A stretch of DNA of 64,000 nt, from the IMG/VR virus record IMGVR_UViG_3300012020_000005, positions 1 through 64,000 of that record; one strand, given 5' to 3'. How positions within the stretch are numbered: position 1 is the stretch's first letter; every line of letters starts with the position of its first letter. Positions 1 to 64,000 of this stretch are shown here, in pieces. Below the pieces are notes generated by a model. It saw nothing but the letters and a program-made list of their open reading frames with translations. It was not told the DNA's origin and searched no databases. A program made the translations under genes and the position numbers. The DNA is from a virus (taxonomy: Duplodnaviria; Caudoviricetes).

Positions 1-253
1 GTCTTTTTCGGCAGAAATAAAAACTGAAAAAATAACTATAGAAACAGACAAAGAACTAATAACAAGAACAAAAGGAACAACAATAGAAGACAATAACACA
101 ACTCTTTTTAGAACAGATTTAGGAAACAAAGAAGAATTAATACTTCTATTCAGAGAAAGAGATGAAAACACTAAAGATGATGATATTATAGGAATCACTT
201 TATATAGAGATGGAGAAACAATAACAAACACATATTATTTAAGAAAATAGGGT

Positions 254-517
254 ATGAAGAAATTAATAAGTAAAATATTCAAAATTAAAATATTAAAATC
301 AGCAACAAGAGAAGAGTTAGTACAAGAGGTAGCTATAAATACAGTGGATACTTTAGTTACTTCTTATTTGAATGGAGAGAAGTTAGATGAGGTAGAATTG
401 GTTTTTATTTTGAATTACTTAAACGAATCTGTTTTTAATCTTTTTTTGGCGCGAAAAAAGGAAACAGAAGAAAAATTAGAAAGAATAATAACCGCTTTAG
501 AAGAGCTAAAACATTAA
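254..517 (+). CDS. hypothetical protein
   Basis: 87-aa ORF on the local coding strand; no recognisable motif. Confidence 0.6.
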   Translation: MKKLISKIFKIKILKSATREELVQEVAINTVDTLVTSYLNGEKLDEVELVFILNYLNESVFNLFLARKKETEEKLERIITALEELKH

Positions 518-711
518 AATAATGAACTCACAAGTAATAAACACAGAAAAAGTAACAAGAGTAGAAGTAATAGACAGCAACGGAAGAGTCTACACAAACT
601 ACAACTGTAAAGACGTAGAAATTCAACTACAGGATGAAGAAAAAACTTTAAAAGTATTTTTAAAATGACACAAGAACAAGAATTAATTTACAATAAAAAT
701 AATTAAAATAA

Positions 712-1701
712 ATGAAAGCAGTACAAAATATTAAATCAAATTTAATAGTTTCAATTGACATTGAAACTGTAAGGTTAGCAAATGAGTTTAAAGACCTTGA
801 CGAAGGATTTAGAGATGCTTGGCGGTATAAAAACAAGCAAGATGGTATAATACCAACAGAAGAAGAGTTATCAGAATCATGGAAACGATTGGCATCATTA
901 TATGCAGAATTTTCTAAAATTTGTGCAGTAAGTCTAGCTTACTTAGACCCACAAGGAAATTTAGTCTGTAAAGAGTATTATGGAGAAAATGAAAAAGCTA
1001 TTTTAGAAGCTCTGTCAATTACTTTAAATAATATGCAAGCTCATAACTCACAATATAGATTAGTGGGGCACGCAAGTAAATATTTTGATTATCCTTATAC
1101 TTCTAAACGGTATATTATTAATGGGCTACAAATACCTAACTGCTTGGATTCCAGTAATTTAAAGCCTTGGGAGGGATTAAATTTATGCACCAATGATTTA
1201 TGGAAGTGTGGTGGTACAGGAGCAGGAAGTTCTTTACAAGCTTTATGTAATGTTTTAAGTATCCCAATTAGTAAGATTGATTTAGTAGGAGATGAAGTAG
1301 GTTCTGCATATTTTAGAAAGGAGTTTAGTAGAATTGGTAGATACTGTTCATTAGATTCAATAGCTACGTTCAACGTATTTAGAAAGTTTAAACAAGAAAG
1401 TATTTTTGATTTTGAAAGTGTAACATATATAACAGCTTATTCAGAAGATGTGGTGGAAAAAGAAATAGCAAAAGAATTACCTCTGTTACAAAAGATTTAT
1501 AAAGCTTCTAGTATTGATAGTAAAACTAAGGAAGATTTACAGAAAAGATTAGCAAAAAAGAAGATTACAAAAAAAGAAAAACTAATTATTGAAGATATTT
1601 TAGTCAGTTTATATATCGATAATACAATGTTTAAAAGTGATTCAGAGCCTGTAAAAGAAAGTAAAAGAAACGAAATAAAAGAGTTATTAAATGAATATTA
1701 A
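712..1701 (+). CDS. 3'-5' exonuclease of the PolB-exonuclease-like (DnaQ fold) family
   Basis: ExoI IDIET, YAEFSKICAVS, ExoII-like KYFDYPY and ExoIII-like YCSLDSIAT motifs. Confidence 0.75.
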   Translation: MKAVQNIKSNLIVSIDIETVRLANEFKDLDEGFRDAWRYKNKQDGIIPTEEELSESWKRLASLYAEFSKICAVSLAYLDPQGNLVCKEYYGENEKAILEALSITLNNMQAHNSQYRLVGHASKYFDYPYTSKRYIINGLQIPNCLDSSNLKPWEGLNLCTNDLWKCGGTGAGSSLQALCNVLSIPISKIDLVGDEVGSAYFRKEFSRIGRYCSLDSIATFNVFRKFKQESIFDFESVTYITAYSEDVVEKEIAKELPLLQKIYKASSIDSKTKEDLQKRLAKKKITKKEKLIIEDILVSLYIDNTMFKSDSEPVKESKRNEIKELLNEY

Positions 1702-2416
1702 GCAATTAGATTTACCAAGTGTATATGAGAACAGAAATGGTAATCCTGAATTAGAACAGTTTGTTGGCAGACCTAAATTAAGCTACTCCGCTTATAATAG
1801 TTTTAAAGAACCTACCTATAAAGGAGAATTTTTTGGAGTTTATTTTTTAGGTGAGCCAAGAACAGGGACAATTTTTACCGAATACGGAAGTGCGGTGGGA
1901 ATGTACCAAGAGACAGGCGAACCTCAAGAATATCTATCAAAGTCTGATAAAGATATTTTAGATGAAAAAATAGGAAGACCTAAAGGTGCTATTTATGAAA
2001 AGGAGTTGGTAATAGATAGAGGAAGTTATGTAATTCAATGTTTTGTTGACCGAATTGTCGAGTATTCAGATGGTTTAGAAGTGATAGATTTTAAAACAGG
2101 AGATATTTCTAAAAAACGAGCTGACTATGAAAATGAAGACTACCAACAGACAACACTTTATTCTTATGGCTTAGAGCAATTAGGTTATAATATAAAATAT
2201 TCAGGTGTAAAATTAGCAAATAGGAAAGGTAATACATTAAATACAGAAGCTTTTAGTAAGAATGGAGAACCTTTGTGGTTAAGGTTAACAGGAGAAGTAT
2301 TAGACATACCAACACCTTATTCTAAAGAAAGGGCTGAAAAGTTTTTAGATAGTTTTGATAAGACAGCTAAAGAAATTGAGGAGTATTTTAAATTATATAA
2401 AAAGTATTTCTTATAA
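1691..2416 (+). CDS. PD-(D/E)XK nuclease (RecB/Cas4-like exonuclease)
   Basis: LSYSAYNSF N-terminal motif, FVDRI...VIDFKTG catalytic motif, QTTLYSY. Confidence 0.8.
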   Translation: MNIKQLDLPSVYENRNGNPELEQFVGRPKLSYSAYNSFKEPTYKGEFFGVYFLGEPRTGTIFTEYGSAVGMYQETGEPQEYLSKSDKDILDEKIGRPKGAIYEKELVIDRGSYVIQCFVDRIVEYSDGLEVIDFKTGDISKKRADYENEDYQQTTLYSYGLEQLGYNIKYSGVKLANRKGNTLNTEAFSKNGEPLWLRLTGEVLDIPTPYSKERAEKFLDSFDKTAKEIEEYFKLYKKYFL

Positions 2417-2438
2417 ATGTTAAAATTTTAACAATAAT

Positions 2439-2469
2439 TTGCATAATAAAAATTAATTTCTTATATTTG
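2439..2469 (+). promoter_or_regulatory. Bacteroidota sigma70-type promoter (-33 TTGCA, -7 TATATTTG)
   Basis: Matches the TTTG/TAnnTTTG consensus; 23-bp offset shared with the other promoters listed. Confidence 0.75.
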
Positions 2470-2580
2470 TGACTTAATTGATAGAAGTCGAACACTATCA
2501 TATACAAAACAGCCTCATTTAAAAGTAGTTATCTTTGTTCGACCCTTGAAGATAGTGAAATTAGTGAGGCATTATTATTT
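2462..2580 (+). repeat. 119-bp exact direct repeat, copy 1 (promoter -7 box plus structured leader)
   Basis: Identical to 7203-7321 by direct comparison. Confidence 0.95.
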
Positions 2581-2608
2581 CGCGCAAAAAAGATTTAAAA
2601 CAAAAAAT

Positions 2609-2854
2609 ATGAAAAATAGTTATATAAAATCAACAGAGTATAGCATAAAACCAAGAATAAAAAAATATTGGTTTAAAAAAGACATCTTAGTGTATGATTT
2701 AATTCAGCATACAAAGGAGGAAAGATGGTGTGACACTTCTTATGGCAATGGAGGAGGTAATTTTATAGAGTATTCAACAGATGTGGTAATGTTTAGCTTT
2801 AATAATAAAGAGTTTGCGGAAGATATGTTAGAAATTTTCAAAAATAAAGTATGA
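2609..2854 (+). CDS. hypothetical protein
   Basis: Start moved to ATG 2609 because the track start at 2546 lies inside the leader repeat. Confidence 0.6.
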   Translation: MKNSYIKSTEYSIKPRIKKYWFKKDILVYDLIQHTKEERWCDTSYGNGGGNFIEYSTDVVMFSFNNKEFAEDMLEIFKNKV

Positions 2855-3036
2855 ATAGTAAAAACAAAAAAGACCTTACTCTTTTAATAAAAATGATAAA
2901 AGAAGGGAATGAAGATTTTATTAACAGGAACAATTATGAATATGGAAGATTAGGGGGACTTGAATCAGAGATAGTAAAATTTCTTCACTATAATGGAATA
3001 GTATTAAAACCTCTAATTAAATTCTATAACAGTTAA
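2851..3036 (+). CDS. hypothetical protein
   Basis: Start overlaps the previous stop codon. Confidence 0.55.
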   Translation: MNSKNKKDLTLLIKMIKEGNEDFINRNNYEYGRLGGLESEIVKFLHYNGIVLKPLIKFYNS

Positions 3037-3094
3037 AATGGAATACTAACTTATAGATGGGCAAGGTTGGTAAAAATTAAAAATAATTAATAAC

Positions 3095-3301
3095 ATGTAT
3101 GTACTTAGCTACGATAATGGCTCACGTTATGGGAAAATAGAAATAATAGCTGTTTCTAAAAGAAAAACCAATTTAGAATTCTTTATAAAAAAGAAAGGTT
3201 TTTATTGGTCTAGGAAACTAAGAAGATATATTGATGATAAAACAGCAGGTTTTGGGGGGAGTGGTACAGAATATTTCATTGAAAAAGTAAAAGAAATTTA
3301 A
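3095..3301 (+). CDS. hypothetical protein
   Basis: Co-oriented small ORF. Confidence 0.55.
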   Translation: MYVLSYDNGSRYGKIEIIAVSKRKTNLEFFIKKKGFYWSRKLRRYIDDKTAGFGGSGTEYFIEKVKEI

Positions 3302-3313
3302 AAATAGATAAGT

Positions 3314-3598
3314 ATGGAATTTAAGGGAAAATATGTAATTTTAGAAAAATTAGACGGAACTTATAGGGCAGACCTACCAATAGGAAATAACGAAGTACAA
3401 GGTTTTGCCTTAGAAGAGCCTGAAATAGGACAGCAATTGTATCTCTACACCTCAAACGAGGATGTAAAAATAGGAGAAACTATAATTCCTAAAAAAGACC
3501 TTCTTTGTGCGTGGACTAGTGCAGTGAGAGAAATAGATTTTGAAAACAACTTAATAAGAACAAATAATTCAACATATCGTTATGAAATTAGACAATAA
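3314..3598 (+). CDS. hypothetical protein
   Basis: Co-oriented small ORF. Confidence 0.6.
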   Translation: MEFKGKYVILEKLDGTYRADLPIGNNEVQGFALEEPEIGQQLYLYTSNEDVKIGETIIPKKDLLCAWTSAVREIDFENNLIRTNNSTYRYEIRQ

Positions 3599-3842
3599 CT
3601 ACAGCATTATCTACGATGGTGCAAATAACTTCACTTTAACTTTTCAAGAAGAAAGAGAAGTAAAGAAAAAAGACGGTACAAAAGAGATAGGAGTATATAA
3701 AGAAGAATACTTTAGACCTACAATTTATAGTGCTTTGAGGTGCTATTTAGATAAGTGCTTAGAACCGAGTAAAGATGTAGCTAATTGTGTACAACTTATA
3801 AATGAAACCTATACTAAAATAGAGAAATTAAAATGGAAATAA
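3582..3842 (+). CDS. hypothetical protein
   Basis: Co-oriented small ORF overlapping the previous one. Confidence 0.6.
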   Translation: MKLDNNYSIIYDGANNFTLTFQEEREVKKKDGTKEIGVYKEEYFRPTIYSALRCYLDKCLEPSKDVANCVQLINETYTKIEKLKWK

Positions 3843-4016
3843 TCTCTCTGTTTTTTAATTTTTTGCGCCAAAATAAAATAACAAACAATGAAATCAACAC
3901 AAACACCATTACAAAGAATACTAAGAATACAAAAATTTTACTTACTTAGAGGTCAGAACAGAGAATCTGTAAATGCAATAAAAAGAAAAATCTTAGCTAT
4001 TAAATTTAATAAATAA

Positions 4017-4331
4017 ATGCAACTTTCTAAGAAAAGACTAAAACATCTTATAATTGAAGAACTGTTAAAGCATAAAAACCCTTCACAAATAGCCTTAGAC
4101 TTAGGAGCAAATGAAAGTTGGGTAAATACAGTTATTGAAAACTATAAGTTAGATATATCTGTTAGGCTTCCTTTGTATGTAGTTAAGAGTTTAGATTTAT
4201 ATGGTGTTTATTATCTTTTTTCGGGCGAAGAAGAAAAAAAAGTAATGGTGGATAACAATACAATACAAAACATATCTAACTTAACTGAATATGAAAGATA
4301 TTGGCTTTATTTAAATAAAGGGTTTTTATAG
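4017..4331 (+). CDS. hypothetical protein with possible N-terminal HTH
   Basis: SQIALDLGANESWVNTVIENY resembles a helix-turn-helix. Confidence 0.4.
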   Translation: MQLSKKRLKHLIIEELLKHKNPSQIALDLGANESWVNTVIENYKLDISVRLPLYVVKSLDLYGVYYLFSGEEEKKVMVDNNTIQNISNLTEYERYWLYLNKGFL

Positions 4332-4338
4332 AAAAAAC

Positions 4339-4369
4339 TTGCAGGGGTTAAATATTTTACATATATTTG
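4339..4369 (+). promoter_or_regulatory. Bacteroidota-type promoter
   Basis: TTGCA at 4339 and TATATTTG at 4362. Confidence 0.7.
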
Positions 4370-4498
4370 CATAACAATTAAATAATGGAAGACGAAGAAG
4401 AAACTTGGACAAGATGGTGTGAATTATGTCAACAAACCTCTACATTTTCAGATAGTAATCCTTATGGAACTTGTCAGTGTAGTTAAAATAATAAAATT

Positions 4499-4867
4499 AT
4501 GGAAAACGAATACCCTTTCTACCCTGAACTAACAGAAGCAGGAAAAATAGAAGCACAAAAAGTAATTAACAACTTTAAAGAAAACGCTAAGAAAGTTTTA
4601 GATAGCCTATTAGACGATTATTTAGGTAAAGTTTATTGTGATGTAGTTACTGAAATTGAAAGCGATTCTTGGAGTAATTATAGAAACACAATAATGGATG
4701 CATTTAAAGATTATGGAAATAAAGATAAACGAAAATATGATTTTAAAAAAATTCGCCAAAAAATATACTCAGAAAATAAAGAACAAATTAATAAAGATTT
4801 AGACCAAGATAATCTAAAGAAAATTGAGGAGTTAGAAAAAACCATTGAATTGATGAGAAAATGGTAA
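4499..4867 (+). CDS. hypothetical protein
   Basis: 122-aa ORF. Confidence 0.65.
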   Translation: MENEYPFYPELTEAGKIEAQKVINNFKENAKKVLDSLLDDYLGKVYCDVVTEIESDSWSNYRNTIMDAFKDYGNKDKRKYDFKKIRQKIYSENKEQINKDLDQDNLKKIEELEKTIELMRKW

Positions 4868-5034
4868 GACTTAAATTGTATTTTGGATTAATTTTATTAC
4901 ACTTACTTAGGATATTGTTGAGCATATTTACTCTGTTCTTTTTAGTTCTTTTTGCGCCGATTTTAATATTTGTAAGAAAAAGAACATTTTATTATTGTAT
5001 AGATGAGTTTTATAAAAATTTAAAATAACAGAAA

Positions 5035-5271
5035 ATGAAGAAATTAATTAGTATAATAGTATTAGGAGTAATGGTTAGTTCTTGTAAAAATATTGTAATA
5101 AAAGAGAAAGAACTCCAAATTGTGATAAAAGTTAATGACATGCCTAATGATGAAGCATGGAGTATAGAGGGACATAAATACATGGTTAGAACTAAAGATT
5201 TGGTTTATGCAACAAATACTTTATATCAAGTAGGTGACACTTTAATAGTTGGTAAAAAATGCGCAAAATAA
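5035..5271 (+). CDS. hypothetical protein, possible lipoprotein
   Basis: MKKLISIIVLGVMVSSC resembles a signal peptide with lipobox Cys. Confidence 0.5.
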   Translation: MKKLISIIVLGVMVSSCKNIVIKEKELQIVIKVNDMPNDEAWSIEGHKYMVRTKDLVYATNTLYQVGDTLIVGKKCAK

Positions 5272-5468
5272 ACTCAATAGAGAGCAGAGGTAGAAAACAT
5301 CTATTAGTAATTCTATCTGATGGAGAATACTTTGAAGTGTTTCAATTTGGGGGAGAGGTATATACAAGCGTCTCGGATGGAATATTAAAGTCCACTCTTT
5401 GTGAGTTTAAAAAAGATGTAAAACAATTTGATTTTGATGAAAAACAATTAACTAAATTGTGGATATGA
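5259..5468 (+). CDS. hypothetical protein
   Basis: Co-oriented overlapping ORF. Confidence 0.55.
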   Translation: MRKINSIESRGRKHLLVILSDGEYFEVFQFGGEVYTSVSDGILKSTLCEFKKDVKQFDFDEKQLTKLWI

Positions 5469-5714
5469 GTTGCAACAATCATAATAAAGAAACAGAAAGA
5501 GAAGAGTTTTTACAAAGTTTAAGAGAATTAGTAATATACACCTTACCAATAGATTGTAGAGATGATGAAGATATTATAGAAACTTATTTTCAATCTTTTC
5601 TTTTGGCGTGTGAAGATTATAAAAATTTAAAATAATGCAAAAATTCATAGTTAAAAACATAAATAAATTATTAGGAATATTTATCATACTACTAGCAATC
5701 TTAATTATAACAAT

Positions 5715-6122
5715 ATGCAAAAACAATTAACCCAAGTAGCAACATTTCATAGAGTTTTTGGACAAAATATAGAAACTCGACCAACATTAATAAGTAAAGA
5801 AACGGCAAAACTTCGTTATGATTTAATGAATGAAGAAAATGATGAATATTTTGAAGCAGTTGAAAACAATGATTTGGTAGAGATAGCAGATGCACTCACT
5901 GACCAACTTTATATTTTATGTGGGACAATTTTAGAACATGGAATGCAAAACATCATTGAAGATTGTTTTCAAGAAGTTCAAAGAAGTAACATGAGTAAAT
6001 TAGATGAAGAAGGATTGCCCATAATTAATGGAGAAAATGGAGTATTTGATAAAACAAGACCTTTGGGTAAAATACTAAAAAGTAATAATTATACTCCACC
6101 AAATCTAAATCAATTTTTATGA
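5715..6122 (+). CDS. MazG-like / PRA-PH-like nucleoside triphosphate pyrophosphohydrolase
   Basis: EENDEY...EIADALTDQLY and EVQRSNMSKL motifs. Confidence 0.85.
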   Translation: MQKQLTQVATFHRVFGQNIETRPTLISKETAKLRYDLMNEENDEYFEAVENNDLVEIADALTDQLYILCGTILEHGMQNIIEDCFQEVQRSNMSKLDEEGLPIINGENGVFDKTRPLGKILKSNNYTPPNLNQFL

Positions 6123-6322
6123 AAACAATAATTCTGATATTAATAGCTTTTTTGCTAACTTCTTGTCAATCTACAATAATCTGTTGTTGTAAAGATAAGT
6201 CTTACTATCACGGCACAGAATATAAAAAAGAACAGAAAAATGAGTTCGAGAATTAAGTTTTACATAACAGTGTTATTTTATTTTTCTCTAATTGTACTAG
6301 AAATTTATTTAATTTTTTTATT

Positions 6323-6562
6323 ATGGCAAAAGGTATTTTAAAATTCAATTTAGATAATCTTGATGATGTACTAATGTATAAAAGGTGCTTAAAATCTCAG
6401 GATATGGCTTTACTTATTTGGGAGTTTTCTATAAATTCACGTAAAAGAGTAGAAAACACAATAGAAAACGAAGATACACTCAAAGGAATAGACCTTGTAT
6501 TTGAAGAGTTTTTTGAACTAGTGGAAAAATATAGTGTCGATGTAGAAGAATTAATTGATTAG
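6323..6562 (+). CDS. hypothetical protein
   Basis: Co-oriented ORF. Confidence 0.6.
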   Translation: MAKGILKFNLDNLDDVLMYKRCLKSQDMALLIWEFSINSRKRVENTIENEDTLKGIDLVFEEFFELVEKYSVDVEELID

Positions 6563-6565
6563 ATA

Positions 6566-7159
6566 ATGCATATAAATTTTAAACTTTTAAATAGTAGGGG
6601 AATAACTCCTTTAGGTTTTATGTTTCTATGCGCCGTAAAAGGGAATAAAACAGAGGATAATTCGGCAATAATAGAATATCAATTTAAAGAAGAATTAGAC
6701 GAGTTTAGGGCTACAAACCTAATAGACTTCATAAAACCAAAAAACAAGTCTCAAAACGATTATAATACAGTTAGATTAACCTCTTTAGGTAATGAGTGGA
6801 TTGATGATATTACGACTCCAAATGTAGAAGAACAACATTTAAAAATGAGGGACTACTTGATTTCTATTTATTTAAATCACGAAGATACAGAGAGAATTGT
6901 AGGGAATAAAAAGTTAATAGCTATTTATATTAGTATTTTACAAACACACCTATGTATAGATATTTATCAATTCTACTATTTGTGCGAATTTTTCTTATCC
7001 GAGCATGTTTTTACAAAAAAACTTGAGAATATTTTTATGGATAGGAATAAGATAAGATATGGGGATTTTAAAAATCATATTGAAGATTCCTCATTATTCC
7101 AATTTTATGAACAAAAGAAGAAAGAAGTCGAAAATTATTGGAAACAAAAGATAAAATAA
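6566..7159 (+). CDS. hypothetical protein, possibly replication-associated winged helix
   Basis: 197 aa; VRLTSLGNEW resembles a wing motif; lies upstream of the helicase (inference). Confidence 0.45.
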   Translation: MHINFKLLNSRGITPLGFMFLCAVKGNKTEDNSAIIEYQFKEELDEFRATNLIDFIKPKNKSQNDYNTVRLTSLGNEWIDDITTPNVEEQHLKMRDYLISIYLNHEDTERIVGNKKLIAIYISILQTHLCIDIYQFYYLCEFFLSEHVFTKKLENIFMDRNKIRYGDFKNHIEDSSLFQFYEQKKKEVENYWKQKIK

Positions 7160-7179
7160 TTACAACCAATATAACTAAT

Positions 7180-7210
7180 TTGCACAGTTCATTTTTATTT
7201 TGTATATTTG
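7180..7210 (+). promoter_or_regulatory. Bacteroidota-type promoter
   Basis: TTGCA at 7180 and TATATTTG at 7203. Confidence 0.75.
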
Positions 7211-7321
7211 TGACTTAATTGATAGAAGTCGAACACTATCATATACAAAACAGCCTCATTTAAAAGTAGTTATCTTTGTTCGACCCTTGAAGATAGTGAA
7301 ATTAGTGAGGCATTATTATTT
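7203..7321 (+). repeat. 119-bp exact direct repeat, copy 2
   Basis: Identical to 2462-2580; ends 9 bp before the homing endonuclease ATG. Confidence 0.95.
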
Positions 7322-7330
7322 TAAGCCAAA

Positions 7331-8308
7331 ATGAAAAAATTAACAACAGAAGAATTTATTGAAAAAGCTAAAAAAGTACATGGAGAAAAGTATAGTTATA
7401 AACATACTGATTATAAAAAATCTTCTTTGAGTGTAACTATTACTTGCAAAATACATAGTGAGTTTGAACAAATTGCTAATACTCATCTAAGTGGGGCAGG
7501 TTGTAAAACTTGTGCGAATAAATTAATAGGGGATAAAATAAGAAGAGAAAAAAGAGAATTTATAGAAATTTCAAAAAAAGTACATGATAATTTTTATGAC
7601 TATTCAAAAACTGTTTATACAATAAGTTCTAAAAAAGTTACAATAACTTGTCCTATACATGGAGATTTTGAACAAGAGGCAAATTCACACTTACAAGGGC
7701 ATGGGTGCTACGATTGTGGGGTAGTAAAAACAAGTGAAAAGAAGGTATTAAGTTTTAGTACTTTTAAAAAAGAGGTTTTTAAGATACATGGAGATACCTA
7801 TGAGTACAAAGAGGGGAGTTATAAAGGCATGGCATCTGATATACAAATTATGTGCAAAAAGCATGGACTTTTTACTCAAAGTGTCCCTAATCATCTAAAA
7901 GGGCAAGGTTGTCCAAGATGTGGAAACGATAGCAGATTAATTAAGATGAAGGAATACCCCCCAGGATGGGGGTATAGTGCTTGGCAAAAGGCAGGAGAAA
8001 AAAGTAAAAACTTTGACTCTTTTAAAGTCTACGTTATAAAATGTTGGGATGATAACGAAGAGTTTTATAAAATAGGTAGAACATATTTAAAAATAAAAGG
8101 ACGTTTTCATAATAAAAAAGCCTTACCATATAATTTTGAAGTACTGAAAGAGGTATATTTTATAGATGCAAGAGTGGTCTGCGAGTTAGAGTGGGTTTTA
8201 AAGAACTGCAACAAAGAAAATAGATATGTACCCATAAAAGAGTTTGGAGGACGTTATGAGTGCTTCAGAGAATTAGATTTATCTTGTTTTGAGAATTATC
8301 AAATATAA
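7331..8308 (+). CDS. putative homing endonuclease (three DUF723-like Zn-ribbon repeats plus GIY-YIG/T5orf172-like C-terminus)
   Basis: Three CxxHG.F.Q...HL.G.GCxxC repeats; VYVIKC...FYKIGRT nuclease-like motif. Confidence 0.75.
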   Translation: MKKLTTEEFIEKAKKVHGEKYSYKHTDYKKSSLSVTITCKIHSEFEQIANTHLSGAGCKTCANKLIGDKIRREKREFIEISKKVHDNFYDYSKTVYTISSKKVTITCPIHGDFEQEANSHLQGHGCYDCGVVKTSEKKVLSFSTFKKEVFKIHGDTYEYKEGSYKGMASDIQIMCKKHGLFTQSVPNHLKGQGCPRCGNDSRLIKMKEYPPGWGYSAWQKAGEKSKNFDSFKVYVIKCWDDNEEFYKIGRTYLKIKGRFHNKKALPYNFEVLKEVYFIDARVVCELEWVLKNCNKENRYVPIKEFGGRYECFRELDLSCFENYQI

Positions 8309-8332
8309 ATAATAAAAATAGAATAGTAAAAA

Positions 8333-9427
8333 ATGATTAAAAGCTCAAAAGAAACCACAAAATCTAGTTTTGATAATATAAAAGAGGGGCAATCGGGAGA
8401 ATATAAACCATTAAAAACAAGATTTAAGCATTTAAATGATATATGCCACGGGGGCTTAACTAAACAAAAAATATACAGTTTTGGTGCGTTATCAGCTTTC
8501 GGAAAATCACATGTGCTTAGACAAATAGAATCTGATATTTTTGATGAAGAATTAAATCCAGGAGCAAAAAATAGTGTCGTACTTTGCAAAGTGGACTGGG
8601 AGATGCAGAAAGAAGAAATGATTTTAGCTAGAGTACATGCTAAAACAGGAAAATCTTATAGCTACTTAATGTTTGAAACTCCTGATGAAGATACAAAAAA
8701 AGCATTTAATGAGGTGTTTTTAGAGCTTGAGTCTGACCACATTTTTGAAACTTTTGATACTTATCGCCCCGATGAGTTTTATACAGATGTAAGAGCTTTT
8801 TGCGACCAACATAAAGATAAAAAACAGGTTGTTTTAACTATTGATAATATTAATTTAGTAGATACTGAAAACTCAGACGAATCTTCTGCTATAGCTAAAT
8901 TAATAACCCATATAATCAAATTGAAAAGAGAAGTCAAGAATTTGACCATAATAATCCTTTGTCAGCTAAATCGTCAATTAAAAGAGCGTGTTTTAAATCC
9001 AAAGGAGCATTTTCCAAGAACAACAGATTTCTACTATAGTTCTAAAATAGAACACGCTTCAGATGTACAGATTGTAATACATAACCCGTTTCTTTTAAAT
9101 TTAGATGAATATGGTGCTGTTAATACAGAAAGGTATTCCTATTTAGATAAGTACTTGATACCTAAAAATAAATATTCTACATTTAGGACACAAGGTTTAG
9201 TATTTTTTCACTATGTTAAGGTAAGGTTAAAGAATGGATTAAAAGATTTTAAAGATTTATATATTGAAGAAATATTTCAAGCTGATGAAAACAAAGGAAA
9301 CGAACCTAAACCATCAACACCGACTTTTCAAGTCCCTATCTTCAATACTTCTCCAATAGAATCAACAATTCCTTTAACACAGTTTGAGAAGAGTTATGAT
9401 GATTTGAAGAATAATTCTCCTTTTTAA
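8333..9427 (+). CDS. DnaB-like (SF4) replicative helicase
   Basis: Walker A GALSAFGKS, Walker B LTIDNINL, LCQLNR and SSKIEHASD motifs. Confidence 0.8.
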   Translation: MIKSSKETTKSSFDNIKEGQSGEYKPLKTRFKHLNDICHGGLTKQKIYSFGALSAFGKSHVLRQIESDIFDEELNPGAKNSVVLCKVDWEMQKEEMILARVHAKTGKSYSYLMFETPDEDTKKAFNEVFLELESDHIFETFDTYRPDEFYTDVRAFCDQHKDKKQVVLTIDNINLVDTENSDESSAIAKLITHIIKLKREVKNLTIIILCQLNRQLKERVLNPKEHFPRTTDFYYSSKIEHASDVQIVIHNPFLLNLDEYGAVNTERYSYLDKYLIPKNKYSTFRTQGLVFFHYVKVRLKNGLKDFKDLYIEEIFQADENKGNEPKPSTPTFQVPIFNTSPIESTIPLTQFEKSYDDLKNNSPF

Positions 9428-9670
9428 TTTTCTGTTCTTTTTTATCTTTTTTGCGCGAAAAATATTTTAAAAATAAATTCCATTTGTCTTGCACATTTGG
9501 AATTTTTTGTTTTACTTTGTACCATAAATAACATATAGTTTAACAGTCACAGAATAAAAATGAAAACAAATCTCGTTGGTATAATCGCTAATATACCTAT
9601 AAATATGACTAAATGAGATTTAATTGGGTGGAACTGGGATTCCCAAGATGTTATTTTTAAAATAAAAATT

Positions 9671-10003
9671 ATGATAGATTATAAACAACTAACGCATTGT
9701 GTTTTTTGTGAGCAGTCTTTTAAAGATGTTTACAGAACGAAGGAGCATATTATACCTAAATGCAGAATACATAAAAATCATATTTATAATTACACTGCTA
9801 GTTGTGTTTGGTGTAATGAATTAAAAGATTGTATGAACGCAAAAGAATTTGCTAAATATTTAGAATTAGTAATAAAAAGTAACCTAAGTAAGTATGATTA
9901 TATTCGTCCACATTTAAAAACTATGAAAAATAACGCTTGGAAATTGTATAATAAAACACATAAGTCCCATAAAAATTATAAAATGCTGTGGGGGTTAAAA
10001 TAA
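9671..10003 (+). CDS. HNH endonuclease
   Basis: CxxC...TKEHIIPK...TASCVWCNELK. Confidence 0.75.
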   Translation: MIDYKQLTHCVFCEQSFKDVYRTKEHIIPKCRIHKNHIYNYTASCVWCNELKDCMNAKEFAKYLELVIKSNLSKYDYIRPHLKTMKNNAWKLYNKTHKSHKNYKMLWGLK

Positions 10004-10015
10004 TTTTGATTTTTC

Positions 10016-10046
10016 TTGTGTAGTTTAATTATTATAGTTACATTTG
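10016..10046 (+). promoter_or_regulatory. Bacteroidota-type promoter
   Basis: TTGTG at 10016 and TACATTTG at 10039. Confidence 0.65.
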
Positions 10047-10279
10047 TCAAAAATTAATCTGTTCTTTTTAACTTTTTCGCCGAAAATAAAAATAACAAAA
10101 AATAAGAATTATGAAAACAGCATTACAAGAACTAATAGAAGATTTACAAGATATGTGTCCTGACTATTACAACAATAACTATAATTGGCTACATAATCTT
10201 TTAGATAAAGACAAGCAACAAACTGAAAAATCTTATGATAAAGGTTTTGTAGACGGTTATACAAAAAAACAATCAATAA

Positions 10280-10777
10280 ATGACTAAAGAAGAAATAATA
10301 AACGGAAGTAAGAGAATAGCTGAGTATATGGGACTTTGTTATCTACCTTTTTCGGTGGAATTAAAAGAAAAAGGAATGAAAGCAGGATATTATAAAACAA
10401 TAAGTGCTGAACCTAACATACAAGAAGTAACACAAACTTCTTATAAAGTCGGAGAAGAAGATAAGACATGTGTAAAAAAGATAAATATTAATATAAATCT
10501 ACTTCGTTATCATAATAAAAACGGATGGAAACTTTTTGAAGGTAAATACTATAAATATGTTTGTAGAAATCATGGAGAACTTAGGTATTGGAATTCTTTG
10601 GATAGTTTAATACCTGTGATAAAAAAGATTGAAGAAGGGAAAGACTTACATTTTGAACTTTTATACAATGGATGTATATTATATCAAAAATACGATAATC
10701 CTATTGAAAGTTATGATTTACCTAATTGGTCAAACAATGTTTTTAAAGTTGTTGTAGAATTTTTAAATAGTAAATAA
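10280..10777 (+). CDS. hypothetical protein
   Basis: 165-aa ORF. Confidence 0.65.
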   Translation: MTKEEIINGSKRIAEYMGLCYLPFSVELKEKGMKAGYYKTISAEPNIQEVTQTSYKVGEEDKTCVKKINININLLRYHNKNGWKLFEGKYYKYVCRNHGELRYWNSLDSLIPVIKKIEEGKDLHFELLYNGCILYQKYDNPIESYDLPNWSNNVFKVVVEFLNSK

Positions 10778-10780
10778 TTT

Positions 10781-11035
10781 ATGGAAACTAAAATAAATAA
10801 ACCTGTTTATGGTCTATTAGACAATTCTATATTTGGATTTAGAGTTATTTCAGGTATTGTAACAGGTGTTTCTTATTCAGAAAATTCAAAACCTAAATAT
10901 GAAATAAGTTTTGGAAAAAACAAGGCTTGGGTTCAAGATATTGCCGAGAGTAGTGAAGATTTAATAAAATTATTTAAACTTGTAGACTTAAAAAGAATTA
11001 AAGAAACGCATAATCTTAAACTTAAATACGAATGA
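10781..11035 (+). CDS. hypothetical protein
   Basis: Co-oriented ORF. Confidence 0.6.
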   Translation: METKINKPVYGLLDNSIFGFRVISGIVTGVSYSENSKPKYEISFGKNKAWVQDIAESSEDLIKLFKLVDLKRIKETHNLKLKYE

Positions 11036-11530
11036 TAATATACATGAACCAAACCATAGCCTTAATGTCGGCAACAAGAAGGAGAGAAACAGAAGAATTG
11101 ATTAAATCAGGAGAAGTAAAACAAGAACGTAGTTCCTACATTGATGGGGCAGAACCATATTTAATAGTTAAAGATGAAATATAAAACAGGATTTTTTAGT
11201 AATGATAATACCTTTTATGAAGACGGTAGTCCCGAACAGGATGAATTTTTAAGTCAACCTATTACAAAAGAAGAGCAAGGAACTTTATTAGGGTATATAA
11301 AACAAATTTGGCAAAATAAAAATGAAACAGAGATGTAGAGATAAAATAATTTTTTCAGTTTTTTTATTTAAGCTTCTTTTCGGGCGAGCTTATAATAACA
11401 AATGAATTATTTGGTTGGGTTAAAATTCGGCAAGTAAGAATAAAAGAGCAAATATCATGGTTTGATGATAGTTTCAATCAATACTTTGGAGGTGTTAAAT
11501 ACCATTGGACAACAGATAAAATTTATTAAT

Positions 11531-11725
11531 ATGGACAGAAATTTAGAAAGACAAGCAGAATACGCTAGAGATGGAATTAATGCTTTAGTACAGGAAATAG
11601 AGAGATTGGAATCAGAGGTTCAGGATTTACAAGACATAGTTTCGGCGAAAGAAAGTGAAATAGAAGTCTTAGAAGATACAATATATGATTTAAAACAAAC
11701 TATAAACGATAATGGAAGTAATTAA
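11531..11725 (+). CDS. hypothetical coiled-coil protein
   Basis: Heptad-like IERLESEVQDLQDIV; ATG 11531 preferred over the track start at 11462. Confidence 0.55.
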   Translation: MDRNLERQAEYARDGINALVQEIERLESEVQDLQDIVSAKESEIEVLEDTIYDLKQTINDNGSN

Positions 11726-11897
11726 AATAGTAACATTAGAAAATATTATTAAATTTCAAGATGCCCTTATACAACTTTATGAAACAGAAAGAGAGGGAAC
11801 ACCTAAATTTAACTTGTTTAGAGACAGTTATAAATCGACAATAAAAGAACTACAAGATAAATTAAATAATATAGAATAAGAATTTAAATAATAGATT

Positions 11898-12200
11898 ATG
11901 AAATGGTTAAAAAATTTATTTAATAAAAAAGAAAGTAATAATGGTATTGATAAACCAAGATGGATTACTAAAGATAATTTTAAAATTAAAAAGTGTTCTG
12001 ATGATACAGGATATGAAAAATACTATGTTTTATGTAATGTATATGAAGAAAAAGTTTGGAGAGAACCTTATGGAGCAAAATTTGGTTTTGATAGTTTAAA
12101 GGAAGCAAAAAAATTAATTAAAGTAGATATAAAATGGTGGCAGGATTTGTATATAAAAGAAACCACTAGAAAATGTGAAATAATTGATTTTGATTTATGA
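11898..12200 (+). CDS. hypothetical protein
   Basis: Co-oriented ORF. Confidence 0.6.
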   Translation: MKWLKNLFNKKESNNGIDKPRWITKDNFKIKKCSDDTGYEKYYVLCNVYEEKVWREPYGAKFGFDSLKEAKKLIKVDIKWWQDLYIKETTRKCEIIDFDL

Positions 12201-12448
12201 ATCCTAAAAGAACAATAGAGTTAGCTCATAAACTCGTAGTGTTGAATTTCCTCATTCAAGAATTACTAGACGAACTCAACCCAAGAACGGCGGAAATAAA
12301 AGAATACAGAGAAACTTTATTAAAACTAACAGAAATGTTAAATAACGAAATAGCCGACACAGAAGCTATTCAAAGTACCCTGTATTTCCAAGATTTAAGT
12401 AATAAAGTAGATACAATAATTAGAAAGAATTTAAATATAGAGTTATGA
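12197..12448 (+). CDS. hypothetical protein
   Basis: ATGA overlap with the previous gene. Confidence 0.6.
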   Translation: MNPKRTIELAHKLVVLNFLIQELLDELNPRTAEIKEYRETLLKLTEMLNNEIADTEAIQSTLYFQDLSNKVDTIIRKNLNIEL

Positions 12449-12828
12449 AACTAATTAATAAGGATAGCGTAAGTCACATTTCGATATATAAACCAAGAGA
12501 GGGTTTTAAGGTATCAGGTAATTGTTTTTGGAAGTATACTTATTATGCTGATGAGTACTTCAAATTATTTTGGCTTTTTCCTATAAAAACTTTAGATGCG
12601 GGCTTTTACAGGAGTGGTAAGAAAAGTAATTGGTATAAAATGGATAATAATTATTTTGATAAGAGTAAACATTATACCTTATTAAATGAAGTTTATACAA
12701 AATCCCATATTGATATTTTTTCTGCGGGAATAAAAATACACACAGAATATTTTGAAGACTACAAAGACTTAGAAAAACATATTAAAGACAACTATAATAA
12801 TTGTACTATTAGATATGAGAATAAATAA
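12445..12828 (+). CDS. hypothetical protein
   Basis: ATGA overlap with the previous gene. Confidence 0.6.
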   Translation: MKLINKDSVSHISIYKPREGFKVSGNCFWKYTYYADEYFKLFWLFPIKTLDAGFYRSGKKSNWYKMDNNYFDKSKHYTLLNEVYTKSHIDIFSAGIKIHTEYFEDYKDLEKHIKDNYNNCTIRYENK

Positions 12829-13033
12829 AGAACAATTAGAGTCAGTTGGTTTATTTCAATATCCTAAACAGCCTCATTTATTTGGAGACCTTGAAGATAT
12901 TGAATTTAATCAAAAAACCAATGAGTTATTTTATTTTAACTGGGTTGATGGCTATACAGAATTATATAGAAAAGTAAGAGATTTTGAAGATTTAGTAATT
13001 GCCTTATATGACGGATTTAATTTAGATTTTTAA
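12815..13033 (+). CDS. hypothetical protein
   Basis: Co-oriented ORF. Confidence 0.55.
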   Translation: MRINKEQLESVGLFQYPKQPHLFGDLEDIEFNQKTNELFYFNWVDGYTELYRKVRDFEDLVIALYDGFNLDF

Positions 13034-13065
13034 TTTCGCCGTAAAAAATAAAAAACAGAATAATT

Positions 13066-13287
13066 ATGGAAACACCAAAAGAAGTTAAGGAGTGGGCAGA
13101 AAGAATTATGAGTTTAAAAAGAAAGACTTGCATAGAAGATATTGTTAATTATTTCAATGCAAGATATAAAAATGCCACAATAAAATATGAAGAAGATAAC
13201 TTTATAATTGAGGGAGATGAGAGCGAATCTTTAGAAATTGCCGAAGACTTAAAAGATATGTTGAATTTTTCCGCAAAAAAGGATTAA
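13066..13287 (+). CDS. hypothetical protein
   Basis: Co-oriented ORF. Confidence 0.55.
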   Translation: METPKEVKEWAERIMSLKRKTCIEDIVNYFNARYKNATIKYEEDNFIIEGDESESLEIAEDLKDMLNFSAKKD

Positions 13288-13293
13288 AAACAG

Positions 13294-13479
13294 ATGAAAA
13301 AACACTACAATTATAAACAACAAGACTACTACATTCAAGAAACAATAGAAATGAAAGACCCATCCACACGAAAATGGTTAAAAGCTTATATCTATATTCA
13401 GATAAGTAGTGGTAAAAAGTTTTGTAGAGAAATTGAAGAGTTTGAGAAATTATTTAAATTTGAGGGGGTATATAAATGA
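13294..13479 (+). CDS. DUF1653-like small protein
   Basis: Size and the pattern Y..Y....YIY......KKFCREIEEF..LF resemble DUF1653. Confidence 0.4.
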   Translation: MKKHYNYKQQDYYIQETIEMKDPSTRKWLKAYIYIQISSGKKFCREIEEFEKLFKFEGVYK

Positions 13480-15437
13480 GTAAGTTTAATTTAGATGGGG
13501 CATTAGTAGTCGACATAGAAACAAGGGGATTATTAGACAAACTAAAGTCTAAAGAGGACTTACACGTTATGTCTGTTGGTTGGAAGTCTAGTGGTCAATG
13601 GAATATAAAGTCTACAAATAAAGAAGAGGATATTGCTAAAGTATTTGAAAATCCTAATAATACTATTGTAGGACATTTTTTTCTCGCTTATGACTTACCT
13701 GCCCTTAAAATAATGTTTCCAAATATTAATTTTAAAGCAAAGATTATTGATTCTCTAGCCTTGAGTCACTATTTATCAAATGATAGATTAAAGCACGGGC
13801 TTGAGGACTATGGTATTGAATTTGGATATGAAAAAGTAAAGATTTCTAATGAAGAGTGGGAAAATCTTGACTATGATAAAGCAGAAGCAAGATGCCGCCG
13901 AGATGTTGAAATAAATTGTATACTTTGGGATAAACAATTAGCCTTACTTAGAGAGTTGTATGAAACAGATGATGAAATTCATTCTCCTATTGCTAGGTGT
14001 AACTTTAAAATGCAACTCTTACATATACAAGAAAATAATAAAATTAAGCTTGATGTTGAACTGTGTAAAAAAAACCTAAAATTTTTAGAAGAAATTATTC
14101 AAAAAAAGGAGATAGAACTAAATTCTATCTTACCTCCAATTAAAAATATTGTAGTAAGAAAAAAGCCTAAAAATTTATACAAAGCAAATGGAAAACTTTC
14201 TGTGGTTGGAGAAAAGTGGTTAAATATGATTAAACAACTCAACCTACCTGATGATTATGATGGAGATATAAATGAAATAGTTTCAGAAACTCCACCAAAC
14301 TGTCAATCAACAAAACAGATGAAGGATTATCTTCTATCAAAAAATTGGAAACCTAAGTTGTTTAAAGATGGAGCTAATGGAAAAGTCCCACAGTTGAGAG
14401 ATGATAATAAGGAATTATGTAGTAGTATAAAAGAGTTAATTAAAGAAGTGCCTGAATTAGAAGCATTAGATGGGCTATCTGTTGCACAGCATAGAGCAGG
14501 CTATTTAAAGGCATTTTTAGACACTATGGATGATGATGGTTATGTAAAAGCAGGTTGGTCAGGAATGGCAAAAACTTTTCGTGTAAAACATAATAAACCA
14601 ATAGTTAATCTGCCCTCAAATAATTCTCAATATGGAGACTTAGTTAGAAGCTGTTTAATTGCTCCCGAAGGGATGTTATTTGTAAACGCAGATTTAAGCT
14701 CATTAGAGGATAAAACAAAGCAATGTTGCATATATCCCTATGACCCTAAATATGTTGAAACTTTAAATACTCCTGGATACGATGCACACTTACGTATTGC
14801 AGAGCTAGGAAATTTTATGTCTGAAGATGAAATTAAATTATTTAAGTGGTATAAGGATAAAAATAAAAACTTAGAAGATTTACCTGAAGTATTTAAAGTT
14901 TATACGGAAGAGGAGTTATCAGAGCAGTTCGTAAGGTTGTCAAAGGTTCGTCATACTTGTAAAACTACTAATTATAGTGCAACTTACTCTGCAAGTCCTA
15001 AAAAAATTGCAGAAACAGCGGGGGTTGCTCTTAAGATAGGGCAAGCTTTACACAAAACTTATTGGGATTTGAATTGGAGTGTTAAGAAATTTACAGAAGA
15101 TTTAAAAGTAAAAACTGTTGACAATAGAAATTGGATTTATAACCCTTTTACTAAATTATGGCTTTTGCTCACAGCAGACCATATTAAATTTTCGGCATGT
15201 AATCAAAACTTTGGAGCTTGTGTATTTGACACTTTTTTGTGGTTTTTAATTCAATCAGGTATTAAGCCAATTATGACAATACATGATGAGCTAAGCTTCT
15301 ATATACCAATAGGTTACGAAGATTGGGCAAGAAAGGTTATAAAAGAAAGTATGGACAAAGTAAATGAAATTTTTAATCAACCTATAAAGTTTGAATCTGA
15401 ACCTGAGTTTGCAACTTCCTATGGAAATGTACATTAA
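13476..15437 (+). CDS. polA: family A DNA polymerase with N-terminal 3'-5' exonuclease (T7-like)
   Basis: VDIET exonuclease motif, motif A NADLSSLE, motif B R..CKTTNYSATY, motif C IHDE. Confidence 0.9.
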   Translation: MSKFNLDGALVVDIETRGLLDKLKSKEDLHVMSVGWKSSGQWNIKSTNKEEDIAKVFENPNNTIVGHFFLAYDLPALKIMFPNINFKAKIIDSLALSHYLSNDRLKHGLEDYGIEFGYEKVKISNEEWENLDYDKAEARCRRDVEINCILWDKQLALLRELYETDDEIHSPIARCNFKMQLLHIQENNKIKLDVELCKKNLKFLEEIIQKKEIELNSILPPIKNIVVRKKPKNLYKANGKLSVVGEKWLNMIKQLNLPDDYDGDINEIVSETPPNCQSTKQMKDYLLSKNWKPKLFKDGANGKVPQLRDDNKELCSSIKELIKEVPELEALDGLSVAQHRAGYLKAFLDTMDDDGYVKAGWSGMAKTFRVKHNKPIVNLPSNNSQYGDLVRSCLIAPEGMLFVNADLSSLEDKTKQCCIYPYDPKYVETLNTPGYDAHLRIAELGNFMSEDEIKLFKWYKDKNKNLEDLPEVFKVYTEEELSEQFVRLSKVRHTCKTTNYSATYSASPKKIAETAGVALKIGQALHKTYWDLNWSVKKFTEDLKVKTVDNRNWIYNPFTKLWLLLTADHIKFSACNQNFGACVFDTFLWFLIQSGIKPIMTIHDELSFYIPIGYEDWARKVIKESMDKVNEIFNQPIKFESEPEFATSYGNVH

Positions 15438-15442
15438 TAACT

Positions 15443-15470
15443 AAAGAGTCTGTATAGGCTCTTTTTTATT
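15443..15470 (+). terminator. intrinsic terminator after the polymerase gene
   Basis: AAAGAGTCT-GTAT-AGGCTCTTT hairpin followed by a T-run. Confidence 0.7.
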
Positions 15471-15520
15471 TCTGTTTTTTAATCTTTTTTGCGTGAAAAT
15501 AAAAAATTATTTATTTTTAC

Positions 15521-15551
15521 TTGCACAGTAAATATTTTATACTTACATTTG
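15521..15551 (+). promoter_or_regulatory. Bacteroidota-type promoter, candidate promoter for the cassette array
   Basis: TTGCA at 15521 and TACATTTG at 15544; last clear promoter seen upstream of the array. Confidence 0.7.
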
Positions 15552-15768
15552 TTGAAAATTAATCAGTTCTTTTACTGTTTTTAATTTTTTTACGGCGAAA
15601 ATAAAAAAATAATAAATTATGAAAACAATATTAATACTACTTATAGGAATATTTATTGAAAAATTTTATAGTCCTAGACTTAGTTGGGTTAAAGAATCTT
15701 CTGTTCTTTTACTTTTTTATTCGGCGAAAAATATTAGAAAACGATTAATACTTTTTAAAATTTAAACT

Positions 15769-16161
15769 ATGGAAAAACAATTAATTTATTCAGCAATACG
15801 TACTCCTGATGGAACAGTACTAGAGTCAAAGCACAGACATGATTATGTATCTCATTTAGATGCTAATGGAGAAACATATATTTTAGATGGTGGTTGTGAC
15901 TACATAAGAAGAAGTGTAAATAAAGTAGAGGCTGAAGATTTAAGCCTTTATGATGATACTCCACATGAACAAATTAGAGAAATTATATCTCGCGGTGGTA
16001 GGGGTGTAGATGGAACAGAGCCTTTAAAATATGTTCTATTAAAAGATATTGATGATGATTGGCTTGAAGCTATTATTAAGTATGAACAAAAATTAAGACC
16101 TGAAAATAAATTTATTTCAGTATATTTGGCGGAAAAAGAATTTAGAAAAAATGGAAATTAA
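15769..16161 (+). CDS. hypothetical phage protein
   Basis: 130-aa ORF (TPDGTVLES.HRHDY...LDGGCDYIR). Confidence 0.7.
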   Translation: MEKQLIYSAIRTPDGTVLESKHRHDYVSHLDANGETYILDGGCDYIRRSVNKVEAEDLSLYDDTPHEQIREIISRGGRGVDGTEPLKYVLLKDIDDDWLEAIIKYEQKLRPENKFISVYLAEKEFRKNGN

Positions 16162-16348
16162 AACAATTGATTATTACGGAGTACCTTTAACAGTACATTA
16201 TAAAGTTGAGGGTAAGTATTATCCTGCAACTTATTTACAACCCGCTGAATACCCCGAAGTTTATATTGAAGAGATTTATGCGGGAGATGTAAATATATTT
16301 GATATGTTGTTAGAAAGTCAAATAGATGAAATAACAGAAAAATTATAG
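16151..16348 (+). CDS. hypothetical protein
   Basis: Ends about 20 bp before the first attC-like site. Confidence 0.6.
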   Translation: MEIKTIDYYGVPLTVHYKVEGKYYPATYLQPAEYPEVYIEEIYAGDVNIFDMLLESQIDEITEKL

Positions 16349-16365
16349 GTAAATAGTAGTTTTGC

Positions 16366-16491
16366 CAATAACGGTATAGCTTGTAGCCGTATGCCAATAA
16401 AAACAAAACTAACTTAAAATTAAACACAATGAATACAAAACAAATTGAAAATTTAGCCGAAAACGGCAATAAGTCAAAACCGCTGCTATAA
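16366..16491 (+). repeat. attC-like site J1 (degenerate; GCT instead of GTT)
   Basis: CAATAAC at 16366-16372 ... GCTATAA at 16485; weak stem. Confidence 0.55.
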
Positions 16492-16501
16492 GCCGTTTTT
16501 T

Positions 16502-16765
16502 ATGATAGAATATTTTAACCGATATAGTAACACAGATTTACCAGATGATATGGGTAGATGGGCAAGAATAGCAATTTTTAAAAACATTAGAATTGCTTGG
16601 ATTAGCAGATTAGAAAATAAAGGAAAAGTTATATTTAGTGTTTCTTGCCATTTTCCAACTATGCAAAATGATACTGCAAATGAATACAAAATATGTCATT
16701 CATTAGATGAAGCAAAAGAGTTCGTCAATGAGCGTTGGAGTTGGTTTCTAACATCAGTTTCTTAA
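16502..16765 (+). CDS. hypothetical protein, cassette A
   Basis: Bracketed by GCTATAAGCCGTTTT (16485) and AAAATGGCTTATAAC (16764-16778). Confidence 0.65.
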   Translation: MIEYFNRYSNTDLPDDMGRWARIAIFKNIRIAWISRLENKGKVIFSVSCHFPTMQNDTANEYKICHSLDEAKEFVNERWSWFLTSVS

Positions 16766-16771
16766 AATGGC

Positions 16772-16864
16772 TTATAACGGTTGAGTATTGGCAAAATGCC
16801 ACCAGTACAAGCTTTCAAATTAGGCACAAACTATCTGTGGCATTTTGCCAATACTATGTTATAG
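16772..16864 (+). repeat. attC-like site J2
   Basis: AAC 16778; perfect 19-bp inverted repeat 16784-16802/16837-16855; GTT 16858. Confidence 0.85.
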
Positions 16865-16909
16865 GTAGTTGTTTTAAAAATTAGCGTTGGCATTAAAAAC
16901 ACAAACACA

Positions 16910-17092
16910 ATGGGAAATATGAGTTATTGCAGGTTTGAAAACACCTACGGAGATTTACAAGATTGCTACGATGCACTTGGAGAAAAATCATTAGATGAAC
17001 TTTCTGAAACAGAAAAAAAGTATGCAAAGAAGTTGATTAAAATGTGCAGAGAAATTGCTGATGATTTTTTGGAAGATGAAGATGATGAGTAA
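16910..17092 (+). CDS. hypothetical protein, cassette B
   Basis: MGNMSYCRFENT; bracketed by a 22-bp inverted repeat 16858-16879/17108-17129. Confidence 0.7.
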   Translation: MGNMSYCRFENTYGDLQDCYDALGEKSLDELSETEKKYAKKLIKMCREIADDFLEDEDDE

Positions 17093-17122
17093 CGGTGCGG
17101 TGGGGATTTTTAAAACAATTCC

Positions 17123-17258
17123 CTATAACTGTCTTCAACTTGCTCGTCGTTGTGGCGAATGAGCCTAAAACTTAACAAATAACAACTAAATTTTAAAATT
17201 ATGACCAAACTTTCAAACACAGACCCAATGCCCCAATGCGTGCAAACCGATGTTATAT
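17123..17258 (+). repeat. attC-like site J3
   Basis: AAC 17129; imperfect stem; GTT 17252. Confidence 0.7.
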
Positions 17259-17440
17259 GCTGTGATTTTTTCAAGCAAAATATCAAAGAATACGGATGGT
17301 TTAAATTAGACCATTTAGGAGAAGAACAATATTTAATGCCTCATATTTTAGGCACAAAAATTAGAATAAATTATTGTCCAACTTGTGGAAAAGAATGCAG
17401 GGATACTGTTTTAAGTACAGATTTGTATCATAGCATCTAA
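17201..17440 (+). CDS. hypothetical Cys-rich protein, cassette C
   Basis: ATG lies in J3; stop codon is the TAA of TAAC; CPTCG knuckle. Confidence 0.6.
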   Translation: MTKLSNTDPMPQCVQTDVICCDFFKQNIKEYGWFKLDHLGEEQYLMPHILGTKIRINYCPTCGKECRDTVLSTDLYHSI

Positions 17441-17569
17441 CGTTTTGCTACTACAAATCGTTTGGGATTAAGTAAACCAAAATATTCGAGTACTCACGAA
17501 TAAAAACAGGTACAAACTAATTTTTAAATTAATCACAGTTACCCAAATGTTTTGTAGTAGCTGTTATAA
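17435..17569 (+). repeat. attC-like site J4
   Basis: AAC 17441; 20-bp stem 17447-17466/17542-17561 with 2 mismatches; GTT 17563. Confidence 0.85.
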
Positions 17570-17581
17570 GTAGCTTTTATT

Positions 17582-17812
17582 ATGCTTACAATTAAATTAC
17601 TAAAAGAATTGATTAAAGACGTTCCAGATGATGCTATATTTTCTTCAATGCGTTTTGGAAATAATAACGAAATGGATTTTTTTGTTATTAAAAGAGCGTT
17701 ATTAGTTGAAGGTAGTAGAAATAAGTTTTTTGTGTTAAACCAAATGGGGACACATTGGGGAGAAAAATGGGAAAAAGGAGAATATAAAATAATTAAAACA
17801 ATAGAAAAATGA
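17582..17812 (+). CDS. hypothetical protein, cassette D gene 1
   Basis: Directly after core 17563. Confidence 0.6.
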   Translation: MLTIKLLKELIKDVPDDAIFSSMRFGNNNEMDFFVIKRALLVEGSRNKFFVLNQMGTHWGEKWEKGEYKIIKTIEK

Positions 17813-18030
17813 CACAAACAATAGAATGTAAATGTGGTAAAACTTTTGCCGCATCAGGAGTTCCTTATTGCTACACAAATGAGCAATGGCAAGAAGATTT
17901 AAGAGAATACGTAAAACAAGGTTGTACAGTTTCTTTAGTTGAAGATGATAAAGTACAATTTCAACAATGTACTTGCAATGAATTAGATGAACTTAAAGGC
18001 ATTTTCGACACCGTTGTTCTTTTGGAGTAG
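17809..18030 (+). CDS. hypothetical protein, cassette D gene 2
   Basis: ATGA overlap; ends before the inverse core 18041-18055. Confidence 0.6.
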   Translation: MTQTIECKCGKTFAASGVPYCYTNEQWQEDLREYVKQGCTVSLVEDDKVQFQQCTCNELDELKGIFDTVVLLE

Positions 18031-18048
18031 CGATTGTCCTAAAGTTAC

Positions 18049-18180
18049 TTATAACGTTAAGGTGCTTTGCAATATGGCGGTTTCAAGGCACTGCACCTTC
18101 AATTTAGAACTAATGTTTAATCAAGGCACTAACACTGAATTTTGCACTTCACCCGCCATATTGCAAAGCACGTGTTATAG
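18049..18180 (+). repeat. attC-like site J5
   Basis: AAC 18055; perfect 19-bp inverted repeat 18062-18080/18153-18171; GTT 18174. Confidence 0.85.
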
Positions 18181-18198
18181 CCAGTTAATTTTAATCAA

Positions 18199-18411
18199 AT
18201 GTCAAAATTAAATTTGTATCAAAGAAGAAAACAAGAGTGTGGTTATGTTCATGGGATGTACAAACCCGATAAAGCTGATTTTTATTTAATCAAGCAAAAT
18301 GTAGATGAGTATCTAATTGCTTATTTTGATGGGGAGTTTTGGGAAAGTAAAGTAGATAGGCTTATCTGTTGGAGAGAAATACCTAAATCGGATATTTTAG
18401 CTCCGTTTTAA
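18199..18411 (+). CDS. hypothetical protein, cassette E
   Basis: Bracketed by GTTATAGCCAGTTAA and TTAATTGGCTATAAC. Confidence 0.6.
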   Translation: MSKLNLYQRRKQECGYVHGMYKPDKADFYLIKQNVDEYLIAYFDGEFWESKVDRLICWREIPKSDILAPF

Positions 18412-18415
18412 TTGG

Positions 18416-18509
18416 CTATAACGTGATGCGTATATGAGAAGTGGCACTTGTAGAATGTTGAAATTTAGCACAAATGTTTATGTGCCATTTCTTATATACG
18501 CTGTTAGCA
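18416..18509 (+). repeat. attC-like site J6
   Basis: AAC 18422; 20-bp stem 18428-18447/18482-18501; GTT 18503. Confidence 0.85.
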
Positions 18510-18600
18510 GTAGTACGGATTTAAACCACAAATGCTCAATCAAAGAACTGAACCTTTTTCTTTTCTTTTTTGTGCGGTTGGAAAATAAAAAATTAAAAAT

Positions 18601-19422
18601 ATGATTGAGATAAATAAAAATTACAACGAAAGCAATTTAGAAACAATGGAGAAAATGCCTGATTGCTTTGTGGACTTAACGGTAACAAGCCCACCTTATG
18701 ATGGATTAAGAACATATAATGGTTATTCATTCCCTTTTGAGGATATTGCAAATGAGTTATTTAGAATTACAAAAGATGGTGGTGTATTAGTTTGGGTTGT
18801 TGGTGATGCAACTGTGAAAGGTAGTGAAAGTGGAACTAGTTTTAAACAAGCATTGTTTTTTAAAGAGGTAGGTTTTAATTTGCACGATACAATGATGTAT
18901 AGAAAGATAAACTACATACCATTAACACATAATAGATATGAGCAGGAGTTTGAGTATATGTTTATTTTTAGCAAAGGAAAGCCTAAAACCTTTAATCCAA
19001 TAATGGTTGAATGTAAAACAAAAGGAAGTAAAACAAAAGGCAGAACATTTTACCAAACAAATAGCCAAAATAAACCAACAGAAGCGCACAAAAACGATGC
19101 CGTAAAAGAATACAAACAAAAAGGAAATGTATGGGAAATACCTACTAATGCAGGCACAAAAGGACACCCCGCACAATTCCCTGAGCAATTAGCTAACGAC
19201 CATATTATATCATGGTCTAATGAAGGTGATTTAGTTTACGACCCATTCATGGGAAGCGGAACAACAGCAAAAATGAGTATCTTAAATAACCGTAATTGGA
19301 TTGGAAGCGAAATATCTTCTGAATACTGCGATATTATTGAAGAACGAATTAAAAAAGCGTGGGAAGAAAAAAGAAAAGAAAAAGATTTAACGCAGAAAAC
19401 TCTATTCGTAGATGGAATGTAG
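18601..19422 (+). CDS. beta-class DNA amino-methyltransferase (SPPY; possibly m4C), cassette F
   Basis: Motif IV DLTVTSPPY, GHPAQFP, motif I DPFMGSGTT. Confidence 0.9.
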   Translation: MIEINKNYNESNLETMEKMPDCFVDLTVTSPPYDGLRTYNGYSFPFEDIANELFRITKDGGVLVWVVGDATVKGSESGTSFKQALFFKEVGFNLHDTMMYRKINYIPLTHNRYEQEFEYMFIFSKGKPKTFNPIMVECKTKGSKTKGRTFYQTNSQNKPTEAHKNDAVKEYKQKGNVWEIPTNAGTKGHPAQFPEQLANDHIISWSNEGDLVYDPFMGSGTTAKMSILNNRNWIGSEISSEYCDIIEERIKKAWEEKRKEKDLTQKTLFVDGM

Positions 19423-19428
19423 TATTAC

Positions 19429-19561
19429 TGCTAACGGCACTTGGCTTGTGGTCAGGTGCGGAATTTGAAAAACAAAACTTAAAATATAGAACGAATGATG
19501 ATAGTAGAACAAATGTTGAATAACGCACCAACCCCGCTATTGCATATAGCCGATGTTAGTG
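19429..19561 (+). repeat. attC-like site J7
   Basis: AAC 19435; partial stem (GGTGCG/CGCACC); GTT 19555. Confidence 0.7.
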
Positions 19562-20286
19562 GCAGTGCTTTGTTCAATGCTGATTGTATGGATATTTTAC
19601 CTCTTATTCCTGATAAATCGGTTCAACTCATTTTGGCAGATTTGCCTTATGGAACTACTAATTTGAAATGGGATAGTGTGTTAGACCTAAACAAGTTGTG
19701 GCAAGAATACGAAAGAATAATTACTGATAATGGTGCAATAGTTTTAACAGCATCTCAGCCATTTACAACGGTTTTAATAAACTCAAATCCTGCATTATTC
19801 AAATATGAATGGATATGGTTAAAAGATAAACCAAACAACTTTGCACTTGCTAATAAAATGCCAATGAAATATCACGAAAACGTGTTGGTTTTTTATAAAA
19901 AACTGCCAAAATACAATAAGCAAATGGAAAAACGAGATGGTGGTGGAAAAAGGTATAAATATGCAGTAAACTATGAAAACCAACAAAGCGAACATTTAAC
20001 GCTAAAAAATGGTGCAAAGTTTTTTGATATGGAATTTAAAAACCCATCAAGTGTGCAAAAATTCTCAACAGGGAGAAGGCAGGATTTAAAACACCCAACA
20101 CAAAAACCGTTGGAAATGATGAAGTATTTTATTGCGACATATTCAGATGAAAACGATTATGTTCTTGACAATACAATGGGAGTAGGAACAACTTGCGTAG
20201 GAGCAAAGGAGTTGAACCGAAAGTTTATCGGGATTGAAAAAGAGGTAAAATATTATGACTTAGCAGTTGCTCGTGTGTTCGGGTAG
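19495..20286 (+). CDS. beta-class DNA amino-methyltransferase, cassette G
   Basis: LILADLPY, HPTQKP, DNTMGVGTT; start codon lies in J7. Confidence 0.9.
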   Translation: MMIVEQMLNNAPTPLLHIADVSGSALFNADCMDILPLIPDKSVQLILADLPYGTTNLKWDSVLDLNKLWQEYERIITDNGAIVLTASQPFTTVLINSNPALFKYEWIWLKDKPNNFALANKMPMKYHENVLVFYKKLPKYNKQMEKRDGGGKRYKYAVNYENQQSEHLTLKNGAKFFDMEFKNPSSVQKFSTGRRQDLKHPTQKPLEMMKYFIATYSDENDYVLDNTMGVGTTCVGAKELNRKFIGIEKEVKYYDLAVARVFG

Positions 20287-20292
20287 CATTGC

Positions 20293-20391
20293 CACTAACG
20301 TTTTGCGGCTTTGTGTCTGTTTGCCCCTTGCACATAGCTTCAATTTACCACAAATATTGATGGGGCAAATAGCACAAAACCGCTGTTATAA
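20293..20391 (+). repeat. attC-like site J8
   Basis: AAC 20299; stem 20305-20327/20362-20383; GTT 20385. Confidence 0.85.
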
Positions 20392-20461
20392 GCTGGCTGC
20401 GGTTAATTAAACGAAAATATAAATACGAAGAACAAAACAACTTTTAATAAATTTTTAAGCG

Positions 20462-20995
20462 ATGGGAATAGATAAAATAGGAAATAAGAAAAACTCATTT
20501 ACGAGTAATAGTATTGAATACAGCACACCTTTGGCGATAGTTCAGCCATTAATAAACGAATTTGGAATAACAAAAGATGTGTGTGCAAGCCAAACAAACC
20601 ATAAGTTACCTGACTATTGGAATAAAGAAGATAATGCTTTGACAAAGGATTGGATTGGTAACTGCTGGATGAACCCGCCATTTGATAGAAACTTGGCAAA
20701 GTGGGTAAGAAAAGCATCTGATGAAGCCGATAAAAATGGAGGAACAAAGGTTTGTTTGATACCTGTTAGGAGTAATACTAAATGGTGGGCTGAACTATCA
20801 ATAAAATCGGAAATTCGTTTTATCAATGGCGAAGTAAATTTCAATGATGAACCAAGAGGTTTATGGATGGGAATGTGTATAATCATATTCGGAGAAAAAG
20901 CTAAAAAAGGAACATTCAGTATTATTGATTACAGGAGCGTTGGCAAAAATTTATTAAAAGTTGAAACGGAATTGTCAAACGAAGCAGGAACGTAG
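20462..20995 (+). CDS. phage Dam-like N6-adenine methyltransferase, cassette H
   Basis: YSTP, DVCAS, CWMNPPF, LIPVRSNTKWW, IRFING. Confidence 0.85.
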   Translation: MGIDKIGNKKNSFTSNSIEYSTPLAIVQPLINEFGITKDVCASQTNHKLPDYWNKEDNALTKDWIGNCWMNPPFDRNLAKWVRKASDEADKNGGTKVCLIPVRSNTKWWAELSIKSEIRFINGEVNFNDEPRGLWMGMCIIIFGEKAKKGTFSIIDYRSVGKNLLKVETELSNEAGT

Positions 20996-21003
20996 CAGAT
21001 TGC

Positions 21004-21083
21004 TTATAATAGGCGCGCGCTTGGCGTCAGGCTTGTGAGCTTGCTCCAAGCGTGGAGTTGGGCGAAGGGCGCGCCTATTGGGC
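21004..21083 (+). repeat. attC-like site J9 (GC-rich; AAT/ATT variant ends)
   Basis: Perfect inverted repeat AATAGGCGCGC 21008-21018 / GCGCGCCTATT 21069-21079. Confidence 0.7.
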
Positions 21084-21110
21084 AAAGGTGCTGTGCGCCT
21101 TTTGCCCAAC
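21077..21110 (+). other. gene-less 34-bp mini-cassette I
   Basis: ATTGGGCAAAGG...CCTTTTGCCCAAC between J9 and J10. Confidence 0.6.
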
Positions 21111-21236
21111 GGTTTGGGGCTTTACGTAGTGGGGGATTATACCCACAAAAGCCCAATAGAATTACAAAAGTATAATAAAAGCACAAAAGTATGATAGAAG
21201 AACAAAAGCCCCCATTACGTAAAACCCCTGTTAGTA
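21104..21236 (+). repeat. attC-like site J10
   Basis: AAC 21110; 20-bp stem 21116-21135/21209-21228; GTT 21230. Confidence 0.85.
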
Positions 21237-21856
21237 GCAGTACGGGTAATAGTGATTGGTCTGGCAACAAAAATTCAATTTATAAAACGCTTGGGGCTTC
21301 CAACCATACGGATAAGGAACGCCAAAGTGAAGATTATTACGCAACTGAACCGAAAGCAGTTGAATTGCTTTTAGATTTAGAGGACTTTTCACAACTATAT
21401 GTTTGGGAATGTGCCTGTGGTCAAGGTCATTTATCGGAAGCAATGATAAAAAAAGGAATAAAAGTAAATTCAAGTGATTTAGTTTTAAGAGGATATGATA
21501 AGGCTTATATGTATGATTTTTTAAGCGAAGAAAACAAAGAGTGGAAAGGTCATATTATTACAAATCCACCTTATAAATTCGCAAAGGAATTTGTTTATAA
21601 AGCATTATCAATAGTTCCAAATGGTTGTAAAGTTGCAATGTTTCTAAAAGTTCAATTTTTAGAAGGTAAGGCACGAAAGAAACTATTTGAAATATATCCA
21701 CCTAAAACTGTTTACGTTTCAAGCAGTCGTTTATTATGTGCCAAAAATGGCGAATTTGAACAAATGATTGCTGGTGGTGGTTCGGCTGTTGCTTACGCTT
21801 GGTTCGTTTGGGAAAAAGGATTTAATGGTCAAACAGAATTACAATGGTTCAATTAG
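21191..21856 (+). CDS. DNA amino-methyltransferase (NPPY), cassette J
   Basis: DYYATEP, WECACGQGHLS, IITNPPY, AYAWFVW; start codon lies in J10. Confidence 0.85.
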   Translation: MIEEQKPPLRKTPVSSSTGNSDWSGNKNSIYKTLGASNHTDKERQSEDYYATEPKAVELLLDLEDFSQLYVWECACGQGHLSEAMIKKGIKVNSSDLVLRGYDKAYMYDFLSEENKEWKGHIITNPPYKFAKEFVYKALSIVPNGCKVAMFLKVQFLEGKARKKLFEIYPPKTVYVSSSRLLCAKNGEFEQMIAGGGSAVAYAWFVWEKGFNGQTELQWFN

Positions 21857-21875
21857 CAACGAATGGTAGTATTGC

Positions 21876-22006
21876 TACTAACGGACGGCGATTGTCGTGG
21901 TTGGGATAAAACAAAGACTGATAATTAAATTTAAAACTAAACTGAAAAATGAAAACAAATGTAAAAGTTAAAGACAAAACCCAATCACTACAATCGTATG
22001 TTAGTG
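21876..22006 (+). repeat. attC-like site J11
   Basis: AAC 21882; 17-bp stem from 21889 with 2 mismatches; GTT 22000. Confidence 0.8.
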
Positions 22007-22434
22007 TTTCGGTTACGGCTTCCGAGTTGCGAATAGGGAATTTAGTACACTTTCCTTTTACGGCAGAAAATGTAAAAGTATTAGGAATTAATGCTCGTGA
22101 ATATAAATCTGAAATAATTCATACAATCTCTTTTGAAAAAGGAACGAATTTATATTGTGAAAAGCCTTCTGTATTAAAACCTATCCCATTGTCGAATGAA
22201 TGGTTAGAAAAATTAGGATTTTATATTGTTTCTGATAATGAATATAAAACAAGATTTGATATTCTAAAAGAAGGCAGAATTGATTTTATAAGAGTAAAAC
22301 ACGAATTGTGTGATTCTGGAGTTCGGTTTGAAGGAGCTATGTTGAAAGGAATTGATTATGTACACCAATTGCAAAACTTCTATTTTATAATTACTGGCTC
22401 GGAATTGCAGATTGGTTCTATAACTGAACACTAA
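21949..22434 (+). CDS. hypothetical phage protein, cassette K
   Basis: ELRIGN...KPIPLSNEWLEKLGF...HQLQN; start in J11; stop is the TAA of TAAC. Confidence 0.7.
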   Translation: MKTNVKVKDKTQSLQSYVSVSVTASELRIGNLVHFPFTAENVKVLGINAREYKSEIIHTISFEKGTNLYCEKPSVLKPIPLSNEWLEKLGFYIVSDNEYKTRFDILKEGRIDFIRVKHELCDSGVRFEGAMLKGIDYVHQLQNFYFIITGSELQIGSITEH

Positions 22435-22483
22435 CGTTTTGCAGCTATGCGCTCGTTTTAATGGCGCATAGGTGCTGTTATGC
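22429..22483 (+). repeat. attC-like site J12 (shortest, 55 bp)
   Basis: AAC 22435; CTATGCGC/GCGCATAG stem; GTT 22477. Confidence 0.85.
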
Positions 22484-22544
22484 GCTGGCACGGTTGATTA
22501 AACGATAAACTTAAATTGAAACACAAAACAAAATTTTTATTAAA

Positions 22545-22763
22545 ATGAGCGAGGGTAAAAAAGCAAAAGAACTAATTGATAAGCACCGTAAATGGGTTAA
22601 TCAAATTGATGGCAGTTACTCCGAAACAGAGTATGCTAAAAAAGCTGCGCTTATTACCGTTAATGAAATTCTTGAAGTAGAAAGCAAGAAAATGATAAAC
22701 GGTGATGTGAATGAATATGATTATTGGGAACAAGTAAAAAAGAAAATAAATGGCAGTATTTGA
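22545..22763 (+). CDS. hypothetical protein, cassette L gene 1
   Basis: After core 22477. Confidence 0.6.
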   Translation: MSEGKKAKELIDKHRKWVNQIDGSYSETEYAKKAALITVNEILEVESKKMINGDVNEYDYWEQVKKKINGSI

Positions 22764-23271
22764 TAAAGAAAAATTGTTTGATGCAGAGAAGGTAAACAAA
22801 AGCCTTGAAAGCATTGTGTGGGGAACACCAACAGAGTTGTTTGCCCCGATTGATAAAGAGTTCAGATTTACACTTGACGTATGTGCAATATCAGAAAACG
22901 CAAAGTGTGAAAGGTTTTTTACACCACAAGATGACGGACTTGCCCAAAGTTGGGAGAATGAAGTTTGCTGGTGTAATCCACCATACGGGAAAGATGTAGT
23001 AAAGTGGTGTAAAAAAGCATTACAGGAAAGTAAAAGAGGGGCAACAACGGTATTGCTGATACCTTGCAAAACGAACACAAATTGGTGGCACGACTTTGTA
23101 ATACCTTATGCTGAAATTCGTTTTTTGCGTGGCAGAGTGGCTTTTGTTTACCCTAACGGAGAGCAGAGCAAACAAGCATTACCGTGGCCGCTTGCTTTTG
23201 TCATTTATCGTGGGTCGGAAGATTTTAATAAAAATTTTGAACCGCAAACTCTTTTTGGAAACGAAATGTAG
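22750..23271 (+). CDS. phage Dam-like N6-adenine methyltransferase, cassette L gene 2
   Basis: WGTP, FTLDVCA, WCNPPYG, EIRFLRGR. Confidence 0.85.
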   Translation: MAVFDKEKLFDAEKVNKSLESIVWGTPTELFAPIDKEFRFTLDVCAISENAKCERFFTPQDDGLAQSWENEVCWCNPPYGKDVVKWCKKALQESKRGATTVLLIPCKTNTNWWHDFVIPYAEIRFLRGRVAFVYPNGEQSKQALPWPLAFVIYRGSEDFNKNFEPQTLFGNEM

Positions 23272-23278
23272 TGCTTGC

Positions 23279-23409
23279 GTATAACGGCTACGGCTATGTG
23301 CAGTAGCGGATTTGAAACACAAAACTTAAAATTATGATACGAAGATTATTTGAAAAACTAAGGCTGATTAAACCACGTCAGCCGCACTTGCCACAAACCA
23401 ATGTTAGTG
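23279..23409 (+). repeat. attC-like site J13
   Basis: AAC 23285; partial stem; GTT 23403. Confidence 0.7.
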
Positions 23410-23588
23410 GCAGTTTTAAAGAGTGGTATTTAGAATTTCGCAACGAAATGGCAAAATCTTTTGGTGTTAATTATAGCATTTCTATTGCAAGTTGGACTTT
23501 TAGTGAAAATCATAAACACTATTACGATAGGGGACTTACACCAAAAGAGGCAGTATTGGAATATGCAGCGTCAAAAAATTGCCACTAA
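23334..23588 (+). CDS. hypothetical protein, cassette M
   Basis: Start in J13; stop is the TAA of TAAC. Confidence 0.6.
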   Translation: MIRRLFEKLRLIKPRQPHLPQTNVSGSFKEWYLEFRNEMAKSFGVNYSISIASWTFSENHKHYYDRGLTPKEAVLEYAASKNCH

Positions 23589-23719
23589 CGGTTAGTATAT
23601 GGAAAGTAGGCGATAGGAAGGTATGAACCAATGGAAGCCTAAACGACACACTAAAACAAGGACAAGAGCCTTGAAATGTTACCAAGTGTTTAGCCTATTT
23701 TTTATATACATTGTTATGT
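23583..23719 (+). repeat. attC-like site J14
   Basis: AAC 23589; GTATAT...TAGGC/GCCTA...ATATAC stem; GTT 23713. Confidence 0.8.
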
Positions 23720-23824
23720 ACTGTATAGTGACTTTTAAGCAATAAACTTTAATTAAAGAACGAAACTAAGTAATAATATTTTGTGCGGTGGCAAATTGCT
23801 GAGGCACGAAGCAAAACAAAGACA

Positions 23825-24799
23825 ATGATTAAACTATACAAAGGCGATTGCCTTATTGAAAGCGATAAAATAGAAAGTGGTAGTGTTGATTTGATATTAA
23901 CTGATTTGCCATTTGGTACTTTAAAAGGTGCTACATTGACAAGTTCAAAAACAAGAAACAATGAGTATTCTTGGGATAATATTATTGATACGAATAAAAT
24001 TTATAAGATAGCAAACAGAATACTTAGGAAAAACGGTAAAATGTTATTGTTTTGTCAAGAGCCATTTACAACTGAATTGATAAACAAAGCAATACCAAAT
24101 ATACCTTTAAGTTATAGAGCAATATGGGAAAAGAATGATTTTGCAAATTGTTTGTTTGCAAAAAAAGCAATGGTAAATTTTTACGAAGATATTCTAGTTT
24201 TTAGCAAAAATGAAGATACAGAAAAAGCACACCCTTTGAGAGAGTATTTTTATACTGAATACGAAAAAACAGGTTTGACCTATAAAGAAATAAACAGAGA
24301 TTATTTAGAAACCACTTTTGAAGGTGGCGGTGGAATGGCTTACAATATGCTTTGTAGAACACGTTTGTATTTTAGTATGCCAACAGAAGAGGCTTATAGT
24401 AGATTGCAGAAAACTGGATATTTTAAAAAGCCTTATGAAGAGCTTAAAATAGAAGACGAAGCGTTTAAAAACAAAATGAAAAGCACATTTAACCTTTGGG
24501 AAGGTAAAAAATACAAAAGTAATATACTTAAATACAAAAAAGATTATGATGGCTACCACCCAACGCAAAAGCCAGTTTTATTGTTAGAGGACTTAATAAA
24601 AACTTTTAGCAACGAAAATGATTTAGTAGTTGATTTAACTATGGGTTCTGGTAGCACTATGGTAGCCTGCAAAAACACCAATAGAAACGGAATAGGTATT
24701 GAAATGAATGACGAGTATTTTAGTATTGCTGAGAAAAGGGTGGAAAAAAATATTATTACGACTGGTGAGCAAACAAGTATATTAGACGAACTGAACTAA
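23825..24799 (+). CDS. beta-class DNA amino-methyltransferase, cassette N
   Basis: LILTDLPF, YHPTQKP, DLTMGSGST; ATG 23825 preferred over the track start at 23783. Confidence 0.9.
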   Translation: MIKLYKGDCLIESDKIESGSVDLILTDLPFGTLKGATLTSSKTRNNEYSWDNIIDTNKIYKIANRILRKNGKMLLFCQEPFTTELINKAIPNIPLSYRAIWEKNDFANCLFAKKAMVNFYEDILVFSKNEDTEKAHPLREYFYTEYEKTGLTYKEINRDYLETTFEGGGGMAYNMLCRTRLYFSMPTEEAYSRLQKTGYFKKPYEELKIEDEAFKNKMKSTFNLWEGKKYKSNILKYKKDYDGYHPTQKPVLLLEDLIKTFSNENDLVVDLTMGSGSTMVACKNTNRNGIGIEMNDEYFSIAEKRVEKNIITTGEQTSILDELN

Positions 24800-24866
24800 G
24801 CTATATTGTACATAACTATTTACTAAGCGTTACTAAAGAGGTAAAACACTAATAAAATTAAGACTT

Positions 24867-25127
24867 ATGATTACCACAATAGAATTTAAATATGGTTTTA
24901 TTTATAAAGGAGTTAGGTATGCTTGGAAAAATAAAAAATTATACAGACTTCCTTTTGAAAGAAATCTAAGAACTTACAGATTAAAAGAAATCCCTCAATA
25001 TGTTTTTAAATCAACGCAAGTTTATAATGTGCAAAGAAGTAAGTTAACTATAAATAAATTAAAATTTTTAACAGAAAAAGTTGATTGGAATATTCAAACA
25101 ATAGTAGAGGATGAATGTCCTTTTTAA
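24867..25127 (+). CDS. hypothetical protein
   Basis: First ORF after the array. Confidence 0.6.
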   Translation: MITTIEFKYGFIYKGVRYAWKNKKLYRLPFERNLRTYRLKEIPQYVFKSTQVYNVQRSKLTINKLKFLTEKVDWNIQTIVEDECPF

Positions 25128-25311
25128 TAATGTAAATGTATGATATATTGTAAAGAATGTAGACGTAAGGCAGTTATGGATGCTTTTAGTAATGGTATTT
25201 GTGGAGTGTGTAGTGAAGATATTTCTTGTAGCCATAGTCCTTGTAATTTAGTTTGTTACAATTGCGCGGAGGATTTTAATTTATGTGAATCATGTGGTAA
25301 AAGTTTAAAAG

Positions 25312-25506
25312 ATGAATAGAAAAGAAGGTCTTTATAAAGTTAAATTTAACGGACAATGGAGAATAGCAAAATGGACAGTAAATCCTGATATGGATTCCTC
25401 TTGGTGTTGTTGGTGGATAGTGGGAGAAAAACCTAAAGCATGGGGATGGTCTGATAAAGATTTTGAAGATATTCTTGAATCTTCTTGGTCTCCTAATTCT
25501 AAATAA
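25312..25506 (+). CDS. hypothetical Trp-rich protein
   Basis: Co-oriented ORF. Confidence 0.55.
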   Translation: MNRKEGLYKVKFNGQWRIAKWTVNPDMDSSWCCWWIVGEKPKAWGWSDKDFEDILESSWSPNSK

Positions 25507-25533
25507 AAACACGTTAGAAAAGTCAATTAATTT

Positions 25534-26457
25534 ATGAGTAATTATTTACAGACTAAGTTTCAATATTATCCAAGTGATATAAGAATTGTAAAACCTCTTG
25601 GAGAAATTACACTCTATGACTATTTATATAAAATAAAAAACCCAACTGAGCAAACAGTTAACTTGTTTAAACAAATAGAGGAAGCTAGTGCTGTTGGAGA
25701 CCTAAAATTAAAAGCAGAACTAAAAGCCAAGACATATTATTTTACTCCTTGTATTTTTAGTGACGGTCAAGGACGTTCTTATTCAAATATTAAATCTTGG
25801 ACAGGTTTAATGATAATTGATGTAGATGGTTTAACTCCTGAGTATGCTATTGAGTTTAAGGAGTATTTATTTCACACTTATAAATTTTTTATTTCGGTTT
25901 TTTTATCAGCGTCAAAAAGAGGAGTAAAGGGCATTGTTAAAATCCCTATCTGTCAATCAACGGACGAGTTCAAATCTTATTTTTATGGGCTTATGGATAA
26001 ATTTCAGGAATATAAAGGCATTGATTTCAGTTCAAAAAATTGCGCCTTGGCAAATTACTTAACATACGACAAAGAGTTGTTATACAGATTAGACGCAACA
26101 GAATGGAATGGTAAAGGTATTCAACTAGACGAATTTAAAATTTTTGAGGGTGAAGCTATTACTTTAGAAAACATTACAGAAGAAGATGTGGAGCAAGTTA
26201 AACTTATTTTAAAAAGAATGTTTAATAAGATTGTAGACTCAGGACATTTAATTGTACGTTCTGCATCTTTACTTGCAGGTGGATTTTGTAGTGCAGGATA
26301 TATGAATATAGACGAAATGAGAGAGTATTTATTTGATTTGATAGATGATACTGATTATTTACAAAAGTCTCCTAAAACCTATAAAACGACATGTGTACAG
26401 ATGATTAACAAAGGATACCAAAGCCCCGTTTATTTACAGAAAGAAGATGAAAGATAG
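25534..26457 (+). CDS. primase-like protein (BT4734/VirE N-terminal-like domain)
   Basis: YFTPCIF...WTGLMIIDVD...FLSASKRGVKGIVK...LTYD. Confidence 0.7.
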   Translation: MSNYLQTKFQYYPSDIRIVKPLGEITLYDYLYKIKNPTEQTVNLFKQIEEASAVGDLKLKAELKAKTYYFTPCIFSDGQGRSYSNIKSWTGLMIIDVDGLTPEYAIEFKEYLFHTYKFFISVFLSASKRGVKGIVKIPICQSTDEFKSYFYGLMDKFQEYKGIDFSSKNCALANYLTYDKELLYRLDATEWNGKGIQLDEFKIFEGEAITLENITEEDVEQVKLILKRMFNKIVDSGHLIVRSASLLAGGFCSAGYMNIDEMREYLFDLIDDTDYLQKSPKTYKTTCVQMINKGYQSPVYLQKEDER

Positions 26458-26555
26458 AAAGTATTTTTTAAGAAAGGATTTGGAAACTTTTAAACGTAAA
26501 TTTAAATTAGTTTGCCGAGAAAAAAGTTTAGAAATAAATAAATATTCAGATTTAC

Positions 26556-26586
26556 TTGCACAGAATAAAAATAATCACTATGTTTG
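26556..26586 (+). promoter_or_regulatory. Bacteroidota-type promoter
   Basis: TTGCA at 26556 and TATGTTTG at 26579. Confidence 0.7.
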
Positions 26587-26962
26587 CAAAGTAATTAAAA
26601 TAATAGAGTTATGAAAACAGAAATTTTAGATAAAATTGTAGATGTAGCCTTAATAGCAGGGATATGCTTTTTAGCTTATAATAAATTAGATGGATGGGGA
26701 TGGTTAGTCTTTATATTAGCTATTAGAAACTAAACAGAATGGATGCAATATTTGAGATTTTAGGAGAGTTACTTACTACTGCTTTGATAACTAAGAAGGG
26801 TGTTTATTTTTTGCTGTTTTTTATTCTTTTGTGCGGAATTTCTGTGTATGTTTATTTTAAAGGCTATGAATAAAGAACAAAAGTTAATATCAAAAATCTA
26901 TGATGCCTTTGATGATTTATATTTATCATACGAGGAAGTTGAACTATTAAAAGAAATGATAC

Positions 26963-27226
26963 ATGGAGTATAGTAAATTAGAAGAAGAAATTAATAAACA
27001 TACTCAGTATTGGGATTGTTATAACGATTGTCCTATAGAGTACAATCATACAGGTAAGGTTATGAAAATTATTAAAAATTTTTCTGTTTCTTTTAATCTT
27101 TTTTGTGCCGAAAATTACACACCAAAAAGAGTTTTAAATAAACCTGTCATTTGGGAAGGAAATCAAAATAAAAGCCATACAACGGAAGAATTATATAAAA
27201 TATTTTTAAAAAGTTATGGAATATAA
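26963..27226 (+). CDS. hypothetical protein
   Basis: Co-oriented ORF. Confidence 0.55.
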   Translation: MEYSKLEEEINKHTQYWDCYNDCPIEYNHTGKVMKIIKNFSVSFNLFCAENYTPKRVLNKPVIWEGNQNKSHTTEELYKIFLKSYGI

Positions 27227-27564
27227 AGTAAAACTAAGAAAGCTAAACGCTACAGGAACAGCTAGAGATGAAGTTAAGTTAGATATTGTTTTAGAACAAC
27301 AGTTAAGTGATTTAATAGAGTGTTTTTTAACTGCTGATTCTTTTGGTAAGAATATGATATTGAGAAGAGCTAAAAAAATAAGTAAGTTATGAAAGATACA
27401 AATAAAGAAGGTTTCTATGACCTACCAAAAAATGAAAGTTGTACAGATATAAATCATAATCCTCCATCTCATCTTTATATTCCGCCAGGGAAAGGATATA
27501 AGCATATTTGTCCTACTTGTGGTAAAATAACTAATTTAGTCCCCTTACAAATAACATTTTAATT

Positions 27565-28176
27565 ATGAAATATAAATACTCTAAGTTATATTGGTTTTTA
27601 AGAGACCTTGAATGGGTGAAAGTCTATTTTTCTCCATTCAAACCCCCAATACCAAAAATTTACATTGGAAAAGTGGCTATAGGAGTTCCTTACTTCTTTC
27701 CCCGTGTTTGGCGAAAAGCAACACCTAAAAAGGCTCTTGAAGCAACCTTAAAAGAAATAGAAGAAGTTAGGAAGTATAATGAAAAAGAACAAACGTATAA
27801 ACGTACAGTAAGAACTTATGATGAGATATACACACAAAAAATAAACAGCTCTTTTGCTCAACCTAAAAAAATAGGATTTGATTTTGTTAATTTAGGTTGG
27901 AAAACAAAATGGACATCAGAGGATTATAGGTTTGAGTGGAGTCCAGTGTGGTCATTTATTTTCTTTAAGTGGCAAATTGCCATAACTTTTGTAGCTTTTG
28001 AAGCGCATCATTTTTGGGAATGTTGGCTTTATTATTCAAGAGAGACTAATGGTACAGTAAAAGAAAGATTAGAAATCTGTAGGAAAGGGTTTCCTTGTAT
28101 TTGGACAAGTCATAGTGATAAAGGCAAAGTAACAACAAATTATTGGGATGTAGTAATTAAAAATAAATATTTATGA
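27565..28176 (+). CDS. hypothetical aromatic-rich protein
   Basis: 203-aa ORF. Confidence 0.65.
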   Translation: MKYKYSKLYWFLRDLEWVKVYFSPFKPPIPKIYIGKVAIGVPYFFPRVWRKATPKKALEATLKEIEEVRKYNEKEQTYKRTVRTYDEIYTQKINSSFAQPKKIGFDFVNLGWKTKWTSEDYRFEWSPVWSFIFFKWQIAITFVAFEAHHFWECWLYYSRETNGTVKERLEICRKGFPCIWTSHSDKGKVTTNYWDVVIKNKYL

Positions 28177-28571
28177 TTTTAGATTTAGAAAAATTGTGGC
28201 AAATTTTAAATATATTGTCTAACAAACAGGATGAACTTTGTGAGCAAGATATTTATGTTTCTCTATTAGGTAATAACTCAATGTATAGCAGTCCTAGTTT
28301 TGAAAGTTTTTTAGAATATTACAGTTTTAAAATTGATAAAGAAAATATTGTTGTTTTTAATCAAGATGATATACCTTACGAAAACTATAATAATAATGAT
28401 TTTAGTTATGTTCCTTCTGTTTTACTTTCTTTTGGCGAAAAAGAATTAGAACAGTGGATTGATACTGAGATTCAGGTGCAATTAAATCAACAAGACCTTG
28501 AAAAATCGGCGGAAAAAGAAAGAATAGAACAAGAGATAAAACAGTTACAAAAACGGTTAAGTAAATTATGA
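28173..28571 (+). CDS. hypothetical protein
   Basis: ATGA overlap. Confidence 0.6.
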   Translation: MILDLEKLWQILNILSNKQDELCEQDIYVSLLGNNSMYSSPSFESFLEYYSFKIDKENIVVFNQDDIPYENYNNNDFSYVPSVLLSFGEKELEQWIDTEIQVQLNQQDLEKSAEKERIEQEIKQLQKRLSKL

Positions 28572-28831
28572 AAGTATACAAGATAGAAGAATTAGGAGAA
28601 GTAACTCATTTTGCTTTTGATGGAAATAAAAAGGACGCTTTAAATTGGTATATTGAAGAAACCATGTGTGATGAAAATGAAATTACTTCTATATCTTTAT
28701 TACCACGAAAAAATTGGAGAGATATTACAATAAAATTTAATGAAGATGAAGAATCTCTTGTTGTATCTTTAGAAGAATATATGAAAGGTCATATTAATAA
28801 TGAAGTGATATGTAGTACTGCATATTTATAG
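28568..28831 (+). CDS. hypothetical protein
   Basis: ATGA overlap. Confidence 0.6.
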   Translation: MKVYKIEELGEVTHFAFDGNKKDALNWYIEETMCDENEITSISLLPRKNWRDITIKFNEDEESLVVSLEEYMKGHINNEVICSTAYL

Positions 28832-28991
28832 CTTAAAAATCGTGCAAAAAAGATGAAAGACAAAGAATTAATTAAACACCTATACCACTTCATAATGGAA
28901 TTAGCTATGAAAGTAGACAGAAAAGATTTTGATAAACTTAGAGTAGAGTGGGAAACATTAAACAAAGAAATAGAAACTAAACTTAAAATAA

Positions 28992-30578
28992 ATGGGTAAA
29001 AAAAAGTATACACAAGAACAGATTGACTTTGTAACTAATTTGATTAAATTAAACGACTATAAAGTTACTCCTGCCACAATACTAATGTGTGAAAAGTTTA
29101 AGATAGACTACAATGAAAATGTAGGGAGAAGATTTAGAAAAATTATGCAAAAAATTGGAGTTACAAATAATGTAGTCACAATAGAAGATACTGATGTTTT
29201 TAAAGAAGCTCAAAATAAACAACACGATAACACTAAAAAAAGATACCTTATTAGTTGGGGACAATCAGATACAGCAATACATAAAAGGTTTCTTAAAAAT
29301 ATGGAAAACTATGCTGAATATATAGATGCTGACATATTAATAATCGCAGGTAGGTATTCCAATCCATCATCTTTATCTGCAAGTAAAGCTATAAAATCAA
29401 AAGAAAAAACTGTAAAAAATACATGGGATAACTCTATATTACCATATCTTGATGCAAATCGTCATAATTTACATGAACATTTAGTAGTCTTATCGGACGT
29501 CAAAATCCAACCTACAGCTTCTACACCACTTTCTTCATTAAATGGTCTTACAGGACTTGAAAGTTGTATTATAGGGCATCCTAGACAACATTTAAAGTTT
29601 CTACCTGTTTTAGATGGTTATCCAAGTAAAGTTTTATTAACTACAGGAGCATGTACAATTGAAAACTACACTGATACAAAAATTGGAAAATCGAGCGAAT
29701 TTAATCATGTTTTGGGATGTGTTATAGTTGAGTTAGATGGAGATATTTTTCATATTCGTCAAATTTGCGCTGATAAAAAAGGAGATTTTTATGACTTAAA
29801 TTACAAAGTCGAGCACGGTAATATCTATACTAATGACAAAATTGAAGTTGCTGTTCTTGGTGATATTCATTTAACGAGCGAAGACAAGGAAAGTGTAGAT
29901 GTTTCTTTTAGTATTTTAGAAAAATTTAAACCAAATCATGTTATTTTACACGATATTGCAGATATGTCGAGTATTAGCCACCATGAAAAACGTAATCCAT
30001 TTCAGCTTTTAATAAGAGAAGAAGATGGTTCTAATTCTTTAGAAAAAGAGTTAGATTATATCAGGAATTGGTTTAAAAATAGACCTGTATATAATTATGT
30101 TATTCCAAGTGCCAACCATAACAACTTCATTGACAGGTGGTTACAAAATGAAGATTGGCGAAAAGATGGGAATAAAAAACTTTATTTAGAGTTTGCTAAT
30201 ATAACCGCTAAAGGATTAGCTCCAAAAGGTATTATTGCCTATATTTTAGAGTCAGAGTTTGATTATATTAAATGCTTAGGTGTAGATGAATCTTATAATG
30301 TTTTGGGGTGGGAGTTGAGCCTTCATGGAGACAGAGGCGCATCAGGAAGTCGTGGTTCAGCAGTTCAATTTAAAAATCTTAATGTTAAGAATGTTACAGG
30401 ACACACTCATAGTGGTTTAAAACTAGATGGTCATTTATGTGTTGGTACATTAACTAAACTCAGAATGGGATATAATCTTGGAATGTCCTCATGGTCGGTT
30501 TCAAATGTAGTTATTTATCCTAATGGAAAAGCTCAACATATTCATATAACGAGAGGTAAGTATACTACTTTCTTTTAA
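28992..30578 (+). CDS. calcineurin-like metallophosphoesterase with N-terminal extension
   Basis: LGDIH, LHDIAD, SANHN, LHGD, TGHTH metal-binding motifs. Confidence 0.8.
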   Translation: MGKKKYTQEQIDFVTNLIKLNDYKVTPATILMCEKFKIDYNENVGRRFRKIMQKIGVTNNVVTIEDTDVFKEAQNKQHDNTKKRYLISWGQSDTAIHKRFLKNMENYAEYIDADILIIAGRYSNPSSLSASKAIKSKEKTVKNTWDNSILPYLDANRHNLHEHLVVLSDVKIQPTASTPLSSLNGLTGLESCIIGHPRQHLKFLPVLDGYPSKVLLTTGACTIENYTDTKIGKSSEFNHVLGCVIVELDGDIFHIRQICADKKGDFYDLNYKVEHGNIYTNDKIEVAVLGDIHLTSEDKESVDVSFSILEKFKPNHVILHDIADMSSISHHEKRNPFQLLIREEDGSNSLEKELDYIRNWFKNRPVYNYVIPSANHNNFIDRWLQNEDWRKDGNKKLYLEFANITAKGLAPKGIIAYILESEFDYIKCLGVDESYNVLGWELSLHGDRGASGSRGSAVQFKNLNVKNVTGHTHSGLKLDGHLCVGTLTKLRMGYNLGMSSWSVSNVVIYPNGKAQHIHITRGKYTTFF

Positions 30579-30602
30579 CCATCTTCTTATATTACATCCT
30601 TT

Positions 30603-30638
30603 AACCCTTCAATCTTATAGTTGAGGGGTTTATTTTTT
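30603..30638 (+). terminator. intrinsic terminator
   Basis: AACCCTTCAA-TCTTATAG-TTGAGGGGTT hairpin followed by a T-run. Confidence 0.75.
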
Positions 30639-30687
30639 CTGTTTTTATTCTTTTTTTCGCGAAATTTTAAAATAATTTAACTTTATC

Positions 30688-30718
30688 TTGTGCAATTAAA
30701 AATTAATGCTTACATTTG
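30688..30718 (+). promoter_or_regulatory. Bacteroidota-type promoter
   Basis: TTGTG at 30688 and TACATTTG at 30711. Confidence 0.65.
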
Positions 30719-30737
30719 TAAAATAAAATTTATAATT

Positions 30738-30995
30738 ATGACATTAAAAGAGAAGTTTTTACCTAAAATGTATTGTTTTATGGGCAGTGGTATGTTAACT
30801 AATACATACGATAAAGATGTGGCTGAGAGTAATGCGGAAGAATGTGTACAAATAACAGATGATTTTGCTATTGGGTTTAAAGATTGATGTGATGAATTAA
30901 ATGAAACCATTTATGAAGATGGAATTGGAGATAAAACCAAACAAAAAACTACATCCGAACTACTACAAATCTATAAAAAAGAAAAAGGACTATGA
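30738..30995 (+). pseudogene. small gene with an internal TGA (30885-30887)
   Basis: Frame continues 35 codons past the TGA to an ATGA overlap with the next gene. Confidence 0.55.
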
Positions 30996-31249
30996 AATAC
31001 AATCTAAAAAAGATGTTACAGAAATGTGTAGCACAAAAAGTTGATTATGTTTTACTACACTATGGATTTATAGAAAATTGTAAGCTAACAAAAACTGAAA
31101 GAGAGGCTTTACAGAAATTACTAGAGGAGATGAAAAGTAGTAATTTAGTTATAGTTTTTGATAGTATTGCTTTTACTCCTTATATAACCCCTTATAATGG
31201 AGGTTATGTTACAGCAGGAATAAAATTTAACACGGTAGAAAATTGGTAA
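30992..31249 (+). CDS. hypothetical protein
   Basis: Co-oriented ORF. Confidence 0.55.
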   Translation: MKYNLKKMLQKCVAQKVDYVLLHYGFIENCKLTKTEREALQKLLEEMKSSNLVIVFDSIAFTPYITPYNGGYVTAGIKFNTVENW

Positions 31250-31384
31250 TTATGGAAATAACATGGACATATAATTGGTTAGAAACAGTAGGTTTTCTGT
31301 TTTTAATTGTTTTTGGCGGAATTTATTATTTGCATCACTTTTGTGAGGTTTAACCTGACAACTTAACTATGAAATATAAATATT

Positions 31385-31783
31385 ATGATTGATTTTGAAA
31401 AATTTAAAAACTATTTAGACTCAGAAGAGGGTCAAAAAGCTATGGATAGAATGGCTGAAAAATGGGCAAAAGAAGATGAATTTAATAAAAGATGGAAGAA
31501 CAGAGTTAAGAGCTTTCTAAAAGATAAAACAGATGAAGAATTATCTGTTTTATTTGAAGATTTTCATAAACACGCTGAAAAAAGAAGAGACATTCTTTGG
31601 AAACAAAGGTATGATGGAGAAACTTCTTTATATAATCCTCTATTTGGAGCTATGAAAAAGTTGGGTAAAAAATCTAAAAATAAAAGATATAATATGTTCA
31701 CAACAGCTATGTATAATTGGAAAGGTTATCAAATAGAGTCTTATTGCGGACAAGGTTGTTTTCACTCACTAAGTAAAATGTAA
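31385..31783 (+). CDS. hypothetical protein
   Basis: 132-aa ORF. Confidence 0.65.
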   Translation: MIDFEKFKNYLDSEEGQKAMDRMAEKWAKEDEFNKRWKNRVKSFLKDKTDEELSVLFEDFHKHAEKRRDILWKQRYDGETSLYNPLFGAMKKLGKKSKNKRYNMFTTAMYNWKGYQIESYCGQGCFHSLSKM

Positions 31784-31785
31784 TA

Positions 31786-32178
31786 ATGGAATGGATTAAA
31801 GACCCCCTATACACAAACACATATTATACAACTGAGAAATTTAATGGCTATCAATACAATGTCTTAGTAATAACAGAAGAATCCCCTAAAACTATTAAAT
31901 ATTGGATTCATGCTTCTTCAGGTAAAAAACGTAGAGAGTTTGAGATATTTGAAGATAAAGAAAATAAGTCTTTAGGAGGCATCCGTTCAATATTTTGGAT
32001 TAAGGAAGCTATGTATGATTTTCCAAATTATTTTAAAAATAAAGTCAGGGATAGACAACAATATATCTGTATAGGGTGGTCTAATAATAGAAGAAGAAAT
32101 ATTTATTCAAGATTGATAAAAGAAGGTTTTGAATTTAGGTCTGAACAAGGAAGAAAAATTTTAATTAAAAAATTATGA
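31786..32178 (+). CDS. hypothetical protein
   Basis: 130-aa ORF. Confidence 0.6.
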   Translation: MEWIKDPLYTNTYYTTEKFNGYQYNVLVITEESPKTIKYWIHASSGKKRREFEIFEDKENKSLGGIRSIFWIKEAMYDFPNYFKNKVRDRQQYICIGWSNNRRRNIYSRLIKEGFEFRSEQGRKILIKKL

Positions 32179-32573
32179 GAAACACATTAGGAATATATAA
32201 TCTCTTCGGAGAGAATAATAAATCAAAAATGCTATTTTACAATTGGTGTAAAGACAGTGATGAATTCTGTGAGTATGATGTAGAAATGTTAGAAAATGAT
32301 TTATTTATTCCATCTATAAATACAAGTAACCAATACTTCCATTTTCATAGAGGAAATATCTTAGACTTTTTAGAAAGTAAAGGATATTATATAGGACTTC
32401 CTTTAAGAGGAGAATATAAATATGTCACTTGTTGTTATTTTAAAGACCCTTCTGATATTAAAACTAAGTCTGTTAGAAGACCTTTCTATAATAATTCAGG
32501 AATAGTTGGTAGAACAAGAGCCTTGGAAATTGGGGTTATAAAATGCATTGAACACTTAGAAAAAACATTATGA
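32175..32573 (+). CDS. hypothetical protein
   Basis: ATGA overlap. Confidence 0.6.
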   Translation: MRNTLGIYNLFGENNKSKMLFYNWCKDSDEFCEYDVEMLENDLFIPSINTSNQYFHFHRGNILDFLESKGYYIGLPLRGEYKYVTCCYFKDPSDIKTKSVRRPFYNNSGIVGRTRALEIGVIKCIEHLEKTL

Positions 32574-32622
32574 AAATAGCTATAAAGGTGCTTTAGAATT
32601 AAACAAATAACTTGGAAATAAT

Positions 32623-32808
32623 ATGAATGAATACGATGTAAAAAGACTGGCTTTAGTACTCGCTATACAAGCTGAAATTGAGGGAGGAAAAGCTGAAAAT
32701 ACTTACTATAGTAACCTTGGTTGGGAAATACCATATAGAGAAGAACACTTTTTTGCAAAAGCGGGAGAATTAAGAGAGTTAGCGAATAAACATAATGAAC
32801 AGCTATGA
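32623..32808 (+). CDS. hypothetical protein
   Basis: Co-oriented ORF. Confidence 0.55.
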   Translation: MNEYDVKRLALVLAIQAEIEGGKAENTYYSNLGWEIPYREEHFFAKAGELRELANKHNEQL

Positions 32809-33056
32809 AAGGCATAAAATTTAAAATGAAAGATGGCAGTTGGGATTATTATGACCCACTAAACCAAAGTGATTTCTCAGAAACAGATACACATTATGTT
32901 TTAGACATGATTTATTTATACGATATACCTAAAAGTGAAGTTGAGTATTTTGAGTGGTATGATTTATGTGAAGAGTGTGGACATGAACTCTTTGATGATG
33001 GATGTAGGAGATGTATTTCAGAAAGAGAGTTACAACAATTAAAAAACGAAGGATGA
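32805..33056 (+). CDS. hypothetical protein with C-terminal CxxC...CxxC
   Basis: CEECG...GCRRC. Confidence 0.55.
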   Translation: MKGIKFKMKDGSWDYYDPLNQSDFSETDTHYVLDMIYLYDIPKSEVEYFEWYDLCEECGHELFDDGCRRCISERELQQLKNEG

Positions 33057-33289
33057 AAACTAAATTAGATTTTTATAAAATGTTTGGTATTATTCCAGGA
33101 ATGCACTACCATGCTTTAGATTACTCTATTCAGGTTTGTGAAAAATCTTTTAATTTATATGAAGAGGCAAAAACGGATAAGGAAAGAGAGTTAAATTTAA
33201 TTATTGCAGAAACAGTGGCTAAACACACTTTTCCACCAATACCAATAGAAAATCAACCTTTCTATGGAATTTACAGAAATGAAAAATGA
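33053..33289 (+). CDS. hypothetical protein
   Basis: ATG 33053 (ATGA overlap) preferred over the track start at 33011. Confidence 0.55.
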   Translation: MKTKLDFYKMFGIIPGMHYHALDYSIQVCEKSFNLYEEAKTDKERELNLIIAETVAKHTFPPIPIENQPFYGIYRNEK

Positions 33290-33552
33290 AACAGTTAACT
33301 GAAGAAGAATACAAAATTTTAGCTGAAAGATTTAATAAAATGACGTTTCTGCAAAAATTAATAACTATAAAGAACAATGAAAATTTAATGTTTATAGAGA
33401 CAGATGGATACAATGTTAGACTTAGATTTGTTGACCAAGAGGTTATGAAACGTGAAAATGATTTATTATTTTCTTTTCCCGAATTTTTTGATTATAGCCA
33501 TTTAAAAGATATTTTTAGTTTATCCGATATTAAAATTAAAAAACTTTTATGA
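33286..33552 (+). CDS. hypothetical protein
   Basis: ATGA overlap. Confidence 0.6.
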   Translation: MKQLTEEEYKILAERFNKMTFLQKLITIKNNENLMFIETDGYNVRLRFVDQEVMKRENDLLFSFPEFFDYSHLKDIFSLSDIKIKKLL

Positions 33553-34283
33553 AAAATATATTCAAAGACCGTACAGGTGAAATACACATTACTAACGAAG
33601 GTTACGAAGTTGAGATTATTGAGTATTATGGTAATAATAGTTGTACTATAAAATTTAAAAATGGAGTGGTTATTAAAGATAAATCGTATCATAGTGTAAG
33701 AAAAGGAAGAATTAAAAACCCATACCATCCTTCTGTCTATGGTGTTGGTTATTTTGGTCAAGGGAAATATAAAGCAGTAATTGCCTATAAAAGTACTAAA
33801 TATTATATAACTTGGATAGATATGATAAAAAGATGTTATTCAGAAAAAAGTCAACAAAATAACCCAACATATAAAGATTGTACAGTAGATGAAAGATGGC
33901 ACAACTTTCAAGTCTTTGCTGAATGGTTTGAAAACAATTTCAATCCTGAATATATGGACAGATGGTGTTTAGACAAAGATATTCTACAAAAAGGTAATAA
34001 AGTTTATTCTCCTGAAACTTGTGTTTTTATACCACATATAATTAATAATGTGATTAAAGAGGGGGGTAATAAAGGAGTTTATAAATCAACAAGGAGTTCT
34101 TACAAGTGTCAATTAACAATAAAAGGCAAAACACGTTTTTTAGGGTCTTATAAAAATAAAAAAGAAGCTTATGAAGTGTATAAAGAAGCTAAGAAAAAGT
34201 ATATTAAACAAATTGCTGATGAATGGAGGGATAAAATAGGTAAGAATATTTATGAAGTACTTTATAAATGGGAAATAAAATAA
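33549..34283 (+). CDS. putative HNH-type homing endonuclease with AP2-like C-terminus
   Basis: WIDMIKRCY...VDERWHNFQVF...LDKDIL..GNKVYSPETC; TRFLGSYKNKKEA. Confidence 0.75.
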   Translation: MKNIFKDRTGEIHITNEGYEVEIIEYYGNNSCTIKFKNGVVIKDKSYHSVRKGRIKNPYHPSVYGVGYFGQGKYKAVIAYKSTKYYITWIDMIKRCYSEKSQQNNPTYKDCTVDERWHNFQVFAEWFENNFNPEYMDRWCLDKDILQKGNKVYSPETCVFIPHIINNVIKEGGNKGVYKSTRSSYKCQLTIKGKTRFLGSYKNKKEAYEVYKEAKKKYIKQIADEWRDKIGKNIYEVLYKWEIK

Positions 34284-34330
34284 ATTACTATGACATACAA
34301 AAAATTTAAACACAATTTCTTTCTCATATT

Positions 34331-34645
34331 TTATTGTGGAATTTCCATCCATTGAATTATGTGCCAACCATTACCTTCATCTACAACACCTCCACCATCT
34401 TCATATAACCAAATTCCATTTTCAAAATAACCTAAAGTGGTGCATGTTATATTTTCTTTAGGTCTCCTATAATCAAATGTTTTTATAATGACAGACCTTT
34501 CGTCTTCAGGAGTTTGTTCATTTACATTTATCCATTTAGGAGCTCCTGCTTCAAATCCCGCTATAAAACATTGTTCTACAAGACCATCTTCAGACCTATC
34601 TATTAAATCTGAATATTCTTTTGCTAACCTCTCTTTACTTTTCAT
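34331..34645 (-). CDS. DUF551-like hypothetical protein
   Basis: KWINVNEQTP...IIQWMEIP. Confidence 0.5.
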   Translation of the reverse strand: MKSKERLAKEYSDLIDRSEDGLVEQCFIAGFEAGAPKWINVNEQTPEDERSVIIKTFDYRRPKENITCTTLGYFENGIWLYEDGGGVVDEGNGWHIIQWMEIPQ

Positions 34646-34961
34646 TTATCTCTATTTTAGGTTCTTTATCTTCTAAATGTGTTATTGTGTAACTTTCTCC
34701 TACTTTAATTTTATTTAAGATGTATACACCTGTTTCTATGTTTTTTATTTCAGGTTGTATTTTGTCTGTTATTGTTTTATAATCTTCTTTCCCAGCCCAC
34801 CAAAAACGAATAAATTGACGGGAAGACTCAAAATGACACCAATCATTACCATTGAATAATTCATTTTCTGTCTCTTGTAATTTTCCTAATCCATCCCAAT
34901 CTACTAAGGTTTTGTAATATCCTTTTCTTAGGGGTTTTGATATGCTGTTATTTATCCACAT
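34635..34961 (-). CDS. hypothetical protein
   Basis: Member of the overlapping minus-strand operon. Confidence 0.6.
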   Translation of the reverse strand: MWINNSISKPLRKGYYKTLVDWDGLGKLQETENELFNGNDWCHFESSRQFIRFWWAGKEDYKTITDKIQPEIKNIETGVYILNKIKVGESYTITHLEDKEPKIEINEK

Positions 34962-35205
34962 TTTCTATAAATTTTATGTTACTTGGTAAAACACTTTCTA
35001 TTGTTCCATCAGATAATTCTACTAAAGCTACTGTAAAGTTTCCCGCTCCTGTTTCAAATTCTTCATAAGAGCAACCCCATATATGAAATAACCCTTCATG
35101 TATAAAATCTTTTTCCCAACAATTAGTTCCCTCTTTTACTCTTTTGAAAGCTCCCTCACTAATATATTCTGCTATAATCCATTTTTTAAATAATACTTTT
35201 CTCAT
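34948..35205 (-). CDS. hypothetical protein
   Basis: Member of the overlapping minus-strand operon. Confidence 0.6.
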   Translation of the reverse strand: MRKVLFKKWIIAEYISEGAFKRVKEGTNCWEKDFIHEGLFHIWGCSYEEFETGAGNFTVALVELSDGTIESVLPSNIKFIENVDK

Positions 35206-35540
35206 TTCTTTTTACTTTTATACCTAAATTTTGCTTTACATTCTTCATTAATACACTGTACTACTTTTGAGCCTTTTCTTGTTTGTTTTAAGTTTGATTG
35301 GCATTTTGAGCAGTTATCTGTTTTTAGCCTTTCTTGTATCTGTTTATCTATGTTTTCATTCTTTTTTCGGCGAACTTCAGCTTTATATTGCTTTTCTTCC
35401 TCTGTTGGTGGTATAAGAATTTTAGCTAATCTCTTATACTCTTTACTTATCCAAGGGTCTTCATAATGATTACCTAAAGATATTTCATCTCCTAATTTTA
35501 TAAATAAATCCCATTCACGTTGATTGTCTCTCATAACCAT
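35202..35540 (-). CDS. hypothetical protein with C-terminal Zn ribbon
   Basis: CSKCQ...CINEEC. Confidence 0.6.
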   Translation of the reverse strand: MVMRDNQREWDLFIKLGDEISLGNHYEDPWISKEYKRLAKILIPPTEEEKQYKAEVRRKKNENIDKQIQERLKTDNCSKCQSNLKQTRKGSKVVQCINEECKAKFRYKSKKK

Positions 35541-35902
35541 TCTAAATTTATAGGTTCATAAAATTTATTATCTCTATCAACTTCTTTTTCAAAACTTTTC
35601 TTTCCATACCAATAAGCATAAACTTTTTTCTGTTCTTTTTCTAGTTTTTTATACGCGGAATTTGCTTCTTTTTGAGTTTTAAAAATTAATGTTTCTTCTC
35701 CTCCATACCAACAGATTCCAATAGGATTGAAACCAGCTTCTCTTACTGTTCGTAATGTTATGGAGGTTGAAGTTCCATATTTATATCCATTATCTTCTAA
35801 CCACTCATTATAAGCTATATTTTCTTGTAACTCCTTATTCCATTTTTCTTTTTGTTCAGGAGTTATTCTATCTAATATTTCCTGTATTATTTTACTCTTC
35901 AT
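35531..35902 (-). CDS. hypothetical protein
   Basis: Member of the overlapping minus-strand operon. Confidence 0.6.
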   Translation of the reverse strand: MKSKIIQEILDRITPEQKEKWNKELQENIAYNEWLEDNGYKYGTSTSITLRTVREAGFNPIGICWYGGEETLIFKTQKEANSAYKKLEKEQKKVYAYWYGKKSFEKEVDRDNKFYEPINLEWL

Positions 35903-36099
35903 TAGTGTAAATATTTTATTATAATATCTGAGTTATCTATTAGATTTGAATTATATAAATCATAGGCAGATACACCTACATTGTCTTTGCAGTTCATGTA
36001 CCATAAATCATTTTCTAAATAGAAATCACATTCTTTGTATCTATCATAAGCTATTAGATTTTTCTTGGCTTTATTTGATTGTTTTTTGGTGTGTTTCAT
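35902..36099 (-). CDS. hypothetical protein
   Basis: Member of the overlapping minus-strand operon. Confidence 0.5.
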   Translation of the reverse strand: MKHTKKQSNKAKKNLIAYDRYKECDFYLENDLWYMNCKDNVGVSAYDLYNSNLIDNSDIIIKYLH

Positions 36100-36427
36100 C
36101 TCTTAAAATATAATCTGTTGGTTTTAAATCTAATACTCTTGCTAATGTTTGAAAACTGTCAGAGGCTGAATCGTAATTATGTTCTTCTAATTCGTAATCT
36201 AAATACCCTCCAAATTCATCTTTTTCTACTATTTCTGCGGAAAACTTTTCCGCATAAGGTGAATTAATACACTCATCTGCGATTCCCAAAAGATTGTAAT
36301 TATTATGTGGTAGTTTTATTCTTTTACCTTCGTCCTGGTCAAAACCTTTTATATATCCATCTGAGCAATCTCCTATTACATAGTCTATGTCGTTTTCTAC
36401 AAATATATAATTATTATGTTTTTTCAT
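36071..36427 (-). CDS. hypothetical protein
   Basis: Member of the overlapping minus-strand operon. Confidence 0.6.
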   Translation of the reverse strand: MKKHNNYIFVENDIDYVIGDCSDGYIKGFDQDEGKRIKLPHNNYNLLGIADECINSPYAEKFSAEIVEKDEFGGYLDYELEEHNYDSASDSFQTLARVLDLKPTDYILRDETHQKTIK

Positions 36428-36786
36428 ATCTTAATTATTTTTATTGGTATACCTCTCTTTTCCGCCATTTTTATAGAGCTTAAAGTGCCTTTACTCACCC
36501 CATTCCAAAATGCAATCAAATGTGTTGCATCATTTATTATTAATTGATTTCTTAAAAATCCTGCTTTCTTACCATGAGTATCCCAATCAGGTAAATGTTC
36601 TATAATATCATACTGATTTTCTAAACAGTATTTTTTAATAAGCGCATCAGCCCCTGACTTACAACCACCGCTTATATAATCAATCTCTTCACCTAAATCT
36701 TTTATTAAGTACTCTAATTTTGCTCTAAAAAGGTCGTAGTCTCCAAAACCTCTACTACCTACAACTGCTACTTTGACTATAGACAT
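36424..36786 (-). CDS. DUF2493 / YspA-like SLOG family protein
   Basis: VAVVGSR, ISGGCKSGAD, PDW..HGKKAGFLRN, AFWNG.SKGT. Confidence 0.8.
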   Translation of the reverse strand: MSIVKVAVVGSRGFGDYDLFRAKLEYLIKDLGEEIDYISGGCKSGADALIKKYCLENQYDIIEHLPDWDTHGKKAGFLRNQLIINDATHLIAFWNGVSKGTLSSIKMAEKRGIPIKIIKI

Positions 36787-36998
36787 AAATATTGTTTTAT
36801 CTTATCTTCAGTGCATTTAAATATTTCTAACAGGTCTTCTCTATTGTCTTCTGTTAACATGCCTCTATTAAGCCTTATCGCTAATTGTCTTCTTTGTAAA
36901 AAATGATTATATATAGGACTGTCCTCTGAAACAGGTATTTTACCATGAGCTATTTTTTGTAGCTTATTTAAATTTTCTATATTACTCTGTGCTTCCAT
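36777..36998 (-). CDS. hypothetical protein
   Basis: Member of the overlapping minus-strand operon. Confidence 0.55.
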   Translation of the reverse strand: MEAQSNIENLNKLQKIAHGKIPVSEDSPIYNHFLQRRQLAIRLNRGMLTEDNREDLLEIFKCTEDKIKQYLCL

Positions 36999-37247
36999 AA
37001 TTTATTGTTTTGTTTCAATATATCCGTTTATTCTCCAACCCCATTTTTTAGTCCAAGTGAAATATGGAATTTTATTTTGTATCATATACTTTTGTTATTT
37101 TAAATACTCCTATACCTTGTTTTTGTGCGTAAGTTAGCAACTCTTCTTCTGTTTTAAATTTTTCTGCCCACAAGTATCCTCTAAACTTTCTATGATAATC
37201 GTCCCAAAATCCTTGTCCATCTACTTCTTGTATTGTATAAAATGTTC

Positions 37248-37517
37248 TCATATTTTCTTAAATTCATACCCTGTTAATTGTGGTTCATATTTTGTTTCCC
37301 ATACTCTATAAGGTGGTACATCTTCTAATATAGTTTCTGTATTTTTTGTTACGTAATGTGGATTAGTTTCTACAACCAAGCCATGTTCTTTAAATAATCT
37401 TTCCGTGTATTCTTTTGGGTCTTTCATTCCCGCCACAAAAACAGAGTTACCCTTATCAAGTTGTTCAACTAGTATTTGTAAAGATGCTTGTGTTTTACCT
37501 GTTCTCATCATAATCAC
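37248..37517 (-). CDS. hypothetical protein
   Basis: Member of the minus-strand operon. Confidence 0.55.
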   Translation of the reverse strand: MIMMRTGKTQASLQILVEQLDKGNSVFVAGMKDPKEYTERLFKEHGLVVETNPHYVTKNTETILEDVPPYRVWETKYEPQLTGYEFKKI

Positions 37518-37674
37518 ATATATTCTTCATAAATAAAATCTTCAAAACACTCTTGACAAGAATAAAAATATTTTACTCCATTATATAAACTAAATTGTCT
37601 ACTCTCTGCTCTATTTGAGCTACAATAATCACATCTACACATAAATTTGTTCACCTTTTTAATTATTTATACGG

Positions 37675-37705
37675 CAAATATAAAACAAAAAAGTCAAACA
37701 CGCAA
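37675..37705 (-). promoter_or_regulatory. Bacteroidota-type promoter driving the 37.6-34.3 kb operon
   Basis: Minus strand TTGCG starting at 37705 and TATATTTG starting at 37682; 23-bp offset. Confidence 0.7.
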
Positions 37706-37745
37706 GTATTTGACTAATTATTTTTAAAATATTATTAATTTTTAT

Positions 37746-40700
37746 TTATTCGTCTTTTTTAAATATTCTACTCGCAAATGCGTAGTTATAAAAAAGATTT
37801 TCATCGTTAGTCTGGTAGTGGGTGTAAGACCTCCTATAATCTAAAGGGTCAGCAAATCTAAAATAATCTTTATAAAAAGGTATTAATTTTTTAATATAGT
37901 TATTTTTTTCCTCTGTTGTACCTCCTAAATCACTTATTTTAGCCCAATCTTCTAATTTACCCTTAATCATAAGAGGATTATCTAAAGTATGGTAAAGAGA
38001 ACTTGGTAGTCCAATAGTCGAACCTATTTGTTCAGTAGCTAAACGTGTTAATAGAACGTCTGTCATTGCAAGTCCAACCCCTACTTCATCTTGGTCATCG
38101 TTGTATCTGCTCAATAAAAGTGCCATAAAAGCTAAGGCATTTGCAAACCCTATATCAACCAAAACTCGTTTTATATTCTTTTTTTGATTTTCATCGGCAT
38201 TTTCATAAATTTCTCTAATATTTTTAGGATTTGAAAAAACTTTACCCATAAAATTAGCAACACTTCTCCAAGAACCTTCTTGCAATATTCCACTCTCACT
38301 GAGGTTAAAGTGCTGATACTTAAAGCGTTGTGGGAGAGCAGACAGAAGATAATTCAAGTGACTAAGAAAAAAATTAAATTTTGCATCTCTTGCCCAAATA
38401 GATTTTTGACTTTGCGGAATTTGGCTATCAATTCTATTTGTAAAAGCTAAAGCTCTTGTGGATATTGATAATTTCTTTTCTTCTAAGTATTCTTGAACTG
38501 TTTGGTTTGGTCTTGGTTTTATCTTTTTCTCCATCCTTTGTAAAAATTCAGGATTTGTAAAATCTAATACTCCATCTTTTATTGCCGAAACAAAATCAGG
38601 AGCAAATAATTCATTTTTAGTCCATTCAGACTTAACATCTCCTTTAAAACCCTCCGAATTTAATTTTTGTTTGAATTGATTAAAATCTAATATTCTTCCA
38701 TCAACTATTCTATAGTCATTTAATATTCCAAATACTCCACGTTCTACTATTGGATAGTTAGCTATCTCATGTAGTTTTGAATTAGCACTAATAGCTAACC
38801 TCAAACCTTTACTATATTGAGAGTCTTCAAAACGGTGAACTGCATTAAAAATACCTAATGATTCTCCAATAACGTTACCAACAGATTTAGATTCAAGCCC
38901 CATAGCTTCTTTGGCATCACTAGCAGCATATTTCATAAACATTTTGTTCCCTAGATTAGCAGCAATAGGATTGATAGTCTCTCCTATTATTCTCTCCATA
39001 AACTTTTGTGTTGCTCCTTGCATTACGTTAGTTATAGGTACTAAAACTGTTCCTAAATTGACTTTCTTAGCAAATTTATTTAAAGAAACTAAAACTTTAC
39101 CCACATCTATTGTTCTATCTCCTGCTTTTATTTCATAAGAAAAGTTTTCTTTAACTCCATAGAAATTACTCTCCATGAAAGATTTAAACATTTTTAAAGA
39201 GTTTGTAGCATCAGCTTGTTTCTTTTCAAAAGTACTATTTGATAACACATCTTCTATTACAAACATATCCCCAATATTTTCCTGTCTTGCTTTAAATAAA
39301 GAAGCTTGTTTTCCCCACATAGCATAAGCATAAAGATAGTTTTTAGTTAACTCCTTCTTATCTTCAAGAGGTGTATTATAGTATGTTGGTACAGTATATA
39401 ATCCATTAGTATCTAAAGTTCCTTTTTCTTGTTCTTCGGGTCTAAATGTTGCCCAATCTCTTACTGACTGAACTAAAGCTTGTGGATTGGTGTTGATGTA
39501 TCTTTCTACAGTTGTTGCTCTTACTTGGGGCATCATATATCTATCTCGTTTTCCTGTCAATTCTTGATAATCAATCATCAAGTCATTGTACTTTAGAATC
39601 TCTTTTCTAAGTTCCCACAAATCATTATTTTTAGTAGTTCCTGGCTTTCTATCTCCAGTCTCATCTAAATCAAACATTTCATAATACGCTTTATTTTTTA
39701 CTTGGTCAAGATAAGCTTTACTCCATTGCTCCTTTTTAGCATCTCTATTTTTTATAAATTCTTGATTTATATTGTCATTTAGTTTTTCCATATAAGAAAA
39801 GCTAGGGTTTATTTTAATTAAATCTTTTCTTTTTATAAAATCCTCTACTGTTAAAGTACCTGCTTCTAATTGTTGTTTTGTCTCTGTATATCCAATAGGC
39901 TCTGTTCTTTTTAGATAAGGTAAAAGTTTTGTTTTTGCATATTTCAACAATGCCTCTTCCTTTTCTTGTTGCGACATATCTTCTGTAAAGTACCTAGAAT
40001 ATGCTTTAGATATATTTCCGCCCTCTACTATTCTTTGAGCCCCTCTTATTGAAGCTACTCCATTTGGAGTTGTATTCTCTAAGATAAAACTCAACTCATC
40101 TTTCCCACTGTCTTTAACGTAGTTTGTATAAGCGTCATTAACAACAGTTTCTGCTTCTAACTCTGATTCAACTTCTTCTTCATTTTTTAAAATGTTTCTA
40201 GCTTCGGTATATAGACTTTCTAATTGAATTTGAGCTAATTTAATTTCATCTTTTTGAACGTTGTTCATCTGTATGAAATTTGTTTCACTAGGTTTATTGT
40301 AAACACTATTTTCTCTTAAAACTCTGTTTATAATTGCTTGTTGCTGTCTTATATTAGTTATTAAGTCTGTTGCTTCTTTTGTGCCGTTATTTCTAAGCTT
40401 ATCTACTAAGCCTGTATTTGTCTTAAACCCTTCATAGTAAGAATCGGGAAATGAAATATAGGAATTGTTTTCTAAAAATTCTAATTTTTCATTTGTTGTT
40501 TGTAAGGCTTCTAAATCTTTTATGAATTGTTCGGGAAGTTCTATTGCTCCTTCACTTTTATATAAATCAACAACGGCTTTATTATATTCTCTTTCAGATT
40601 TAAAGTTAGAAGGTTTAATAGTTTTATCTTCAACTTTATTATACCACCTTAAAGCCTCATCTGTTTTATAAAAATCTTGTTCTATTAAGGAAATTTGATT

Positions 40701-43700
40701 TAATCCTACAACTGTTTCTGCGGTGTCTTTCTCTCTTTGTGACAACTTTGTCCATGAGTCTTTTTCTACTCCATTTTCATATTTATCAATATCTACAATA
40801 TAGCGACCTAAATTATCATCATATATTTCTTTTATACCCGCCAATAAACTTCCATCAGACGCTCTAGGATTAGAATCTATTTGTCTGTTCTGACTAATTT
40901 TTTTCCACTCTGCTTGTGTTTCTTTTGTAATGTTGTTTCCTGCCTCAATTCTAATTTGAGTAGATTGTCTTTTATATTCATCATTTACTCTTAAAGCTCT
41001 TTCATCTACATTTAGTAATGATATAGGGGCATCTTGTCCTGCTAATTGAAGTTCATGTTTGTTTTTTCTATCAATAAAATCTTGGGTAAAATAAGAGTTA
41101 TATTTCCATTTAGTAAAATTACTCCATTCATTTTTAAACTCTGCTTGTAACGATAAGGTATCTAATGAATTTTCAGATAAAGTGTCAAAATAAGTAGAAA
41201 AATCCGTATCTTTTGTTACTTTACTGAAAGAAAATCCTTTAACCTCTATTATTTTATTTATTATCTCTACTTTCTTATTTAATTCTAACTCTTCTGCTTT
41301 TACAGGGTCAATCTCATTTATAATAGAATCTCCGCCTTGATGCAATAACTCTAGGTTTTTCTGATTTAGATTAGGAATATTAAGTAAACTTTTAAATGGT
41401 TTTTGAAAGTATTCAATACCTTGCAAATTCATTCTTTCAATTATATTTCCCGCCACATTCAAAACTCCTGAACGAGCTAATAGCAAAGAACCTAAATGTG
41501 CATGGAAAAAGTCAGTATCTTTTTGAACTCCTTCAATACTGTTCTCCATATACTTAATATAGGTGGCTCTATTATCTCCAACCATTTCATTTGCATCAGC
41601 AATCTTTTCAATCATGTTTTTAAAGGATTCTTTTCTTAATTTAGAAATATCCCCTTGCATACCAAACATTTGTTTTGCAATATCATCAATAGAGGCTATC
41701 ATTTCCTTTTCAAAATTGTTTAAAGGATTTAGAGTTGCTTTAACCTCTGATAATGATGGTAATACTCTGTCTTTTATACCCTGAAACAGAATATTTTCAG
41801 TTTGTGATAGTGGGTGGTCTCCCTCTTGTGTTTTATCAATTGCTCTACGTATTGTATTTACTTGTGAAGATGTAACTCTAATTAAAGATGCTATTCCTTT
41901 TAGTTTTTCAGCATTTTCTAATTCGGCAACTACTCTTTTTTGCTCCTCTGTTAATCCTTCTGTAGATGTTGTTGGTGTATTTATTTCTCTTTCGGCTCTT
42001 TCTAATAAAGATTTTTCAACGGAGTTTCTCGTTTTACTAGCTTGTTCTCTAAGGTTTTCTAATAATTTTGTACTTGCGCTGTACAGTTTATGCGCTTCAG
42101 TACTTGCACTTGAAATAGAAAACAATACATCAGTATCTTGGGTATTGGTATTCAAATTTATAGTCTCTTTAAATAAATTTCTATAAACTTGTCTTTCTAA
42201 GTTTTTTAATTCTAAAGCATAATCATTACTAAAATATGCTCTAATTCTATCAAAAAACTCATTGAAAAACTCTTTAATCTTATTTATTATTGAGTCTTCA
42301 ATTTGATTTGTGTTTCTAGCTTGGAAATTTTCTTTTATGGAGTTGGCTATAACTTTTCCTAATATCTCTTTTCTTGTTGTTTCTTCATTACCGTATATAC
42401 GCATGTATTCTTCGGCGTGTTGTTGCCACTCCTTAGTTTTATGAATATTTCGTAGTACGTTCTCTTTTTTCTCTAGTGGTATAGAAGATTCAATAAGGTG
42501 TGCTACCTCTTCAACTAAATCATCTTGTTCAATTACACCACCTTTAAAAGCTACAACTTTATTAGCTAAATCTACTAATGCTTTTGCCGAAATAGGTAGA
42601 TTATTTCTTTTAGAATAGTTTTTTAAATAGTCTTCAAAAGAAACTGTTTTTATTCCAAATTTCTTTAAGAGGTTCATTAATTTCTCTTGTAATTCATTCT
42701 CAGGAATAAATTCTTCTTGTGTTGATTTTATTTTTGTAGTTTGATTTTTGAATTCTTTATTTACTAGTATATCAGCAACAGTTTCTTTTGAGAATTGTTT
42801 TTCTAATTCTTTTATTGGTTGATTTAAATCTTCTAATTTTACAGTTTTTTCTTCGCCGTTTTTATTTGTTAAAGTTACGTTAGTTCGTTTATTTTCCTCT
42901 GTTATTGTTAGAGTATCATCAGCATGTATTGTAACAGCGTTTATACCAAATTGTCTTTTAAATAAGTCTTTAGCTATTTCACTATTTATCTTTTGTTTTT
43001 CATAGGTTTGTCCTTGTGGTTTGTAATGTATTTTTTCATTTTCTTTATAGGATTCTCCACTTAAAATATCAGATTTTACCATATTATTAATAAAACCTTC
43101 TGTTGTTTCGATATTTGTATTTGTTGAGATTGAATACAGTTCTTTAAATCCACTCACAGTATTTACTCCCGCTTGTAGTGGCTCTCCTTGTGTATTTTTT
43201 AAAGCATCTGAATAGTTGTCAAATACTTTACCATCTTGTGTTTGGTATTTTAGTTTTGGGGCGGTTTGGGATAACGAAAAAGCCACAACAGGGTTTTGAG
43301 TGTCTGCTTGTGTTATAGGTGCTTCATACCAATCAAATCCATTTTCATCTGTTACTATTTCAACTTCTTTTTCTTTTTTTAGTATTTCGGCGATTTCTTC
43401 ATATTTACGAGCAACTGTTTGTTGAGTGTCTGATAGGTCTGAGATGTTGAAACCTTGTTTGTTCTCAGCAACGTTGTACATAGAGGGTTGACTAAGTGTT
43501 TCTACATTTGTATAATCATCAAAAATATATACTTCATTGTCATCTTTACTATATACATAATAAGTGTCATTATTTGTTTCTTCTCCGCTATAAAGAAGTG
43601 TCTTTACATTAGGTATAGGCTCTCTTTCCCATTGTTCAACAAAACCTTTATAAGTAAAAATTTCTTCCATTGAACTGCGGCTAACAACTTCTATTTCCTG

Positions 43701-45308
43701 CTCATTTGAATAAGTTACTATATAATCTTGACCTAAGTATCCTATCATATCACCAGAAGTTAAAGTCCTCTTATTTTCATCTATTGAATATTGAATAGAG
43801 TATGGAGGAGTGCTTCCTTCACCTGTTGAAACGTACCCCTCAATAACACTCAAAGTATATGGTGTAGGAAAACGTAAAGAAGTTGCTCCACTTAGTGATG
43901 CTTCTTTTATTGCTTCTCTTACCATTCTTTGTTCCCAAACCTTTTGAGATGCTATGAATTGTTTTTCTTGTGGGGAAAGTGCTTTAAAAAACTCTTGTTC
44001 TACTTTAGACTTCTCTTTTTCTAATTGTTTTAAAAATTCATCTTTAGAGAAAAAGTCTAAACTATTCTTTAATACATCCTTTGCTTCTTGTAAGCTATCT
44101 AACACCTCTGGAATAACTTCGTTATCTACAAAAGGGTAGTATTGATTAGACATCTTTACTATCTTCAACTCTGTTCCAAAAAAATCAGTAGTAAAATTAC
44201 TCCCTTCTTCTTTGAAAATTAATTTATCAAAAACACTGTTTTTTACTCTATTTTTTGCCTCTTTATTAATATTAGATTGTTTTATGAATAATTCTTTAGC
44301 TTTGTTTTTTTGATAAGTGTCTGATTGAAGCTCTGCTACATAATAATCTTGTCCATCTTGCCATACACGAATATGACCAAACATTCCTTTGTTTATAGGT
44401 AAATCTCCAACAAAGTTTTCTTTTAGTTGTTCAATCATGTACTTATGTATCTCTTTTAAATCAGTAAAAGGCACATCTGATACGTTTCTTCTTAATATGT
44501 TACTATTGCTTTCGCCTTTTAAAATATAAACTTCGTTTGTAGAATCCCATTCATCTATTGCTCTAACAACATTAGAATTTCTCAAATTTACTTTAGTATC
44601 TGTTGTCCTACTATAATTCTCAATCCAAGCATCAACAGCTTCTTTTGTTCCTGCTGTACCTATATATTGATAAATATTATTGTCATTTGCTTGACTTTCA
44701 TAACCTTCTTCTACTGCTACCCAAACATTATCGTTTAATTGTTTAGGTACATATTTAATATTTTGTCGCCCACTAGCTTTAAAGTCTCCTGAAAAGTGAC
44801 CTGTTACTCCATGTTCAATTGGTGCGTTTAAAATTAAAGTTTTAGCTTCTCCATAATTACCTGAACCAAGGTTATCCATACCATAGTCAGCATAAGAAGA
44901 AGTTGTAATTCTTTCTAGTGGCATTATATTAGCCCTAACTGTTGCTTCTAGCTCATCAAATGAAATCTTTTTTTGACCTTTATAATTATCTTCAATTACT
45001 TGATTAATTAAATCTTTTTCTATTTGTTTTATCCCACCACCATTAAGTATTTGTTGTACGGTTATTGGGTTAACCATTTTACCTCGCATTTCTACAAAAG
45101 ACTTATTATCAAAAACCGAAAGAGTTAATGGTAATTTATCTGCTACTCTTGGTATTTCAATTTCTTTTGAATAAGTCTCCATAAAAATATCTAAAGCCTC
45201 ATTAAAATCCTTGACTTGTGCATTATTCAATATTTCTTGAAATATTTCATTATTCTCTTGAACACCAATTTTATTTCCATTATTATCGTATATTATAGTA
45301 CAGCTCAT
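37746..45308 (-). CDS. giant (2520 aa) putative virion-injected polyvalent protein
   Basis: Size; location in the large-gene module; GHIRV...YYVAELQSD...REAIKEA...LRFPT segment resembles polyvalent-protein domains; long helical C-terminus. Confidence 0.6.
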   Translation of the reverse strand: MSCTIIYDNNGNKIGVQENNEIFQEILNNAQVKDFNEALDIFMETYSKEIEIPRVADKLPLTLSVFDNKSFVEMRGKMVNPITVQQILNGGGIKQIEKDLINQVIEDNYKGQKKISFDELEATVRANIMPLERITTSSYADYGMDNLGSGNYGEAKTLILNAPIEHGVTGHFSGDFKASGRQNIKYVPKQLNDNVWVAVEEGYESQANDNNIYQYIGTAGTKEAVDAWIENYSRTTDTKVNLRNSNVVRAIDEWDSTNEVYILKGESNSNILRRNVSDVPFTDLKEIHKYMIEQLKENFVGDLPINKGMFGHIRVWQDGQDYYVAELQSDTYQKNKAKELFIKQSNINKEAKNRVKNSVFDKLIFKEEGSNFTTDFFGTELKIVKMSNQYYPFVDNEVIPEVLDSLQEAKDVLKNSLDFFSKDEFLKQLEKEKSKVEQEFFKALSPQEKQFIASQKVWEQRMVREAIKEASLSGATSLRFPTPYTLSVIEGYVSTGEGSTPPYSIQYSIDENKRTLTSGDMIGYLGQDYIVTYSNEQEIEVVSRSSMEEIFTYKGFVEQWEREPIPNVKTLLYSGEETNNDTYYVYSKDDNEVYIFDDYTNVETLSQPSMYNVAENKQGFNISDLSDTQQTVARKYEEIAEILKKEKEVEIVTDENGFDWYEAPITQADTQNPVVAFSLSQTAPKLKYQTQDGKVFDNYSDALKNTQGEPLQAGVNTVSGFKELYSISTNTNIETTEGFINNMVKSDILSGESYKENEKIHYKPQGQTYEKQKINSEIAKDLFKRQFGINAVTIHADDTLTITEENKRTNVTLTNKNGEEKTVKLEDLNQPIKELEKQFSKETVADILVNKEFKNQTTKIKSTQEEFIPENELQEKLMNLLKKFGIKTVSFEDYLKNYSKRNNLPISAKALVDLANKVVAFKGGVIEQDDLVEEVAHLIESSIPLEKKENVLRNIHKTKEWQQHAEEYMRIYGNEETTRKEILGKVIANSIKENFQARNTNQIEDSIINKIKEFFNEFFDRIRAYFSNDYALELKNLERQVYRNLFKETINLNTNTQDTDVLFSISSASTEAHKLYSASTKLLENLREQASKTRNSVEKSLLERAEREINTPTTSTEGLTEEQKRVVAELENAEKLKGIASLIRVTSSQVNTIRRAIDKTQEGDHPLSQTENILFQGIKDRVLPSLSEVKATLNPLNNFEKEMIASIDDIAKQMFGMQGDISKLRKESFKNMIEKIADANEMVGDNRATYIKYMENSIEGVQKDTDFFHAHLGSLLLARSGVLNVAGNIIERMNLQGIEYFQKPFKSLLNIPNLNQKNLELLHQGGDSIINEIDPVKAEELELNKKVEIINKIIEVKGFSFSKVTKDTDFSTYFDTLSENSLDTLSLQAEFKNEWSNFTKWKYNSYFTQDFIDRKNKHELQLAGQDAPISLLNVDERALRVNDEYKRQSTQIRIEAGNNITKETQAEWKKISQNRQIDSNPRASDGSLLAGIKEIYDDNLGRYIVDIDKYENGVEKDSWTKLSQREKDTAETVVGLNQISLIEQDFYKTDEALRWYNKVEDKTIKPSNFKSEREYNKAVVDLYKSEGAIELPEQFIKDLEALQTTNEKLEFLENNSYISFPDSYYEGFKTNTGLVDKLRNNGTKEATDLITNIRQQQAIINRVLRENSVYNKPSETNFIQMNNVQKDEIKLAQIQLESLYTEARNILKNEEEVESELEAETVVNDAYTNYVKDSGKDELSFILENTTPNGVASIRGAQRIVEGGNISKAYSRYFTEDMSQQEKEEALLKYAKTKLLPYLKRTEPIGYTETKQQLEAGTLTVEDFIKRKDLIKINPSFSYMEKLNDNINQEFIKNRDAKKEQWSKAYLDQVKNKAYYEMFDLDETGDRKPGTTKNNDLWELRKEILKYNDLMIDYQELTGKRDRYMMPQVRATTVERYINTNPQALVQSVRDWATFRPEEQEKGTLDTNGLYTVPTYYNTPLEDKKELTKNYLYAYAMWGKQASLFKARQENIGDMFVIEDVLSNSTFEKKQADATNSLKMFKSFMESNFYGVKENFSYEIKAGDRTIDVGKVLVSLNKFAKKVNLGTVLVPITNVMQGATQKFMERIIGETINPIAANLGNKMFMKYAASDAKEAMGLESKSVGNVIGESLGIFNAVHRFEDSQYSKGLRLAISANSKLHEIANYPIVERGVFGILNDYRIVDGRILDFNQFKQKLNSEGFKGDVKSEWTKNELFAPDFVSAIKDGVLDFTNPEFLQRMEKKIKPRPNQTVQEYLEEKKLSISTRALAFTNRIDSQIPQSQKSIWARDAKFNFFLSHLNYLLSALPQRFKYQHFNLSESGILQEGSWRSVANFMGKVFSNPKNIREIYENADENQKKNIKRVLVDIGFANALAFMALLLSRYNDDQDEVGVGLAMTDVLLTRLATEQIGSTIGLPSSLYHTLDNPLMIKGKLEDWAKISDLGGTTEEKNNYIKKLIPFYKDYFRFADPLDYRRSYTHYQTNDENLFYNYAFASRIFKKDE

Positions 45309-46585
45309 TAACAGTTAAATTTATCGTTTTTAATTTGGTTTTTTTCTTCTTGTTTTAAGTATTTTTTCGGCGAGGTAAATAAATCTTCTTGTGTTGAAAG
45401 ATAATTATAATCACTTAATCTTATATCTGTTTTTGGTGGTTTTATGTTGTATTGATAATAATCTTTCGCTTCATTTTCTGTTTTTATTTTGGCAAAAGTA
45501 CTTAAATTACCTTTTACTTCTACATTTTCATAAATTTCATCATTAACTTTTATAAATGTTTCTATATTGTCTTTTAATATTATTGTGTCTTCATTTACTC
45601 TAAATAAATCTTTTTTGTAGTTTTCTAAAGTTTGCGGATTATTTACAACTAAATCTCTTGGATTTTCATTTATTTCTTCAACTTCTAAATCGGGCATTTG
45701 TTTTGAAATCAAGGAATATTGTCTTAGATTGTTATCAGCATATATCTCTATTTGTTGCATAGTGATGTCATCTGCATTTAATAAATTTATTCCTTTTTCA
45801 TTTACTTCAAAGTTTGAATAAAAGTTTTTATATTTTGCCGAATTTTTTTGCTTTTCTTTTAATTGGTCTATATAAAAATCTGAAATAAAATCTTCTGTTA
45901 AATATCTATAATTTCCTGTGAATTGTTTTGTGGCGTTTTTGTATTGTGGTCTTTTAGTTAAATATCTAATGTCGTTTGTTTCCTCAGTTGTTGTTCCTTT
46001 TATTTCTGTTGCTGATTTTATTTGGTTGGGTTTTGCAGTTACATACACGTCAGAAACTCCAGCTCTACCATTTCCTAATAAGTCGTCTTTTACATTTTCT
46101 ACTAAAATACCATCTGTTTTATTCTGTCCTTTTTTATCAGTAACTATTCCAGGAAATCTATATCCAAAAACAGATTCATAGATACCTTGTACTGATAGTT
46201 TACTTTTTTTAGAAAGCATTGTATTTTCTGTAACTTCTATTGAACTAAAACTAGAATTTTTAGCATCAATAATTTCAATATTTCTAATATTTAAAAAAGT
46301 AGAATATACTCCCTTTTGACTGTTATTTGTTTTGTCTTCATAAGTTTTGGCTACTACCCTACTACTACTGAAAAACGACATCCCTTTTTTAAATTCGGTA
46401 AAACCTTTATTTGGAGTTCCGTGATAAACAACCAATGGCTCTCCGTTTTCATCGATAACTTTTGAAGCATTTTGTAGTCCTATATTTGTAACCTGATTTA
46501 CCAAATCTATATTATATACTGATAATTGGGTAATTAAATCCTCTTTAGTATAATCTTTATTATTAAAAGTATATGTACAACTCAT
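45308..46585 (-). CDS. protein with ART-PolyVal-like ADP-ribosyltransferase domain
   Basis: SKVIDENGEPLVVYHGT, FFSSS, FLNIRN, DGILV, PNQIKSAT. Confidence 0.75.
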   Translation of the reverse strand: MSCTYTFNNKDYTKEDLITQLSVYNIDLVNQVTNIGLQNASKVIDENGEPLVVYHGTPNKGFTEFKKGMSFFSSSRVVAKTYEDKTNNSQKGVYSTFLNIRNIEIIDAKNSSFSSIEVTENTMLSKKSKLSVQGIYESVFGYRFPGIVTDKKGQNKTDGILVENVKDDLLGNGRAGVSDVYVTAKPNQIKSATEIKGTTTEETNDIRYLTKRPQYKNATKQFTGNYRYLTEDFISDFYIDQLKEKQKNSAKYKNFYSNFEVNEKGINLLNADDITMQQIEIYADNNLRQYSLISKQMPDLEVEEINENPRDLVVNNPQTLENYKKDLFRVNEDTIILKDNIETFIKVNDEIYENVEVKGNLSTFAKIKTENEAKDYYQYNIKPPKTDIRLSDYNYLSTQEDLFTSPKKYLKQEEKNQIKNDKFNC

Positions 46586-46587
46586 TT

Positions 46588-47280
46588 TTATTTAACTATT
46601 AAATTTTGTAGTGTCTTCCAAGTTCTCCCTGCTCTTATTTCTGTTATTAGTCCTGATGTTATTTGTGGATACTTTTTAACTATTTCTTTATTTCTAAAAC
46701 CTTCGTTTATCATACTTATAATATCTAATCTTTCATGTTCAAGAAGTTTTGAATTTCCATTATTACTGCCCGTAAAAACATTGGTTTTAAAATTTTTTAA
46801 TCTTTTATTTTTAAAATCAAATGGATTATCTTTTTTAATATTAAATAAAATATCCTTTAAGTAATTTTTTTGTTCTTCCGTCCAAATTTTACCTTTATTC
46901 CTTTCAGATATTTTAATCTTTTCTTCCTCTGTCATTTTTTTACCTAAACAAGGTGCTTTACAATCTGTTGCTATATTATAAGAACAATCATAAAAACTTT
47001 TATCTTTAACCCATTGTTCTAATACAGTGTTATACTTGGGCAATGTGTTTAAAATGGGTATAAACTTAAAATTATTTTTTCCATCTTTATTGAAAGCTGA
47101 TTGTAAATGATTGTTTGGATGTGTTCCTCTCATTAATGAATTATAGTGCCAAAATAATCTTTTTCTTATATTAATACTACTGCCTACATAACATTTACTA
47201 TTTACTGTATTTTTTATTAAATAAACTCCAGACTCTTTATCAGATACTCTATCCGATTTTTCATAAACATTAAAATCCAC
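46588..47280 (-). CDS. GIY-YIG homing endonuclease with NUMOD3-like motif
   Basis: SGVYLIKNTVNSKCYVGSS...RLFWH; LGKKMTEEEKIKISE. Confidence 0.85.
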   Translation of the reverse strand: MDFNVYEKSDRVSDKESGVYLIKNTVNSKCYVGSSINIRKRLFWHYNSLMRGTHPNNHLQSAFNKDGKNNFKFIPILNTLPKYNTVLEQWVKDKSFYDCSYNIATDCKAPCLGKKMTEEEKIKISERNKGKIWTEEQKNYLKDILFNIKKDNPFDFKNKRLKNFKTNVFTGSNNGNSKLLEHERLDIISMINEGFRNKEIVKKYPQITSGLITEIRAGRTWKTLQNLIVK

Positions 47281-49104
47281 TTAATTACATTTTTTAATTA
47301 TTTTTAACTTTCTCACTATAGTCTCAAAGTTGTTTTTCACTTTATCTCTGTTTCCATATATATCTCCAAACCAAGAAATAAATTCAGGTGTTCTAACTAA
47401 TTTCCACTGCTCTTCATTTAAATTAGATATTTTTCCATTTGGAGCAAGTAAGTTTCCATTTTTATCTTTTACACCCTCAATATTTTGTTTTACACCCTCA
47501 TTTACACCCTCAACACCAAAATACATCTTATACAAAAATATAGCTTCTGCGTTTTCAGCATTGTTATAAATACTGTCTTGTTTTGTTATTTGCTCTTGAA
47601 CGTATTTTTCTAATGTTGTGCCCTTTGGATATTTTTCTGTGTATGTTCTTAGATTATTGTATAGTTCTTCTAAGCTTTCTTTTGCCGTTTGTATGTAAAT
47701 ACCTTTACCTAATTCTGATTGAATTAAACCTTTACTTTCATACAGCTCTTCTTCTGTTTTATTTGTGTTTAATTTTACGTAAGTTCTATCTGTTTTGTTT
47801 GATTTTACTATATCTTTTTTTGGCGTTGTATCTCTTTCAAAATATGTATCTGATTTTTCTGCATATACTTTTGTATTTTCTTTTGTCGGCGAATTTATAA
47901 AATTTTTAGTTGTGTCTAAATAATCTAATAAATCTTGGTCAATGCTTTTATCTGATAAACCTATTGCATCAATACCTTGTGAAATTAAATCATTTTCAAT
48001 AGCTTTTAAAACTATTCTTGTTTGTTCTTCTCCTTGTTTTAAAGTATTTAAAGATAGGTTTTGTATGCTATCTATTAAATCTGTTTTAAAGTTTTCTTTT
48101 ACTACTATAGGTAGAATTTGTTCTGTGTTGTTGTTTTTTGCGGAAATTATTTCTCCCTCTAAAGTTTCTATTAAAACATCTGCTTTTTTATAGTTTTTTG
48201 CTTCTTCTGAGAAGTTTTCTGCGCCGTAAGGCACTTCGTTATCTTCTGATAAAACAATGGCTTTAATAGCTTCTTTTTTTACAATATTTGGATTTAAATT
48301 TACTAATTTACCAAAAGCGTTTTTTTCATTAATTTGGTTAATTTCTCCTGTAACTTCTATTTTTGGTGTGAAGTCGGTATTTAAAAGTGCATCAACAGCT
48401 TGTTTTACTTTTGCTTGGTCAATAGTCATTAATTCATAACGAGAGTAGTATTTTTGAGGAATTTTAAACATTCCAAATTCGTCATAAAAATCTTCTGCTT
48501 TAAAGTTTGGAGTTGAGATTAGTACGTTAATTAAATCGGCTTTTTGATTTTGATTTAGTTGTGATTCTGTTTTGTTATTTGAAGCTACGTAATTTGTAAC
48601 TTCTTGTAGGGTTGGTTCTAACTGTACCTCTTCGCTTATTAGCTCCAACCTATCAAATGCTTTTTCGTACTTATCAATGAGACTACGTATTTCATTCTCT
48701 GAAACTCCATAATCTTCTTTTATTAAATCATAGTTTAATTTTTCTAATACTTCCCCATTTATTATTCTCTCAATAATAGGGAATAAATCTTCATAGTTAG
48801 ATGATAATGGTAACACTATATCAGAATAAGCTTCAAAAGCTTTTTTAGCATTTTGATAATTTTTATTACTCTCTAAATCTTTTTTTGTAAAGATAGGTGT
48901 ATTCCTATTTAACTGTTTAGTTTTTATCTTCTTTTTTGGCGTAAAAAAATCTAAAAAGGAATTAGATTTAGAAACTAAATACAGTTCCAATCCTTTCTCT
49001 TCTCCAAATTTATCAACAGCCTCTTTATATAGTTTAGAGGGTTGTCCTGAATCATCAAGAACTTTTACTATTTTTCCGTCAATATATTGAATATTACAGC
49101 TCAT
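47281..49104 (-). CDS. putative virion/cargo protein
   Basis: 607 aa in the structural module; C-terminal LAPNGKISNL...VRTPEFISWFGD polyvalent-protein motif. Confidence 0.55.
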   Translation of the reverse strand: MSCNIQYIDGKIVKVLDDSGQPSKLYKEAVDKFGEEKGLELYLVSKSNSFLDFFTPKKKIKTKQLNRNTPIFTKKDLESNKNYQNAKKAFEAYSDIVLPLSSNYEDLFPIIERIINGEVLEKLNYDLIKEDYGVSENEIRSLIDKYEKAFDRLELISEEVQLEPTLQEVTNYVASNNKTESQLNQNQKADLINVLISTPNFKAEDFYDEFGMFKIPQKYYSRYELMTIDQAKVKQAVDALLNTDFTPKIEVTGEINQINEKNAFGKLVNLNPNIVKKEAIKAIVLSEDNEVPYGAENFSEEAKNYKKADVLIETLEGEIISAKNNNTEQILPIVVKENFKTDLIDSIQNLSLNTLKQGEEQTRIVLKAIENDLISQGIDAIGLSDKSIDQDLLDYLDTTKNFINSPTKENTKVYAEKSDTYFERDTTPKKDIVKSNKTDRTYVKLNTNKTEEELYESKGLIQSELGKGIYIQTAKESLEELYNNLRTYTEKYPKGTTLEKYVQEQITKQDSIYNNAENAEAIFLYKMYFGVEGVNEGVKQNIEGVKDKNGNLLAPNGKISNLNEEQWKLVRTPEFISWFGDIYGNRDKVKNNFETIVRKLKIIKKCN

Positions 49105-49223
49105 AATTAGTTTGTAGGTAATTGTATTCTTTTTAATTCTTTTTTAAATCTTTCTTCCTCGTCATACTCTAGTGCATCTGCTAATCCTAAATATTTTTCT
49201 ATTAAAACATCAACGCACTGCTC

Positions 49224-50407
49224 TTGACAACTCTTACAATAAAGTAAGATTCTTGAAAAACGCTTGGTCTATTGACCTACGTTAACTTCCATCAGAGATT
49301 GCCCTCTCTGTAATATGTTTAAACAAGCTTGGTCGTCTGCATTCATAGCTAAGCCACACTTAACACATTCAAACAAACTTTGTGTTTTTCTGTTTTCTTT
49401 ACAAGTGTGTCCACAATTTGAACATTCTTGAGAAGAATAAGCAGGATTAATTTTTACAACATTTGTTTTGTATTCTAACATTGCAAAGAAAGTTCCCCAA
49501 CTACAGTCTAAAATATGTTTAGCTAATTTGCTATTTTTTACCATTTTAGCAATTTGTAAGTCTTCTCTAATTACTGTTGAGTAGTTATTAGCTAAACTTC
49601 TACTTTGTTTGTGTAGAAAATCTTTCCTTACTCTACTTACTTTTAAATACAAACGTTGTAAAACTTTTACTTGTTTCTTGTAATTACTTCCACCTCGTTT
49701 CATTCTTGATAGCTTTCTTTGCTCAACTCTTAACTCTTTTAAATATTGAAATAAGTGTCTAGGATTTTCTACAATCTCACCGTCTGACGTTGTTAAAAAT
49801 CTAGCAATCCCCATGTCAATAGCACAAACAGATTGATTCTCTCTGATTTGTTCTAAATCTTGTTCTTTTACAACTACTTTTAAATATAGTCCATCCGCTT
49901 CTTTGACTATATTTGCTGTTCTTAGTTCTCCTTTTGGTATTTTTGAATTAAATAATTTAACTTTACCAAATTTGGGTAAATTAAACTTACCATCTTTTTC
50001 AAACCTTAAAATAGGCTCTAAATTTCTTAACCTCGCCTGTTTAAATGGTAAATTTATCCATTTATCTTTTTTAGCCAATTTTGGTTTTGAAGTTTTATTT
50101 CCTTTCTTTAAGTCAGTAAAAAACTTTTTATACCCTAATTCTAATCTTTCTAATGTAGCTTGGAGTGTTTGGGCGTTTACTTGTGTTAACCAATCAAAAT
50201 CTTTTTTAGCTTCTGTAAGTTGTTTAGATAAATCATAGTAATTAATATTTACCCCTTTTTTAAAGGACTCTTCTCTAACTTCAATTGCTAAATTATACAC
50301 ATATCTGCATATCCCTATTTGCTCTTCAAACTTGCGTTCAACAGCTTTATTAGGTTTTAGTTTATATGTATATGTTTTTATCATTGTATTTTTATATTAA
50401 TTGTAGT
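49224..50407 (-). mobile_element. tnpB-only IS200/IS605-family element (1184 bp)
   Basis: Inserted 3' of TTGAG with no target-site duplication; right end has hairpin TCTTAC-TTTATT-GTAAGA and terminal TCAA. Confidence 0.75.
49269..50384 (-). CDS. tnpB: TnpB RNA-guided endonuclease
   Basis: N-terminal YKLKPN...CRYVYN; RuvC residues AIDMG, REDL, ADDQACLNI; Zn finger CSNCG...CVKCG. Confidence 0.92.
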   Translation of the reverse strand: MIKTYTYKLKPNKAVERKFEEQIGICRYVYNLAIEVREESFKKGVNINYYDLSKQLTEAKKDFDWLTQVNAQTLQATLERLELGYKKFFTDLKKGNKTSKPKLAKKDKWINLPFKQARLRNLEPILRFEKDGKFNLPKFGKVKLFNSKIPKGELRTANIVKEADGLYLKVVVKEQDLEQIRENQSVCAIDMGIARFLTTSDGEIVENPRHLFQYLKELRVEQRKLSRMKRGGSNYKKQVKVLQRLYLKVSRVRKDFLHKQSRSLANNYSTVIREDLQIAKMVKNSKLAKHILDCSWGTFFAMLEYKTNVVKINPAYSSQECSNCGHTCKENRKTQSLFECVKCGLAMNADDQACLNILQRGQSLMEVNVGQ

Positions 50408-50450
50408 CTCAAATTGTAGTAGTTGTTCTTTTTGTTTTGTATTCATTTGG

Positions 50451-50458
50451 CAAATGTA
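50451..50458 (-). promoter_or_regulatory. -7 promoter box (TACATTTG) upstream of the split gene
   Basis: Reverse complement of caaatgta; ends 4 bp before ATG 50446. Confidence 0.5.
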
Positions 50459-52210
50459 TTAAATTAATTTCATCTGTGCAAATTCTTCAAGGAATTTCTT
50501 TTCATTTTCTGTGTATACTCCTCCTTGTTGTTTACTTTCTTGTCCTTGTGTTGCTAAATATGATGCTCCTGCTATTGGAACTACCACAGGTAATTTATTC
50601 ATTTGATTAGCTAGAAACTCGGCACTATTTTTATTAGCTATATCAAATATTCTAGTAGAACTACTTTTTGTATATTTATTTTTAATTGGGTTTTTAGAAA
50701 AATACTGCATGCTTTTTTCTATTATATCAGGAGTAATAGGTTCATATATATCTTTTATTAAACCCTTATTTAACATTGCTTGTCTTGCTTCTGCCAAAAA
50801 CGAACTAGGTTCTTTTCCTTTACTTCCCGTTAATAAGTAAGAAAGCGCAGCTTCATCTGCATCACTACTTCTTTTTTTAGAAACTAAGCCAGCTTTTCTA
50901 TTTTCTAAATTACTAAAATGCTCTATAATATCCTTATCTATTTTGGTTTGTCTACCATTTTGTAAAGCGTGGTTTATTTCGTGGTCATAAACTCCAATGT
51001 CTTCTGCATATTCTCTTCCTATTGCTATTTTTCCAGGTTTAATAGTTCCTTCATCTAAAACAAAACCTTTATTTACTTTTTTTAAAAAATCTAAGTTTAT
51101 AGCGTTATTATAATCTCCTCGAAAATAGGCATTGTTTTTAGGAATACCAAAATCTAAAAATGGATTTACATTTATGTTTGGATTTTCTAACTTTGCATTT
51201 AAAAAGCTTTTATTTAAGTTTTCTGTTTGTGCTAATTCGTCTATTCTAGCATTTGCATTTTTATTTGCTTTTTCTATTAAATCTCTCTCTCTACTATAAG
51301 GATTTATATTTCTAGTAATCTCTAACTCTTGATTAACTAGCCTATTAAAACCCTCTTCTGTTTGTAAATTTTTTATTTTAGATTCTAAAGCATTTTCCAA
51401 ATTATCAGAGCCTATTTTATACAGTGGTTTATTTCTATCCCTAAAAGTGTGATAAACCTGCTCTGTTTGATTTGGTAATTTTTTTATATCTTTAACTGCT
51501 TCTTTAATTATTACTTTAGGGTTTTGTATTATCTCTTTTCCGATTCTGACAGCATCTAATGCTCTATCTTTTAAACCAAATCCTGCTAAAGGGTTGGCTA
51601 AATTATTTACAAACTGCCCTGTATTTTGAGTTCCTAATCCTGCTAAAGCACCAACAGCTAAAGGCATTCCTACTGATGTAACATAAGGTAAAATAGAATC
51701 TGATTGCTGTGCTTGAAGAGGTGATTGTCCTAAATTAGAAGCCATATTACCAACCATATTAGCAGGATTTACCCAGTCATCAAAAAAGTTAGGTGTGTCT
51801 GAAACTCTATATTGTGACTCTAATCCTTTAGCGGAAATTGCTAAATTTTCTCTTGTCCAATTTGAAGGTTGTACAATACCTGAAAAAGTGTTTAATGGAT
51901 TTTTATTAGATTGTTCCCTAATATATTGCCTTTCGTCTGCTATTTCTTGGTCTGTTTTGTTTCTTGCAACTTTTGAAGTTAATTCAGGTCTGTTTTTAGT
52001 GACTACTTTTGTAGCATCGGAAGACTTTAAATTTACTTCTTTATTTTTATTACTTTTAGACTGCTCTTTTAGATTATTCAAGAAATCTTTGTCTTGCAAC
52101 AATAGTTTTAACTTGGCATCTTTTTCAGCTTTTACTTTAGCTTGTTGCTTTTCCCAAGTTCCACCTTGTTGCATTTTATAATGCTCATCTACTAATTCAA
52201 ATACATTCAT
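50459..52210 (-). CDS. putative virion/cargo protein
   Basis: 583 aa; QQGG motifs near both ends; hydrophobic VGMPLAVGALAGLG segment; HEINH metallopeptidase-like motif (weak). Confidence 0.5.
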   Translation of the reverse strand: MNVFELVDEHYKMQQGGTWEKQQAKVKAEKDAKLKLLLQDKDFLNNLKEQSKSNKNKEVNLKSSDATKVVTKNRPELTSKVARNKTDQEIADERQYIREQSNKNPLNTFSGIVQPSNWTRENLAISAKGLESQYRVSDTPNFFDDWVNPANMVGNMASNLGQSPLQAQQSDSILPYVTSVGMPLAVGALAGLGTQNTGQFVNNLANPLAGFGLKDRALDAVRIGKEIIQNPKVIIKEAVKDIKKLPNQTEQVYHTFRDRNKPLYKIGSDNLENALESKIKNLQTEEGFNRLVNQELEITRNINPYSRERDLIEKANKNANARIDELAQTENLNKSFLNAKLENPNINVNPFLDFGIPKNNAYFRGDYNNAINLDFLKKVNKGFVLDEGTIKPGKIAIGREYAEDIGVYDHEINHALQNGRQTKIDKDIIEHFSNLENRKAGLVSKKRSSDADEAALSYLLTGSKGKEPSSFLAEARQAMLNKGLIKDIYEPITPDIIEKSMQYFSKNPIKNKYTKSSSTRIFDIANKNSAEFLANQMNKLPVVVPIAGASYLATQGQESKQQGGVYTENEKKFLEEFAQMKLI

Positions 52211-55200
52211 TATTTACAATCTGTATTATTTAAACCTTCTTTTAATTCTTCTTCCGACACAACTATTTGTTTTTTAAGAAAATCATATTGTTTTATTAAA
52301 CTCTTAGCTTGTCTAATTTTATCTATGCCTATTGTTTTTTCTAAAGACTTTGGTACTTTATCTGAAAATGCTTGACGTATTACTTTAACATTATGCATTT
52401 TATCCAACTGATTTGTAGCTTTTATAAGTTGATTATCATCGAGAGTGTTAGTATAAGTTGTATCTTCAATAATATCTCCTTTACTATCCACATATTTAAC
52501 ACCTGCATTAGTGGCATAATCTTTAGCTAGTTCATAGGCTAAATCGCTTAATTCTGTTTCCACCTCTGATAAATTATTATTTTTATCATCTAAAGTTACT
52601 TTTATTTCAGTATTTTTATATGATACTCTTAATTTAGCATCTGAAATAGCTTGGTCTAAGTTTTCTAAATCTATGTTTATTTGTGCATCTTTTACAAGAT
52701 TTTTTATTTTATAGTTTTTATCCGCCAAAGTTTTAGCGTCTACAAATACTTTTTTATCTTCAAATGCTTTTCTTGTTTTATCTAACTTCTCTTGGTCATT
52801 AATGTCATCAAAAGCAAGTTTTTCAGTTTTTATATTTTCCTTTATAATAGCATCATTAATTTGTAATATTTTTTGCTGCGGTGTAATTGTAGATTGTAAG
52901 ATACCATCAAATAAATCTATTTGAGGAGTAGCTGTTTTTACCATAGAAATAGGATAGGCTATTGAATAAGCCCCCTTTTTTATAACTATTAAAGGTACTT
53001 TTTTATCTGTTGTTTTTGATAGTTTGCTAACAAAAATTGTACTTACATCTTGTATTTCTCTGTTTAAAGATATTTGTCCATTCTCAATAAATCCTGTCGC
53101 TATAATTTGTGATACGCCTGCTTCTGTTATTGGAATATTTGTAGGCGTATTATTTTCAGATGACATTGTTATTTCAGGAGACCCAAAAAATATATTCTCT
53201 GTCTCTAGTTGAATTCCTAATTTCATTTTATCAGGTTTTTCTTGCTCTTCCCATCTTTTAAAAGCTTCTTCTCTTATAGCTAAAAAGTCTTCATCTACTC
53301 TACCATCTCTTAAAGCTTTTAAAGTAGATACCTTTCTGCCACTAGCATCAACTAAATATATTTTTAACTGCTCTTTTGTTCCACCAATAGCTGTTTTATT
53401 CCATCCATCTATATCGTCTATTTCTAAAGTTAATTTATCTCCTTGTTTTTGTTCATATATAGCTTTAGAATCTACCTCATTTTCAGAAAAATCAGAAGTT
53501 TTTTTAACAAATTCATTATTTTTTACCTCATATATGTTTTTATAACTCCAATTAAGACCACTGTTATAAATGTACAAGTTTAAAGCCTGTTGTCTTACTT
53601 TAAAATCATCTTGGTCTATTTCTATTTGCCCTCCTGATAAATAAGTTAAAGACATCCCATCAACCTCTACTATATCTTTGGGTTTTAACTTATCTAAAGA
53701 TACCTCTTTTTCAACTCCATTTCTTTTAACTATGTAACTTCCTCCAAGTCTATCAACTATAGTTTGCATTTTAATATGAGCAAGTCTGTATTTGTTTGAG
53801 TCTTTAGGTTTTACTACTGTAGCACTGCCATTTGTATTCTGAGCTAACGTATAATCGTCTGTTATGTTTGTACCCTCTAATCCGTCATTAATTTGTTCTA
53901 CATCCTCTGCAATAATCTCATCTTTAGTATCCTCTACTTCTATTTGTGTATTAGCTTGATTAATCCAAGTAATTAAATCTGCAACCGATACTCCATCCTC
54001 ATCAATAGAAGCGTCAAACAATTTCCATCTTGAAAGTTTAGCTTTTAATTCTTCATCAGCTTTGCCGTCTTTAAAAGTTTGTATTTCTTCTTGTGTTGGT
54101 TTTGTTCCGTCTTCTACGCTTATTAAGTCTTTATACCTTGTTTTTAATAGATTTTCTAGTTTTTGTTTATATTGCTCTAAAGGGGATAAAACTTCTTTGG
54201 GTTCTTCTTGTTTAGCCTTTGTTTTAGTATTGTCTTCTTCTATGGATGTTACTTCCTCTGTTGGTTGTTGGTCTTCCTCACTTAATCTTTTAGTGACAGA
54301 ATCAGCATAGTCGTTTAAAATTTCTTGTAACCACTCCTGAGAGTCTATGTTCATAGCTTTATTTTTAGCTATTTTTCCACCAATATAACTACCAATATTC
54401 TCTAATTTAAAATCTTTTGAAGATATAAGTCTATTTGTTGCTTGTGATTTTAAGAAAATATCTTTAGCTTGTGAATATTCATCTAATAAATCATTTAAAT
54501 ATTTTGCTCTTTGAGGATTAGAAACTTCTAAAGATTTTAAAGTAGTTTGAAAATTTTCAATGTTTTTATCAAGTCTTAAAATATCTTCGGCAGAAATAGT
54601 TGTTCCACTAAAGTTTGAGTCTAAAGTGGTGTTACTAAGTTGTCTTAGTCCTTGTTTATTAACATTATAGGTATTTATTTTATCTGCAATATCATTAGCT
54701 TCTGAATTTAAACTATTTATAGCTTCCTCTGTTTCTAATAAAGCTTTTGTAATCTCGGCTCTTTTAGTTTTTTGAGAGTCTGTTGTTTCTAAAACATCTA
54801 ATTTAGCTATTTGATTGGTCAGTTTTGTTCTTTTAGCTTTTAATGCTGTATTTTGATTTTGTAGTAATTTTAATTGTTTAGCGTTTATATCAGCAACTTC
54901 TTCAATAGATTTTAAAGCATCTAATGTTTTAGCGTGTTCCTCTCCTACTTCATAACTAACTGCCACTCTGACATCATCCATTATTTTATTAGCGTTTTCA
55001 CCAATAGTAGACTGCCAAGTTAATGCCTCAATAATACTTGCATTTTTACCAAAATTACCTATAATACCATCTATCGCACCAAAAGTTAAAGATTCTTCTC
55101 CAACTAATTTATCTCCAATAATGTATTGCCAATACTTTTTATTTGTTTTCCATTCTTTTGCTAAAGTATTTATTTCAGCTAGAGCGTTGTCTTTATATTC

Positions 55201-56958
55201 TTGTACATTTTCTATGCCTGCTTCTTTCCATTGGTCTGCTGTCATTACATCCATAGATTTACTAAACTTTTTAGTAATATCATCAACAGATGAACCCATA
55301 ATTAACTCTCCATTTATGAAAGCTAATTGACCTGATTTTTTAGCCATTTCAGATTTTGTTACATTTCCTTTTAGAGCTTCATCTTTAGCTTCTAAAGCAA
55401 ACCCTTTTATCCTATTGGCTGTTTGTATTTTACTTGGAAGAATTATCTGTTGTAAGGTTTTATCCTGAAAAGTATTAGCCATAGCTTTTTTATACTCCAA
55501 CTCCTCAGTAGTTTGTTTCATTTCTGACCGTGCATTAACACTTCCCCCTGCAATACCTATAAGGATTCCTAGTCCATTTTCAACCCACCCTTCTTTTGTT
55601 CCATATTGTTCGCCAATAGCTTCATTAAAAGCTCCTATAGAATCAAATGTCTCTTTTGATAATTTTGGGTTATAAGTGTGTTCTAACCATTTAGAGTTAT
55701 ATTTTTGAATAAGTCCTTGCCCCCCTTCTTCAAATATCCCCTCTGTAAAAGCAGGTTTTGCTACATAATTAAATGTGAATCTTGCTACCTTTTGTGCTCC
55801 TGTTCTCTCTATTGCTTTAAAACTTCCCTCTGCTGTCTTTTCTAATCCGTAACCAAAAGCCTTTCTATCTATAAAATCTGCAAGTCCTGTTTTAATTGGA
55901 TTTTTAATATCTAAAATACTTCCCATCATAGCTAAATTAGATACTCCTAAAATAGCCATATTTGCTCTAAATACAGTGTTGGCTTTGCTTTCTAAATCTT
56001 TGTTAAATTTAGCAATGTCTTCTGCGTTAGGCTCTCTGCCATTTAATTGTGCAAAATTACTATAAAACTTTTCCTCAGCTTCTTTTTTAAATTGTAATGC
56101 TTCAACAGAAGCTTCATATCCTGCTGAACGTGCCATAAATCCAACAGCAGAACCTGTTTCTCCTATTTTACCTAATGCTAGGGCTAAATTTTTTGTTTTT
56201 GTACCTGCGTTCATCATATCAGGCAACTCCATATAAAGTCTCTTATATTTTGATGTGGCATTTAATACTTGACCTACATCTTCTGCTCCTTCAACTCCCC
56301 ATCGTGCAAATCTTCCTAGTTTTGGAGCAAGTCTAGCCATACTTGTAGCTAAAGAAGTTCCTCCTGTTGCATAAGCCCAAATACCTTCTGATACTAATGC
56401 ACCTGCTGTAAAAGATAGTCCACCCAAAAATTTATCAGCCAAAAAGTTAGAAGTATCTTGGGTAAGTTGTTGCCCAAAATTCATTTCTTTTGCTTGTTTT
56501 GTATAATAATTTGGAAGTTGATAATTAGTTTTAACATCTAAATCATTCAACCAATTACTAAAATCATTATCATACAAAGAAGAAAAACTTCCATTTGATA
56601 AAGCACTTCCTACTCCATAAACTAAACCTGCTGTTCCTCCTACAACTGCATTGACTGTTTTTGATAAGGCTTTTGTAACTCCATTTGCCCATTTATCCCC
56701 TGTTGTTTGTTGTTGTGCAAGTCTTTCCTCATTATCTGTTCCTGGGATAAAGTTTTCAAACATTCTTACTTTTTCCCCTGAATCTAATGTTTTATAAACC
56801 GTACTCTCAGCAAATGGTGTTATTTCAGAAAAACTTGGCTTACTTACTTCGGGTTTTATTAAAGTTATTTCAGGTGGCATTACGCCACTATTTTTTTGGT
56901 AAGATTGTGGTGCAATACTTAAAGTATCTTTTTTTATTTGGTCTAATAATTCTTCCAT
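52210..56958 (-). CDS. large (1582 aa) putative internal virion/ejection protein
   Basis: Gly/Ala-rich hydrophobic N-terminal segments followed by long coiled coils; position in the module. Confidence 0.6.
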   Translation of the reverse strand: MEELLDQIKKDTLSIAPQSYQKNSGVMPPEITLIKPEVSKPSFSEITPFAESTVYKTLDSGEKVRMFENFIPGTDNEERLAQQQTTGDKWANGVTKALSKTVNAVVGGTAGLVYGVGSALSNGSFSSLYDNDFSNWLNDLDVKTNYQLPNYYTKQAKEMNFGQQLTQDTSNFLADKFLGGLSFTAGALVSEGIWAYATGGTSLATSMARLAPKLGRFARWGVEGAEDVGQVLNATSKYKRLYMELPDMMNAGTKTKNLALALGKIGETGSAVGFMARSAGYEASVEALQFKKEAEEKFYSNFAQLNGREPNAEDIAKFNKDLESKANTVFRANMAILGVSNLAMMGSILDIKNPIKTGLADFIDRKAFGYGLEKTAEGSFKAIERTGAQKVARFTFNYVAKPAFTEGIFEEGGQGLIQKYNSKWLEHTYNPKLSKETFDSIGAFNEAIGEQYGTKEGWVENGLGILIGIAGGSVNARSEMKQTTEELEYKKAMANTFQDKTLQQIILPSKIQTANRIKGFALEAKDEALKGNVTKSEMAKKSGQLAFINGELIMGSSVDDITKKFSKSMDVMTADQWKEAGIENVQEYKDNALAEINTLAKEWKTNKKYWQYIIGDKLVGEESLTFGAIDGIIGNFGKNASIIEALTWQSTIGENANKIMDDVRVAVSYEVGEEHAKTLDALKSIEEVADINAKQLKLLQNQNTALKAKRTKLTNQIAKLDVLETTDSQKTKRAEITKALLETEEAINSLNSEANDIADKINTYNVNKQGLRQLSNTTLDSNFSGTTISAEDILRLDKNIENFQTTLKSLEVSNPQRAKYLNDLLDEYSQAKDIFLKSQATNRLISSKDFKLENIGSYIGGKIAKNKAMNIDSQEWLQEILNDYADSVTKRLSEEDQQPTEEVTSIEEDNTKTKAKQEEPKEVLSPLEQYKQKLENLLKTRYKDLISVEDGTKPTQEEIQTFKDGKADEELKAKLSRWKLFDASIDEDGVSVADLITWINQANTQIEVEDTKDEIIAEDVEQINDGLEGTNITDDYTLAQNTNGSATVVKPKDSNKYRLAHIKMQTIVDRLGGSYIVKRNGVEKEVSLDKLKPKDIVEVDGMSLTYLSGGQIEIDQDDFKVRQQALNLYIYNSGLNWSYKNIYEVKNNEFVKKTSDFSENEVDSKAIYEQKQGDKLTLEIDDIDGWNKTAIGGTKEQLKIYLVDASGRKVSTLKALRDGRVDEDFLAIREEAFKRWEEQEKPDKMKLGIQLETENIFFGSPEITMSSENNTPTNIPITEAGVSQIIATGFIENGQISLNREIQDVSTIFVSKLSKTTDKKVPLIVIKKGAYSIAYPISMVKTATPQIDLFDGILQSTITPQQKILQINDAIIKENIKTEKLAFDDINDQEKLDKTRKAFEDKKVFVDAKTLADKNYKIKNLVKDAQINIDLENLDQAISDAKLRVSYKNTEIKVTLDDKNNNLSEVETELSDLAYELAKDYATNAGVKYVDSKGDIIEDTTYTNTLDDNQLIKATNQLDKMHNVKVIRQAFSDKVPKSLEKTIGIDKIRQAKSLIKQYDFLKKQIVVSEEELKEGLNNTDCK

Positions 56959-59646
56959 TTACTTACTTGTTAAGATAGCATCTAATCTTGTTCTTTTGTA
57001 ATCTCCTATAGCTTGTAATACTTCTACATATAGCTTTCCTTCGTCTAATTCTTTAGATACTGAATGCATAAGCCACTGGTCTTTGTTCCCATCAGGGAAT
57101 GTTATCTCAATCTTTCCACTTAAACTTCCATTACTTACTGTAAAAATAGGTTTGTATGTTGCATTTAATACGCTATCAATCATTGGTTGTTTTTCAGGAG
57201 TGTACTGTGGTAAACTTTGTGCATATTCTTGTCTATCTTCGTCTGATTGTAATGGTGTTCCTACAAGTGTGTGATTATTATGTAATTGTACTCGCATTTC
57301 AGGTGGGATTATATCAGGTCTATTTTCAGCTATGGTCATAAACTTTTGATATGCTATCTCTTTATTTGTCGCATTAAAAGTGTAATCAGGTAAAATTAAG
57401 TTAGGATTTTTATAGCTGTTGTTCCATTTATCTTCTGCCAAATCTAATTTTTCTGATAATTGGTCAGATAAATTAGATAATTTAAAAGTTCTTAATTTTG
57501 ATTTTTCATCTCCTACTTTTACTGAGGCGGTTACTTCAAATTCCTCTCCTTTTTTAACTATTGTATAATTATTTTTATCTAATATTTGTATGTTTTCTCC
57601 TTCAGGTAAACTTGCTTCTATAGCTTGTTTTATGGTTATGGCATCTTCTGCTTGTCCTTTTATTTCTGTTGAAAAAGACATGGCTTTATTTGAAACAAGA
57701 TTCTTACTTAATTCTGCTGCTTTTGTAGATGCATTTGTATAAATTGTATCCATTCCATCTTTAAAACTTTTTGCAAAATCTATTTTTGCGTCTCCCCACC
57801 GCGATTCTATTTCTGTTACGTCTGTGTCTTGTTTAAACGGGCTAAAACTTGCAGGTTTTCTAGTTGTTGAGTAAGAAACTGCGGATACTCCACCTAAACT
57901 TCCCCCACCAAATGTAACAGGAACTGTTCTATTTGCACCTTTTATCCTGTTTTTTACAAAATTTAAACTTTTTCTAACTCTATCTGATTCACTTTCAGTC
58001 AAACTTCCCTCTAAAGAATTTAAACTAGATTCTAATAATTTTACTTGTTCTTCTGTTAAATTTGCTCCTCCACTATGTTCTTTATAGTTATTACCCATTT
58101 CATATACTACAAGGTCTTGAGTAGCTTTGTCTAAATCCTCAAACTTTTTATTACCTTTAAGTACATTTACTGTAAAAGGTAATTCTGTTTTTAAATTTTC
58201 TAATTTTGCCCCTGTAATAGAATTATACTGCTTTGCTATAATATCTCTAATACCTTCTTTTGATTTTGTTACAATAGCGTTGTACCCTTTTTGTGATGTT
58301 TGAAAGGCTCTTAAAGCGTTTTGTTTTTCTATGGAATATGTTGGTAAAGAGGGGTCATCTGCTTTTAAATTTATTTTATATGCCCATTGCTCTTGCGGAG
58401 TTTTTGAGTTGTACCCATTTTCATTTGTCTTTTTTAATATCGCATCTAAGGTTTTATTTGAATCTCTTACTTGTGCTTTTATTGTATAAATGTCGGGCTT
58501 TTTTAAAAACTCATCTGTTTGTGGTTTATCTATGGTTGTAGGTAATGCTAAATTTTGTTCTTCTTCTTTCTTTTTAGCTTTTTCATCTTGTTCTACATTA
58601 AATTTATACATGTCCCATTTAAGGTCGTCATTTTTAATATCTGTAATCCTATTTACTTGATAATTTGAAGCTATACTTGATAGAAGTTTATTACTGTAAT
58701 TAGAGTAAATATCATAAGACTTTTCATCTAATTGTTTTCTGTAGTTTTTTTCATCATCTGTAATATTCAACAACTTAGTCTGTAATTCTTTTTTCTTTTG
58801 AATATTTCCTTCCGAACTTATTTGTGCCTCTAATGTTGCCCTTTGAACTTTTGAATCTTGATATTTTTTTGACACTTCGGGATATAGTTCTGCTTCTAAC
58901 GAATTTCTATCCATCTTGCCATAAGTTTGTCTAGCGTTTATTTTTATTTGTGCTATATCAGCGGGGTCTAAACTATTTAAAAGATTTTGATGAATATCTT
59001 GCGCTGTTACTTTTTCTCCGTATACATTTGTAGTGCGATATTGCCCATCTGTGGTTTGTAACAGTTGTTGTTTATCCATCAACTCAACATACTTTTTAGC
59101 TACTTCGTTAAGTTTTCCACTTACATCTCTATATGGTGTATATTGTAGTTGTCCTAATGAAGCTTGTCCTGTTGTGTCATTAGCCCACTGAGAGTATCCT
59201 GCTTGTTCTAAAGCATCAATATCATTTTGTTGAGCATAAGTAGTCTTCCCTGATTTTAAATCACTATCTTTAAGATTTTCATTCCCTTTTTTATAATTTT
59301 GCAGTCTAATGCCCTCTGAATATTCTTTTTGAAAAGTTTTGTCGTTAACTAGGGATTTAATTACAGTATCTAGTTTTTGTTTAACACCTGATTTTGATAA
59401 ATCATGGTCTCCTTGTGAATTATTAATTATAGAAACTAAACTATCAAGTTTTGTTGCTGTATATTCTTTACCATACTCACGCATTACATTTGCATCTATA
59501 GCAAATTTATCTAAAGAGTCTTGTATTTCTTTTTGATTGGCATCATATTTTTGCTGTTTTAACGTAGCAACTTTACCTAATAAATCCACCGCTGATGAAT
59601 CTATTGGTTGTCCGTAATTGATGTCTTTAGTTAAATAGTTTGACAT
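56959..59646 (-). CDS. large (895 aa) putative internal virion protein
   Basis: Helical, acidic/Gln-rich; position in the module. Confidence 0.55.
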   Translation of the reverse strand: MSNYLTKDINYGQPIDSSAVDLLGKVATLKQQKYDANQKEIQDSLDKFAIDANVMREYGKEYTATKLDSLVSIINNSQGDHDLSKSGVKQKLDTVIKSLVNDKTFQKEYSEGIRLQNYKKGNENLKDSDLKSGKTTYAQQNDIDALEQAGYSQWANDTTGQASLGQLQYTPYRDVSGKLNEVAKKYVELMDKQQLLQTTDGQYRTTNVYGEKVTAQDIHQNLLNSLDPADIAQIKINARQTYGKMDRNSLEAELYPEVSKKYQDSKVQRATLEAQISSEGNIQKKKELQTKLLNITDDEKNYRKQLDEKSYDIYSNYSNKLLSSIASNYQVNRITDIKNDDLKWDMYKFNVEQDEKAKKKEEEQNLALPTTIDKPQTDEFLKKPDIYTIKAQVRDSNKTLDAILKKTNENGYNSKTPQEQWAYKINLKADDPSLPTYSIEKQNALRAFQTSQKGYNAIVTKSKEGIRDIIAKQYNSITGAKLENLKTELPFTVNVLKGNKKFEDLDKATQDLVVYEMGNNYKEHSGGANLTEEQVKLLESSLNSLEGSLTESESDRVRKSLNFVKNRIKGANRTVPVTFGGGSLGGVSAVSYSTTRKPASFSPFKQDTDVTEIESRWGDAKIDFAKSFKDGMDTIYTNASTKAAELSKNLVSNKAMSFSTEIKGQAEDAITIKQAIEASLPEGENIQILDKNNYTIVKKGEEFEVTASVKVGDEKSKLRTFKLSNLSDQLSEKLDLAEDKWNNSYKNPNLILPDYTFNATNKEIAYQKFMTIAENRPDIIPPEMRVQLHNNHTLVGTPLQSDEDRQEYAQSLPQYTPEKQPMIDSVLNATYKPIFTVSNGSLSGKIEITFPDGNKDQWLMHSVSKELDEGKLYVEVLQAIGDYKRTRLDAILTSK

Positions 59647-59703
59647 TGTTTAATTTTTGGTAAAAATAGTTATTTATATGGAATTATTAAAATTACTTAA
59701 TTT

Positions 59704-64000: not shown

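Follow-up and report, generated by a model that had tools for sequence, protein, structure and literature searches.

The window, the whole stretch of 64,000 nucleotides (nts) that was analysed from an 81 kb phage record, carries between 16.36 and 24.82 kb on the plus strand a co-oriented chain of 14 segments (A to N), each bounded by GTT and AAC and each preceded by a junction (J1 to J14). An earlier note had described tandem GTT...AAC units and junctions here, and this observation was confirmed: all 14 units lie at the coordinates it gave, every gene of the array has the same orientation, and the ORFs of C, K and M indeed stop at the TAA of TAAC. The first AAC is at 16370-16372 rather than at 16366, where the note began the array. 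In the following list, z scores junction folding against dinucleotide shuffles, the own-end match compares the two ends of one segment over nine variable positions, and L001 and similar codes are other loci.

16361..16372, +, outer left box, ending in AAC; phage backbone common to L001, whose homology reaches window 16366
16369..16488, +, J1, decayed hairpin site, right core GCT instead of GTT; z -1.2; arms related to the intact L001 site
16485..16778, +, segment A, ORF 16502-16765 (87 aa), no PHROG match; own-end match 8/9
16775..16861, +, J2, hairpin site, 19-bp perfect stem; z -4.9
16858..17129, +, segment B, ORF 16910-17092 (60 aa); own-end match 7/9
17126..17255, +, J3, cores without significant stem, ATG 17201 of ORF C inside; z +1.1
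17252..17441, +, segment C, body of ORF 17201-17440 (79 aa), stop is TAA of TAAC; own-end match 7/9
17438..17566, +, J4, hairpin site, 20-bp stem; z -4.0
17563..18055, +, segment D, small ORFs 17582-17812 and 17809-18030, neither with a PHROG match; own-end match 8/9
18052..18177, +, J5, hairpin site, 19-bp perfect stem; z -4.8
18174..18422, +, segment E, ORF 18199-18411 (70 aa); own-end match 8/9
18419..18506, +, J6, hairpin site; z -4.6; same hairpin in L009, L020 and L014
18503..19435, +, segment F, N6/N4 DNA methyltransferase 18601-19422 (PF01555, E 6e-45); own-end match 8/9
19432..19558, +, J7, weak hairpin, ATG 19495 of methyltransferase G in loop; z -0.25
19555..20299, +, segment G, N6/N4 DNA methyltransferase, ORF 19495-20286 (PF01555, E 2e-27); own-end match 8/9
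20296..20388, +, J8, hairpin site; z -5.0
20385..21010, +, segment H, Dam-type adenine methyltransferase 20462-20995 (PF05869, E 5e-22)
21007..21080, +, J9, G+C-rich hairpin, cores co-changed from AAC to AAT and from GTT to ATT; z -4.95
21077..21110, +, segment I, empty 34-bp cassette consisting of two end boxes only; own-end match 8/9
21107..21233, +, J10, hairpin site, ATG 21191 of methyltransferase J in loop, right arm coding; z -2.9
21230..21882, +, segment J, DNA methyltransferase, ORF 21191-21856 (phrog_799, E 8e-61)
21879..22003, +, J11, hairpin site, ATG 21949 of ORF K in loop; z -2.0
22000..22435, +, segment K, ORF 21949-22434 (161 aa, phrog_10066), stop is TAA of TAAC
22432..22480, +, J12, short hairpin, 11-nt loop common to P12002L_attC1 and L014; z -4.6
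22477..23285, +, segment L, 72-aa ORF 22545-22763 and Dam-type methyltransferase 22750-23271 (PF05869, E 1e-31; phrog_21441)
23282..23406, +, J13, weak hairpin, ATG 23334 of ORF M in loop; z -1.6; related to L008 hairpin
23403..23589, +, segment M, body of ORF 23334-23588 (84 aa), stop is TAA of TAAC; own-end match 8/9
23586..23716, +, J14, A+T-rich hairpin site, 17-bp stem; z -1.1
23713..24816, +, segment N, N6/N4 DNA methyltransferase 23783/23826-24799 (PF01555, E 1e-32); own-end match 7/9
24817..24866, +, degenerate attI-like remnant of the junction and leader on the recombinase side; alignable with the L110-L112 sequence that separates the recombinase gene from the last cassette

The junctions follow the core pattern TAAC/G ... 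T/GTTA (a slash marks the boundary), and among 13 aligned sites the invariant stretches are limited to a left-hand AACG and a right-hand TGTTA. The left core is AAC in 13 of the 14 junctions and the right core GTT in 12, so that the window sites carry the inverse core and core of attC at their two ends; the double change in J9 preserves the closing pair. The distance from AAC to GTT is 41-123 nts. A core-plus-stem scanner detected such sites in the array only, and on the plus strand only, across the whole 81 kb record, and the G+C content of the array is 31-36.5%, compared with 26-30% in the flanks. The cargo consists of six orphan DNA methyltransferases (F, G, H, J, L, N) and small ORFs, and five junctions (J3, J7, J10, J11 and J13) hold within their loops the start codons of C, G, J, K and M, respectively. 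The phage of the window is a phage of marine flavobacteria.

Folding was strong (z -4 or lower) at seven of the 14 junctions (J2, J4, J5, J6, J8, J9 and J12), moderate (z -2 to -3) at J10 and J11, and weak (z -0.25 to -1.6) at J1, J7, J13 and J14, and J3 did not differ significantly from the dinucleotide shuffles. The claim of a hairpin at every junction is therefore convincing for about nine of the 14, and J1, J3, J7, J13 and J14 have a weak one or none. With z of -2 or lower at 9/14 junctions, the window sites resemble attC, an imperfect palindrome of about 57-141 bp and variable sequence; over 96 sites the length from TAAC to GTTA was 47-155 nts (median 121). As to the extrahelical bases that set strand choice in attC, the stem is perfect in many phage sites, and the asymmetry is in the spacers (5 nts left, 1 nt right) and in a T:G pair of the end boxes that is conserved in 50/64 cassettes. 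The gene strand is the better-folding one in 91 of 112 sites, and stem mismatches on it are G:T (191) more often than A:C (72). Such a G:T excess on the gene strand is also expected under selection for mRNA structure.

The hairpins could also be considered mainly as RNA elements (stabilisers, processing sites or devices for start-codon presentation), with the modularity reflecting phage mosaicism at conserved intergenic sequences. The enrichment of G:T pairs on the transcribed sense strand, the presence of the next gene's start codon with an A-rich leader in five loops, and the conservation of loop motifs are in line with this explanation. Against it, cutting of the stems by RNase III would destroy the coding right arms, and intrinsic terminators do not account for the stems: terminator-like matches numbered 8 versus 4.7 ± 2.9 expected, none of them coincided with a junction stem, and no T-tails follow the stems. 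An additional RNA role beside recombination may nevertheless exist.

The ends of the segments provide a different kind of evidence. In the window, the first 12 nts of a segment, read as reverse complement, agree with the last 12 nts of that segment at 7.4 of 9 variable positions, compared with 3.4/9 when the neighbouring box is used instead, and none of 100,000 permutations reached the own-end excess. The same was observed for 64 cassettes of other loci (own ends 6.7/9, adjacent ends 3.7/9; 0/20,000 permutations), so that the ends are mutually complementary, as in integron cassettes, in both sets. This private complementarity is the signature of cassettes joined through site-specific crossover.

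Variation among relatives was found at the same boundaries. L001 shares a 95% identical flank and, after the same first site, where its hairpin is intact, has different cassettes; other phage contigs contain about 100 more sites, all of them on the gene strand. One methyltransferase cassette is found in different surroundings, the breaks falling precisely at /GTT and AAC/. Among cultured Polaribacter phages, Freya_1, _5 and _10 are distinguished by entire cassette blocks, cut exactly at AAC/ beside the integrase and joined there to the integrase-side sequence. The Freya deletions have 13-20 nts of similar sequence at both ends, and short-homology deletion is possible there. Taken with the end complementarity, the differing cassettes of relatives and the Freya block differences support the proposal in the earlier note of a shufflable integron-like phage platform. 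Neither the mutual complementarity of each gene's two ends, nor base-exact breakpoints at AAC/ and /GTT, nor the dedicated recombinase at a conserved junction described below is predicted if the hairpins are mainly RNA elements, and we regard that explanation as highly unlikely.

The J7 hairpin and gene G are kept together in L008, as are J11 and K in L087, and at J6 the homology with L009 ends within a few bases of both cores. K homologues in L088-L090 begin at GTT, the J3 loop and right arm are also found upstream of the K homologue in L088 and L089, homologues of methyltransferase J align only from residue 15-22, i.e. past GTT, and the J10 hairpin is retained in L007 with arms altered on both sides. 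Hairpin and downstream gene are linked in 3 locus pairs, compared with 27 pairs that are alike only downstream. Because the hairpin interior often differs among copies of one downstream gene, a single crossover point would not account for all of the shuffling. The 3′ box of the empty cassette I is similar to the outer left array box in L001.

A 275-aa Xer/IntI-like tyrosine recombinase is encoded about 50 nts past the last cassette in all 18 assessable loci, and the junction on its side is conserved as TAAC/ATAnAATATGTA; this entry site separates the recombinase start from the final cassette. The protein has every catalytic residue. In the IntI insertion region the protein has 21 residues, compared with 63 in VchIntIA, its score against TIGR02249 is 165 bits, below the 265-bit cut-off, and its best sequence matches are archaeal XerA and XerC-like proteins. 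The integrases of Freya and Leef are 30-35% identical to it, and upstream of each there is an array whose end is TAAC/. Judged from these sequence features, the enzyme associated with the arrays of relatives is not a classical IntI. The complete-integron layout of an upstream, divergent intI with attI between was rejected, the relatives' recombinase being downstream of the array and in the same orientation.

The window is syntenic with G003, and its array end aligns with the recombinase-side leader. In the remnant at 24817..24866 the proximal conserved motif is lost and no recombinase gene follows; none was found in the 81 kb record, and it is likewise absent from the complete array-bearing phages G004 and G005. 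The segment F 3′ end, with the same box, adjoins the recombinase-side junction in L132. With 14 sites and no tyrosine recombinase the window has the structure of a CALIN, a cluster of two or more attC sites with no integrase near it, and its array can be described as CALIN-like because of the degenerate junction copy and the lack of a recombinase in 81 kb. The array might instead be an ordinary integron fragment, its attC sites being served by a classical host IntI and its cassettes having been acquired by the phage from an integron on a bacterial chromosome. Several classical cassette features favour this reading, namely cores of AAC and GTT, palindromes about as long as integron sites, and private complementarity of the R boxes. 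In addition, HattCI called a homologous site of Polaribacter phage P12002L attC (PMC9892861). However, of six phage sites, IntI1 failed to recombine just one, the P12002L site that is most similar to those of the window and has the J12 loop (PMC9892861). Furthermore, no intI with the IntI-specific insertion was found in the 81 kb record, the enzyme found beside such arrays in relatives is without it, the array polarity is opposite to that of classical arrays, and when the recombinase profile was run once against 185,579 species genomes, only one relative emerged, encoded on a MAG contig that is phage-like. An integron fragment of this kind is therefore unlikely.

The polarity is evident from the array ends. 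In the arrays examined, a hairpin always precedes the first cassette and never follows the last one; in the window, segment N ends in AAC with no hairpin after it. Both the ends of the arrays and the junction on the recombinase side agree with cassettes in which the hairpin comes before the ORF, so the reverse order given in the earlier note is replaced, and the integron-cassette arrangement, with attC at the 3′ end after the ORF, was not found in the array layouts compared. Every unit has a hairpin on its left, is preceded by TAAC and ends in TAAC; together with strict co-orientation and single-strand asymmetry, this would also suit single-strand transposons of the IS200/IS605 type, in which an HUH (Y1) transposase cuts beside hairpins and inserts 3′ of TAAC; the target of IS608 is TTAC. 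This origin can hardly be credited, as the units have one hairpin each and none at the right end, the record has no Y1 transposase (no PF01797 match), and the array-linked enzyme is an Xer/IntI-type tyrosine recombinase.

In our interpretation, the region is probably an array of 14 cassettes belonging to a site-specific recombination system that resembles integrons and circulates among phages of the Flavobacteriia and of further Bacteroidota. In the mechanism we propose, a cassette would have its hairpin site ahead of its ORF(s) and be bounded 5′ by GTTA-N5-AGT and 3′ by ATT-N5-TAAC, which would pair with each other in the circular cassette. In complete systems, cassettes would enter at the simple site beside the 275-aa recombinase, the presumed catalyst, with the crossover in the AAC triplet or at its edge and with the gene-sense strand as the folded one. 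The cargo of relatives, which also includes Mom, the Tad6 Thoeris inhibitor and RNA ligase, suggests that the platform would stock counter-defence genes together with the methyltransferases. With the recombinase gene absent and the entry site degenerate, the window array would be a stockpile that changes only when recombinase is supplied in trans, for example from a co-infecting phage; since the window is without the enzyme, its array may otherwise be static. We are also inclined to think that this is an undescribed phage-borne integron analogue, still active in cultured Polaribacter phages, with a compact Xer-like recombinase lacking the IntI insertion downstream of the array, a 5′ hairpin whose loop gives leader and start codon, a coding strand that folds, both hairpin edges as crossover points and counter-defence cargo. 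In the literature, we found no description of hairpins that enclose start codons, of the 275-aa recombinase or of its location downstream.

Integrons are the textbook bacterial device to stockpile and shuffle resistance and defence genes. The present results suggest that Bacteroidota phages possess an equivalent device of their own, in which the recombinase differs and the cassette layout is mirrored, and that they employ it to stockpile anti-restriction and anti-defence genes. This would explain the assembly of orphan methyltransferase islands in unrelated flavobacterial phages, and the recombinase would be a marker to mine unknown counter-defence genes as cassettes. If the 275-aa enzyme is the catalyst, hairpin-site cassette recombination does not need the IntI-specific domain. 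Freya and Leef phages on Polaribacter offer a cultured test system.

Compared with known systems, Xer recombinases (XerC/D-dif, archaeal XerA) match the array-linked enzyme in size and domains. Xer sites, in contrast to those of the window, are short and duplex, with 6-8 bp in their central region, and we know of no cassette arrays or hairpin sites served by Xer recombinases. The Freya and Leef integrases were read by their authors as lysogeny integrases that mark a possibly temperate lifestyle, in a report that does not mention the cassettes (Bartlau et al., PMC8776804); a phage integrase may not always be a sign of lysogeny.

Phage CALINs have been published by Qi et al. 2023 (PMC9892861), including that of P12002L with its methyltransferase cassettes, and the earlier note, which was not aware of such arrays having been characterised in Bacteroidota phages, is corrected accordingly. 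Those are likewise attC-like sites between orphan methyltransferase genes of a virulent phage, and P12002L_attC1, the closest published site, has the same core and loop as J12. That study reported 2-4 sites per virulent phage by classical attC models, compared with 14 in the window, and did not link them to a non-IntI recombinase; our core-plus-stem scan found at least four more sites of the window type in P12002L.

Classical integrons (IntI1, VchIntIA) share the co-oriented arrays of mostly single-gene cassettes, the AAC...GTT cores with variable palindromic arms and lengths of about 50-130 nts, a cassette 5′ end complementary to the inverse core of the same cassette, a simple entry site beside a tyrosine recombinase of the Xer/IntI branch, and the strand asymmetry of the fold. 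In contrast, the phage-array recombinase, at 275 aa, is without the insertion of about 40 aa by which IntI contacts extrahelical bases, and it is encoded downstream and co-oriented. The phage hairpin precedes its ORF on the 5′ side, where it may include the start codon, its stem is often perfect, with 5-nt versus 1-nt spacers and a conserved T:G pair apparently in place of the classical extrahelical bases, and the favoured strand is the coding strand.

Each segment of the array opens with 12 nt (starting at GTT) that are reverse-complementary to the 12 nt closing the same segment (up to AAC); we refer to these ends as boxes (5′ GTTA-N5-AGT and 3′ ATT-N5-TAAC). In the window, the two boxes of one segment matched at a mean of 7.4 of the 9 non-core positions, whereas boxes flanking one junction matched at 3.4, and the observed total was attained by none of 100,000 random pairings of the window segments. 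The same comparison in 64 cassettes of other loci gave 6.7 versus 3.7 of 9 (0 of 20,000 permutations). Such complementarity is expected if every segment was once a circle, its ends forming one site, and if the segments were joined by crossover at the conserved core. The second base of the 3′ box was T in 64 of 64 cassettes (window and loci), and stood opposite a G of the cassette's own 5′ box in 50 of them; this conserved T:G pair on the gene strand may be a recognition mark.

Between 16.36 and 24.82 kb, the genes all run in one direction and are separated by 14 junctions (J1 to J14, each preceding the segment of like rank, A to N), a junction extending from the base after AAC to the base before GTT. 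Apart from AACG at the left end and TGTTA at the right end, no stretch was invariant in 13 aligned sites; the arms between these cores vary in sequence and yet pair with each other. Judged against dinucleotide shuffles, folding was strong (z <= -4) at J2, J4, J5, J6, J8, J9 and J12 and moderate at J10 and J11, so that the hairpin which the earlier note had placed at every junction held for about 9 of the 14, while J1, J7, J13 and J14 folded weakly and J3 not at all. Its co-oriented array of 14 GTT...AAC units was confirmed by the core positions, the folds, the end complementarity and a core-spacer-stem scanner. The scanner was used in place of a covariance model, as a MAFFT alignment of the sites put several arms wrongly; over the whole 81 kb it reported no site outside the array and none on the minus strand, and sites that mismatch early, J8 and J12 among them, escape it. 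A terminator search led us to reject the junctions as intrinsic terminators, and an Rfam scan of the region returned no family for them, the hairpins giving only chance microRNA-like matches. The G+C content is higher in the array than in its flanks. The following two features fit the circular-cassette origin.

Junction J9: both cores altered jointly, from AAC/GTT to AAT/ATT, with the closing pair kept
Segment I: a 34-bp "empty" cassette, consisting of two boxes and nothing more

Searches with two cassette proteins gathered 102 IMG/VR loci, of which 15 carry arrays, with all their sites on the gene strand. In the contig L001, the flanking genes are 92-95% identical to those of the window and the first site is in common, and the cassettes beyond it differ. 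(L001 also has a 1.5-kb insertion with ORFs at 12148-13634, separating the polymerase gene from the one that precedes the array, which the window lacks at ~15612-15625.) A near-identical methyltransferase cassette was found in L008-L012 and L016 in differing surroundings, its homology starting exactly at GTT and stopping exactly at AAC; in L009 and L012 this cassette comes last and is followed by unrelated backbone. The J6 hairpin recurs in L009, L020 and L014, and in L009 the homology ends a few bases from both cores. At least five sites of the window type surround methyltransferase and Mom genes in Polaribacter phage P12002L, an unrelated siphovirus. The variation at GTT boundaries for which relatives were to be compared was therefore seen, with breaks exactly at GTT and AAC, and the view of the array as a shufflable accessory-gene platform is supported, with corrections, by the cassette differences among relatives and by the end complementarity.

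A candidate enzyme was found in a related phage contig, G003 (132 kb, 92% complete), which carries a six-site array. The AAC of its last cassette is followed by no hairpin, and ~50 nt past it starts a gene in the same orientation, encoding a 275-aa tyrosine recombinase. The best matches of this protein were archaeal XerA, XerD and integron integrases, none reaching the family cut-off, and the catalytic Arg, Lys, His-x-x-Arg, His and Tyr are all present. Its alignment with VchIntIA falls into two blocks separated by 21 residues versus 63 in IntI, so the IntI-specific insertion is missing; according to Smyshlyaev et al. 2021, this insertion is not conserved across the whole "integron-like" recombinase subgroup. 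Homologues with 60-86% identity occur on 17 more IMG/VR contigs and on one MAG contig labelled Chitinophaga. Wherever the upstream sequence sufficed (18 of 18 loci), a variable cassette box ending in TAAC is followed by the conserved ATAnAATATGTA, ~50 nt before the start codon. The recombinase loci have their hairpin sites on the strand of the recombinase gene, ahead of it and never downstream. In one of them, L132, the cassette touching this junction shares its 3′ sequence and box with window cassette F. In metagenomes, the family comprises at least 120 clusters annotated as XerD, with identities from 64% upwards (the best 120 of 2,251 hits). When one genome per prokaryote species was scanned, the MAG contig was the sole match, and the system therefore looks phage-borne. 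We found no paper in the literature on this recombinase-array system. Two loci differ in arrangement: in L118, the 273-aa array-linked recombinase is separated from the detected hairpin sites by a second, longer tyrosine recombinase (4561-5541, 326 aa, PF00589), and in L126 (~7620-9063) the array-linked gene is apparently split just after its first codons by an insert of ~240 nt (1,063-nt match, 275 aa), possibly an intron or an insertion of the homing-endonuclease type.

The window is an integrase-less version of this system, because its leader is degenerate, its gene order can be compared with G003 and 81 kb hold no recombinase trace. The 50 nt past cassette N align with the cassette-to-recombinase leader of L110-L112, with loss of the proximal conserved motif. 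The order in G003 is array, recombinase and BT4734-like gene, and in the window array, three small ORFs and BT4734-like gene. Searches of the 81-kb record for a tyrosine recombinase, for remnants of the array-linked one and for a Y1 transposase found none, and no tyrosine recombinase was found in two other array-bearing phage contigs, G004 and G005 (CheckV 100% and 98% complete).

In the cultured Polaribacter phages Leef_1 and Freya, an array of such sites precedes each integrase, which is 35% and 30% identical, respectively, to the array-linked recombinase. Freya_1, Freya_5 and Freya_10, isolated on a single host strain, share 99.9-100% identity outside two differing blocks (4.9 kb and 3.2 kb), which immediately precede the integrase. 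The two shorter genomes each have an internal cassette end (...CAAC) fused, base-exact, to what comes after the final AAC in Freya_10. At the level of sequence, these phages show an array that appears to have been recently active. The authors describing them read the integrases as possible signs of a temperate lifestyle and did not mention the cassettes (PMC8776804).

DNA methyltransferases are encoded in six window segments (three of the N6/N4 type, two Dam-type and one phrog_799 match), the others encoding small proteins without assigned function. Related arrays carry more N6/N4, Dam-type and C5 methyltransferases, Mom, an RNA ligase and a nucleoside deoxyribosyltransferase-like protein, and a cassette of L126 (1669-2355), with matching end boxes on either side, encodes a Tad6-family type I Thoeris inhibitor (PF25188, E 9e-42). 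This cargo fits a counter-defence stockpile.

The full record is 81,459 bp (completeness ~57% by CheckV estimate; the window is its first 64 kb), with a G+C content of ~29%, and encodes a family-A DNA polymerase and a DnaB-like helicase. Among cultured phages, those closest by polymerase are phi38:1, phi40:1 and Calle of Cellulophaga (~35% identity), and the host group is therefore Flavobacteriia or related Bacteroidota; megablast of the array flank against cultured phages gave no match. A 2,520-aa ORF on the minus strand (37746-45308) has no Pfam match and is possibly, given the kinship with phi38:1, the giant virion RNA polymerase of N4-like phages. A 528-aa protein (28992-30578), 37% identical to P12002L gp08, with a phrog_1745 "DNA transfer protein" match and a metallophosphoesterase stretch, is common to these two otherwise unrelated array-bearing phages; we rejected it as a candidate array enzyme, as it is a T5 A1-like "DNA transfer" metallophosphoesterase and probably unrelated.

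Qi et al. 2023 screened 10,705 phage genomes and described 17 attC clusters without integrase, one of them P12002L with two methyltransferases (PMC9892861), so the suggestion that such arrays were uncharacterised in Bacteroidota phages does not stand. IntI1 recombined five of the six phage sites tested, the exception being P12002L_attC1 (PMC9892861), which resembles the window sites, with a core and 11-nt loop identical to those of J12. Phage attC clusters are already known as a class, and the window-type site is not thereby shown to be an IntI substrate. P12002L_attC2, which IntI1 recombined, occurs twice in the P12002L locus (29195-29222 and 37221-37248) on the strand opposite the genes, and is not of the TAACG...TGTTA type.

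The relation of hairpin to gene was examined in the window and across loci. In window cassettes C, G, J, K and M, the start codon lies inside the hairpin loop and GTT is translated in frame; methyltransferase J has no alternative start codon, and its homologues align from just past GTT only. In the relative L007, both arms of the J10 hairpin have diverged and the gene is conserved. Among 112 distinct sites, 91 fold better on the gene strand, and stem mismatches on that strand were G:T in 191 cases versus A:C in 72 (p ~1e-13). This pattern indicates that the coding strand is probably the folded one; selection on mRNA structure, instead of folding of coding-strand DNA, would equally give it. In pairs of sites from different loci, breakpoints fall at both hairpin edges.

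Parts that are alike in site pairs from different loci
Hairpin interior alone: 22 site pairs
Downstream part alone: 27 site pairs
Upstream part alone: 8 site pairs
Hairpin and downstream part: 3 site pairs
Hairpin and upstream part: 0 site pairs

Classical linkage of the hairpin to its upstream gene was rejected on these counts, none of the pairs supporting it versus three for downstream linkage, and pure linkage to the downstream gene fails for several cassettes. The separation of hairpin and gene is not accounted for by a single crossover at AAC; recombination of near-symmetric hairpins on either strand is a possible cause of this hairpin swapping. The arrays open with a hairpin after a backbone box and close with a hairpin-free cassette abutting the attI-like entry site, and the inserted unit is therefore hairpin plus ORF. 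Whereas the classical integron cassette consists of an ORF followed by attC, the phage unit is its mirror, a hairpin followed by an ORF.

Follow-up and report, generated by a model that had tools for sequence, protein, structure and literature searches.

The segment from 16485 to 24816 of the window (here, the whole 64,000-nucleotide stretch of phage DNA analyzed) is probably a phage-borne integron-type array: attC-like sites without an integrase of their own, loaded mainly with orphan DNA methyltransferases, whose genes would move as predicted circles by means of a candidate enzyme considered below. We place the probability of this reading at roughly 0.7. The array belongs to a phage of Flavobacteria-type hosts, the record of which is 81 kb long and only about 57% complete, and it consists of 14 cassettes with mostly DNA methyltransferase cargo. 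Each cassette ends in a private inverted repeat. Because these ends pair far above chance and the pairs covary, the repeat holds as the two halves of one putative recombination site, rejoined solely in the predicted excised circle. It is the cleanest sequence-only evidence for discrete circular movement of phage genes, and it fixes the start and end of each unit.

The junctions between cassettes were set from the hairpins alone, as TAAC-G, a stem, and T-GTTA. This arrangement is seen at 12 of the 14 junctions, with an ungapped stem of 10 to 19 bp, and is weak at J2 and J0. An imperfect palindrome with an inverse core (...AAC) and a core (GTT...) around paired L arms, an integron-type feature, is present. 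All units lie on the + strand. Next to the left array boundary (16361-16372; TTTTGCCAATAAC), cassette A (16373-16778) has a degenerate hairpin, J0 (16373-16484), and arms at 16485-16499 and 16764-16778. Cassette B (16779-17129) has hairpin J1, with a perfect 19-bp stem, and arms of 24 nt (16858-16881 and 17106-17129) matching at 92%. The weak hairpin J2 belongs to cassette C (17130-17441), whose open reading frame (ORF) starts at 17201, in the junction and upstream of R' (17252). Cassette D (17442-18055; hairpin J3; arms 17563-17577 and 18041-18055) carries two small ORFs. Cassette E (18056-18422) has hairpin J4, again with a perfect 19-bp stem, and arms at 18174-18188 and 18408-18422, and cassette F (18423-19435; hairpin J5; arms 18503-18516 and 19422-19435) carries an N6_N4 DNA methyltransferase (18601-19422). 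In cassette G (19436-20299; chimeric hairpin J6; arms 19555-19569 and 20285-20299), the start of the N6_N4 methyltransferase ORF (19495) falls within the hairpin loop.

In the second half of the array, cassette H (20300-21010; hairpin J7; arms 20385-20399 and 20996-21010, with a TAAT end) carries a Dam-like methyltransferase (20462-20995). Cassette I (21011-21110) is empty: its GC-rich hairpin J8 is followed by the arms alone (21077-21110), with 8 to 9 nt between them. The R'' of this cassette (CCTTTTGCCCAAC) is similar to the left boundary of the array. Cassette J (21111-21882; hairpin J9; arms 21230-21243 and 21869-21882) has a methyltransferase-like ORF (phrog_799) that starts at 21191, within the loop; the ORF of cassette K (21883-22435; hairpin J10; one-base bulge in the arms) likewise starts in the loop, at 21949. 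In cassette L (22436-23285; arms 22477-22491 and 23271-23285), hairpin J11 is only 41 nt long, and the cargo comprises a Dam-like methyltransferase (22750-23271) and a small ORF. Cassette M (23286-23589; chimeric hairpin J12; arms 23403-23417 and 23575-23589) has its ORF start in the loop, at 23334. The last unit, cassette N (23590-24816; hairpin J13; arms 23713-23728 and 24801-24816), carries an N6_N4 methyltransferase (23783-24799), and the array ends on the right with the R'' of this cassette, after which there is no hairpin. Altogether, an ORF starts inside the upstream hairpin in five cassettes.

The first-pass annotation had claimed that each cassette has an inverted repeat of its own, in which the 5' core pairs with the inverse core of the same cassette and not with the neighboring hairpin. 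Both points are borne out. Scored over positions 5 to 16, i.e., outside the common GTTA/TAAC core, cognate 5' and 3' ends match at 9.1 of 12 positions, compared with 4.0 (standard deviation, 1.8) for noncognate pairs and 3.5 for the ends that meet at each integrated hairpin. When cassette partners were permuted, the observed sum was reached in 0 of 100,000 trials. The eight examples quoted in that annotation are exact (B, 20/22; D, 14/15; E, 14/15; F, 13/14; G, 14/15; J, 13/14; M, 14/15; N, 14/16). As had also been stated, the pairing runs beyond the canonical 7 bp: the repeat is about 15 bp long at the ends of all 14 cassettes and reaches 24 bp in cassette B. With DNA folding parameters, the cognate outer stem has an energy of -10.2 kcal/mol on the gene-sense (+) strand, which folds more stably, and of -9.1 kcal/mol on the - strand, while noncognate ends give -3.1 ± 1.65 kcal/mol and integrated-junction pairs give -2.85 kcal/mol. 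In the proposed check of circularizing each cassette in silico and folding both strands, circularized sites were more stable than the integrated junctions, by about 6 kcal/mol on the + strand and 4.3 kcal/mol on the - strand.

In the array, bp 11 is a G·T wobble in 13 of 14 cassettes; in cassette K, the wobble lies one base further out, past the one-base bulge. Across 39 distinct cassettes from nine loci, bp 5 to 9 and 12 to 15 covary, using all four Watson-Crick pairs. The G·T wobble at bp 11 recurs in 38 of these cassettes, with A·T at bp 10 in 29 of them and T·A at bp 12 in 32; choosing this set by repeat score inflates the apparent pairing but not the G·T count. Loose-threshold automatic chain-walking for repeats chanced through AT-rich DNA and was discarded, and only strict-core matches within arrays were retained. 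Alternatively, the stems and hairpins could be structures of the polycistronic mRNA (bp 11 then being G·U) that serve processing, stability, or translational control of each cistron, mobility being incidental. In phage arrays the wobble strand is the mRNA-sense strand, which folds better, and ribosome sites and start codons lie inside the loops. We nevertheless consider an RNA-level function very unlikely. In two bacterial arrays of the same sites (G050 and G010, described below), the wobbles lie on the strand antisense to the genes, so that the conserved polarity belongs to the DNA site and not to the message. Moreover, the breakpoints of homology and indels coincide with the cores, and an Rfam scan of the region gave no family, only sub-threshold miRNA-hairpin matches that are meaningless here.

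Inverted repeats on both sides of each gene also fit miniature transposons, each gene being bounded by terminal inverted repeats read by a transposase. Transposase ends, however, are common to the copies of an element, while the ends found here are private and have only the GTTA/TAAC core and the bp 10 to 12 motif in common. No target duplication was seen besides the common core, the units occur only head to tail in arrays with hairpins between them, and the phages have no transposase in common. We regard transposition of this kind as extremely improbable.

For an integron-type array, the position of the crossover is indicated by two Flavobacterium phages (L010 and L011), which differ by a 506-bp insertion between 100%-identical flanks. 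The insertion consists of a new upstream hairpin, R', a gene, and R'', with a duplicated TAACGTT at both bounds. From this indel, whose boundaries lie at TAAC|GTT, the crossover is placed at TAA|C as read in the gene sense, corresponding to G|TT on the other strand, and the hairpin that precedes a gene, not the one that follows it, is part of the cassette. The idea that two halves are rejoined in the circle is retained, but the cut at G|TT on the + strand, as given in the first-pass annotation, is on the wrong side.

The match of near-identical phage contigs to the window ends at about the left boundary; two of them (L001 and L003) match as far as 16366, continue with TTTTGCCCAAC, and then have different hairpins and cassettes. 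Flanks are 92 to 99% identical between contigs, yet different cassettes follow the same left boundary. In these alignments, cassettes are shown to be gained and lost between near-identical phages. A search for the left boundary returned only a contig already known, a search of viral contigs for the right boundary gave no match, and in L005 and L006, where the upstream gene is more distantly related, no hairpins lie downstream of it.

Cassettes with other neighbors, for which the first-pass annotation had suggested a search, were found, including the L010/L011 indel and the contexts of hairpin J7, which is preceded by three different cassettes but stays with the R' downstream of it. Joints in metagenomes were used only if both sides had at least 31 letters. 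The G-type methyltransferase and its intact hairpin occur together in four other contigs (L014 and L016 to L018), and the hairpin, R', and R'' of cassette H surround an unrelated gene in L010 and L011. A candidate termed X1 was rejected as an instance of the same cassette with other neighbors; L003 and the Muminvirus phages have only about 55 nt in common there. The homologue of cassette F in phage mymlan (L011, 5284-6183) matches only from R' to R'', and hairpin J5 runs on into another cassette in a metagenome contig (loose end at 18506); on these alignments, the linkage of hairpin and gene is not absolute. The hairpins J6 and J12 are chimeric, with swapped arms and similar loops, and their unswapped forms exist in metagenome contigs. 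Such chimeras are best explained by recombination inside the similar loops. Taken with the incomplete hairpin-gene linkage, they indicate that ordinary homologous exchange also reshapes the arrays.

It could then be asked whether homologous or microhomology recombination accounts for the modular shuffling as a whole, the hairpins being conserved regulatory elements (5' untranslated regions [UTRs] or terminators) common to many genes, as proposed for promoter-early stem-loops (PeSLs) of T4-type phages, with cassettes swapped through crossovers inside these elements and no dedicated site-specific recombinase being needed. In addition to the J6/J12 swap, this is favored by the fact that none of the phages encodes a recombinase and by hairpin sequences whose depth in river metagenomes exceeds that of gene bodies 10- to 50-fold and which are hence common to many contexts. 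The 7-bp TAACGTT at both indel ends could act as microhomology. However, shuffling by homology gives no reason for the pairing of the ends, their covariation, or the kept G·T at bp 11; the breakpoints of homology and indels lie at the cores and not across the longer conserved loops; and a tyrosine recombinase adjoins bacterial arrays of the same sites. Homology as the sole explanation appears unlikely to us.

Neither the 81-kb record nor any of three complete genomes of phages that carry such arrays contains the tyrosine recombinase domain PF00589, and the three phage groups have no noncassette protein in common. When 401 Bacteroidota genomes were searched with an IUPAC pattern, matches were overall no more numerous than with a reversed-pattern control; solely those visibly of the hairpin family were taken further. 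Arrays of the same site family are carried on Bacteroidota chromosomes, in normal integron polarity in G050 and G010, where they adjoin an Xer-like tyrosine recombinase. A recombinase is colocated with the array in G050, G010, and G186, lies 17 kb away in G001, and is not colocated in G210, G161, and G290. The enzyme beside the bacterial arrays scores best as Xer-type (NF040815). In G050 (L050, 4276-5208), it shares 31% identity with a true IntI, the alignment having a 36-residue gap in place of the IntI-specific insertion, and it scores 197 bits on TIGR02249, under the 265-bit cutoff. No adjacent IntI with the IntI-specific domain was found in the phage record, in the three complete phages, or as the G050 neighbor. 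True IntI is common in the phylum (113 of the 401 genomes); an ungapped hairpin scan beside six true IntI genes, which ordinary attC sites would escape, detected no hairpins of the phage-array family.

One hairpin of this family, in Polaribacter phage P12002L, was previously predicted to be an attC site (P12002L_attC1) and gave no recombinants with IntI1, whereas IntI1 did recombine the array-terminal site, attC2, with the crossover at G|TTAGGC (Qi et al. 2023, PMC9892861). The latter crossover equals TAA|C on the gene strand. The same study reported that virulent phages carry CALINs, i.e., attC clusters without integrase, and that phages carry methyltransferases as cargo (Qi et al. 2023, PMC9892861). 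In the literature on Flavobacterium phage repeats and Bacteroidota integrons, we found no account of a hairpin-cassette system of phages and Bacteroidota. The first-pass annotation had considered a related but distinct mechanism possible, an idea that gains indirect support from the failure of IntI1 on P12002L_attC1 and from a bacterial-array recombinase without the IntI-specific domain.

We propose that the mobile unit is 5'-[hairpin: G, about 4 unpaired nt, a stem of about 20 bp, loop, stem, T]-[GTTA and about 11 private nt]-gene-[about 11 private nt and TAA]-3'. In the excised circle, the private arms would be brought together across the hairpin, giving one long folded single-strand site with a 15-bp outer stem, the obligatory G·T at bp 11, a bulge of 5 nt versus 1 nt, and an inner stem of 20 bp that ends in a loop. 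Upon insertion at TAA|C, the folded site would be split, leaving the cassette's own arms flanking its gene in the array, which would account for the private inverted repeat. Exchange may take place on the folded single-stranded DNA, carried out by a host Xer-like tyrosine recombinase such as those beside the bacterial arrays, for which the conserved ATTnnnnnTAA arm is the putative binding arm. The phages seem to run the system in reversed gene polarity, whereby the hairpin loop would contribute a ribosome site, a start codon, and about 20 initial codons. More tentatively, and with somewhat less than even odds, an integron-like system of its own may operate in Bacteroidota and their phages, defined by an 11- to 15-bp outer arm, the obligatory G·T, and an Xer-like recombinase without the IntI domain; phages that encode no recombinase would borrow this system in reversed polarity, the hairpin would double as 5' UTR and N-terminal coding sequence, and anti-restriction methyltransferases would be shuffled during infection.

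Several cultured phages of Flavobacterium and Polaribacter carry blocks of this kind, which are also present in metagenomes from wastewater and rivers. What would otherwise be annotated as a block of "hypothetical proteins and methyltransferases" becomes a defined exchange system for anti-restriction genes, with testable parts: the 15-bp arm, the G·T at bp 11, the TAA|C cut, and the candidate host recombinase. The failure of IntI1 on P12002L_attC1 may be explained if the site needs a different recombinase. Integrase-based and attC-model-based surveys may undercount such arrays.

Three known systems are comparable. PeSLs, mobile regulatory cassettes of T4-type phages reportedly described by Arbiol et al. 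in 2010, are said to be near-identical repeats thought to recombine by homology, and ORF mini-circles have reportedly been proposed for them. Like these, the array has stem-loops with expression signals between small genes in a hyperplastic phage region; unlike them, it has private end-to-end pairing and AAC/GTT cores, and, as far as the stem-loop part is concerned, its stems are private and diverse, with only loop families in common. Likeness to Xer/dif lies in the candidate enzyme, with its Xer-type score, and in the 11-nt conserved 3' arm ATTnnnnnTAA, in which we take the outer ATT and inner TAA to resemble the XerD arm of Escherichia coli dif on the other strand. Xer/dif-type sites have two 11-bp recombinase arms around a central region of 6 to 8 bp and flank the pdif modules of Acinetobacter plasmids, and integration of CTX phage at attP(+) demonstrates that a folded single strand can serve as a substrate for Xer enzymes. 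The array differs in having no dif-like double-stranded 28-bp site but long runs of cassettes with private arms. In canonical attC sites of integrons, the R box spans about 7 bp, the central spacer is unpaired and roughly symmetric, and the L box contains extrahelical bases. The array sites depart from this architecture in their outer (R) stem of about 15 bp with a near-invariant G·T at bp 11 and in a central bulge of 5 nt versus 1 nt. Phage genes have the opposite polarity, an upstream hairpin supplying the start codon, while in G050 and G010 the site lies downstream of the gene as in integrons, and the enzymology differs in the two respects noted above for IntI1 and the bacterial-array recombinase. 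In common with integrons, the sites are imperfect palindromes with conserved AAC...GTT cores, and the arrays run head to tail with a content that varies between close relatives. The crossover lies beside the core, so that the 5' remnant of a cassette matches its own inverse core, a match from which Hall and co-workers, in 1991-92, reportedly located the crossover and predicted that cassettes form circles.

The junctions of the array (window 16485-24816) were positioned using hairpins only, 15 in all, and the ends of the 14 cassettes (A to N) were compared afterwards. Beyond the shared core (GTTA/TAAC), cognate ends, i.e., the two ends of the same cassette, agree at 9.1 of 12 positions versus 4.0 of 12 for non-cognate ends; ends facing each other across an integrated hairpin agree at 3.5 of 12, and the observed match total was reached by none of 100,000 permutations. 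The private repeat is thus a real feature of the cassettes, as proposed in the first-pass annotation, whose eight quoted end pairs were all reproduced exactly with hairpin-placed junctions. In folding, the outer stem alone yields -10.2 kcal/mol for cognate and -3.1 kcal/mol for non-cognate ends. Circularised sites, expected in the same annotation to form longer stems, do fold better than integrated ones, by about 6 kcal/mol on the + strand and 4.3 kcal/mol on the - strand. A regularity absent from that account is the near-constant “mismatch” at bp 11, where a 5'-arm G lies opposite a 3'-arm T, forming a G·T wobble in the gene-sense strand.

The viral record spans 81.5 kb (completeness estimate, 57%), and the window, its first 64 kb, contains small genes on one strand. 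The G+C content is about 29% and rises to 33 to 36% in the array (16.4 to 24.8 kb), where genes, six of them encoding DNA methyltransferases or look-alikes, are parted by hairpins built as TAAC-G(~4 nt)-stem(~20 bp)-loop-stem-T-GTTA. A single further hairpin candidate (TATAAC...GTTATC, 7173-7269; 96 nt, 10-bp stem) lies outside the array, between two ORFs of a replication module comprising a family A polymerase, a DnaB-like helicase, an exonuclease, and a PD-(D/E)XK nuclease.

The same architecture is present in (i) two near-identical phage contigs, with other cassettes after an identical left boundary, (ii) cultured Muminvirus siphoviruses of Flavobacterium, (iii) Polaribacter phage P12002L, (iv) contigs assigned to MAGs, of Bacteroidota among others, and (v) bacterial chromosomes. 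Among 39 distinct cassettes from nine loci, all four Watson-Crick pairs are used at bp 5 to 9 and 12 to 15 of the end-to-end stem, with A·T at bp 10 in 29 cassettes and T·A at bp 12 in 32, although selection of this set by repeat score overstates the extent of pairing. The G·T at bp 11 (38 of 39) is not inflated by that selection, because a Watson-Crick pair there would score higher. Parts of the array are present in wastewater, river, and freshwater metagenome runs from 12 studies. In two river runs mapped to the array, hairpins reach 10 to 50 times the read depth of gene bodies; therefore, the hairpin families are common to many more cassettes than observed here.

The filifjonk and mymlan phages differ by a 506-bp insertion with 100% identical flanks on both sides. 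The inserted DNA opens with an additional hairpin, followed by GTTATGCAATCGG, the gene, and CTGTTGCATAAC; it lies after the preceding TAAC and before the resident hairpin, and TAACGTT bounds it on both sides. Hairpin J7, together with the cassette H arms, reappears downstream of three different upstream cassettes, and the G-type methyltransferase keeps its hairpin in four further contigs, each with a different upstream end. Furthermore, five window ORFs start inside the upstream hairpin. In ORFs that begin in the loop, the reading frame takes the core GTT (at 17252, 19555, 21230, 22000, and 23403) as a Val codon, and the private arm codes the next residues (VSGS, VSSS, VSVS). Taken together, these sequence comparisons indicate that the cassette is the upstream hairpin plus the gene, with the crossover at TAA|C on the sense strand, i.e., G|TT on the other strand. 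The insertion and the hairpin-gene linkage thus displace the cut earlier placed at G|TT on the + strand. Unlike that cut site, the proposal of a circular intermediate survives, since a private repeat arises in either polarity; the circular-cassette reading is well supported, with predicted circles and a putative recombinase.

Homologous exchange contributes to change in the array beside the site-specific route. Cassette F and its homologue have in common only the stretch from R' to R'' (the 5' and 3' private arms), the hairpins on both flanks being different. The J7 hairpin, the 5' arm plus about 45 nt, and the last 42 nt (88 to 90% identical) surround genes for unrelated proteins: in window cassette H (20300-21010) this is a Dam-like methyltransferase, and in two Muminvirus phages (L010, 8181-8964; L011, 6184-6967) a different 218-residue protein. 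The site halves are thus inherited as a pair, independently of cargo. Hairpins J6 (19436-19554) and J12 (23286-23402) are chimeric, with exchanged arms and similar loops. In place they fold at -12.0 and -6.4 kcal/mol, and when the original arms are re-paired, J12-left with J6-right gives -17.9 and J6-left with J12-right -14.9 kcal/mol; both of these unswapped forms were found in river-metagenome contigs that extend at least 31 letters to either side of the joint. Thus, cassettes G to L look like one multi-cassette circle that entered via the loop of the hairpin belonging to M. An “empty” cassette (21011-21110) consists of a GC-rich hairpin and then two repeat arms with only 8 to 9 nt between them. 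The 3' arm of this cassette (CCTTTTGCCCAAC) is similar to the left boundary of the array in related contigs (GTTTTGCCCAAC).

No tyrosine recombinase was found in the viral record or in three complete array-bearing phage genomes, and the proteins common to three phage groups are cassette proteins only. In a 267-kb bacterial contig (G050; array region C28:108000-127999), a 310-residue tyrosine recombinase is followed by, and co-oriented with, at least 10 hairpins of the window-array family, whose cargo (SUKH-1, an OLD-like nuclease with ATPase/TOPRIM, and others) looks defensive or immunity related. A homologue (47% identical) in genome G010 is oriented divergently from a similar array. In both, the gene strand is opposite to the G·T strand, i.e., in normal integron polarity. 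The G050 enzyme scores best as a Xer-type recombinase and falls under the IntI cutoff; its alignment with a true IntI leaves a gap of 36 residues where the IntI-specific insertion lies. Co-location of recombinase and array was not seen in three other bacterial genomes (G210, G161, and G290). True IntI remains an alternative enzyme for window-type sites because it is common in the phylum (113 of 401 Bacteroidota genomes).

Clusters of attC sites without an integrase, carrying methyltransferase cargo, have been described in virulent phages, and IntI1 recombined five of six published sites, the sole failure being P12002L_attC1 (Qi et al. 2023, PMC9892861). We find that this site is a hairpin of the window-array family. 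P12002L attC2 was recombined by IntI1 at G|TTAGGC (Qi et al. 2023, PMC9892861), which reads as TAA|C on the gene strand. The attC2 element (about 65 nt, TAAC|AACGGATAAAACAAGTTTTACC...) is terminal in both methyltransferase arrays of P12002L (NC_028924, - strand, near 29240 and 37300) and may be an insertion (attI-like) site. In a limited literature search, the extended arm, the wobble, the reversed polarity, and the Xer-like neighbour were not found described. Because TAA|C on the sense strand is equivalent to G|TT on its complement, recombination in the phage array can follow integron chemistry even though the gene polarity is reversed. The array is a variant of the integron kind rather than a separate kind.

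Follow-up and report, generated by a model that had tools for sequence, protein, structure and literature searches.

Cassette array and its junctions

The window, the 64,000-nt stretch of Flavobacterium-type phage DNA that was analyzed, carries an array of ≈13 gene modules with attC-like junctions between them (Table 1). The ends of each module form a private inverted repeat, GTTA-N4-CAGT ... ATTG-N4-TAAC, in which the N4 is variable but compensated, and 4-base cores bound every gene. Across loci, repeat position 11 is a G·T juxtaposition in 66 of 69 modules. The order TAAC ... GTTA is found at every junction, with the full RYYYAAC/GTTRRRY consensus matched only loosely, and the spacers are asymmetric, at 5 nt after TAAC versus 1–2 nt before GTTA. 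Downstream of cassette H, a degenerate attC leads into an empty mini-cassette (≈21083–21110) that consists of its own inverted repeat and nothing else.

Five cassette genes (C, G, J, K, and M) had been described in a first-pass annotation as starting in an upstream hairpin. End-to-end folding is found at nine of the 13 junctions in the window but at only two of the five that carry these leaders. The hairpin is thus borne out for x/J (DNA fold −15.4 kcal/mol, z −3.0) and J/K, and not for B/C, F/G, or L/M. The F/G and L/M junctions are reciprocal chimeras left by a G-to-L block that inserted into a hairpin loop: F/G pairs a type 2 left arm (19436–19461) with a type 1 right arm and leader, and L/M pairs a type 1 left arm (23286–23309) with a type 2 right arm and leader. 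Environmental contigs carry the unchimeric forms, with 19462 joined to 23310 through a stretch of 22 loop letters common to both. For the B/C junction, intact relatives precede C homologs in two loci (L143 and L144), and a leader related to that of B/C precedes a K homolog in a third (L115).

Table 1. Features of the cassette array, in window coordinates
Feature	Position	Strand	Details
Cassette array, ≈13 gene modules	16376..24816	+	attC-like junctions between modules
J1 leader uORF, 20 aa, MNTKQIENLAENGNKSKPLL	16430..16491	+	Stop TAA 16489–16491; cassette A ATG at 16502
B/C junction	17126..17255	+	TAAC 17126–17129; loop ATG 17201; GTTA 17252–17255; end-to-end fold absent
ORF C, 79 aa	17201..17440	+	V18 = GTT 17252; no Pfam family; stop = TAA of TAAC core
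F/G junction, chimera	19432..19558	+	ATG 19495; GTTA 19555–19558; end-to-end fold absent
ORF G, N6_N4 DNA methyltransferase	19495..20286	+	PF01555 at residues 43–258; V21 = GTT 19555
Degenerate attC after cassette H	21001..21110	+	Cores TAAT/ATTG, then empty mini-cassette
x/J hairpin, intact	21107..21233	+	23-bp stem; loop ATG 21191; GTTA 21230–21233
ORF J, 221 aa	21191..21856	+	V14 = GTT 21230; NPPY motif
J/K hairpin, intact	21879..22003	+	Loop ATG 21949; GTTA 22000–22003
ORF K, 161 aa	21949..22434	+	V18 = GTT 22000; no family; stop = TAA of TAAC
L/M junction, chimera	23282..23406	+	ATG 23334; GTTA 23403–23406; end-to-end fold absent
ORF M, 84 aa	23334..23588	+	V24 = GTT 23403; no family; stop = TAA of TAAC
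Last TAAC core of array	24813..24816	+	No hairpin 3' of 24816

Reading frames that open in the junctions

All five ORFs are present as first described. Each begins in the preceding junction, 39–69 nt upstream of the GTTA core, and reads GTT in frame as valine, and the junction peptides reported for them (QTDVICC, ADVSGSA, TPVSSST, SYVSVSV, and TNVSGSF for C, G, J, K, and M, respectively) are all correct. Inspection of these ORFs revealed no usable start within the gene's own cassette. In C, which has 79 codons, the next in-frame ATG is codon 46; in the 84-codon M it is codon 39, and in G and J it is codon 31 and about codon 84, respectively. For ORF G, alignments begin at residue 27 with M.MboIIA and at residue 25 with CcrM, so a start at MDILPL would delete the conserved xxGDC motif and truncate the methyltransferase, in agreement with the first-pass annotation. 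Its folded domain begins at about residue 25, the conserved fold lying 4–6 residues past the valine. ORF J is a probable methyltransferase, ≈110 homologs of which begin M-x-K immediately before DWTGN, and distant homologs of K align from residues 18–24 onward only. The cargo as a whole consists mostly of orphan DNA methyltransferases.

Whereas the five ORFs are in-frame fusions, the first junction (J1) and, in related loci, 11 of 118 long hairpins contain a short uORF-like leader with its stop in the cassette core. The 20-aa J1 leader and the 10-nt gap to the ATG of cassette A had been recognized correctly. The core is not the GTT at 16495 but lies at 16485–16488, because the private repeat of cassette A matches 16764–16778 (13/15). 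The inverse core at this position is GCTA, a mutated GTTA (GCTA-TAAG-CCGT), and the stop falls inside the core region.

We surveyed 137 related loci, defining long hairpins as those of at least 100 nt and counting ORFs that extend at least 40 codons past GTT; the hairpin finder returned 187 matches in the real loci versus 22 in shuffled loci. In 82 of 118 long hairpins, a loop ATG opens a frame that continues past GTT for 40 codons or more; among short hairpins the figure is three of 59, a pattern that is far beyond chance. An in-frame loop ATG is found in 84 of 110 hairpin-to-ORF junctions, and the core is crossed in three phases: GTT as Val in 54 of the 84, TTA as Leu in 21, and Cys-Tyr in nine. 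All three occur side by side in single arrays (e.g., L008 and L014). Annotations of cultured Flavobacterium phages agree: six ORFs of the cultured phage filifjonk9-1 were called from loop ATGs by RefSeq annotators, and its gp12 and gp07 have one leader in common on different bodies. Some leaders look functional, among them those that encode complete lipoprotein signal peptides spanning GTT. On this comparison, long junctions (≈120 nt) appear to be portable start-codon-plus-leader modules and short junctions (≈80 nt) appear to precede genes with their own ATG, a design that seems to be standard for an integron-like array family in Flavobacteriia phages.

The occurrence of TTG at codon 26 of G and codon 28 of K, together with the degeneracy of three of the five junctions in the window, would be compatible with untranslated leaders, translation starting past GTT at codons other than ATG, or with decay of all five genes as unexpressed cargo. 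We consider this very improbable in view of the open loop-ATG frames in the long hairpins of many phages, the position of the conserved fold shortly after the valine in G, and the signal peptides that continue across GTT. The frame is also open from the loop ATG in all ≈25 G-family loci, including all type 1 loci. Finally, J-family members have one of two leaders or, as is usual among J relatives, their own ATG after GTT; self-starting relatives in arrays carry their own 5' UTR and ATG after GTT, and leader-fused bodies have neither.

Exchange and linkage of hairpins, leaders, and gene bodies

The comparison of homologs suggested in the first-pass annotation gave a positive result: N-termini that differ up to the valine of GTT are found in both the G and J families. 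At least three leaders occur in the G family (MMIVEQML..HIADV, MDIEKLKY..HIADV, and ..NPQYCQCSV), the type 2 leader MIRRLFEKL..QTNV is found on seven bodies (M and six other genes), and in one locus (L030), a type 1 leader is joined to an unrelated body. Leaders and bodies have recombined, and the start codon with the first 13–23 residues forms part of a junction module separable from the gene body, as had been proposed.

Such exact breaks at GTT are what classical integron polarity would predict, the arrangement assumed in the first-pass annotation: the hairpin is the 3' attC of the upstream cassette, crossover falls at G/TT, a startless gene borrows its start, and reordering acts as a switch. 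One environmental contig (X2) departs from the window directly after GTTA at 18506, the R''/L'' side carries the extra unpaired bases, which fits the classical orientation and runs counter to our main reading, and attI1 ORF-11 provides a precedent for a leader that spans the crossover point. Linkage across the related loci nevertheless makes this polarity quite unlikely. Among locus pairs with similar hairpins, only the upstream protein is common in two, only the downstream protein in 104, and neither in 26; the counts for a shared upstream or downstream gene range over 2–3 and 93–104 pairs, respectively. The assignment of the junction to the upstream cassette is thus not supported. The share of distinct partners per context is 0.94 for hairpin arm and upstream gene, 0.68–0.72 for arm and downstream gene, and 0.37 for arm and other arm. 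Upstream of G-family genes a single hairpin type is retained, whereas the hairpins downstream of them vary. G·T stem mismatches number 280 on the sense strand versus 73 on the antisense strand, a bias that would favor the sense strand as the recombining strand. Random joining under classical polarity should also make out-of-phase junctions common, but no out-of-frame pair of leader and startless body was seen in the loci compared, the sole uncoupled form being the uORF-like leader before a self-starting gene.

Hairpins are not strictly tied to the downstream gene either. Environmental contigs break at GTTA and at TAAC alike, type 1 hairpins that are 92% identical, loop included, stand before G bodies with only 64% identity, and cassette H is 95% identical to its counterpart in another locus (L018), although both flanking hairpins differ.

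The related arrays end at a bare TAAC without a hairpin. In about ten contigs, an Xer-like recombinase of 267–275 aa directly follows this last TAAC, its gene starting 40–60 nt on. Because the arrays end in this way, with the recombinase next, the identity of the upstream gene does not decide translation, contrary to the proposal that it depends on which cassette lies upstream. As for reordering as an on/off or N-terminal-swap switch, homologs do carry differing N-termini; evidence for on/off control was not found, and such a switch is speculation, because no out-of-frame leader-body pair was encountered. The recombinase scores 150–165 bits on TIGR02249 (cut-off 265), and because the match comes in two stretches, the IntI-specific insertion is missing. 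We infer that this Xer-like enzyme catalyzes the exchange. Phage P12002L carries the same site type as the window array; its array-terminal site was recombined by IntI1 (Qi et al. 2023, PMC9892861), with a crossover that, read in the direction of the genes, corresponds to TAA/C, and it was the sense strand that was delivered. When IntI1 was tried on a typical inter-gene hairpin of this phage, no product was verified (PMC9892861), a result that counts against our main reading.

No tyrosine recombinase was found in this 81-kb contig (57% complete) or in the complete filifjonk genome, as might be expected if no site-specific system were involved and RNA-level or regulatory stem-loops presented the initiation region, shuffled by homologous recombination only; the loop ATG would still be the start. 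The G·T bias on the transcribed strand is compatible with RNA structure, a conserved loop motif (TTGAAA..CACAAAAC) is common to the hairpin types, loop-to-loop exchange is documented (the window chimeras, L006, L013, filifjonk gp12, and the 22-nt shared joint), and the PeSL modules of T4-type phages offer a precedent. We regard this account as unlikely. Private repeats with compensated N4, a G·T fixed at position 11, 4-base cores at every gene, and sharp breakpoints at TAAC and GTTA argue against it, as do a recombinase fixed beside the last TAAC in about ten contigs and the recombination of a related site by IntI1.

We think it likely that each of the five ORFs is a real gene whose translation begins at the loop ATG of the attC-like junction directly upstream, and that this is the standard design of this family of phage arrays. 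Ahead of the ATG lies an A-rich leader that lacks a Shine-Dalgarno sequence, as is expected for Bacteroidota. From the ATG, the ORF crosses the 3' hairpin arm and the inverse core GTTA-N4-CAGT, which codes for V-S-x-S, before it enters the startless body. Contigs from RNA libraries are among those compared and are proof of neither transcription nor start site. The junction would act as the 5' part of the gene started there, or as an independent module, and not as the 3' end of the upstream cassette, so that translation would depend on the junction module in front and not on the upstream gene. Exchange would take place at TAA/C and, less often, at G/TTA, the latter swapping the leader, with further exchange by homologous recombination within the conserved loop motif. 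A more ambitious extension, which we hold doubtful, is that long hairpins are a standardized set of interchangeable expression adaptors, each made up of an initiation region, a start codon, and a leader, whose fixed GTT phases of the Val, Leu, or Cys-Tyr class let the Xer-like recombinase join any startless body to any adaptor of the same phase. If so, they would be a prokaryotic analog of phase-compatible exon shuffling, and joining in a mismatched phase could silence a cassette, which would be stored unexpressed.

Comparison with known systems

In the usual description of an integron cassette, the ORF comes first, a recombination site lies behind it, and expression is driven by signals outside the cassette. 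In the present array, a recombination-type site precedes the gene and would double as its translation start and first 13–25 codons, so that the same bases would serve as recombination signal and as coding sequence, a case that can be tested. In these phages, gene callers and cassette-boundary tools would mis-set starts or assign a site to a gene to which it does not belong. Cultured models are available in Flavobacterium sp. LMO6 and LMO9 with vB_FspS phages. In cultured Muminvirus phages, plating efficiency and the presence of methyltransferases are correlated (PMC7077304), so the design may bear on anti-restriction gene exchange among phages.

The closest precedent for a start within a recombination site is ORF-11/ORF-18 of attI1 in the class 1 integron (Hanau-Bercot et al. 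2002; reviewed in PMC8876359), in which an initiation region and ATG likewise lie within the site and the ORF runs across the crossover point. The stop of ORF-11 is supplied by the incoming cassette core, and ORF-11 serves cassettes without their own initiation region; the J1 leader is a close match, with its stop in the core and the next ATG 10 nt on. N-terminal fusions are known as well, among them AAC(6')-Ib carrying the OXA-1 N-terminus. Unlike ORF-11, the putative starts described here lie in attC-like hairpin loops along the whole array and not in one attI, they would mostly produce in-frame fusions that add 13–25 N-terminal residues instead of translational coupling, and they belong to a Bacteroidota phage, in which Shine-Dalgarno sequences are not used.

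Integron cassettes, attC sites, and CALINs have been reported in virulent phages, including Polaribacter phage P12002L (Qi et al. 2023, PMC9892861). These cassettes resemble the present array in their AAC/GTT inverse cores, imperfect internal inverted repeats, folded sites of 50–130 nt between single genes, private core pairing that implies a circular intermediate, and orphan DNA methyltransferase cargo. The window array differs in that the site is linked to the downstream gene, which places the cargo antisense to classical polarity. Its R box has a longer form of 12 nt that includes a fixed G·T, its loop is conserved and appears to bear start signals, and the neighboring recombinase is Xer-like, without the IntI insertion, and sits at the 3' end of the array.

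The PeSL promoter/stem-loop modules of T4-type phages (Arbiol et al. 2010, PMC2839356) are similar in that conserved regulatory stem-loops lie between accessory genes of plastic regions, and genes or blocks move by recombination between modules; the event in the window that placed the G-to-L block within a hairpin loop is an exchange of this kind. A PeSL, however, is an early promoter plus terminator stem-loop without specific cores, and has no AAC/GTT cores, private terminal repeats, associated tyrosine recombinase, or encoded N-termini, whereas the genes of the window are bounded by 4-base cores and private repeats.

Reading frames that begin inside the junctions

Of the 81 kb in this IMG/VR phage contig (CheckV completeness 57%), the window covers the first 64 kb. 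It contains large structural genes and a gene for a family-A DNA polymerase. Because identity of the polymerase to those of Cellulophaga phages reaches only ≈35%, the host assignment rests on the relatives of the array. From the polymerase gene to position 24816, ≈13 small gene modules lie on the plus strand, and a private inverted repeat frames each of them (consensus GTTA-N4-CAGT ... ATTG-N4-TAAC). The junctions that separate them begin with TAAC and end with GTTA, and the majority fold as long hairpins. Six of the modules are DNA methyltransferases. A search of the window with Rfam at gathering thresholds and with ARAGORN gave no matches. Behind cassette H the cores are degenerate (TAAT/ATTG). 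Next comes an "empty" mini-cassette that consists of its own inverted repeat alone (TTGGGCAAAGG ... CCTTTTGCCCAA), and then the start hairpin of J. A motif repeated upstream of several genes in and before the array may represent a phage promoter or terminator-promoter unit.

Five ORFs of the array (C, G, J, K, and M) do start within the preceding junction, as the first-pass annotation had described. In each, the ATG lies 39-69 nt 5' of GTTA and GTT is read as a valine codon; none has a plausible start within its cassette, as the next in-frame ATG would cost 30-83 residues. The alignment of G begins at residue 27 with M.MboIIA and at residue 25 with CcrM, and therefore the fold starts 4-6 residues past the valine. 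A start at MDILPL, as had been argued, would damage the G methyltransferase, its methionine falling within the conserved motif. The 20-residue leader proposed for J1, the junction before cassette A, is likewise a real ORF whose stop lies within that cassette's inverse core region, but the core is not a GTT at 16495; the private repeat of A locates it instead as a mutated GCTA.

Coordinates and assignments of features (window positions unless a locus is named)
Feature	Position	Strand	Basis or remark
ORF C start	17201	+	sequence
ORF G start	19495	+	sequence
ORF J start	21191	+	sequence
ORF K start	21949	+	sequence
ORF M start	23334	+	sequence
J1 leader ORF	16430-16491		20 residues
Core of cassette A in J1	16485		GCTA
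Methyltransferase modules F, G, N			PF01555
Methyltransferase modules H and second gene of L			PF05869
Methyltransferase module J			NPPY motif
Degenerate cores after H and empty mini-cassette	21001-21110		
Motif TTTTGYGCGG / ..GAAAATAAAAAA	15480-15620, 18560-18600, 23770-23800		
Cassette L start shared with contigs	22545-22563		runs X2 and X3
Loop-initiated signal peptides	L004:3811-3990, L027:5550-5730, L026:435-620		lipoprotein type
Motif ~ATAWATATGTA	L028:1676-1718, L140:3440-3497, L141, L142, L157, L158, L161, L162; window 24817-24866		
Ends of the P12002L (L154) methyltransferase arrays	29090-29247 and 37200-37304	-	same ≈60-nt sequence

Leaders among the related loci

Related loci (n = 137) were collected through G, J, K, C, and M. 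An ungapped hairpin finder overlooked bulged sites, and a gapped-stem finder was used instead; at a Smith-Waterman threshold of 11, shuffled matches were as many as real ones, and a threshold of 14, at which they fell to ≈12% of the real, was adopted. The finder returned 187 junction hairpins in the related loci versus 22 in shuffled loci. An ORF of ≥40 codons follows 110 of the hairpins, and 84 of these 110 contain an ATG that is in frame through GTT, with the core read as a GTT codon in 54, as TTA (Leu) in 21, and as Cys-Tyr in 9. A loop ATG open through GTT depends sharply on length, occurring in 82 of 118 long hairpins versus 3 of 59 short ones, and genes behind short hairpins have their own ATG 3-88 nt past GTT. 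Upstream ORFs end at the TAA of TAAC in 45 cases and exactly 12 nt earlier in 43, and gene bodies therefore span from core to core. The same arrays are found in cultured Flavobacterium phages of the genus Muminvirus, and for filifjonk9-1 the RefSeq annotation starts six ORFs at loop ATGs. The observation of reading frames that start within junctions is both real and general. From this conservation of frame we infer that translation would begin at the loop ATG; the run data are contigs throughout, which carry no transcript ends, strand, or expression level, and window segments uncovered in runs X2, X3, and X19 are uninformative.

Homologues of G, J, and K, whose N-termini differ with the break at the valine of GTT, and leaders that occur on many bodies support the view of the N-terminus as a module that can be separated and swapped. 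Two hairpin types recur: the common type 1 (leader MMIVEQML..HIADV) before G homologues and type 2 (leader MIRRLFEKL..QTNV) before M homologues. G homologues carry at least three different leaders, the type-1 leader is joined to an unrelated body in locus L030, the type-2 leader precedes M and six other bodies, in phase every time, and the leader MIDRITEQPFCQTR is common to three different bodies. About 110 J homologues start with M-x-K immediately ahead of DWTGN, and array relatives of J have their own 5'UTR and an ATG past GTT; J is fused to a loop ATG only in the window and in L034, with different leaders. With distant homologues of K, alignment begins only at residues 18-24. Identity among type-1 hairpins is 92%, including the unpaired loop, whereas their G bodies are only 64% identical, and therefore the type-1 module has either spread among G genes or is much more constrained than the genes.

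Some loop-initiated leaders contain complete lipoprotein-type signal peptides, the hydrophobic core of which is encoded by the hairpin 3' arm and the GTTA core (e.g., MKHKFSITRLTLAFASLL|LAVVLSSC). In these leaders, recombination-site sequence is predicted to have a function at the protein level. Contigs from X2 and X3 match the 5'UTR, ATG, and first six codons of cassette L and then diverge into a different gene, whose ..ILLGDCLEL is the N-terminus of a methyltransferase; in this case an N-terminus would be shared with no hairpin involved.

Ownership of the hairpin and its points of exchange

The first-pass annotation had assigned each hairpin to the 3' end of the upstream cassette, the classical polarity. 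Linkage, strand, array ends, and published assays all weigh against this assignment. Among pairs of loci with similar hairpins, the shared protein lies downstream only in 104, upstream only in 2, on both sides in 8, and on neither in 26, in a census biased by the use of five of the window's genes to collect the loci; with a nucleotide version of the census included, upstream sharing stands at 2-3 pairs and downstream sharing at 93-104. For this linkage G makes a fair control, having served as search anchor for either side; the hairpin upstream of it is type 1 in nearly every case, and those downstream vary. G.T stem mismatches number 280 on the sense strand versus 73 on the opposite strand, and 66 of 69 modules have G.T at position 11 of their private repeat. 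A bare TAAC without a hairpin ends the arrays of the window, of filifjonk, and both of P12002L. In the assays of Qi et al. 2023 (PMC9892861), the P12002L site recombined by IntI1 is the array-terminal sequence read antisense, with a crossover that, in gene sense, corresponds to TAA|C; the strand delivered was the sense strand. Two results are reservations: the unpaired spacer has its longer part next to TAAC, which resembles classical attC and is at odds with the reversed reading, and IntI1 yielded no verified product from a typical inter-gene hairpin of P12002L. Dependence of a gene's translation on the upstream cassette is not supported, nor is an on/off switch by reordering.

Nor are hairpins strictly linked to their downstream genes. 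Cassette H is 95% identical to its counterpart in L018 with both flanking hairpins different, the K|L hairpin has a 100% identical counterpart in L003 with flanks that differ on both sides, breaks in environmental contigs fall at GTTA as well as TAAC, and half-hairpins are often common to different loci. We therefore treat the junction as a putative module in which exchange may occur at three places: at TAA|C, at G|TTA, and within the loop.

The hairpin label applies to x|J and J|K, which fold end to end, but B|C, F|G, and L|M fail to do so with DNA parameters. The relatives offer an explanation: elsewhere type-1 and type-2 hairpins have matching arms, whereas in the window F|G combines a type-2 left arm with a type-1 right arm and L|M is the converse. 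Such chimeras would result if the block G-H-J-K-L had been inserted into a type-2 hairpin loop. The unchimeric forms are present in environmental contigs: in one, 19462 is joined to 23310 over 22 loop letters common to both, and in several, 23332 is joined back to 19494/19498. A cassette boundary in the loop, with a gene's 5' right arm pairing with its own 3' left arm, was rejected, as the arms of G are non-complementary. The wastewater runs X1 and X2 come from a single study, with a year between the two samplings; in them the array (16300-24900) is ≈99% identical and cassette content differs. Of the sampled words, 63% are present in X2, and a contig from this run diverges directly past GTTA at 18506.

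Array ends and relation to known systems

In ≈10 contigs, a gene for an Xer-like tyrosine recombinase of 267-275 residues starts 40-60 nt past the last TAAC in cassette orientation. Viewed from the opposite strand, the predicted layout is that of an integron (recombinase, attI-like site, and cassettes with distal attC), but with all cargo antisense. The recombinase is absent from the window's contig, which is 57% complete, and from the complete filifjonk genome. Against one genome per prokaryote species, its profile had one close match only, on a Saprospiraceae MAG contig laid out as in the phage relatives, with TAAC and then the recombinase. The AT-rich motif ~ATAWATATGTA, conserved right behind the last TAAC and ahead of the recombinase gene, is a candidate attI-like site; the window retains part of it (..AAACACTAATAAAAT..), and an 86-residue ORF occupies the recombinase position. 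The two P12002L arrays share an identical ≈60-nt end after the last TAAC, which is the "attC2" recombined by IntI1 in Qi et al. 2023.

Virulent phages whose attC-like site arrays carry methyltransferase cargo have already been reported (Qi et al. 2023, PMC9892861); our literature search found no paper on start codons or N-termini inside such sites, 5' polarity, or an Xer-like partner. The loop-to-loop exchange seen here resembles PeSL shuffling in T4-type phages. The nearest translational precedent is ORF-11/ORF-18 of attI1, to which J1 is a good match, but the five fused ORFs go beyond it in that the leader becomes part of the protein.
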